Positions 1 through 32,000 of a DNA stretch of 32,000 bases are shown here, piece by piece; positions within the stretch are counted from its first letter, which is position 1, and every line of letters begins with the position of its first letter. The translations under genes were made by a program, and so were the position numbers. The DNA is from Paenarthrobacter sp. Z7-10 (GTDB lineage: Bacteria > Actinomycetota > Actinomycetes > Actinomycetales > Micrococcaceae). Below the pieces are notes generated by a model, which was not told where the DNA came from, made no database searches, and saw nothing but the letters and a program-made list of their open reading frames with translations. The stretch spans positions 7,993 to 39,992 of the forward strand of contig NZ_JADPVH010000028.1 of NCBI RefSeq assembly GCF_026932795.1. The letters run 5' to 3'.

Positions 1-696
1 GCGGGCGTCATACATCGTCGCAAGGACTCCATCGACCTGCAGGCGCGGATTGAGCCGGTCCTGGACTTTCTCGATCGTTTCCACCAGCAGTGCGACGGCG
101 CGCAGGGCGAAGAATTCGCAGATCAGCGGAATGATGACGCCATGGGCCGCGGTCAGTGCGTTGACGGTCAGCAGGCCGAGGGACGGTTGACAGTCGATCA
201 GCACCACATCGTAATCGTCCTCGACCTTTTTCAGCGCCCGGTCCAGCACCTGCTCGCGGGCCACCTCGTTGACCAACTGCACCTCCGCGGCCGAAAGGTC
301 GATGTTCGCCGGCAGGAGATCGATATTCTCGATTTCGGTGTGCCGGATCACGTCGCGGATATCCACCTTGCGGTCCATCAGCACGTTGTACACGGTCAGA
401 TCAAGTTCATGCGGGTTCGTCCCGAGGCCCGCCGACAAGGCACCCTGTGGGTCGAAGTCCACCAGCAGCACCTTGCGGCCCGCCTCGGCCAGCGCAGCGC
501 CGAGGTTGATCGTGGAGGTGGTCTTGCCCACGCCGCCCTTCTGGTTCACCATCGCTATGACGCGGGCCGGACCGTGCGAGGAGAGCACAGGAGGCTCCGG
601 GAACTCGGTCAGCGGCCGTCCGGTGGGACCCATGACGACGTCGTCAAAGTCCAGGTCTGCGCCTTCCAGAGTTATTGAACCCTGCTCGTTGCTCAC
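1..696 (-). CDS. ParA/Soj-family partition ATPase; the C-terminus lies outside the window
   Basis: The reverse-complement translation from GTG at 696 has no stop codon down to position 1. It reads VSNEQ...ARVIAMVNQKGGVGKTTSTINLGAALAEAGRKVLLVDFDPQGALS...VVLIDCQPSLGLLTVNAL, which contains the deviant Walker A KGGVGKT. This ORF is absent from the ORF track because it is open-ended. The start codon is uncertain (an ATG at about 633 is an alternative). Confidence 0.9.
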   Translation of the reverse strand, partial: MSNEQGSITLEGADLDFDDVVMGPTGRPLTEFPEPPVLSSHGPARVIAMVNQKGGVGKTTSTINLGAALAEAGRKVLLVDFDPQGALSAGLGTNPHELDLTVYNVLMDRKVDIRDVIRHTEIENIDLLPANIDLSAAEVQLVNEVAREQVLDRALKKVEDDYDVVLIDCQPSLGLLTVNALTAAHGVIIPLICEFFALRAVALLVETIEKVQDRLNPRLQVDGVLATMYDAR

Positions 697-877
697 GTAT
701 CAGTCCACACTTTCGCTTCTATCGGGTTTCACCGGTCCTCCCCCAAGGTTACCGCCCCGTGGGTGCGTTCCCGGAAACATTCGGACGCACCGGGTCTTGA
801 GCCTTGACTTTCAACTGGAACCTGAGTGTTCGCCGGATGCGGACCACGATCAGGGAGCGCGCCTATACTTTCAGGTG

Positions 878-1642
878 ATGAGCAAGTCGCGAAAGCCCCA
901 GAAACCGGCCACCAGCGGCTCCCCCGAACGGATTCCAGCCGATCCCGCGCGGCCGGAGCTAATCCGTGCGGAGCGCCTTCAGGTCGGCTACGGCAACAAG
1001 GCGGTCTGCGGCGAAATCGCCTTCAGCCTGCGCCAGGGTGAAGCCCTGGCGCTCGTCGGTCCCAACGGGGCCGGGAAATCCACCGTGCTCAAAACGGTGG
1101 TGGGCCAGCAGGAGGCCATCAGCGGACAGACCCGGGTCAACGGCGAGGAAGCCGACGACCGCAGCCTCGCCTTCCGCCGCGAGGTGGCGATGGTGTTCGA
1201 CGACGACGCATTCTTTCCCGCTCTGACGGTTCAGGAACATCTGGCCATTGTCGCTGCCGGGCACGGAGCCACGGATGTGGAAGCGATGATCGACGCCGAG
1301 CTCGATTTTTTCGGACTCTCCGCCCAGCGCCCTTCGCTACCGCATAACCTGTCCTCCGGCCAACGCCGCCGGATGCTGTTGGCGGCCGCCTTTGTGCGGC
1401 CCCGGTCCCTGCTGGTGCTGGACGAACCGGAGCAACGCCTTGATACCGCCATGCGTGCCAAGCTGGCCACCCGCCTGCGGGCAGAGGTCGACGGCGGTCT
1501 GGGGTTGCTGCTGGTCACCCACGATCCGGCGTTCCTGAGCACGGTGGCTACCCGAGCCATCTTCGTGGCCGACGAGGTGCGCCGGATGACCCCAACCCAG
1601 GCAGCGCTGGCCATCGCCAGCGAGAACCCGCACGCGGGCTGA
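878..1642 (+). CDS. ABC transporter ATP-binding protein
   Basis: This is the internal ATG of track ORF 269..1642 and gives MSKSRKPQ.... Motifs: Walker A GPNGAGKST, ABC signature LSSGQRRR, Walker B LLVLDEP, H-loop LLVTHD. The upstream part of the track ORF overlaps the ParA gene and promoter region and looks non-coding. Confidence 0.9.
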   Translation: MSKSRKPQKPATSGSPERIPADPARPELIRAERLQVGYGNKAVCGEIAFSLRQGEALALVGPNGAGKSTVLKTVVGQQEAISGQTRVNGEEADDRSLAFRREVAMVFDDDAFFPALTVQEHLAIVAAGHGATDVEAMIDAELDFFGLSAQRPSLPHNLSSGQRRRMLLAAAFVRPRSLLVLDEPEQRLDTAMRAKLATRLRAEVDGGLGLLLVTHDPAFLSTVATRAIFVADEVRRMTPTQAALAIASENPHAG

Positions 1643-1651
1643 ACGGCAGCC

Positions 1652-3322
1652 ATGACCTCACACCCCGCTGAATCCGAACGGACGCTGCTCAGCGCCCGGG
1701 AAATCCGCCGCTATACCTTCAAGGTGGGACTCGCCCGATCTGAAGGCGGCATCGGCGAACTCATCTCCGAGGCTTACACCTATGTCTTTGCCGCCATCGT
1801 TCTGGTGGTCATGTCGGGCGCCATCGTTTTGGGGTTGCGCCATTCGCTCGGATTGGGCTCCACCCCCGTGTGGAGCGCGTCAGCGCTTTCCCCCGGATTC
1901 CAGAGTCTCGCCCCGCTGCAGGCCAGCGCCACCTTGATGCTGACGCTGGCCGCGGCGTTGCTCAATGTTCAGTTGAACCTCGGCCCCATTGCCATGACCG
2001 TTCCACAGACTTTTTGGTGGCTGGGGCTGCCGGTACGCCGGCGCGGCTTTATTTCCCCCGGCTTCCTGCGCTCCATGATCTGGCCCGTCGCCGGTGGCAT
2101 TGCCGTCGTGGTGCCGCTGTCCTTGGGCATCGGGTCTCAGTCCTCCCCCGGACTGGTGGCGCTGGCCACCCTCTGCGGGGCGGCCCTGGCCCTGTTCCTG
2201 TACGGAACGGCCGGTTGGGTCCAAATCACCGGACGGGGCCGCTGGCTGGGGACCTTGGCGGCGGCCGTGACCCTGGTGGCCCCGCTCTCACTTGTCGGTA
2301 CGGCCCTGTACAACAATGTCTCCGGCACCCGGGTAGACATGTCCTGGCTGCTGTATCTGCCCACCAGTTGGCCACTGCTCGTGGCCAATGGCGCGCTCTG
2401 GCCGCTGCTGCTGGTCGCCGTCGCCCTGGCCGTGCTGGTCCTCGTCTATGCAAATCTGGAGCGCGTCAGCTCCGCCAGCCTGAGGGCCAGTGCCGTCGCC
2501 AGCGCCTACGTCGCGGGGTCGGTCCTGTCGATGGACGCCAGCGAGCTGTCCAAGTCGCTCAGCAGCGGCACCCGCAGCGGTACCTCATGGATTCGGCTGC
2601 CCCTGGTCTTCCGCAGCGGGAGCCAGACGCGCCGCAGCGTGCTGACGATGCTCAGCGCCCATCTGACCATGCAGTTGCGCCAGCCCACGCGGCTGATACG
2701 GGTGCTGGTGCTGGCGGCCATTCCCGCCAGTCTGGCATCGGTCCAGTTCTTGGGGAACGCGACGCTGATCGCGGTGGTGCTGTATTTCTGTGCGCATTTT
2801 GCTGTCACAGGTCTGGGCGCGGTGGCGCGATTCGCGGCTGGAAACCCCAGCGTCGATGCGTTGATGCCGCTCCCCGCGAAGCTCGTGCGCCAGGTCCATT
2901 ATGTGCTGCCCGCGGCGGGCATGACGCTGTGGATGATCCTGTGCTTCGTGCTCCTGCACGTGCTGGGCGTCGGTTCTTGGACGCTGATCATTCTGGCACT
3001 GCTGGCGGGGCCCGGGTTGGGCGGTGCCACGCTCCGGGCCGCCTTCCGGCCCACCCCGGACTGGAATATGCCGGCCGTCTCCACCGCGATGGGGCCCGTC
3101 CCCACTGGTGCCATCCGCAGCTTCCTGGTGGGCCCTGACCTGACCCTGATTGCACTTCTTCCCACCCTCATCTGCCTTATCTCCGGCGGAGTCCCGCTGC
3201 TGGCTTATCCGGTGCAGCTGGGCCTAAGCCTGATTGGCTTTGGCTGGGGCTGTCGGCTGCGCAAACCAAAGCGCAGCAAGGGCGCAGGCGGTGGCATCCA
3301 GCTGGCGGCCGGTGGTCGCTGA
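1652..3322 (+). CDS. Large polytopic membrane protein of unknown family, probable partner of the preceding ABC ATPase
   Basis: 556 aa, starting 10 nt after the ATPase stop. Many hydrophobic segments are spread along its length (for example FAAIVLVVMSGAIVLGL, WPLLLVAVALAVLVLVY, WTLIILALLAGPGLGG). I recognised no classical permease motif. Confidence 0.7.
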   Translation: MTSHPAESERTLLSAREIRRYTFKVGLARSEGGIGELISEAYTYVFAAIVLVVMSGAIVLGLRHSLGLGSTPVWSASALSPGFQSLAPLQASATLMLTLAAALLNVQLNLGPIAMTVPQTFWWLGLPVRRRGFISPGFLRSMIWPVAGGIAVVVPLSLGIGSQSSPGLVALATLCGAALALFLYGTAGWVQITGRGRWLGTLAAAVTLVAPLSLVGTALYNNVSGTRVDMSWLLYLPTSWPLLVANGALWPLLLVAVALAVLVLVYANLERVSSASLRASAVASAYVAGSVLSMDASELSKSLSSGTRSGTSWIRLPLVFRSGSQTRRSVLTMLSAHLTMQLRQPTRLIRVLVLAAIPASLASVQFLGNATLIAVVLYFCAHFAVTGLGAVARFAAGNPSVDALMPLPAKLVRQVHYVLPAAGMTLWMILCFVLLHVLGVGSWTLIILALLAGPGLGGATLRAAFRPTPDWNMPAVSTAMGPVPTGAIRSFLVGPDLTLIALLPTLICLISGGVPLLAYPVQLGLSLIGFGWGCRLRKPKRSKGAGGGIQLAAGGR

Positions 3323-3565
3323 TATGTGGTCAGCTGATGGCTGGATGCGGGCGGCCGCTGGAAGCTGCAGACGTCCAGGATGATCTTGCCGCGCACATGG
3401 CCTTGCATGCTCGGCCTGCAGGCGTCGCAGCTTCCCGACCTGGGCTAAGGGCTCTGTACCGTTGCGCAGCCCGGGCATAGACTGTCGCTACTTCCCGACC
3501 ATCACCATTCGTTTCCATACTGACGGACACCTTGGGGACAACGTGCAAAGATTCAGGACCGGCTC

Positions 3566-4705
3566 ATGAATGAGGCGGAACGCGTCGTCACCTCTCGAAT
3601 GGGCAGAATCCGGAACACGCTGACGCTGCGCGAGTGGCTCTCCCTTTCGGGGATGGCTGCGTTCGTAGCCTTTTTGCATGTGCTCGGTTGGGGTGTCCTG
3701 CTGGCAATTGTTGCGCCCAGGAATTACCAGGTTGGCTCCACGGCGGTGTTCGGGGTGGGACTTGGTGTCACCGCCTACACGCTGGGACTGCGCCATGCCT
3801 TCGATGCCGATCACATTGCCGCCATTGACAGTACAACCCGAAAACTGATGAACGATGGAAAGCGGCCGCTCTCCGTGGGTTTCTGGTTTTCTCTGGGCCA
3901 CTCCAGCATTGTGTTCGCCCTTTGTGCGTTGCTGGCGCTGGGGGTGCGGGCCTTTGCGGCCGAGGTCGACTCGGACTCCTCCGCCCTGCACGCCCTGCTG
4001 GGGCTGATCGGAACCGGAGTCTCCGGCGTGTTCCTCTACATTCTGGGCATTCTCAATCTGGTTATTCTGCTTGGCATCGTCAAGGTCTTCCGCCGGATGC
4101 GGCAGGGCGAGTTCGACGAATCGGCACTGGAGCGGCAGCTCAACAGGCGGGGCCTGATGAACCGCATCTTTGGCGGCGCCACCCGAATCGTCAGCCGGCC
4201 GTGGCAGATGTACATCGTGGGCCTGATGTTCGGTTTCGGCTTTGACACCGCCACGGAAGTCAGCCTGCTCGTGCTGGCCGGTGGTGCAGCAGCCTTTTCG
4301 CTCCCCTGGTATGCCATTTTGACCCTGCCCGTGCTCTTCGCCGCTGGAATGAGTCTGCTCGATGCCATCGACGGCTGCTTCATGAACTTCGCCTACGGCT
4401 GGGCATTCTCCAAACCGGTCCGCAAAATTTACTACAACCTGGTCATTACTGGTCTCTCCGTTGCCGTGGCGCTGGTCATCGGATCCATCGAGCTCACCTC
4501 CATCCTGGTGGACAAGGCGGGCATTCACTCCGGACCGCTGGCCGCGATCGGCCGAATGGACCTGAACAGCGTCGGCTACGCCATTCTTGCCATCTTTATC
4601 CTGGCTTGGGTCATCGCCGCCGGAGTTTGGAAATTCGGGCACATCGAGGACAAGTGGACCCTCGCTTTAAAGCGGCCCAGCACCGTGGACAGTCCTGACC
4701 TCTGA
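3566..4705 (+). CDS. hoxN: HoxN/HupN/NixA-family (NiCoT) nickel/cobalt permease
   Basis: Carries the NiCoT signature segment LRHAFDADHIAAIDSTTRKL (HX4DH), a second motif FWFSLGHSSIV, and about eight hydrophobic helices. It sits directly upstream of hypA and hypB. Confidence 0.9.
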   Translation: MNEAERVVTSRMGRIRNTLTLREWLSLSGMAAFVAFLHVLGWGVLLAIVAPRNYQVGSTAVFGVGLGVTAYTLGLRHAFDADHIAAIDSTTRKLMNDGKRPLSVGFWFSLGHSSIVFALCALLALGVRAFAAEVDSDSSALHALLGLIGTGVSGVFLYILGILNLVILLGIVKVFRRMRQGEFDESALERQLNRRGLMNRIFGGATRIVSRPWQMYIVGLMFGFGFDTATEVSLLVLAGGAAAFSLPWYAILTLPVLFAAGMSLLDAIDGCFMNFAYGWAFSKPVRKIYYNLVITGLSVAVALVIGSIELTSILVDKAGIHSGPLAAIGRMDLNSVGYAILAIFILAWVIAAGVWKFGHIEDKWTLALKRPSTVDSPDL

Positions 4706-4762
4706 AGCTATTGCGGTTTGCGGTGGAGAAGCCTACATTAAGGGCACGAGGTGGCAAAGCCA

Positions 4763-5095
4763 ATGCATGAACTCTCCATCACACAGAGCCTGGTCGATAC
4801 GGTTCTGGGACGAACAGGCAAGCGCGCAGTCAAGGGTGTCAATCTGCGAATTGGGCGCTTGAGTGGAGTTTTGCCGGATGCCGTACGCTTTTGTTTTGAA
4901 CTGGTATCTGTAGATACTCCGCTGGCCGGTGCCGTCCTGCGGATAGACGAGCCGCAGGGACGCATCCGCTGCCGCAGCTGCCATCGCGATGTAGTGCTGC
5001 CGGACACGCTCCTCTTATGCACCTGCGGCAGCGCTGACGTCGAAGTTACCAGCGGCCGCGAGCTGATGGTCATGTCCGTGGAGGTGGGTTCGTAG
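4763..5095 (+). CDS. hypA: Hydrogenase nickel-insertion protein HypA
   Basis: MHELSITQSLVDTVL is the canonical HypA N-terminus (MHE nickel site). Zinc-site cysteines are CRSC ... CTCG. I prefer ATG 4763 to the track start GTG 4751. Confidence 0.9.
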   Translation: MHELSITQSLVDTVLGRTGKRAVKGVNLRIGRLSGVLPDAVRFCFELVSVDTPLAGAVLRIDEPQGRIRCRSCHRDVVLPDTLLLCTCGSADVEVTSGRELMVMSVEVGS

Positions 5096-5962
5096 ATGTG
5101 TTCCACGTGCGGATGCAGCGATGACGCAGGTGTAAGAATTTCCAGCTTCGATGTGGCCGGGGAGCCGGGCCACTCCCACCCGCACGACGACGGGCACAGC
5201 CACCCGCACGACGACGGGCACAGCCACCCGCACGATGGAGCCACTTCGCAGGCCGCCGGCGCAGCCCAGACACTGCTGCTGGAGGCGAACCTGCTCGCCA
5301 AGAACGACCTGCTGGCTGCGCGCAACCGTGGCTGGCTTGAGGGCCGTGGCATCCGGGCCTTCAACGTGATGAGTTCACCAGGCGCCGGAAAGACCACGCT
5401 GCTGGTCCGCACCATCCGCGAGCTCGGCGGCGAACTGAACATCGCCGTCGTCGAAGGCGACCAGGAGACCTCCCTCGATGCCGAGCGGATCCGCACCACC
5501 GGAAGTCCGGTGGTGCAGATCAACACCGGAGCCGGTTGTCACTTGGACGCGGACATGCTGCATCGCGGTCTTGACGCGCTGAATCCGGAGCCGAACTCGA
5601 CGGTCTTCATCGAAAATGTTGGAAATCTGGTGTGTCCGGCCCTGTTCGACCTGGGTGAGGCAGCCAAAGTCGTTGTTATTTCTGTTACGGAAGGCGATGG
5701 TAAACCGCAAAAGTATCCGCATATGTTCCTGGCAGCCGATTTGGTGATCATTAACAAGTCGGATCTGCTTCCCTATGTCGATTTCGACGTCGATAAGTGC
5801 ATTCTTCAGGCACGGCAGTTGAACCCGCACGTCGACACGCTCGTCGTTTCAGCCACCACCGGACAAGGTCTGGAGGGCTGGTACGACTGGCTCAGGAAAA
5901 ATCAGGATGCGCTGGAAACCCGGCCCGCGGCAGCGACCCTGCCGCTTGGAGCACCGGCCTGA
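5096..5962 (+). CDS. hypB: Hydrogenase nickel-incorporation GTPase HypB with a His-rich insert
   Basis: N-terminal CxxCGC motif (MCSTCGCS), a (GHSHPHDD)x3 stretch, and the P-loop SSPGAGKTTLL. The start codon immediately follows the hypA stop (TAGATG). Confidence 0.95.
   Translation: MCSTCGCSDDAGVRISSFDVAGEPGHSHPHDDGHSHPHDDGHSHPHDGATSQAAGAAQTLLLEANLLAKNDLLAARNRGWLEGRGIRAFNVMSSPGAGKTTLLVRTIRELGGELNIAVVEGDQETSLDAERIRTTGSPVVQINTGAGCHLDADMLHRGLDALNPEPNSTVFIENVGNLVCPALFDLGEAAKVVVISVTEGDGKPQKYPHMFLAADLVIINKSDLLPYVDFDVDKCILQARQLNPHVDTLVVSATTGQGLEGWYDWLRKNQDALETRPAAATLPLGAPA
5168..5239 (+). repeat. Three in-frame tandem copies of a 24-bp unit encoding GHSHPHDD
   Basis: Units at 5168-5191, 5192-5215 and 5216-5239 (ggScacWScca cccgcacgaYgRM), read directly from the sequence. 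Confidence 0.95.
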
Positions 5963-6022
5963 GTTTCCGCACGCAAGCCAACGGAGCCCGTTCCGAACGG
6001 ACGGCTCGCAAAGGAGGCAACG

Positions 6023-7081
6023 ATGCCTACCGCCACTTCAGCAAAGGCCGAAGAGACGCTCATCCACGTGCTGTGGATTAATGCCGGGCTCAGTTGCGAC
6101 GGCGACTCCGTAGCCCTGACCGCCGCCACACAGCCGAGTGTGGAGGAGATTGCCCTTGGTGCACTCCCCGGGCTGCCCAAGGTCGCTATGCACTGGCCAC
6201 TGATTGACTTTGAATGCGGCCCGCAGGAGGGTGCCGACGATTTCCTCGAGTGGTTCCGCAAAGCCGACCGGGGCGAATTGGAACCGTTCGTGCTGGTGGT
6301 GGAGGGCTCCATACCGAACGAAAAGCTGCACGCGGAGGGCGGCTATTGGTCCGGCTTCGGCAACAACCTTGAAACCGGGCAGCCAATCACCACCAGCGAG
6401 TGGCTGGACCGGCTCGCGCCCAAGGCAACTGCGATCATTGCCGCCGGAACATGTGCCACCTACGGCGGAATTCACGCGATGGCAGGCAACCCCACCGGTG
6501 CCATGGGAGTTCCCGACTATTTGGGCTACGACTGGAAATCCAAGGCCGGCATTCCGATTGTCTGTGTGCCCGGCTGCCCCATCCAACCGGACAACCTCTC
6601 CGAGACCATCACCTACCTGCTGTATCAGGCGACAGGCCAATCGCCGATGATTCCCCTCGACGAGGCGTTGCGGCCCACCTGGCTTTTCGGCAACACCGTC
6701 CATGAGGGCTGCGATCGCGCCGGTTACTACGAGCAGGGGGATTTTGCCACCGAGTACGGTTCGCCCAAGTGCATAGTCAAGCTTGGCTGCTGGGGGCCGG
6801 TGGTTAAATGCAATGTGCCCAAACGCGGCTGGATGAACGGAATCGGCGGCTGCCCCAATGTCGGCGGAATCTGCATCGGCTGCACCATGCCGGGCTTCCC
6901 CGACAAATTTATGCCCTTCATGGATGAACCTCCCGGTGGCAAACTTTCCACCACCGCCGTCATGCCCTACGGGTCCACGATCCGCAATCTGCGCCGGATC
7001 ACCACCAAAACGCTGGACAAAGAACCGCGCTGGCGCAAGCCCGGACGCGAGCTGCTGACCGGCGCGAAGCGAACCTGGTAG
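6023..7081 (+). CDS. hhyS: [NiFe]-hydrogenase small subunit, group 1h/5 type, with no Tat signal
   Basis: RBS aaaggagg lies upstream. The protein starts MPTATSAKAEETLIHVLWINAGLSCDGDS, so the proximal-cluster cysteines appear at once with no RRxFxK leader. It also has GTCATYGG and VPGCP motifs. Confidence 0.93.
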   Translation: MPTATSAKAEETLIHVLWINAGLSCDGDSVALTAATQPSVEEIALGALPGLPKVAMHWPLIDFECGPQEGADDFLEWFRKADRGELEPFVLVVEGSIPNEKLHAEGGYWSGFGNNLETGQPITTSEWLDRLAPKATAIIAAGTCATYGGIHAMAGNPTGAMGVPDYLGYDWKSKAGIPIVCVPGCPIQPDNLSETITYLLYQATGQSPMIPLDEALRPTWLFGNTVHEGCDRAGYYEQGDFATEYGSPKCIVKLGCWGPVVKCNVPKRGWMNGIGGCPNVGGICIGCTMPGFPDKFMPFMDEPPGGKLSTTAVMPYGSTIRNLRRITTKTLDKEPRWRKPGRELLTGAKRTW

Positions 7082-7106
7082 TACACCAAGTGAGAGAGGC
7101 AATGAA

Positions 7107-8900
7107 ATGACTTCGACGATTCCGATGCCTGCCAAGGGCGGGACCACCGACGATGGCCTTGTGGAGATGGCGTGGGATCCGATCACGAGAATCGTCGGCA
7201 GCCTGGGCATCTACACAAAGATCGACTTCAAAAACAAGGAAGTGGTGGAGTGCAAGAGCACCTCCTCGATCTTCCGCGGCTACTCCATTTTCATGAAGGG
7301 CAAGGACCCGCGGGATGCCCACTTCATCACCAGCCGGATCTGCGGGATCTGTGGCGATAACCACGCCACCTGCTCGTGCTATGCGCAGAACATGGCCTAT
7401 GGGGTTAAGCCTCCGCACCTGGGCGAATGGATCGTGAACCTGGGTGAGGCCGCCGAGTACATGTTCGACCACAACATCTTCCAGGAAAATCTGGTGGGCG
7501 TGGACTACTGCGAAAAGATGGTCTCCGAAACGAATCCGGCGGTCCTGGCCAAGGCTGAAAACACCCGTGCCCCGCACGAGGGCGAGCACGGCTACCGCAC
7601 CATCGCTGACATCATGCGCTCACTGAATCCCTTCACCGGTGAGTTCTACCGCGAGGCCCTGCAGGTGAGCCGGTTGACGCGGGAGATGTTCTGCCTGATG
7701 GAGGGCCGGCATGTGCACCCGTCCACCTTGTATCCCGGCGGCGTTGGCACCGTCGCCACCATCCAGCTGATGACGGATTACATCACCCGGCTGATGCGGT
7801 ACGTGGAGTTCATGAAGAAGGTCGTGCCAATGCATGATGACCTCTTCGACTTCTTCTACGACGCCCTGCCGGGGTACGAACAGGTGGGGCTGCGCCGGAC
7901 ACTGCTGGGCTGCTGGGGGTCCTTCCAGGATCCCGAATTCTGCAATTTCGCCTACAAGGACATGACGGAGTGGGGCCGGAAGATGTTCGTGACCCCCGGC
8001 GTCGTGGTCGATGGAAAGCTGGTGACCACGGATCTGGTTCGGATCAATCTGGGCATCCGGATCATGCTCGGCTCCTCGTACTACGAGGACTGGAATGACC
8101 AGGAGATGTTCGTAACCAATGATCCGCTAGGCAATCCGGTGGACCGTCGCCATCCTTGGAACCAGCACACCAACCCGAAGCCGCAGCGCCGTGATCTGGA
8201 GGATAAATACAGTTGGGTGATGTCGCCGCGCTGGTTTGACGGCACCGACAACCTGGCACTGGATACCGGCGGCGGACCACTGGCCCGGCTCTGGTCGACG
8301 GCGCTGGCCGGGCTGGTCGACATCGGCTACATCAAGTCCACCGGCCAGAGCGTGCAGATCAACCTGCCCAAGACCGCTCTAAAGGGGCCGGTGGAACTGG
8401 AGTGGAAAATCCCGCAGTGGAGCAACACGCTGGAGCGCAACCGGGCGCGTACCTACTTCCAGGCCTACGCCGCCGCCGCCGCCCTGCACTTCGCGGAAAA
8501 GGCGCTGGAGGAAATCCGGGCCGGGCGAACCAAAACCTGGGAGTCTTTTGAAGTCCCGGACGAGGCCGTCAGCTGCGGCTTCACCGAGGCCGTCCGCGGG
8601 GTGCTTTCCCACCACATGGTGATCCGGGACGGCAAAATCGCCAATTACCATCCCTACCCGCCGACGCCGTGGAACGCCAGTCCCCGCGATGCATCGGGAA
8701 CTCCCGGGCCATACGAGGACGCGGTGCAGGGCCAGCCCATATTCGAGGAAAACGACCGGGAGCACTTCAAGGGGATTGACATTATGCGCACGGTCCGCAG
8801 CTTCGATCCCTGCCTGCCGTGCGGGGTTCACATGTACATGGGCGACGGCAAGTCCCTGGACCTGCTGCACTCACCCACGCAGTCACTCACCGGAGAATAG
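7107..8900 (+). CDS. hhyL: [NiFe]-hydrogenase large subunit, group 1h/5 type
   Basis: N-terminal metal-binding motif TSRICGICGDNH and C-terminal motif SFDPCLPCGVH, followed by a 22-aa tail that would be removed by the endopeptidase. RBS gagagagg at 7092-7099. Confidence 0.95.
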   Translation: MTSTIPMPAKGGTTDDGLVEMAWDPITRIVGSLGIYTKIDFKNKEVVECKSTSSIFRGYSIFMKGKDPRDAHFITSRICGICGDNHATCSCYAQNMAYGVKPPHLGEWIVNLGEAAEYMFDHNIFQENLVGVDYCEKMVSETNPAVLAKAENTRAPHEGEHGYRTIADIMRSLNPFTGEFYREALQVSRLTREMFCLMEGRHVHPSTLYPGGVGTVATIQLMTDYITRLMRYVEFMKKVVPMHDDLFDFFYDALPGYEQVGLRRTLLGCWGSFQDPEFCNFAYKDMTEWGRKMFVTPGVVVDGKLVTTDLVRINLGIRIMLGSSYYEDWNDQEMFVTNDPLGNPVDRRHPWNQHTNPKPQRRDLEDKYSWVMSPRWFDGTDNLALDTGGGPLARLWSTALAGLVDIGYIKSTGQSVQINLPKTALKGPVELEWKIPQWSNTLERNRARTYFQAYAAAAALHFAEKALEEIRAGRTKTWESFEVPDEAVSCGFTEAVRGVLSHHMVIRDGKIANYHPYPPTPWNASPRDASGTPGPYEDAVQGQPIFEENDREHFKGIDIMRTVRSFDPCLPCGVHMYMGDGKSLDLLHSPTQSLTGE

Positions 8901-8902
8901 CG

Positions 8903-9871
8903 GTGGCCGGCCAAGGCGCGGTGGTTGCTGCCGGGGAAGCGCAGTTCCGGGCCGCCGGGGAGCGGATCAGCACCCTGCTGGATGGGCTGTCGGCCGGTGG
9001 CGCCGTAGCCCACGAACGAGCCGAAGAGCTGGTGCGGCAGGTAACGGACCTGTACGGCGCGGGGCTGGAACGCATCTTGGGCGTGCTCAGTGAGCGGGGA
9101 GCCCTCGACGACGACACGCTGGAAGCCCTCTGCGCCGATGAGCTGATCTGCGGTCTTCTGCTGGTCCACGGCCTGCACCCGCAGGACGTTCCGGCCCGGG
9201 TGTCGGCCGCGCTGGAGAGCGTGCGCCCGTATCTGGGATCACACGGCGGGGACGTCGAACTGCTGGGCATCGACGACGACGGCGTGGTGCGCCTGCGTCT
9301 GCTCGGCAGCTGCCACGGCTGCCCGTCGTCGTCAGTCACACTGAAGCTGGCCGTCGAGGACGCCATCCTCTCCGCCGCGCCGGAGGTGACATCCATCCAA
9401 GTCCAGGCGGAGGAGCAACCGGCCGCGTCCCCGGCCCTGATCCCCCTCGAAGCGCTGCGGCTCCGCCTGGACCAGCCTGGGAGCGGGCACGGCACCGGCT
9501 CGCCGGCCGGTGCTTGGGAGTCCGCTCCGGAACTGGCCGGGCTGGAACCCGGTGAAGTGGCAGGCTTCCTGATCGGCTCCGTGCCGGTGCTCGCCTGCCG
9601 GTCCGGCCAAGATATCTATGCGTACCGGGACTATTGCCCGCGCTGCACGGGTTCGCTGGCGGGAGCCGTGCTGCAGCGCGCCCTGGCCGCCGCCGCCGGC
9701 GGTGGTTTGCTGCGCTGTCCCACCTGCCGCAGCCACTTCGACGTCCGCAAGGCGGGGATCTGTCTGGAGGAGACGGACCTGCACCTTGACCCACTGCCGC
9801 TGTTGGTGCGCAGCGGCGTTCTGTCCGTGGCCGTGCCCGTTTCGGTGCCCGTGGCCGGGGGCACGGCGTAA
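8903..9871 (+). CDS. hhyE: HhyE-like putative Fe-S protein: NifU-like domain plus a Rieske-like domain with all-Cys ligands
   Basis: GTG 8903 lies 2 nt after the hhyL stop, in the frame of track ORF 8819..9871. The NifU C-terminal-type segment is LGSHGGDVELLGIDDDGVVRLRLLGSCHGCPSS. The C-terminal half has YCPRCTGSL ... LRCPTCRSHFDVRKAG, arranged like Rieske CxH...CxxH boxes. Confidence 0.75.
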   Translation: MAGQGAVVAAGEAQFRAAGERISTLLDGLSAGGAVAHERAEELVRQVTDLYGAGLERILGVLSERGALDDDTLEALCADELICGLLLVHGLHPQDVPARVSAALESVRPYLGSHGGDVELLGIDDDGVVRLRLLGSCHGCPSSSVTLKLAVEDAILSAAPEVTSIQVQAEEQPAASPALIPLEALRLRLDQPGSGHGTGSPAGAWESAPELAGLEPGEVAGFLIGSVPVLACRSGQDIYAYRDYCPRCTGSLAGAVLQRALAAAAGGGLLRCPTCRSHFDVRKAGICLEETDLHLDPLPLLVRSGVLSVAVPVSVPVAGGTA

Positions 9872-10596
9872 TGAGCCTGGACACTTCGCCGGACGCCGGC
9901 AGTGGTGTCCGGCCCAGGGGCGGTGCACTGTCCCAACCCACGCTGTCCGTGCTGCGCCGGATTGCCAGTTCCCGGCCGCAGCCTACCGTCGGCGAGCGCT
10001 GTGACATGTGCGCGGAGCCGATCCCGGCAACCCATCAGCATGTCGTGGACGTGGACAGCCGCGCGATGATGTGCACCTGCCGGCCGTGCTACCTCCTGTT
10101 CACCGACAGCACCGCCCATCTGCGCTACCGCTCTGTCCCCGACCGTTACCTGTCCTTTCCCTCCTTTGAGCTGGGCCAGGGGCAATGGGACGAACTGGAG
10201 ATACCCGTGGGACTGGCGTTCTTCTTCGCCAACTCCCAGCTGGGGCGCGTGGTGGCGTTCTATCCCGGCCCCGCCGGGGCCACCGAATCCGAATTGCCGC
10301 TTGGCGCCTGGGACGGCGTTCGGGCCGCGAACCCGGAGCTGGAAACCGCCCGCCCGGACACCGAGGCGCTGCTGATCCGCGCACCGGGACCGGAACGGCA
10401 GGTAGCGGACTGCCATCTGGTGCCCATCGACGCCTGCTATGAGCTGGTGGGTCAACTGCGCCGGGTCTGGCGGGGGTTCGACGGCGGCCAGCAGGCCCGC
10501 GCCCAGCTGGCGGAGTTCTTCGACAAAGTCTGCAGCCGCAGCAAGGACGCACCCGCCTGCCTGCCCGACGTCACTTCCGGGGGGCGGCGGCCATGA
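9871..10596 (+). CDS. Conserved hydrogenase-cluster protein of unknown function with a Cys cluster
   Basis: The start overlaps the upstream stop (TAATG). It has a CX2C-X20-CXCX2C cluster (CDMCAEP...MMCTCRPCYLLF). Confidence 0.7.
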   Translation: MSLDTSPDAGSGVRPRGGALSQPTLSVLRRIASSRPQPTVGERCDMCAEPIPATHQHVVDVDSRAMMCTCRPCYLLFTDSTAHLRYRSVPDRYLSFPSFELGQGQWDELEIPVGLAFFFANSQLGRVVAFYPGPAGATESELPLGAWDGVRAANPELETARPDTEALLIRAPGPERQVADCHLVPIDACYELVGQLRRVWRGFDGGQQARAQLAEFFDKVCSRSKDAPACLPDVTSGGRRP

Positions 10597-11234
10597 CTGA
10601 TCTGGAGTTCGCGGTTCGGGACATCGTGCCAGAGCCCTACGCCGCCGCGCCCCAGCTCACCGCGCGGCTGCACATTACCGAATCGAGCGGTGCCGCCGTC
10701 CATGCCATCGCGCTGCGCTGCCAGGTCCGCATCCAACCCCAACGCCGCGCTTACGATGCGGAGGAGGAGGCTGGTTTGACGGATCTCTTCGGCCCGCGCG
10801 TCCGCTGGCCGTCCACCCTGAAGCCGTTCCTGTGGATGCAGTGCGGCACCATGGTGCAGGGTTTCAGCTCAGGCACCGAAGTGGATCTTCCGCTCCCCTG
10901 CACGTACGACTTCGACGTCGCAGCTGCCAAATACCTTCATGCACTGCGGGACAGGAATATTGCTTTGGACTTCCTTTTTTCCGGCACGGTCTTCACCAAG
11001 GGCAGCAACGGCTTTGGTGTGGAGCAGGTGCCGTGGGACCGGGAAGCGTCCTACCAACTGCCGGTTTCCGTCTGGCGGGAGCTGATGGACAGTTTCTTCC
11101 CCAACTCCGGCTGGATCCGGCTGGACCGCGACATGCTCTCTGCGCTGGCGCAGTACAAATCCGCCCGCGGGCTGATCTCCTGGGACGCCGCCGTGGAGAG
11201 CCTGCTGGCCAAGGCGGGTGAGCCCGTCCAATGA
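10593..11234 (+). CDS. Hypothetical protein, hydrogenase-cluster associated
   Basis: ATGA start/stop overlap with the upstream gene. 213 aa with no motif I recognise; coding-like GC3 bias. Confidence 0.65.
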   Translation: MTDLEFAVRDIVPEPYAAAPQLTARLHITESSGAAVHAIALRCQVRIQPQRRAYDAEEEAGLTDLFGPRVRWPSTLKPFLWMQCGTMVQGFSSGTEVDLPLPCTYDFDVAAAKYLHALRDRNIALDFLFSGTVFTKGSNGFGVEQVPWDREASYQLPVSVWRELMDSFFPNSGWIRLDRDMLSALAQYKSARGLISWDAAVESLLAKAGEPVQ

Positions 11235-12673
11235 GTACCAGCCTAAGTCTGGCCCGCGTCATCGCCGACGCGGTGCTCTATGAGGGATATCTGCTCTACC
11301 CCTACCGCGCCTCCTCCCAAAAGAATCAGTCACGCTGGCAGTTCGGCATCCTTGGGCCACCGGGGGCCTCGGCGGCCGGCGTGGGCGAAGAGTCATCAAT
11401 GTTTGCGGATTGTCTGCTGCAGGCCGGTCCCGCGGCCGGCATCGAAGTGCGGATCCGCTTCCTTGCGCTGCAGACCCGCACGGCGGAAAAGGCCAACGAC
11501 GACGACGGCTTCACCGAGGTGCCGGAACTGCGGATTGGCGCCCTGCGTTGGTTGAGCTGGGACGAAGCGACCGAGCACGAGGTGGCGTTGGGCCCTTTCA
11601 ACACGGCCGAACTGATGGCCGGGTGCAGCATTCCTGTGCAGATCCCCGCCAGCCGCGAAATCGAGCCGCTGATCGATGCCAGCGGAAACGTCGCCGGCAG
11701 ACTGGTGCGAAGCCGCCGCGCGCTGCAGGGAACGGTAACGCTGCAGGCGGCCGAAGTTCGCGGCAGCTTCGCGGGTACCGGCCGGCTGCTGCGGGTTCGC
11801 GTGACGGCCGAGAATACAGCCGCAGGGGTGGCGTCGGACAAGCAGGTTGCGATCGCCACGTCGTTTATCGGCACGCACCTGCTCCTGAGCGTCGAGGACT
11901 CGGACTTCCTCTCCCTGCTCGATCCGCCGGAGGCCGCCCGGGAGGCTGCCGCTTCCTGCTCCCAGCACCGATGCTGGCCAGTGCTGGCCGGCCCCGAAGG
12001 CCAGACCGATGTCCTGCTGCTCTCCCCCATCATTTTGTATGACCACCCGGCAGTGGCCCCGGAAAGCTCCGTGGCCCTGTTCGATGCAACCGAAATCGAC
12101 GAGATCCTCACGCTGCGGATACTGACGCTCACGGAGGAGGAAAAGTCCGAAGCGCGGGCCACGGACCCGCGGGCCGGCGCAATCATCGATAAGTGTGAGG
12201 CGATGAGTGCAGACGAACTCGCACAGTTGCACGGCGCACTGCGGAACCCGCATGCCCTCGATGATACCGCCGGCACGGCCGCAGTGCCCACGGCTGGAGG
12301 ACCCCCCATGGGGGCGGATGTCTTCCCCGGACTTTCCGGGTTGTCCTCAACGGAGGCTCCCTGGTGGGATCCGGCCGAAGATGCCAGCGTTCGCCCGGAA
12401 ACCGACGCGGTGATGATCGATGGAATTCCGGTGGCCCGGGGCAGCCGGGTGACAATCACCCCGCGGCGCCGGGCGGACGCGCAGGATCTCTTCTCCGCCG
12501 GGCAGATCGCCCGCGTGACGGGTGTCCACTTCGACGTCGACGGCAGCACCCATGTCGCCGTCGTCATCGAAGCAGACCCGGCGGCGGAACTACAGGAATG
12601 GTATGGCCGGTACCTTTATTTTGCGCCGGACGAGCTGGAGCCGCTGGTGCCCGAGCCGCGGAACAACCGATGA
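11231..12673 (+). CDS. Hypothetical protein, hydrogenase-cluster associated
   Basis: ATGA start/stop overlap with the upstream gene. 480 aa with no recognised motif. The long antisense ORF (11326..12567) is Ser/Arg/Ala-rich in a way typical of GC-rich antisense artefacts. Confidence 0.65.
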   Translation: MSTSLSLARVIADAVLYEGYLLYPYRASSQKNQSRWQFGILGPPGASAAGVGEESSMFADCLLQAGPAAGIEVRIRFLALQTRTAEKANDDDGFTEVPELRIGALRWLSWDEATEHEVALGPFNTAELMAGCSIPVQIPASREIEPLIDASGNVAGRLVRSRRALQGTVTLQAAEVRGSFAGTGRLLRVRVTAENTAAGVASDKQVAIATSFIGTHLLLSVEDSDFLSLLDPPEAAREAAASCSQHRCWPVLAGPEGQTDVLLLSPIILYDHPAVAPESSVALFDATEIDEILTLRILTLTEEEKSEARATDPRAGAIIDKCEAMSADELAQLHGALRNPHALDDTAGTAAVPTAGGPPMGADVFPGLSGLSSTEAPWWDPAEDASVRPETDAVMIDGIPVARGSRVTITPRRRADAQDLFSAGQIARVTGVHFDVDGSTHVAVVIEADPAAELQEWYGRYLYFAPDELEPLVPEPRNNR

Positions 12674-12686
12674 AAGGAAAGCCATC

Positions 12687-12806
12687 ATGAAAATTATTGG
12701 AATGGCCGCCACGGCCATGGCACTGGCGGCCGCCGGGCTGGCGGTCGTGGTCGGGCTGCGTTCTGTTCCCGACGTCCAGCGATATTTGAAAATACGTCAG
12801 ATGTGA
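12687..12806 (+). CDS. 39-aa single-pass membrane micro-protein
   Basis: ATG 12687 is preceded by gaaaggaaag. The product is MKIIGMAATAMALAAAGLAVVVGLRSVPDVQRYLKIRQM, with one hydrophobic helix. Its stop overlaps the next gene's GTG (ATGTGA). Confidence 0.45.
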   Translation: MKIIGMAATAMALAAAGLAVVVGLRSVPDVQRYLKIRQM

Positions 12807-13444
12807 ACTATTTCCTGCAGCATCCCGAAGCACCGGCGCTACAGACGCCGGGGACTCAGACGCGGGTCCTGGTGGCAGGCATCGGCAACATATTCCGGGG
12901 CGACGACGGTTTTGGACCCGAGGTGATTACGCGCCTCATCGACACTGCCGGCGGCGTCGGGAATCCGGGAGTGCGGCTGGTGGACTATGGCATCCGCGGA
13001 CTGCATCTGGCTCTGGACCTGCTGGACGGCGTGGACGCCCTGATACTCGTGGATGCGCTGCCCGCGCCGGAGGCCACCGGCGCCGGCCGCGATGAGAAGG
13101 TAACGGGCGCCATGGTGCCCGGCAGCATCCGCATCCTGGCGATTGGGCCCGAAGACATCCGCAGTGCTGGGCTGCCCTTCGGTCCAGCCCTGGATCCGCA
13201 CGGTATGGACCCGTTCACCGTGCTGAAACGCCTGAGTGCCATGGGCGGTTTCCTGCCGTTGACCTATCTGGTGGGCTGCACCGTGGCCTCAATCGAGGAC
13301 GGCATTGGCCTGTCCCGGGAAGTATCCCGTTCCGTGCCCGCAGCTGTGGCCGCGGTCAGGAACCTTATCGCGACCACCATCCCGGCCCGGCTGCCGGCGG
13401 TGGCGGCACCCGCAGCGAATGTTCAAGGCCGCCAGCAACTGTAA
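12803..13444 (+). CDS. hupD: Hydrogenase maturation endopeptidase (HupD/HyaD/HybD family)
   Basis: VLVAGIGNIFRGDDGFGPEV and LILVDAL motifs. The start is uncertain: GTG 12803 is coupled to the micro-ORF, and GTG 12872 is an alternative. Confidence 0.85.
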   Translation: MNYFLQHPEAPALQTPGTQTRVLVAGIGNIFRGDDGFGPEVITRLIDTAGGVGNPGVRLVDYGIRGLHLALDLLDGVDALILVDALPAPEATGAGRDEKVTGAMVPGSIRILAIGPEDIRSAGLPFGPALDPHGMDPFTVLKRLSAMGGFLPLTYLVGCTVASIEDGIGLSREVSRSVPAAVAAVRNLIATTIPARLPAVAAPAANVQGRQQL

Positions 13445-13473
13445 CTGAACCACAGACCGTAAGGAGAACGCCG

Positions 13474-13731
13474 ATGTGCTTAGGAATTCCCGGCCGGGTG
13501 CTGGAACGCCTTCCCGGCTACGGTGATCAGCTGGCTCTGGTGGATGTGGCTGGCGTCCAGCGGAAAATCAACATTGGACTGTTGGATGAGGGTCCTCTGG
13601 AGCCGGGAACCTGGGTCATTATCCACATGGGATTTGCGCTGGAGCGGGTGGACCAGGCGGGCGCCGATCATGCCATGGACTCACTGGAGCTGATGGGCAG
13701 CGGCCCGCTCGGGGAGGACGAAACGCCCTGA
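13474..13731 (+). CDS. hypC: Hydrogenase assembly chaperone HypC/HupF
   Basis: MCLGIPGRVLE N-terminus, 85 aa, ...WVIIHMGFALERV; RBS aaggag upstream. Confidence 0.92.
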   Translation: MCLGIPGRVLERLPGYGDQLALVDVAGVQRKINIGLLDEGPLEPGTWVIIHMGFALERVDQAGADHAMDSLELMGSGPLGEDETP

Positions 13732-14544
13732 TCAGCCTTCGAGCGCCACGGCCGTTCCCCGGTGCTCCACCGAGCCGTTGGCAATTTTCAGGTGCCGGGC
13801 GGTGAAGTACCGCAACCGCTGGAGCTGACCCACGCTCAGCCTGTCGCAGATCCAATCCCAATGCAGCGAGACCGCGTCGCCTGCCGCAAGGCCAGCGACG
13901 AAGCCGCTCCCGTTGATCGCAAACCTCGCCGTCTCCACCTTGGCCTCGCCCAGCGAAAGCATCCGTCCGTCCCAAGCCAGCGGCCTGGAGCGAACCACTG
14001 CTTCATCACCCGTGATCGCCAACACCTCGCCCCAGCGGATACGGCACTGGTCCAGCACGTTTAAGGCGGTGGCAAAGCGCCGGTCATCGCGGAGCAGGCC
14101 CAGCCAGGGATAAATCTCCAAAACATGGAAACTATGGTGTGGAACGCCGCCGGCCAGGACTCCCTCCACCAGATGCGAAAACTGGGTCCCGGTGCGGGCA
14201 CGGAAACGGTCCTCCATGGAGTTGCCAATGTTTCGCACACCGACCCGCTCCAGCAGCGGATTGCCGACCCAATATGCCTCGACCACCCGGTAATCGAGCG
14301 GATCCGCGATGCCGGTGGCGCCGGCGATCAGCTCGAGATAGGGCCAGGCTCCGGCAAACCCCTTGGCTAGTTCGCGCAACCCGGAATCGGTGACGCCGGC
14401 CTGGCCATAATGCAGCAGCGCGTCGCTGTCCGCGGGTCCACAGCTGCCACGGGAATTGGGCGGATAGGCATAACGGACAAACAATTGGGCGCCGTTGACA
14501 ACACTGCTGATTCCGCCGTCGACCACCGTGCCGGAATTTATCAC
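13732..14544 (-). CDS. Conserved hypothetical protein with an internal HypC-like segment
   Basis: Minus-strand ORF whose stop directly abuts the hypC stop (TGATCA). I prefer GTG 14544 (VINSGTVVDGG...) to the track's TTG 14622. The N-terminal part has LFVRYAYPPNSRGSCGP. The C-terminal part, CRIRWGEVLAITGDEAVV...GDAVSLHWDW, resembles HypC (CLGIPGRVL...G.WVIIHMGF). Confidence 0.6.
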   Translation of the reverse strand: MINSGTVVDGGISSVVNGAQLFVRYAYPPNSRGSCGPADSDALLHYGQAGVTDSGLRELAKGFAGAWPYLELIAGATGIADPLDYRVVEAYWVGNPLLERVGVRNIGNSMEDRFRARTGTQFSHLVEGVLAGGVPHHSFHVLEIYPWLGLLRDDRRFATALNVLDQCRIRWGEVLAITGDEAVVRSRPLAWDGRMLSLGEAKVETARFAINGSGFVAGLAAGDAVSLHWDWICDRLSVGQLQRLRYFTARHLKIANGSVEHRGTAVALEG

Positions 14545-14725
14545 GTCTGGGCCTCGTTCCGCAAGGGTAAAGCTTTCACACAAGCTAGTCGGAACGCTAG
14601 CACCACGGCCCCACCGCCACAAGGAGCCGGATCATACCATTGACACCCCCGCTGTTCAGGCGGATGCTCTAAGCAACAGAGCCCGAGCAGCTCCGACTGC
14701 TCTTTCGCCGCTAGGAGGCCAGCCT

Positions 14726-15865
14726 GTGGAGCGTTCCGCGCTGAATCGCCGGTCGGTTCTGACCATGGGATTGCTCGGCGGCGGCGCGGCCCTGCTGTCC
14801 TCCTGCGGCTCGGCAGGGGCGGGAGCGCCCGTGTCCGCACCCGCAGCAGGAAAGAGCATCCAGCTGACCGATCAGCGTGGAAAGGTCCTGACCTTTGATC
14901 GGCCCCTTACCCGCGTGGTGACCATCCCAATGCCCACGGCATCACTGCTGATCGCCGTGGATCGGCGGGCGGATCACCTGGTCGGCATGCATAACGCCTC
15001 CTGGCAGGCCATCCGGTCCGGAACCATGGGCAGGATGTTTCCCGACGCACTCAAGATTCCGCACGGCATCGCCACAGCGGACTTCACTCCCAATGTGGAG
15101 AGCATCCGCGCACTGAACCCTGAGGCTGTGGTTCAATGGAGTGATTCCCAATTGACCGACCCACTGGAAAACGCCGGTCTGAAGGTAATCGGGCTGGCCA
15201 ACACCGGTCAACAGTCAGATGTTGACGCGTGGATAAGCCTCTTCGCGGCCATGCTGGGCAAGCCTGACCGGGCCATGGAAATGAAGGCACGCAGCGACGA
15301 CGAGCTGCACACCATCCTGGCCCTGGCCTCCGGCCGGTCCGGCCCAGGTCCGGGCGTGCTGTACTTCAACCGCTTCAGCGGTGGCCTCAAGGTGGCCGGC
15401 AACGGCAGCTACAACGATTTCTACATTAAGGCCGTTGGCGCCCGCAATCCCGCCACCGGCGATGCCGGCGTCAAGGGCTCGGGCATGGTCGGGGTGGACA
15501 TCGAACAGGTGTTGGCCTGGAACCCGGACATCATGCTGCTGGGCAATTTCGATGACGCCCTTCCCCCGGATCTTTATTCCGATTCCGTCTGGCAGAACGT
15601 GGCGGCCGTCCGCAACCGCCGAGTCTACAAAGTACCGCTGGGCGGTTATCGTTGGGATCCCCCGGGGCAGGAATCGCCACTGATGTGGCGATGGCTCACG
15701 GATATCTGTTTTCCGCGCTCGGGTGCCTCGACGCTGCGCGGCGTCATTCCGGGCTACTTTGATTTCCTGTACGGCCGCAAGCCGGATCAGGAGGAGATTG
15801 ACACCATGTTGTGGATGAACGCGAACAGCCGGTCGGCCAATTACCAGCAATTCCATGGCAAGTGA
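14726..15865 (+). CDS. ABC importer substrate-binding lipoprotein, Fec/Fhu/Btu (metal-chelate) type
   Basis: GTG 14726 is preceded by aggagg (14713-14718). The signal sequence VERSALNRRSVLTMGLLGGGAALLSSCGS is twin-arginine-like and ends in a lipobox Cys. A FecCD permease and an ATPase follow. Confidence 0.85.
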   Translation: MERSALNRRSVLTMGLLGGGAALLSSCGSAGAGAPVSAPAAGKSIQLTDQRGKVLTFDRPLTRVVTIPMPTASLLIAVDRRADHLVGMHNASWQAIRSGTMGRMFPDALKIPHGIATADFTPNVESIRALNPEAVVQWSDSQLTDPLENAGLKVIGLANTGQQSDVDAWISLFAAMLGKPDRAMEMKARSDDELHTILALASGRSGPGPGVLYFNRFSGGLKVAGNGSYNDFYIKAVGARNPATGDAGVKGSGMVGVDIEQVLAWNPDIMLLGNFDDALPPDLYSDSVWQNVAAVRNRRVYKVPLGGYRWDPPGQESPLMWRWLTDICFPRSGASTLRGVIPGYFDFLYGRKPDQEEIDTMLWMNANSRSANYQQFHGK

Positions 15866-17027
15866 GCTCCGCGGGCACCAATCGGGACGCCTCCGCGCGC
15901 ACCAATCGGCACGTCTCCTCCAGCGCCAACCGCCACGCCTGCTCCAGCACCAGTCGGGAGGCCCGCGGCAGGACCAACCGGGGCTCCTCCGGAGGTCCGC
16001 GGCTGGCCCCGGGCCCAGGATTAGAGGTCCCATCGCAGGCACCGCGCTCCTGTTGCTGGTCATCTCTTTGCTGGCGCTGGCGTTGGGACGCTTTGACGTT
16101 TCTTTCTGGCATGTGCCCCAGATCCTGATTTCCCGCGTTCTGCCGCTGCAGGTGCCGGTGGATGCGTCCGAGGAAACCGTGGTGCTGCTGGTGCGGCTGC
16201 CCCGCGTTCTGCTGGCCCTGCTGGTGGGCGGCGGACTGGCCATCGGCGGCGCCGCTCTGCAGGCCATCTTCCGCAACCCCCTGGTCAGCCCGGAGATCAT
16301 CGGCGTTTCGGCCGGAGCGTCCTTTGGCGGTGCGCTGGCGCTGCTGTTCGGCCTGGGATCCCTGGTGTTGGTGGGTGGTTCCTTCACCTTCGGACTCGCT
16401 GCGTTGTGCCTGCTCTTCCTCATCACCGCCGGCAGGGGCGGCACTCCACTGCTGATGATCGTGCTGGGCGGAGTGGTGGTGGGTTCGTTTTTCTCCGCCC
16501 TCGTGGCGCTCATCACCTACCTTGCCGATCCGTTCACCACTCTGCCGGCGATTGTCTTCTGGCTGTTGGGCAGCGTCGCGAGCGCCAATTACGCAAAAGT
16601 GCTTACCGCCGTCGTGCCGATCCTGGTCGGGACCGGTACCCTGCTTGCCCTGCGCTGGCGGATCAACGTCCTCTCGCTCGGCGATGAAGATGCCGCGGCG
16701 CTGGGGCTGCGGCCACGCATCCTGCGCTGGGTGGTGCTGATCGCCGTGGCGCTGATCGTGGCGGGCGCGGTGGCCGTCAGTGGCGTGATCAGCTGGGTGG
16801 GACTGGTCATTCCCCATCTGGCGCGAATGTGGGTTGGCCCGGATCACCGGGTGTTGCTGCCCGTCAGCTTTTTCCTGGGTGGAGCCTACATCGTTGCCGT
16901 GGACACCGTGGCGCGCACGCTTACAGCCGGGGAAATTCCACTGGGTGTGCTGACCGCCCTGATTGGTGCTCCCGTGTTTTTCCTGCTGCTGCGCCGCCAT
17001 CGCGACAGGATCTGGGACAGTGCTTGA
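15855..17027 (+). CDS. FecCD-family ABC permease with a repeat-containing N-terminal extension
   Basis: Core motif [33 protein letters not shown] and multiple TM segments. ATG 15855 overlaps the binding-protein stop. There is no other in-frame ATG or GTG before the first TM helix. Confidence 0.85.
15877..15996 (+). repeat. Five degenerate in-frame tandem 24-bp repeats
   Basis: Units start at 15877, 15901, 15925, 15949 and 15973 (caccaatcgggacgcctccgcgcg / caccaatcggcacgtctcctccag / cgccaaccgccacgcctgctccag / caccagtcgggaggcccgcggcag / gaccaaccggggctcctccggagg). They encode [40 protein letters not shown]. Confidence 0.85.
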
Positions 17028-17973
17028 GTTCGACGACGTCGGCTATGGCTATGGCGCAAAGGCGTGGGTCTTCCGCCACGTGGGTTTCCGGCTGCCGGCA
17101 GCTACCGTGACGGCCGTGCTGGGCCCCAACGGCAGCGGCAAAACCACGCTGATCCGCTGCGCAGCCGGTCTGCTGGCGCCGGCGGAGGGCACCGTAAAAA
17201 GGCTGGACAGCGTGGGATACGTCCAGCAGGCCCACGGCAACGCCTTTGCGTACCGATCGCTGGAGATGGTGCTGATGGGACGCGCCCGGCAGATACGCCT
17301 CTTCCACTCACCCGGGGAGGCCGATCGGCGGGCCGCCCATGCGGCGATGGAGCGGGTCGGAATCGCGGAACTGGCGGACCGGCTGTTTCCAACGCTCAGC
17401 GGCGGGGAGCAGCAGCTGGTCCTGATTGCCCGCGCCATCGCCACCGAGTGCCCCCTCCTGGTGCTGGATGAACCATCCACAGGATTGGATCTGAAGAACC
17501 AAGGCAGGGTGCTGACGCTGCTGCGGGATCTGGTGGCGGACGGCATGACCCTGCTGCTGAGCACGCATGATCCGGCCCATGCCCTGTACCTGGCCGATGC
17601 CGTTGTCCTGATGTACCCGGATGGCGTCCGGGTAGGCCCGGCCATAGAGCTGCTGACCGCGGCCGAACTCAGCGCCCTGTACGGAGTTGGACTGAGCATG
17701 CCCGCGTACCGGGAAGGCAGCGGAGTGCTGCGGCGGGCCGTGGCCATACAGTATGACGCGCGGTCGGAGCTGCGATCGGAAACATCGCCGGGGCCTGTGC
17801 AGGGGCCTGTGCCGGATATGACGGCGGGGGCGCGGCCGGCCGCCGAACCGCCGTCCGCCGAACCGCCGTCCGCCGAACCGCCGTCCGCCGATCCGCCGTC
17901 CGCCGATCCGCCGTCGACCGGGTCCTCCGACCCACAACCCCAAGCCTGGGCCACCCCCGCCAAACACAGCTGA
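17020..17973 (+). CDS. ABC transporter ATP-binding protein (metal-chelate importer type) with a Pro/Ser-rich C-terminal tail
   Basis: GTG 17020 overlaps the permease stop. Motifs: Walker [11 protein letters not shown], signature LSGGEQQL, Walker [13 protein letters not shown]. The tail is ...[25 protein letters not shown].... Confidence 0.9.
17842..17916 (+). repeat. Five in-frame tandem copies of a 15-bp unit
   Basis: gccgaaccgccgtcc at 17842, 17857 and 17872; gccgatccgccgtcc at 17887; gccgatccgccgtcg at 17902. They encode (A-E/D-P-P-S)x5. Confidence 0.95.
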
Positions 17974-18006
17974 GGCCCATGTTTATCCCCAAACATGGGC
18001 CCTCAG
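17970..18006. terminator. Hairpin between convergent genes, probably a bidirectional terminator
   Basis: ctgaggcccatgttt - atcccc - aaacatgggccctcag: a 15-bp stem with one bulged C. It overlaps the ATPase stop codon and lies 20 nt from the dctA stop. There is no clear U-tract. Confidence 0.7.
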
Positions 18007-18025
18007 CGCGGCGATGATGGTCCGG

Positions 18026-19423
18026 TTAGACTCCGACCTTCTCGCCCTGAGCCAACGGCCCAGCTACGACGGGTTCCTCCAACTCATCCTGGCTCCCGGT
18101 TGTCTCGCCGTGGGCCAGCATGGTGGACTCGTCGAACGGTTCCAGCCGGTCCAGCACGCGGTCAACACGGGCCCGGTCAATTTCCTTGACCCAGGTCCCC
18201 ATCAGGACGGTGGCAACGGCGTTGCCGGTGAAGTTGGTCAGCGCCCGTGCCTCGGACATAAACCGGTCGATGCCGACAATGAAGGACACGCCGCCCACCA
18301 GGTCCGGGCGGTGGGAGGCAAGGCCGCCCGCAAGGGTCGCCAGACCCGCGCCGCTGACCCCGGCAGCTCCCTTGGAGGCCAGGATCATGAAGACCAGCAG
18401 GCCAATCTGCGATCCGAGATCCAACGGCTTGCCGAGCGCGGAGGCCACAAAGAGCGCTGCCATGGTCAGGTAAATGGCCGTGCCGTCCAGGTTGAACGAG
18501 TACCCGGTGGGAACGGTTATGCCCACCACCGGCTTGGACACGCCGAGGTGTTCCATCTTGGCGATCAGGCGGGGCAGCGCCACCTCGGAGGATGAGGTGG
18601 AGACGATCAGCAAATATTCGCGGCCCAGGTAGCGCATCAGTTTGAAGATATTAACCCCGGTGACCAGCTTCAGCAGGCTGCCCAGAATCACCACGATGAA
18701 GATGACGCAGGTGAGGTAGAAGGCTCCCATCAGGGACAGCAGGCTCAGCACGGCCTGCCAGCCGGTCAGGCCGACGACGGCGGCGATCGCACCAAACGCT
18801 CCCACCGGAGCCAGCCACATGACCATGATCAGGATGCGGAACACCAGCGCCTGGATGTAGCTGATGCCGGTCAACACCGCCTTGCCGGTTTTGCCCATCC
18901 GCTGCAGCGCAAAGCCTGTCAGCAGCGCCACCAGCAGGGTCTGCAGGATGTTGCCGGCCGTGAGCGAGGAAACCAGGGACGTTGGAATGATGCCAAGCAC
19001 GAACTCCGTGGCCGAGGAACTCTCCGCCGGGGCCTTGTAGACCGCGTCCTTGAGGTGCAGGCCCGCACCGGGATGGATGATGTTACCCACCACCAGTCCG
19101 ATGGCCAGGGCAAAAGTGGACATCACCATGAAGTACGCCAGCGCCATCCCGCCCACCTTGCCCACCGTGGCAGCCTTGGTGATGGAACCGATGCCCAGCA
19201 CGATGGTGCAGAAAATGATGGGCGCGATCATCATTTTGATTAGACCGATGAAACCGTCGCCAAGCGGCTTCAACTGTGCGGCGAAGCCGTCCTTGCCCGG
19301 GAAGGACAACCCGACGATGACGCCAAGAATTACCGCCACAACGACGGCGATGTATAACCAATGAGACTTATCCAGCTGCTTACGGCGGACCGGTGCGGTT
19401 GACTCTCTTCGCTGAGAGGTCAT
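18026..19423 (-). CDS. dctA: C4-dicarboxylate/cation symporter (DAACS family)
   Basis: IKMMIAPIIFCTIVLGI, STSSSEVALP and GAAGVSGAG motifs; 465 aa; RBS aaggag upstream of ATG 19423. Confidence 0.92.
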   Translation of the reverse strand: MTSQRRESTAPVRRKQLDKSHWLYIAVVVAVILGVIVGLSFPGKDGFAAQLKPLGDGFIGLIKMMIAPIIFCTIVLGIGSITKAATVGKVGGMALAYFMVMSTFALAIGLVVGNIIHPGAGLHLKDAVYKAPAESSSATEFVLGIIPTSLVSSLTAGNILQTLLVALLTGFALQRMGKTGKAVLTGISYIQALVFRILIMVMWLAPVGAFGAIAAVVGLTGWQAVLSLLSLMGAFYLTCVIFIVVILGSLLKLVTGVNIFKLMRYLGREYLLIVSTSSSEVALPRLIAKMEHLGVSKPVVGITVPTGYSFNLDGTAIYLTMAALFVASALGKPLDLGSQIGLLVFMILASKGAAGVSGAGLATLAGGLASHRPDLVGGVSFIVGIDRFMSEARALTNFTGNAVATVLMGTWVKEIDRARVDRVLDRLEPFDESTMLAHGETTGSQDELEEPVVAGPLAQGEKVGV

Positions 19424-19445
19424 GGGGGGGCACTCCTTGAATGTT

Positions 19446-19537
19446 GGATGGAATTGAAACGAAGGGAATGGAGCAGGAATCGAAGACGGGTGGAATTGTG
19501 AACGGAAGGAATTGAGTACGGAGGGAATTGAACGTAC
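19446..19537 (-). promoter_or_regulatory. Array of degenerate GGnGGAATTGA-type repeats in the dctA upstream/leader region
   Basis: GGAATTGA at 19450, 19508 and 19524; GGAATTGT at 19492; weaker GGAATGGA at 19465 and GGAATCGA at 19476. The last three strong copies are spaced 16 bp apart. The plus strand is locally low in GC and purine-rich. Confidence 0.55.
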
Positions 19538-19708
19538 GGCTTGGTGGTCAAGTGGCTAGGCTGGAAAGAGCGGAACTCTCTTGGGCACTTGAACCAGCAT
19601 GGCGCCAACTGTGACTATGCTCACCCTTGCGGTCATATTGTTCACAGCCAGGAGAGCCGGCGCCCGCTGTCCCTCTTTTATCCCGATTGTTCACGAAAGG
19701 AGCCGGAG

Positions 19709-21469
19709 ATGATTTTCCAGAACTGGAGTATTGCCCGCCGGCTTTTCGTTGGACAGTTGGTGTTCCTGCTGGCCTTGACGGCGGTCGTGGGAACGGCGGC
19801 CGTGCTCGACTCCCGCGACAGGCTATACGGCCAGGCGGAGGAACGGATGGCCGCAATTGCAACCACCATTGCGGACAGTCCGCTGGTCCTGCAGGCCGCC
19901 GGATCGTCCGATCCGAGTGCCCTGCTGCAGCCCTACGCCCGAGCGGTGATGGCCGGTGCCCGGGTGGACTTCATCACCATTATGGCGACGGACCGGACCC
20001 GGTGGACGCACCCAACACCATCGGAGATCGGCAAAAAATACATCGGCTCCATCGACCAGGCACTTGCCGGTCGGACGTACACCGAAATTACCGCCGGCAC
20101 GCTGGGTCCGTCCGTACGTGCGATAGTTCCCGTGCGGGACGCCGCCGGCAAGGTCCAGGCCCTCGTTGCGGTGGGCATGGCCGTAACAAATCTCCAAGTG
20201 GCTCTCAATGGCAGGCTGCCGGCCATTCTCGAGCTGGCCCTCGCACTGCTGTTGGGTGGTTCGCTGGCTTCGTGGCTGCTGGGCAGGTATTTGGCCCGGG
20301 TAACTCTGGGGTGGGGACCGGAACGCTTGGGCCAGCTGTTTGTCTATTACGAATCTGTGCTGCACTCGGTCCGCGACGGGCTGGTCCTGGTGGACCGCAA
20401 TGGGGAGCTGGTGATGTACAACGACCAGGCTGCCGAGCTGCTCGGAATAGCCGCACCCGTGGAAAACCAGTCTTCCCCCCGGCTGGAAGCGCTGAATCTA
20501 CCCGACAGCCTGGATGCGCTGCTGCGCAGCGGCCGCACCGCCCGGGATGAAATTCACCTGACCGACACGCGGCTGCTGGTGGTCAGCCAGGAACCGGCGC
20601 GCTCCCCCGAAGCCATGCCCGCGGGCTCCCGTGCCGCCTTCAGCCCGGCGGACGAGGCGTCCACACCGCCGGAGGGGAAGTTCCGCAAGGCCCGCCGGCC
20701 CAGGATCGGCACGGTGACTATGCTGCAGGATCACACCGCGCTGATGGAACTGGCTGACGAGCTGCGCTCGACCAGAACCCTGACGGACGCGCTTAGGGCC
20801 CAAACACACGAACATGCCAACCGGATCCATACACTGGTGTCGCTGCTGGAGCTGGGCCGCACCGCCCAGGCCCTGGAATTTGCAACGGCGGATCTGCAGC
20901 TGAGCCAACAATTGGCCGACGAGGTGGTGAGCTCGGTCGATGAGCCTGTGGTTGGCGCACTGCTGATGGGCAAAATGTCGCAGGCCAGCGAACGCGGAAT
21001 TGAGCTGCGGGTCAACACGGAAGCGGTTCCCTCACCGGCGGTGCTGAGCGCCCATGACGCCGTAACCATCCTGGGAAACCTGATTGACAACGCAATGGAC
21101 GCCGCAGCCGAAGGCCAGGAGCCGCGGTGGGTGGAGGTAGCCATCCGCAGCACGGCGGATTCGCTGGTCCTGGAGGTTTCCGACAGCGGCTCCGGTATTG
21201 ACCTTGACGAGGCGCAGAAAGTACTCGCACACGGTTACAGCACGAAGAAAGGCGAACGCCACGGGCGCGGAATCGGCCTGGCTTTGGTCAGGCAGTCCGT
21301 TCAGAGGCTTGGCGGAGAACTGCGGATCAGCCAGCGGCAGGGCGCGGTTTTCACCATCACCCTTCCGCGGGAGCGTGCCGCCAGCCCGACCGGCAGCGGC
21401 ACCCCTAACGGCGACCCTGCCGGCGGCCCGGCCGAAAAGAAGACTCTGGATGGGAGCCGAAGATGGTGA
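19709..21469 (+). CDS. DcuS/CitA-family sensor histidine kinase
   Basis: ATG 19709 follows aaggag (19694-19699). Two TM segments flank an extracytoplasmic domain. H-box QTHEHANRIHTLVSLLELG, N-box LGNLIDNAMDA, G-box GRGIGLALV. Confidence 0.88.
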   Translation: MIFQNWSIARRLFVGQLVFLLALTAVVGTAAVLDSRDRLYGQAEERMAAIATTIADSPLVLQAAGSSDPSALLQPYARAVMAGARVDFITIMATDRTRWTHPTPSEIGKKYIGSIDQALAGRTYTEITAGTLGPSVRAIVPVRDAAGKVQALVAVGMAVTNLQVALNGRLPAILELALALLLGGSLASWLLGRYLARVTLGWGPERLGQLFVYYESVLHSVRDGLVLVDRNGELVMYNDQAAELLGIAAPVENQSSPRLEALNLPDSLDALLRSGRTARDEIHLTDTRLLVVSQEPARSPEAMPAGSRAAFSPADEASTPPEGKFRKARRPRIGTVTMLQDHTALMELADELRSTRTLTDALRAQTHEHANRIHTLVSLLELGRTAQALEFATADLQLSQQLADEVVSSVDEPVVGALLMGKMSQASERGIELRVNTEAVPSPAVLSAHDAVTILGNLIDNAMDAAAEGQEPRWVEVAIRSTADSLVLEVSDSGSGIDLDEAQKVLAHGYSTKKGERHGRGIGLALVRQSVQRLGGELRISQRQGAVFTITLPRERAASPTGSGTPNGDPAGGPAEKKTLDGSRRW

Positions 21470-22200
21470 GGGATGCTGCGAAGAGTCCTTCACCGCAGCC
21501 CGCCGACCACCCCATCCGGGTGCTCGTGGTCGATGATGAACCGATCTCCGCCGATGCCCACGCGGTCTACGTGCAGCGGTTGGAAGGCTTCGCTCTTGCG
21601 GGCGTGGCGCACGATGGACAAGGCGCGCTGCGCAGCCTGCAGGATGCGGCTGCTGCCGGGACACCTGTTGATCTGATCCTGCTCGACATGAACCTCCCGG
21701 ATCTCCATGGCCTGGACGTCAGCCGGCGCATTCGTTCCGCCGGGAACGCGGTGGACATTATTGCCATCACGGCGGTCCGGGAACTGACGATAGTGCGCGG
21801 AGCCATTTCCGCGGGGATCGTCCAATACCTGATCAAACCCTTTACGTACGCCACCTTCGCGGAGAAACTGGCCAATTATCGGGCGTTCCGGCGCCAATTG
21901 GAGACACAGTCCGCGTCCGCTTCACAAACCGGTGTCGATCAGGCTTTCGCCAGTCTCCGCAGCCCCGTGGACGTGCCCTTGCCCAAGGGGCTCTCGGACG
22001 GAACGCTGGCCGCCGTCGTCGTGCTGCTCAAATCCCGCCAAGGACCCGTCTCCGCGGCCGAGGTGATGGAGCAGTTGGGCATGTCCCGGGTGACGGCACG
22101 GCGTTATCTGGAGTATTTGGCCGAGCAAGGGTCGGTTCGCCGTGATGCCCGCTACGGGACCCCCGGGCGGCCGGAAAATGAATATCGCTGGCTTCGTTAG
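21463..22200 (+). CDS. DcuR/CitB-family response regulator
   Basis: Receiver motifs IRVLVVDDEP, DLILLDMNLPD and YLIKPF; C-terminal HTH SRVTARRYLEYL. The start overlaps the kinase stop. Confidence 0.9.
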   Translation: MVRDAAKSPSPQPADHPIRVLVVDDEPISADAHAVYVQRLEGFALAGVAHDGQGALRSLQDAAAAGTPVDLILLDMNLPDLHGLDVSRRIRSAGNAVDIIAITAVRELTIVRGAISAGIVQYLIKPFTYATFAEKLANYRAFRRQLETQSASASQTGVDQAFASLRSPVDVPLPKGLSDGTLAAVVVLLKSRQGPVSAAEVMEQLGMSRVTARRYLEYLAEQGSVRRDARYGTPGRPENEYRWLR

Positions 22201-23612
22201 CCCGGTCGGGCGGTTGATGAAGCCACGTCCGTGGAAGGCACGACGTTCAGCGAGGTCATCATTCGTTTCAGGAACAGGTACTCCTCGGAGTGCATGAAGA
22301 CGCGCGCCCCATCGAGGGAATCAAAAACGTGGACGGCTCCGTTGTGCCGGCCGGACCCGACGCTGTCCGGATATTTTTCGCTCTGCTCCGCGAACGAAAC
22401 CGTCACCGGGACGGCACCAACGGGCCGCACCGCGACATTGGGATGTGTGCAGGGATCGGGCACATCGATTTCACCGCTGATGGCAATGGACGAGATGGTC
22501 ACCGGCCCAGCGGCCAGCCCGCTCACGCGGTAGACAAACTGCACCGCGCTGTTCCCCCCTGCGCCAACGCCGGGAACGGGGGCGCGGTCCAAGGTCGAGA
22601 CCATTTTGGAGCCGACACAGGGAGGTCCGATCGGAAAGCCAGCCACCGCGTAGCTCAGTGCGGCCACGATGGCGCCGTGCCCATTGAAGACCAGGGCGGA
22701 AAAGTTCGGTTCCGGTCCCAGCGCGCTGCCGACTGTATCAATCAGCCAGCCGGGCGGCAGGTCAAAAGAGAGGGCCTTACCGGCGGAGCCGAACACGGTC
22801 CAGCCCTTGAAGGGCCCGACGACCGTGTGTGCTGCGGTGCCGGGACCCGCCGTGTCCGAGGGTAGCCCAAAGGCCGTTACGGCACCGCCCTCGCCAACCG
22901 GACCAGCCGGTTTCAGCAGAAAAAGCCCCGTGGCTATCAGCACCACGATCACGGCCACGCTCACGGCGGCGGCCGTGGCCGGAAGCCGCCGTTTCCGCGG
23001 CTCCCGCAACGGCACTTGGGCCACTGCGTGCAGATTATCGCCGCCGGCATCGCTGCCCCGGACTCGATCCAGGATTTCCGCGGCCAGCAGGTCATCGTGC
23101 AAGATGCCGCACGCCGGATCCAGGGCCGCGAACTCCTCGGTCACGACGACGGTGCTCCAGCTCCGGGCGCCCTTCCGTTCCGGCTCCAGCACTTCCGCCG
23201 CGGCCGCGAGCGCAGCAAGCGCGCCCCGCCGGTCCCGCCGCACCGTCCGTTCGCTTTCCTCCAGGACGGCTGCGGTCCAATTCGGCGCCAAGGCGTCCCA
23301 ACAGCTCAAGATGAGGTGCTCCCGGTGTCGCTGCGCCAGCCCCGACCAGGCCATCGAGAGCACGGAGTCGTTGTCCGGGTCCAGCGGTGAGGCGGTGCCC
23401 GATACGGCGCGCCATATTCCTTCGGCTTGAAACAGGAGCCAGGGCAGGGCCGCGGTGTCCGCCGTCGCCTGCCGTTGCCAGGCGAGCTCATAAACGCGCT
23501 GCGCCGCGGCCACGGCCTCGGCCTCGATAAGCCGGCGGCGGAAGAATGCCAGCACGCGGGGAAAATTGTCCGTTTGAGCGGCCGTGAAGTCGAAATCCAC
23601 TTCCCTGAGCAT
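22197..23612 (-). CDS. ECF-sigma-like domain / single TM / extracytoplasmic domain protein (paralog A)
   Basis: ATG 23612 gives MLREVDFDF..., which aligns with the paralog start MLAELENDF. It has a sigma-4-like LAQRHREHLILSCWDAL...ERTVRRDRRGAL, then EPRKRRLPATAAAVSVAVIVVLIATGLFLL (TM), then an ectodomain with 2 Cys and the motif FLKRMMTSL near the C-terminus. Confidence 0.7.
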   Translation of the reverse strand: MLREVDFDFTAAQTDNFPRVLAFFRRRLIEAEAVAAAQRVYELAWQRQATADTAALPWLLFQAEGIWRAVSGTASPLDPDNDSVLSMAWSGLAQRHREHLILSCWDALAPNWTAAVLEESERTVRRDRRGALAALAAAAEVLEPERKGARSWSTVVVTEEFAALDPACGILHDDLLAAEILDRVRGSDAGGDNLHAVAQVPLREPRKRRLPATAAAVSVAVIVVLIATGLFLLKPAGPVGEGGAVTAFGLPSDTAGPGTAAHTVVGPFKGWTVFGSAGKALSFDLPPGWLIDTVGSALGPEPNFSALVFNGHGAIVAALSYAVAGFPIGPPCVGSKMVSTLDRAPVPGVGAGGNSAVQFVYRVSGLAAGPVTISSIAISGEIDVPDPCTHPNVAVRPVGAVPVTVSFAEQSEKYPDSVGSGRHNGAVHVFDSLDGARVFMHSEEYLFLKRMMTSLNVVPSTDVASSTARPG

Positions 23613-23751
23613 CGGCACCCCTCAGTCGGGCCGTTCCGGTCCTTTGACTTCAGCATAGCAATGGGGGCCAGCGGCAACGCTGTGTTTTTCCTGTTCCCCC
23701 GGTTAGGAGCGGCTGCACCAGGCCGAATCGAGAGCGCGTCGGTGCCGAGCT

Positions 23752-23773
23752 GACTGTATACATGGATACAGTC
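23752..23773. promoter_or_regulatory. Candidate GntR operator 1: inverted repeat containing TGTATACA
   Basis: gactgtat-acatgg-atacagtc has perfect 8-bp arms. The embedded 8-bp palindrome TGTATACA is at 23755-23762. It lies about 100 bp upstream of the GntR gene. Confidence 0.55.
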
Positions 23774-23807
23774 GATTCCCGGATCTCCCGCATCCGTTTC
23801 TGCTGAA

Positions 23808-23838
23808 GGAGTCTTAGTTGTATACACTGGAAGTCTCC
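23808..23838. promoter_or_regulatory. Candidate GntR operator 2: second TGTATACA inside a longer imperfect inverted repeat
   Basis: ggagtctt-agttgtatacactgg-aagtctcc. TGTATACA is at 23819-23826, 64 bp from the first copy and about 40 bp upstream of ATG 23866. Confidence 0.5.
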
Positions 23839-23865
23839 AGCTGATCGAGCCCGGAAGGAGAAAGC

Positions 23866-24558
23866 ATGCGGGCCAGCGACCGCGCTTACGCGACCCTGCG
23901 CAACGACATTGTGCAATGGCGGCTGCCGCCCGGCTCCGTCCTGGCGGAAGTGGACCAGGCGCTGCGGCTGGGCGTTTCGCGCACGCCCCTTCGGGAAGCG
24001 CTGGCACGGCTGGCCGCCGACGGATTGGCGGCACCGCACTCCGGACGTTCCATGGTGGTGACGGATATTTCGCTGGACCATGTATCGGAGCTTTTTGAGC
24101 TCCGCGGCGCGTTGGAGTGCCGAGCCGCGGAACTTGCCGCTGAACGAGGAGACCGGCACGTCTTCGCCACGCTGGCACAGGAATTTTCCGCGGCTGCCAC
24201 GGCCTTGGAAGGACCCGCAGCGGCACCCGGTAGTGCCGCCGTGGCTGCCGGGCCGGAAGGTTCCGGGGATCCGGAGGATCCGGGCCGGAGCGAGTACTAC
24301 GCGCTGGTCGACCGGCTGGATTCAGCCATTGACGCAGCGGCCGGAAATGCCTACCTGGCACAGGCACTGCGCAATCTTCGGGTCCACTTGGTCCGGGTCC
24401 GCCGCCTGTCCCGCGATAACCCTCCCCGCCTCATCGAAGCGGCCCGCGAACATGCCACCATCGCCGAGGCCATCGCAGCCGGACAGCGCTCCCTCGCGGC
24501 CGCAGCCACCACCGTCCATCTATCCAAAAGCCTGAAACATCTACTCTGCACGCACTGA
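23866..24558 (+). CDS. GntR-family (FadR/FCD-type) transcriptional regulator, probably the prp regulator
   Basis: Winged-HTH segment [29 protein letters not shown]; RBS ggaaggag; immediately upstream of prpD. Confidence 0.9.
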
Positions 24559-24568
24559 AAGGAATCCC

Positions 24569-26104
24569 ATGGTTGTCCAACACCACGTCCGTGTCCATAA
24601 GAGCGGGGAAAACCTGGCCCGCACCGATCAGCTGGCCTACAAAATTGCCCGGGTTGCGACCGATCCGGTGGCGGTGCTGCCGGAGATCACCGAGATGGTG
24701 ATCAACCGCATCATCGACAATGCCTCCGTAGCCATCGCCTCACTGAACCGGGCACCGATCACCGCGGCGCGGGCCCAGGCCCTCGCACATGCTCCCAGTT
24801 CCGGCGGCCGAGGCGCCGGAATCTTCGGCATCTCAGAGCGGGTTTCCCCCGAATGGGCAGCCTGGGCCAATGGTGTGGCGGTCCGCGAACTGGACTACCA
24901 CGACACCTTCCTGGCAGCCGAGTATTCGCACCCAGGAGATAACATTCCACCCATCCTGGCCGTCGGCCAGCACGTTGGCAGCACCGGCGCCGACCTGATC
25001 CGCGGCATCGCCACGGGCTACGAGATCCAGGTGGACCTGGTGAAAGCCATCTCACTGCACAAGCACAAGATCGATCATGTGGCCCACCTGGGCCCGTCTG
25101 CCGCCGCAGGGATCGGCACCCTGCTGGGCTTGGATGCGGACACCATCTTCCAGGCCGTTGGCCAGGCTCTGCATACGACGACGGCGACGCGGCAGTCACG
25201 CAAGGGCGAAATCTCCACTTGGAAGGCCCATGCACCGGCCTTTGCCGGGAAAATGGCGGTGGAAGCGGTGGATCGGGCAATGCGCGGCCAGACCTCTCCA
25301 ACGCCGATTTATGAGGGCGAGGACGGCGTCATTGCCTGGCTGCTGGACGGACCCGACGCTTCCTACCAAGTGCCGCTGCCGGCCGAGGGTGAAGCGAAGC
25401 GCGCCATCCTGGATACCTACACCAAGGAACACTCCGCCGAATACCAGGCGCAGGCGTGGATCGACCTGGCCCGTAAGCTGCACCGCGAACATCCCGAACT
25501 GGCGGACTCTGCCAAGGTGGCGGGCATCGTCATTTCCACCAGTCACCACACGCACTTCGTGATCGGCTCCGGGGCCAACGATCCGCAGAAGTACGACCCC
25601 ACCGCCTCGCGCGAGACGCTGGACCACTCCATCCCGTACATCTTCACTGTGGCTCTGCAGGACGGCGCCTGGCACCATGTCGCCTCCTACGCCCCGGAGC
25701 GCGCCGCGCGGCCGGACACCGTTGACCTGTGGCACAAGGTGAGCACGCAGGAGGACCCGGAATGGACCCGGCGCTATCATTCGCTGGATCCCCAGGAGAA
25801 GGCGTTTGGTGGCAGTGTGGAAATCACGCTGACGGACGGGAGCATCATCACCGACGAGATCGCCGTGGCGGACGCCCATCCGCTCGGCGCCCACCCGTTT
25901 GCCCGCGCGCAATACATCAACAAGCTGCGAACCCTGGCGACGGGCGAGGGCGGGAAGCCGCTGGTCGAGGAGGCCGAAATCAATCGATTCCTGGCCCTGG
26001 TGCAGCGCCTGCCGGAACTGGGTCCGGGGGAACTGGACGGGCTGAATATTTCCGCTGCCGCCGGAGTTCTCAACCTTTCTGACGCACCGAAGGGACTGTT
26101 CTGA
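24569..26104 (+). CDS. prpD: 2-methylcitrate dehydratase (MmgE/PrpD family)
   Basis: 511 aa with [20 protein letters not shown] and other PrpD-family segments; operon context with prpB and prpC. Confidence 0.92.
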
Positions 26105-27009
26105 TGCTGTACTCCGCCACCACACCCGCGCAGAAACGGGAAGCGTTCCGCACCGGTCTGGCCTCGGCCGAACTTCAGCAGTTCCCGGGGGCGTTCAATC
26201 CACTCTCCGCCCGGCTGATCCAGGAGAAGGGTTTTGACGGGGTCGATATTTCCGGTGCTGTGCTGGCCAACGATCTGGGTTTGCCTGACATTGGGCTGAC
26301 CACGCTGACCGAGGTGGCCACCCGGGCTGGCCAGATTGCGCGGATGACGGATCTGCCCTGCATCGTTGATGCCGACACCGGCTTCGGCGAACCGATGAAC
26401 GTGGCCCGGAGCATCCAGGAACTGGAGGACGCCGGACTGGCCGGCTGCCATATCGAGGACCAGTTCAACCCGAAACGGTGCGGCCATCTGGACGGCAAGA
26501 ACGTCGTCGACCTGGAAACGGCCACCAAACGCATCCGCGCCGCGGCGGACGCCCGGCGGGATCCCAACTTCCTGATTATGGCCCGCACGGACATCCGCGC
26601 CGTGGAGGGGCTGCAGGCCGCCCAGGACCGGGCACGGGCCCTGGTGGACGCCGGAGCGGACGCCATTTTTCCCGAAGCGATGAAGAGCCTGGCCGAGTTC
26701 CAGGCCATTCGGGACGCCGTGGAAGTCCCGATTCTGGCGAATATGACGGAGTTCGGTCAGAGCGGACTGTTCACCACCGCACAGCTGTCCTCGGTGGGAG
26801 TGAATATGGTCATCTATCCGGTGACACTGCTGCGCAGCGCGATGGGAGCCGCCGAGCGGACTCTGGACGCCATCCGGGCGGAGGGAACGCAGGAATCCGC
26901 GGTCCCGCAGATGCTGACCCGTGCACGTTTATATGAATTGGTGGATTATGAGGCGTACAACCATTTTGATACATCCGTTTTCAATTTTCCGGTCCCCGGC
27001 AAGCACTGA
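26104..27009 (+). CDS. prpB: Methylisocitrate lyase
   Basis: PCIVDADTGFG and the KRCGHLDGK active-site loop. The start overlaps the prpD stop (TGATG). Confidence 0.93.
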   Translation: MLYSATTPAQKREAFRTGLASAELQQFPGAFNPLSARLIQEKGFDGVDISGAVLANDLGLPDIGLTTLTEVATRAGQIARMTDLPCIVDADTGFGEPMNVARSIQELEDAGLAGCHIEDQFNPKRCGHLDGKNVVDLETATKRIRAAADARRDPNFLIMARTDIRAVEGLQAAQDRARALVDAGADAIFPEAMKSLAEFQAIRDAVEVPILANMTEFGQSGLFTTAQLSSVGVNMVIYPVTLLRSAMGAAERTLDAIRAEGTQESAVPQMLTRARLYELVDYEAYNHFDTSVFNFPVPGKH

Positions 27010-27018
27010 AGGAGCGTC

Positions 27019-28170
27019 ATGACACCAACATCCGAAGCCACAGGAACCGAAATCCACAAGGGGCTCGACGGCGTTGTCGTTGACAGCACCGCGGTTTCAA
27101 AGGTGAATCCGGAGACAAATTCACTGCTGTACCGGGGCTATCCGGTGCAGCAGCTGGCGGCCAAGTGCAGCTTTGAGGAGGTCGCCTATCTGCTCTGGCA
27201 CGGCGAACTGCCGACGACGGAGCAGCTGGCCGGGTTCGAAAAGGCCGAGCGTGACGGCCGTGGGCTCGAGCGCGCCGTCAAGGCAACGATCGACCTGCTG
27301 CCCATCACCACCCACCCGATGGATGTCTGCCGGACGGCGGCCTCGGTGCTCGGCGCCACCCACCCCCAGGCGGAGGAGAACTCCCGCGAAGCCAACCTGA
27401 AAAAGTCCATTGACCTGCTGGCCGCGATGCCCGCCGTCGTCGCTTACGACCAGCGCCGGCGCCGCGGCGAAGAGGAGGTCCCGGCCCGCGATGACCTGGG
27501 CTACAGCGCGAATTTCCTTTACATGACCTTCGGCCAGGAGGCGGCACCGGAGGTGGTGGAGGCATTCAACGTCTCGATGATCCTCTATGCCGAGCACTCC
27601 TTCAACGCCTCCACCTTCACCGCCCGGGTGATCACCTCGACCCTGGCGGATCTGCACTCGGCCGTCACAGGCGCGATCGGCGCCCTGAAGGGTGCCCTGC
27701 ACGGCGGCGCCAACGAGGCCGTGATGCACACCTTCGAACAGATCACCAGGGACGCCAAGGGTGCGGATCCGGCCGAATCGGCCAAGTCCTGGCTGGATGC
27801 AGCGCTCGCCGCGAAGAAGAAGATCATGGGCTTTGGCCACCGGGTTTACAAGAACGGTGACTCCCGCGTTCCGACCATGAAGGCGTCGCTGGACAAGATG
27901 GTGGAACACTACAACCGACCCGATCTGGGCCATTTGTATGACGCGCTGGAATCCGCAATGGGCGAAGCCAAGAACATCAAGCCCAACCTGGACTATCCCA
28001 CCGGGCCGCTGTATCACCTGATGGGTTTCGACACCCAGATGTTCACTCCGCTCTTTGTGGCGAGCCGGATCACCGGCTGGACGGCGCACATCATGGAGCA
28101 GTTGGAAGCCAATTCGCTGATCCGGCCACTGAGCGTGTATAACGGTGCTCCCGAGCGGGACGTGCCGTAA
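27019..28170 (+). CDS. prpC: 2-methylcitrate synthase / citrate synthase family
   Basis: LYAEHSFNAST and GFGHRVYKNGDSR motifs; 383 aa; RBS gaaggag. Confidence 0.92.
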   Translation: MTPTSEATGTEIHKGLDGVVVDSTAVSKVNPETNSLLYRGYPVQQLAAKCSFEEVAYLLWHGELPTTEQLAGFEKAERDGRGLERAVKATIDLLPITTHPMDVCRTAASVLGATHPQAEENSREANLKKSIDLLAAMPAVVAYDQRRRRGEEEVPARDDLGYSANFLYMTFGQEAAPEVVEAFNVSMILYAEHSFNASTFTARVITSTLADLHSAVTGAIGALKGALHGGANEAVMHTFEQITRDAKGADPAESAKSWLDAALAAKKKIMGFGHRVYKNGDSRVPTMKASLDKMVEHYNRPDLGHLYDALESAMGEAKNIKPNLDYPTGPLYHLMGFDTQMFTPLFVASRITGWTAHIMEQLEANSLIRPLSVYNGAPERDVP

Positions 28171-28178
28171 CAGACGCC

Positions 28179-28224
28179 GGAGCTGAATGCGGCCCGGCCT
28201 GTCCGCCGGACCGCATTCAGCTCC
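28179..28224. terminator. Strong hairpin between convergent prpC and the NUDIX gene (bidirectional terminator)
   Basis: ggagctgaatgcgg (28179-28192) pairs with ccgcattcagctcc (28211-28224). After one mismatch, five more base pairs form (ccggc/gccgg). Confidence 0.8.
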
Positions 28225-28724
28225 TAAGTCAGTGCAGCGGGTGACCACACCGCCGCAATGGAGTCCGCCACGGTTTCGTTGTCATCATTGAGCACCACCC
28301 GTACGGCCAATCGTTCCCCGGTCAGCATGGCCGGGAGCCAGTGCTGAGCATCGGCCCACATCCGCTGGTGCGGCAGGACCGCCACCGGGTGCCATTCGGG
28401 CGCAATCTCGTCGCTCTCGGTGGCTTCCCCGTTGAAGGTCCGGGCTAGGAAGATCGTGGCGAACATGTTCCATTCGGTCTTCGCCGGAAAAACGAACTCC
28501 ACCGTCCCCGCGGGAATTAGATCCGCCGGGAGTACCAGCACGCCCACTTCTTCGGCCACCTCGCGGCAAACCGCCTGCTCCGGGCTCTCCCCCAGCTCCA
28601 GGTGGCCACCAATGCCCACGATCTTTCCGGTGCCAAATCCCGCTTTCTTCAGGCCCAGCAGGACCTCCGGACCCTGAGTGGAATCCCGGACCAGGAAGCA
28701 CAGTGTCACAGCGGCTGCTCTCAT
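28224..28724 (-). CDS. NUDIX hydrolase
   Basis: Nudix box GGHLELGESPEQAVCREVAEEVG (GX5EX7REUXEEXGU); 166 aa. Confidence 0.88.
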   Translation of the reverse strand: MRAAAVTLCFLVRDSTQGPEVLLGLKKAGFGTGKIVGIGGHLELGESPEQAVCREVAEEVGVLVLPADLIPAGTVEFVFPAKTEWNMFATIFLARTFNGEATESDEIAPEWHPVAVLPHQRMWADAQHWLPAMLTGERLAVRVVLNDDNETVADSIAAVWSPAALT

Positions 28725-28769
28725 TCCCCCAGCCTACGGTCCCTGGCCGATCAGCAGCCCGCGCAGCAA

Positions 28770-29750
28770 CTAAAAGTGCCATGGCCGCATTGGCTGACCG
28801 GGCTTCCCCAAAAGCTCGGTTTCCATCGTGCAAACGCTCTCGACTGCACAGCCGCTGGTCGGTATCCCATCGCTGATGGGGCGTGCGCCACCGTGCGCGG
28901 CTATGGCTCCACTGCGCAGGGTCCCCGGTGGGGGCATCCGCAGGGTCAGGGGCGTGGGCATCCGCAGGGTCAGGGGCGCGGAGGAAAAACCCTCGGCGTC
29001 CCGGGAAAATTGTTCCTGGCCATCCAGGGGCCAGACGCTCTTCAGGTCCGAGGCTCCCAAAACCAGCAGGGCGGCAGTTTCGGCCATGGCAAGCACCGGC
29101 CATGCGCTCCGGTGCGCGCTGGCGGGAGGGACTCCTCCTCCCGCTCCAGAGGCGTGCTCGTCGGTAAAGATAGTGGCATTGTCCGCAATTTTTTTCAAGA
29201 TCCGGCGTCCGAGCAGGACGTCCTCGGCCGCCGCAGCGGCGCCGCAACCGTGCGCCGGGTCGATGGCCTGCAGTTCAGAGACTGTCGGAAAGCCGCAACC
29301 AACCGCAGAGTCCGCCGCTGTGCTGCCACCCGCACGGGCCACCGCGTAGGCCCGCCGGGCCAGCCGAAGCCGCCACTGGACGCGCCACCGGTTCTGATCG
29401 AGAAGGCCGGATATTTCGGGGATGCGCAGCCCGTCCCAAAGTGCCAGCATCAATATCTCGCGGTCGCTGCCCCGCAACGAGGCAAAAGCCACGGCGGCCG
29501 CAGAACCACCAAATGCTGTCCGCTCCGGTCCCGCAGCCCCGCTGAGCAGCAGCGACCGGGCCCATTTGAGCTGCGGCACTAACCGATAGGAGTCCGGCTG
29601 CCAGCCAATTTGCTGAGCGAGCCGGCAAATGGTCTCGGCTGCCCGCCGCGACTGCGATTCCGTGGCCAAACGCCGCCGGAAAAAACCGAGCACAGGCAGG
29701 AAGTTCGCCAGTTCCCTGACGGAAAAATCATTCTCCAGTTCTGCCAGCAT
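28770..29750 (-). CDS. ECF-sigma-like paralog B, truncated form lacking the ectodomain (possibly decaying)
   Basis: MLAELENDFSVRELANFLPVLGFFRRRL...; sigma-4-like LRGSDREILMLALWDGLRIPEISGLLDQNRWRVQWRLRLARRAY; shared segment IDPAHGCG...LLGRRILKKI; weak hydrophobic stretch WPVLAMAETAALLVLGA; then only about 85 aa including a duplicated PLTLRMP. Confidence 0.6.
   Translation of the reverse strand: MLAELENDFSVRELANFLPVLGFFRRRLATESQSRRAAETICRLAQQIGWQPDSYRLVPQLKWARSLLLSGAAGPERTAFGGSAAAVAFASLRGSDREILMLALWDGLRIPEISGLLDQNRWRVQWRLRLARRAYAVARAGGSTAADSAVGCGFPTVSELQAIDPAHGCGAAAAAEDVLLGRRILKKIADNATIFTDEHASGAGGGVPPASAHRSAWPVLAMAETAALLVLGASDLKSVWPLDGQEQFSRDAEGFSSAPLTLRMPTPLTLRMPPPGTLRSGAIAAHGGARPISDGIPTSGCAVESVCTMETELLGKPGQPMRPWHF
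28932..28979 (-). repeat. Two in-frame tandem copies of a 24-bp unit
   Basis: gggcatccgcagggtcaggggcgt (28932-28955) and gggcatccgcagggtcaggggcgc (28956-28979). On the minus strand they encode PLTLRMPTPLTLRMPP. Confidence 0.9.
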
Positions 29751-29794
29751 GATTCCTGCTTCCGAGCCGACACCCTACCTATAGGGTAGCGCCG

Positions 29795-31660
29795 TCAGGG
29801 ACCGTTGCCCACAAGCTTTTCGCGCAGTGCCACCGGTATCCCGGCGGCTTCGAAGTTGCGGTCCATCCATTGGCCGGAAGTCTGGCCGGCGGCCGCGGTA
29901 CGGTCCATCAGCTCAGCCCAGCCCAGTACCTGCGCGGACGGTAACTCCGGGTCGTACATGTAGCCGACGCCATCTTGTTTCGCGAAATAAATCAGCTTGG
30001 GCCGTGCTGGGGCGGATTGATACGTGGCCCGGAAGGCCATCCATTCATCGGCGCACCCCAACACCACAAAATAATCCGGATGGTCCTCGTAGGTTGTGTC
30101 ATTGTTCGGCCCGCGCACATTGGAAATCTCGCAGGCTGGTTTACCCGTTGAAGGATTCATAACGATGGTGCGCACTGGCGTTGGTACGGATTTGATCCGC
30201 AGGGAGGTCATCATGCGTTTGGTGTTGGCGTAGTCCGTGGTGGCCTGATAAGCGCGAGCCTGCGCCATATTGTGGAAAAAGAGTCCGGCGGGCGACCCCC
30301 CGCCACTGCTGGCCCGTCCCGGATAGGGCAGCTCCTCCTGCCCACCGAAGGCAACGTAGAGCAGGCCTCCCGCGCCCTGCTGCTGGACAATGTCCGGCTC
30401 GGTGCAGCCGGCAGAGTGTAGGGCAAACGATCCGTCGCTTATTCCGAGTGTGGAGCGTACTGGAGTTCCGTCCAGCACCTGGTAACGGAAGGTGGGAACG
30501 TTGCCGGGCCGCGCCGGGTTCAGTCCAGGGACGGGGATCGAGTCCAGACTGACCGACCGCCCCTGTTCCTTGGGATCCAGGGAACAGGTACTCGGGACGT
30601 CAGCCCGGCTGCCAAGATTCAGAACACCCTTGACGGCGCCATTCCGGTCCATTACCTGCGCATACAACGTGGATCGGTTTCCCCGCGTGGTCGACACCGA
30701 GTTGACCGTCCACGTGGGCGCCAGCTCAAAGGACACCGATGTGTTTAGTGCCTCAAACCGGGACCAGTGCTCAAACGGGCCGTAGGTCCTGGAGGTTGTC
30801 GGTTCCGTAAATGACGGCGGGCTGCCGCCGGACAACCGCACCGTGGGTTGCGGCGGCGTGGTCGGTGGCGGGGAATTGAGGCTGACGCCGGCCACCAGCG
30901 CGGTCGCGGCGGCGGCGACAAGCACCAACCCGGCCACCGCAGGCCGGGAACTGCGGCGGCGCCGGGAACCGGGCCTGCCGGTGCGTGTGCTGGGCTTCCG
31001 GAAGCGGGCTTGAACGCCGGCACCGCCGCTGACGCTGACACTGTCGCCGTCACTGACACTGCCACCGTCGCTGTCGCTTTCGCTGTCGCTGATAAGCAAG
31101 CCTTCGTCGCTGATCCGGCGCAGGACTCGAAGGCACAGTGCCTCCTCCGCTCGGTGCTCCCGGTGCAGCGGGTCCAACCTGGACATTGCGGCGGGGTCCA
31201 GCCCCAGCGCTGCCGCCAGTGTGGTGGTGGCAGCGCGCAGCCGCCGGTTTATCCGGCGGGAGGCACTTCCTGTTACCTCTGCAATCTCCTGGCAGCTGAG
31301 CCCATCCCAGTAGGCCAGCACAAGCAGTTCGCGATCACCAGGACTGAGACCACGCCAGCGGCGGTCCTGGTCCGTGCCGCCGGGAAAAGGAAGGATATCG
31401 GCGTGATGGGCACCCGGTTCCAGCTCCTCCTTCCAGAGCAGGTGGCTGTGGCGCAGAAGCAACAGGTCATTGACTTCTGCAGTTCCATCCTGGAACCAGT
31501 CGGCGAATGCCGCCCGGAAGACGGTCTTTGTGGCGTCCTCCGGCGGGGCGCCCGGAGCCAATCGCCGGCTGAAATAGCCGTTGACCTTATGAAAACTGGC
31601 TTGGTGCAGGCCTGCGAAGTCCACCGGAGTTGCCATCTCGCCAACTGGCTCCGCGCGCAT
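29795..31660 (-). CDS. ECF-sigma-like domain / single TM / large extracytoplasmic domain protein (paralog C)
   Basis: Sigma-2-like FHKVNGYFSRRL...PEDATKTVFRAAF. Sigma-4 HTH LSPGDRELLVLAYWDGLSCQEIAEVTGSASRRINRRLRAA. An Asp/Ser-rich then Arg-rich linker, TM AVAGLVLVAAAATALVAGV, a Pro-rich stalk, an ectodomain with TKRMMTSL, and an extra 129-aa C-terminal module. The start is uncertain (ATG 31660 chosen; ATG 31636 and TTG 31666 are alternatives). Confidence 0.7.
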   Translation of the reverse strand: MRAEPVGEMATPVDFAGLHQASFHKVNGYFSRRLAPGAPPEDATKTVFRAAFADWFQDGTAEVNDLLLLRHSHLLWKEELEPGAHHADILPFPGGTDQDRRWRGLSPGDRELLVLAYWDGLSCQEIAEVTGSASRRINRRLRAATTTLAAALGLDPAAMSRLDPLHREHRAEEALCLRVLRRISDEGLLISDSESDSDGGSVSDGDSVSVSGGAGVQARFRKPSTRTGRPGSRRRRSSRPAVAGLVLVAAAATALVAGVSLNSPPPTTPPQPTVRLSGGSPPSFTEPTTSRTYGPFEHWSRFEALNTSVSFELAPTWTVNSVSTTRGNRSTLYAQVMDRNGAVKGVLNLGSRADVPSTCSLDPKEQGRSVSLDSIPVPGLNPARPGNVPTFRYQVLDGTPVRSTLGISDGSFALHSAGCTEPDIVQQQGAGGLLYVAFGGQEELPYPGRASSGGGSPAGLFFHNMAQARAYQATTDYANTKRMMTSLRIKSVPTPVRTIVMNPSTGKPACEISNVRGPNNDTTYEDHPDYFVVLGCADEWMAFRATYQSAPARPKLIYFAKQDGVGYMYDPELPSAQVLGWAELMDRTAAAGQTSGQWMDRNFEAAGIPVALREKLVGNGP

Positions 31661-31771
31661 GCTCAACCCCGATCGTCGTCGAACCTTTCTCCATCATTGT
31701 CACGCACCCGGCTGCGGTTTGGTTCCCACCAACGCCTGGGACCGCGCAGGGGATACACCGAAAGCATGAAC

Positions 31772-32000
31772 TCAGCGATGGCCGGTTCCGGCGGCTAACC
31801 CCGCGGAGCCGGTGGACTGTGGAACGAGCTTCAGCGACACCAGCATCCGTTTAAAGTCCTGGTATTCAGCGCTTTGCATATACCACTCGGCCTGGTCCAC
31901 GGTGTCGAACGTGTGCAGCGACGGACCAAGTCCCTGGGCCGCAGCCGCGGCGGGGACAGGTTGCAGGATCTGCTGGTCGGCGAACGAGAAATAGGAAGCC
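31772..32000 (-). CDS. C-terminal fragment of a fourth paralog (D) of the sigma-like membrane protein family; the N-terminus lies outside the window
   Basis: Open-ended minus-strand frame that is not in the ORF track. It reads ...SLHTFDTVDQAEWYMQSAEYQDFKRMLVSLKLVPQSTGSAGLAAGTGHR*, with the stop at 31772-31774. This aligns with HVFDSLDGARVFMHSEEYLFLKRMMTSLNVVPS (paralog A) and FFHNMAQARAYQATTDYANTKRMMTSLRIKSVP (paralog C). Confidence 0.55.
   Translation of the reverse strand, partial: ASYFSFADQQILQPVPAAAAAQGLGPSLHTFDTVDQAEWYMQSAEYQDFKRMLVSLKLVPQSTGSAGLAAGTGHR

Follow-up and report, generated by a model that had tools for sequence, protein, structure and literature searches.

What is a sequence resembling an ECF sigma factor doing at one end of a protein that is predicted to cross the membrane and to carry a large domain outside the cell? 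The question is raised by four minus-strand genes, here called A, B, C, and D, in a 32,000-nucleotide stretch of Paenarthrobacter sp. Z7-10 DNA (the window; Table 1).

A family of four paralogs

An earlier reading of this DNA from its sequence alone had described tandem paralogs of one shared architecture, and open reading frames are indeed found where it placed them. Comparisons by tblastn within the window relate A to C over nearly their full length (E=2.6e-18), D to A (3.7e-9), and B to A at the N-terminus only (1.5e-8); the paralogy of the four is far above chance. They are about 30% identical to one another, each with the sigma module in an intact open reading frame, and gene A is split off from the B-C-D array by a GntR-prpDBC operon. 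Full-length D is WP_269046443.1 (P0004; 503 aa), which agrees with the part of D in the window at every one of its last 75 residues (100% identity) and whose architecture of sigma-like module, transmembrane (TM) helix, and ectodomain E1 is complete. The single shared architecture holds for A, C, and D but not for B, which lacks any ectodomain and has a weak TM segment (Kyte-Doolittle 1.49, with E and D within it). The fused ortholog of B, P0006, is 427 aa long, and B stops about 25 residues into its E2 domain, which makes B a truncated member of the family and possibly a decaying copy. Present annotations vary among "hypothetical", "sigma-70 region 4 domain-containing", and "RNA polymerase sigma factor".

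Table 1. Coordinates of the genes and sequence features in the window.
Feature	Position	Strand	Details
Gene A	22197-23618	-	473 aa; 471 aa from ATG at 23612 (NCBI start); sigma-like module residues 9-144, TM ~210-236, E1 263-461
Small Nudix hydrolase gene	28224-28724	-	Co-directional, 45 bp downstream of B
Gene B	28770-29750	-	326 aa; sigma-like module and linker, degenerate TM, internal 24-bp tandem repeat
Gene C	29795-31666	-	623 aa from TTG; 621 aa from ATG at 31660
C, ectodomain E2	29798-30142	-	Residues 509-623
C, ectodomain E1	30188-30796	-	Residues 291-493
C, single TM helix	30881-30949	-	Residues ~240-262, RRRRSSRP before it
C, juxtamembrane LDP...L..RIL helix	31106-31195	-	Residues 158-187
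C, sigma2 and sigma4 module, ECF-derived	31205-31618	-	Residues 17-154; sigma2 helices 17-35, 42-60, 67-82; sigma4 helices 98-154
Candidate ECF-type promoter	31701-31728	-	D-C intergenic; GGGAACC, 15 nt, GCGTGA (GGAAC-N17-CGTG)
Gene D, 3' end only	31772->32000	-	Last 75 codons and stop; end of E1 with FKRMLVSL motif

Protein C runs from a sigma-like module through a linker helix, a low-complexity Ser/Asp/Gly segment, an Arg-rich stop-transfer, the TM helix, and a Pro-rich stalk to E1 and E2. The Arg-rich stop-transfer and single TM helix proposed earlier are borne out in A and C, each of which has one strong hydrophobic helix after an Arg-rich segment. As the arginines of RRRRSSRP before the helix of C follow the positive-inside pattern, we infer that the window proteins sit N-in/C-out. 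A search of A-D for a recognized anti-sigma domain between sigma4 and the TM helix found none: zf-HC2, RskA, FecR, and CnrY have no match at E<=10, and the linker alignment contains no conserved H/C motif.

Homology of the cytoplasmic module to ECF sigma factors

Over their first 155 residues, the proteins are homologous to complete ECF sigma factors. When 1.84 billion proteins were searched, the family profile matched bona fide ECF sigmas of 160-200 aa over their full length (E 1e-8 to 1e-4); profile positions 10-155 align with almost the entire length of these proteins, and F17, RR34-35, A53, WL69-70, and DRE..L.L..W are conserved. An exhaustive profile search was needed, as word-index searches with C and A returned only the query and one ortholog; even paralog D escaped them, probably because the lists of candidates were taken up by low-complexity words. 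The Pfam model Sigma70_r4_2 (PF08281, cut-off 25.7 bits) recognizes C (29.3 bits) and D (27.2 bits), in agreement with the sigma-4-like segment read from the sequence earlier; B falls below the cut-off (15.2 bits) and A has no match. Sigma4 is the best-conserved cytoplasmic part. An AF2 model of C residues 1-205 (pLDDT 80.5) predicts both sigma2 and sigma4, and its best PDB matches in Foldseek are the ECF sigmas of RpoE/NepR, SigW/RsiW, and CnrH/CnrY (probability 1.0, TM score 0.62-0.66).

Split and fused forms at the Nudix/prpC locus

The nature of the membrane-bound half is suggested by the same Nudix/prpC site in 28 Arthrobacter/Pseudarthrobacter genomes. The fusion is absent from this locus in all 28, and in 21 of them the sigma module is present as a separate, bona fide ECF sigma gene that passes Pfam r2/r4_2 and TIGR02937 (for PF04542, 35.2 and 24.4 bits on split sigmas at sister loci). 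In the 21 split loci, the sigma gene is followed after 1-3 nt by a gene for a single-pass TM-E1 or TM-E2 protein. These separate, abutting genes argue that the window proteins are very probably an ECF sigma factor fused to its cognate membrane partner, the partner being a putative anti-sigma or sensor. The sequence-only reading had missed that the two genes are separate in sister species at this locus. A Nudix gene also lies beside the sigma and partner genes at almost every related locus.

The split partner begins with a short cytoplasmic N-terminus (MDPIKNLI..DP...) that matched no known anti-sigma domain family. In C, the LDP helix takes the place of this N-terminus. The similarity between the two is not significant in either direction against shuffles, so the correspondence is positional only; the helix itself is modeled at low confidence (AF2 pLDDT 55-68).

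Independent metagenome contigs and MAGs (L001, L007, L008, P0252, and P0254) also carry fused open reading frames. Sequencing frameshifts were considered as their source and rejected, given the same fusion in four paralogs and several independent assemblies. A genome scan with the fused-family alignment came back empty, and an alignment of 35 E1 domains proved too heterogeneous to derive a pattern from; a closer alignment worked.

Ectodomains E1 and E2

No Pfam or NCBIfam family matched E1 or E2, in keeping with the earlier view that the ectodomain could not be placed in any characterized family. That reading treated it as undivided and did not set B apart as a truncated member; there are two ectodomain modules, E1 and E2. 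E1 consists largely of beta structure, with a pair of helices at its C-terminus. All 35 E1 domains compared share, without exception, two Cys, an F, a W, and the S-L of the KRM..SL motif; the Cys pair and the motif had first been noticed in the window. E2 follows the pattern C.I.N...HPEYF.VLGCA.GWMAF...MD..F..AGIP.ALR..LVG.GP. The structures nearest to E1 are PsbP-like (Foldseek E at least 0.1, TM score at most 0.48), and the fold of E1 and E2 would be at best weakly PsbP-like. E1 is probably extracytoplasmic because the flanks of the TM helix are positive-inside, the Cys pair is invariant, and lipoprotein versions of E1 exist. E1 proteins without a sigma module, lipoprotein forms included, are common in Micrococcaceae and also occur at this locus; the idea that these are orphans without a sigma neighbor was rejected, as sigma genes lie 1-2 kb away in most loci. 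Judged by their sequences, E1 and E2 are two previously undescribed extracytoplasmic domain families. The features on which the sequence-only reading depended have thus been found: a sigma2/sigma4 fold is predicted, a TM helix is present, and the ectodomain matches no characterized family.

Degeneracy of the fused sigma module

The fused sigma module is degenerate, as had been suspected of its sigma-2-like part. Sigma70_r2 (PF04542, cut-off 24 bits) has no match at E<=10 in A, B, C, the D fragment, or full-length D. TIGR02937 (sigma70-ECF, cut-off 42.9 bits) gives 51-74 bits on related free ECFs, compared to 23.0 bits for C and 18.5 bits for D, with the sigma4 part alone aligned, and no match for A or B. 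D44, W54, R83, R87, and R145 are 83-94% conserved in related free ECFs and lost in most of the paralogs; D44 is kept in two of six fused proteins and R83 and R145 in one of six each. The losses fall in regions 2.2 (acidic motif), 2.4 (Arg), and 4.2 (Arg). The module of A is the most degenerate and has no Pfam match; the arginines of the recognition helix have disappeared from C, A, and D, and an RL.RAR recognition helix is kept in B/P0006. The stretch from region 2.3 to sigma4 measures 27-36 residues, whereas free relatives have a median of 49, although two of them are just as short (34-35 residues). In characterized ECFs, the sigma2/sigma4 linker is required for full-length transcripts (PMC6648896).

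Comparison with the ortholog yields dN/dS values of 0.30 for sigma2, 0.29 for sigma4, 0.17 for E1, and 0.18 for E2, indicating purifying selection on all parts and a higher rate of evolution in the sigma module than in the ectodomains. Sigma/anti-sigma pairs usually show the reverse, with the sigma factor evolving slower. A shortened module with key residues missing and with less constraint than its sensor hints at drift toward a pseudo-sigma.

Proposed mechanism and alternatives

Modeled on IutY and the ECF48/52/53 hybrids, a mechanism for the fused proteins would begin with the sigma module held at the membrane, inactive through tethering and perhaps also through the juxtamembrane helix. E1 and E2 would sense a signal in the cell envelope, and the signal would lead to proteolysis, by site-1 cleavage and then by an intramembrane protease. 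Once freed, the sigma module would associate with RNA polymerase and direct transcription at promoters of ECF type, of which the candidate GGAAC-N17-CGTG before C would be an example. As the fused modules are visibly degenerate, transcription of this kind may be weak or changed. Near the array, no gene stands out as that of a protease. The candidate promoter, the one indirect hint that the module may direct initiation by RNA polymerase, keeps its -35 and -10 blocks in an orthologous metagenome contig (L001), where the spacer has diverged; it is not significant by count alone (0.67 expected per window), and upstream of A, B, and the split sigma genes the GGAAC..CGT motif is absent or at chance level. 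By analogy with the known hybrids, release followed by transcription is possible, at somewhat less than an even chance, and the fusion and this mechanism taken as one proposal are about evenly balanced between right and wrong.

A pseudo-sigma role is a serious rival, if an unlikely one. After fusion, the module would have lost productive RNA-polymerase/promoter binding and would now be a membrane-tethered decoy or a PhyR-like partner-switching element that, for example, binds the tails of free E1/E2 partners or another anti-sigma and so tunes a genuine ECF sigma elsewhere. The failed ECF HMM thresholds and the loss of near-invariant residues in regions 2.2, 2.4, and 4.2 would be consistent with such a role, as would the lower constraint on the sigma module than on the ectodomains. 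Its compact length and short linker resemble those of PhyR-type sigma-like domains, and PhyR structures rank near the top of the fold matches for the C module; however, genuine ECF matches score at least as high as PhyR, and linkers just as short occur in free ECF relatives. Matches to the PhyR family model NF006623 are weak and far under its cut-off of 240 (15.7 bits for C, 17.1 bits for D), the Pfam model PhyR_sigma-like is not matched either, and a receiver domain is absent. The sigma4 DRE..L.L..W core is also kept, as is the recognition helix of B/P0006, and neither a candidate for the target anti-sigma nor one for a second sigma gene turned up in the window. We consider it decidedly improbable that the window proteins are transmembrane, ligand-controlled partner-switching devices, a membrane-spanning analog of PhyR, and give the same low weight to an ectodomain that would control the capture of free E1/E2 tails or another anti-sigma and so indirectly release a genuine ECF sigma. 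If true, this would be a signaling logic undescribed for Gram-positive bacteria.

It is highly doubtful that the sigma-like module is a leftover with no signaling role, the array decaying and only the binding or action of E1/E2 on an envelope component being of importance. The sigma-free E1 proteins of the Micrococcaceae, the state of B with no ectodomain and a degraded TM segment, and the degeneracy of the module would all fit a vestigial fusion. Nevertheless, the module is under purifying selection (dN/dS 0.3) and intact in these diverged paralogs as well as in several independent metagenome orthologs, and E1/E2 partners are tightly coupled to a sigma gene at 21 of the 28 sister loci, which speaks for a regulatory connection. 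A membrane-bound regulator that is never released and acts on DNA through its sigma4 helix-turn-helix, in the one-component style of ToxR/CadC, would suit the conservation of sigma4 and the order of cytoplasmic helix-turn-helix, one TM helix, and outside domain seen in ToxR-like proteins, but is very improbable, as the sigma2 helices are kept and constrained, C, A, and D no longer have the arginines of the recognition helix, and no isolated sigma4 is known to work as an autonomous regulator in the absence of RNA polymerase.

An ECF sigma factor fused to its cognate membrane partner is thus the reading we prefer. A single ECF sigma/partner system occurs naturally in both split and fused form at one chromosomal site of the Micrococcaceae, and this series can therefore be used to ask what a covalent link to its membrane regulator does to a sigma factor. 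E1, E2, and a partner without a recognizable anti-sigma domain point to an undescribed class of actinobacterial ECF regulators.

Comparison with known systems

The sequence-only reading had invoked ECF41/42 as a concept, but a nearer class is that of the membrane-tethered sigma/anti-sigma hybrids IutY and ECF48/52/53 (PMC8999054). As these are already known, the window fusions are a variant of a described class: an ECF core, a TM helix, and an extracytoplasmic C-terminal region lie in one polypeptide, with split homologs elsewhere. Like IutY of Pseudomonas putida (ECF243), they combine an N-terminal ECF sigma, one TM helix, and an extracytoplasmic C-terminal part; that part of IutY corresponds to an anti-sigma factor, and related organisms encode two genes, as is the case here. 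The C-terminal part of IutY is FecR-like, functions in TonB-dependent cell-surface signaling, and has been shown experimentally to be processed by Prc and RseP (PMC8999054). In contrast, the window proteins contain no FecR or other recognized anti-sigma domain, their ectodomains are new, their host is Gram-positive, and their processing is only postulated.

Members of ECF48, ECF52, and ECF53, such as SCO4117 of Streptomyces coelicolor, share with the window proteins an actinobacterial ECF core fused to one or more TM helices, a Pro-rich stalk outside, and an extracytoplasmic domain, and their activation by proteolysis is predicted (PMC8999054). They carry a zinc-finger anti-sigma domain (ZAS, H-x3-C-x2-C) between sigma4 and the TM segment, and SCO4117 has a carbohydrate-binding domain; the window proteins possess neither of these, and their sigma core falls under the ECF model thresholds. 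The split Arthrobacter form has the exact layout of sigmaE-RseA, SigW-RsiW, and CnrH-CnrY, a sigma factor with a co-transcribed, single-pass anti-sigma, and sigma chains from such complexes are the closest structural matches to the model of the sigma module. The Arthrobacter partner differs in that its N-terminus belongs to no known anti-sigma family and its role is putative, and in the window the two are joined covalently.

PhyR likewise fuses a compact, degenerate, ECF-derived sigma2-sigma4 module to a sensory module, but is soluble and has a phosphorylation-controlled receiver domain, whereas in the window proteins a TM helix and ectodomains follow the module. For E1, the best, weak, structural likeness is to the PsbP/Mog1-like proteins CyanoP (2lnj/2xb3) and 3lyd of Jonesia denitrificans, with which it would share a beta-sandwich, helices toward the C-terminus, and, toward the N-terminus, a W..F..SF.LP.GW strand motif; there is no family match to these at the sequence level, and the Cys pair and KRM..SL helix are specific to E1.

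Paralogous genes and their sigma-like module

The sequence-only reading had proposed membrane-tethered ECF-sigma-like proteins encoded by four paralogous minus-strand genes, here called A to D, and the ORF coordinates place all four where it had put them (see the table of features). Their paralogy is likewise well above chance by tblastn: A and C align over nearly their whole length (E=2.6e-18), D matches A at E=3.7e-9, and the similarity of B to A (E=1.5e-8) is limited to the N-terminal 125 residues. The complete form of D was found by exhaustive profile search as P0004 (503 aa, WP_269046443.1), whose C-terminal 75 residues match the part of D in the window exactly and whose architecture is complete. 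A single strongly hydrophobic segment follows an Arg cluster at about residues 210-236 of A and 240-262 of C; in B the counterpart scores a weak 1.49 on the Kyte-Doolittle scale and includes E and D. B also stops about 25 residues into the region that forms E2, one of two ectodomain modules (E1 and E2), in the B-like protein P0006, and it contains a 24-bp tandem repeat. With this early end, degraded TM segment and repeat, B looks like a decaying copy. The repeat in B is in frame (2.0-2.4 copies, encoding PLTLRMP(T/P)), and an in-frame 6/18-bp tandem repeat in C encodes a Ser/Asp/Gly-rich cytoplasmic stretch ahead of the TM segment; the two repeats suggest linkers that are slippage-prone and changing fast.

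For Sigma70_r4_2, Pfam searches gave above-threshold scores of 29.3 bits for C and 27.2 bits for D, only 15.2 bits for B and no match for A; Sigma70_r2 was found in none of the four. A profile built from C, its metagenome orthologue P0002 (68% identical) and A, searched against 1.84 billion representative proteins, returned 224 matches at E<=1e-3 in three classes. In the first class, profile positions of about 10-155 cover almost the entire length of proteins of 160-200 aa, and every one scanned was a bona fide ECF sigma, with Sigma70_r2 plus Sigma70_r4_2 and with a TIGR02937 score of 51-74 bits. An alignment of 74 sequences conserves F17, V28, RR34-35, F50, A53 and WL69-70, with a nearly canonical sigma4 (DRE.L.L.YWDGLS..EIA). 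The AlphaFold2 model of C 1-205 (pLDDT 80.5, pTM 0.69) has three helices in sigma2 and four in sigma4, then a juxtamembrane helix at lower confidence. Its best PDB matches (probability 1.0, TM 0.62-0.66) are RpoE/NepR (5uxx), SigW/RsiW, CnrH/CnrY, SigG1 and PhyR, the ECF sigmas among them being in compact, anti-sigma-bound states. As profile matches, alignment and predicted fold all point to ECF sigmas, the N-terminal module is ECF-derived.

Split and fused arrangements at the Nudix/prpC locus

In Arthrobacter sp. U41 and strain RHLT1-20, the gene for a stand-alone E1 protein has a small Nudix gene on one side and prpC-prpB-prpD-GntR on the other, the same neighbourhood as that of B, C and D. 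On metagenome contigs, P0006 (427 aa), a fused orthologue of B with E2 kept, is flanked by xerD on one side and by the Nudix/prpC genes on the other. When one genome per species was scanned with a closer E1 alignment and domain HMMs were run on the ORFs of the loci found, the result was 28 Arthrobacter/Pseudarthrobacter loci, nearly all at the Nudix/prpC site. In none of the 28 does a single ORF carry both the sigma module and TM-E1/E2; in 21 these two parts belong to neighbouring genes, with one or two such pairs per locus, and the junctions consist of a stop codon, 1-3 nt and ATG. By their domain scores (Sigma70_r2 35.2 and 24.4; Sigma70_r4_2 53.9; TIGR02937 61.7 and 63.1) the split sigmas are ordinary ECFs, and their partner proteins match no family. 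The nearest free ECFs at other places are followed by an overlapping gene whose product spans the membrane once and has a similar N-terminus.

Since split pairs occupy the same locus in sister species, the window proteins are very probably ECF sigmas fused to their cognate membrane partners. Fused ORFs are limited to the window, loci L001 and L007/L008, and proteins P0252 and P0254; as they occur in several independent assemblies, a sequencing artefact is ruled out. The LDP...L..RIL segment noted in the sequence-only reading sits where the cytoplasmic N-terminus of the partner would be, and the likeness, seen by eye, was non-significant in both directions. In other actinobacteria, P0037 (425 aa) and P0055 (616 aa) have wholly different outside domains attached to an ECF core through a DP-containing linker and one TM segment, and therefore sigma-partner fusion arose repeatedly in this ECF clade.

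At nearly every related locus, a co-directional small Nudix hydrolase gene (about 160 aa) lies directly beside the sigma/partner or fused genes, at times between two pairs, which may reflect synteny alone or a functional association. At the locus of Arthrobacter sp. Y81, the sigma gene that comes first is spread over two frames with two partial sigma-module matches, which makes it a probable frameshifted pseudogene and an instance of turnover among sigma modules.

Coordinates of genes and sequence elements in the window and at related loci (L-numbers)
Feature	Position	Strand	Remark
Gene A	22197-23618	-	473 aa ORF
Gene B	28770-29750	-	326 aa ORF
Gene C	29795-31666	-	623 aa ORF
Gene D	31772->32000	-	75 codons inside window
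In-frame tandem repeats (B; C)	28915-28978; 31027-31092
L018 split pair	sigma 1340-1846; partner 1851-2840		partner starts MDPIKNMISATDP..., then TM, E1
L012 split pair	sigma 2059-2559; partner 2565-3314		partner starts MDRIEQLM..., then TM, E2
L035 first sigma gene	3026-3531		Arthrobacter sp. Y81
Small Nudix hydrolase gene	28224-28724	-	also L002, L003, L007, L012-L039
Promoter-like blocks, group A	L018, L028, L029, L032, L035, L038, L039, L021		TGTAAC(C), about 17 nt, (G)AAACTA
Promoter-like blocks, group B	L012, L014, L019, L022, L024-L026, L032-L034, L036, L038		TGTAAG(A), about 17 nt, ACACTTA
Candidate promoter before C	31701-31728	-	GGAAC-N17-CGTG
Upstream region, B and orthologues	29751-29794; L001 2005-2048; L007 about 4560-4624
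TGTATACA palindromes	23755-23762; 23819-23826		sole two in window; 0.05 expected
Symporter to response regulator	18026-22200		kinase-like and regulator genes at 19541-22200, +
Hydrogenase cluster genes	3566-4705; 6023-8900; 8819-9871

Degeneracy and constraint

The fused N-terminal module is degenerate by HMM failure, lost residues and a short linker. C and D failed TIGR02937 (23.0 and 18.5 against a cut-off of 42.9). Most positions that are 83-94% conserved among the 66 free relatives examined have been lost: of the six fused proteins compared, two keep D44, and W54, R83 and R145 are each kept in one. The region-2.3 WL lies 27-36 residues from the start of sigma4 in fused proteins versus 45-57 in 64 of the 66 free relatives, the other two having spacing as short as that of the fused proteins. 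In characterised ECFs the sigma2-sigma4 linker threads the polymerase cleft and is required for full-length transcripts (PMC6648896). Degeneracy, the short linker and faster evolution of the fused module make a pseudo-sigma, acting as a tethered decoy or PhyR-like partner-switching element, a serious rival to a working sigma, if a rather doubtful one. Less likely readings are a vestigial fusion and a membrane-bound regulator that binds DNA in the way ToxR does.

Comparison of C with its orthologue gave dN/dS values of 0.30 for sigma2, 0.29 for sigma4, 0.31 for the linker, 0.54 for the low-complexity/TM stretch, 0.17 for E1 and 0.18 for E2. All regions of C are constrained, the sensor more so than the sigma module.

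Ectodomains

Matches of the second and third classes (profile positions 230-493 and 495-624) delimit E1 and E2. E1, about 200 aa, has the motif order W..F..SF.LP.GW, Cys, LDS.P, PRFVYR, Cys and EA.AYM.T.EY..LKRM.TSL; an F, a W, both Cys and S-L are invariant over 35 domains. E2, about 110 aa, makes up the C-terminal extension of C and elsewhere is duplicated or paired with E1 in either order. Neither has a Pfam or NCBIfam match. An E1 profile search found 102 proteins, and those carrying a source name are all from Micrococcaceae or Leucobacter and annotated as "hypothetical" or "lipoprotein". A lipobox is present in some; these forms, the positive-inside flanks of the TM segment and the pair of Cys indicate that E1 lies outside the cell. 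In the AlphaFold2 model of C 285-623 (pLDDT 79.2), beta structure dominates E1, which has two helices at its C-terminal end, and E2 combines beta structure with three helices. A Foldseek search of the PDB gave no match at E<1e-3; the matches closest in shape, PsbP/CyanoP and the uncharacterised Jonesia protein 3lyd (TM 0.37-0.48, probability 0.41-0.75), point to a weak likeness of the predicted fold. PDB sequence and viral structure searches were both empty.

Candidate promoters and neighbouring genes

The D-C intergenic region contains GGGAACC, 15 nt and GCGTGA (GGAAC-N17-CGTG), which looks like a candidate ECF-type promoter, one such match per window being near chance. The orthologue keeps the -35 and -10 blocks with a different spacer, and no motif of this type was found upstream of the other paralogs or the split sigma genes. 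The latter have their own conserved promoter-like motifs of TGTAAC type: two groups of blocks about 60-110 nt upstream, different from the element before C, are candidate autoregulated promoters of this clade. Upstream of B and its orthologues a GGGTAGG/TAGGGT-like block is kept, and in the window a CCTATAGG palindrome lies about 25 nt before the B start codon; this region may correspond to a -10-like element or else form a small hairpin. Between D, C, B and the Nudix gene, no terminator-like site was above chance.

The intergenic region that separates A from the divergently oriented gene for the GntR-family regulator of prpDBC contains two perfect TGTATACA palindromes, which are probably operators of that regulator; if so, A would be under propionate/methylcitrate-linked control. 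On the other side of A, a minus-strand sodium:dicarboxylate symporter gene is followed by genes for a sensor histidine kinase-like protein (642 aa) and a response regulator, both identified from their translations; the regulator stop overlaps that of the convergent A by 4 bp. Farther upstream, a cluster encoding a NicO-type nickel transporter, [NiFe]-hydrogenase small and large subunits and a NifU-like protein is unconnected with the sigma-partner fusions.

Comparison with known sigma hybrids

The hybrid IutY is cleaved by Prc and RseP, and in actinobacterial ECF48/52/53 hybrids a ZAS domain and TM helices are combined with a Pro-rich stalk plus an outside domain (PMC8999054). A mechanism like that of these described hybrids is most likely for the window proteins. 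Their anatomy is observed; by analogy, the sigma module would be tethered and silenced at the membrane until a signal at E1/E2 led to its proteolytic release as an active sigma. E1, E2 and the N-terminal segment of the partner are undescribed. The main value of the system is a natural series of split and fused forms, with a possible drift from sigma to pseudo-sigma. While the window proteins are taken to work like sigma/anti-sigma hybrids, the known groups carry a ZAS or FecR-type anti-sigma domain, and the window proteins have neither and fall outside those domain definitions. By HMM thresholds they also lie outside the ECF family, though they clearly derive from it.
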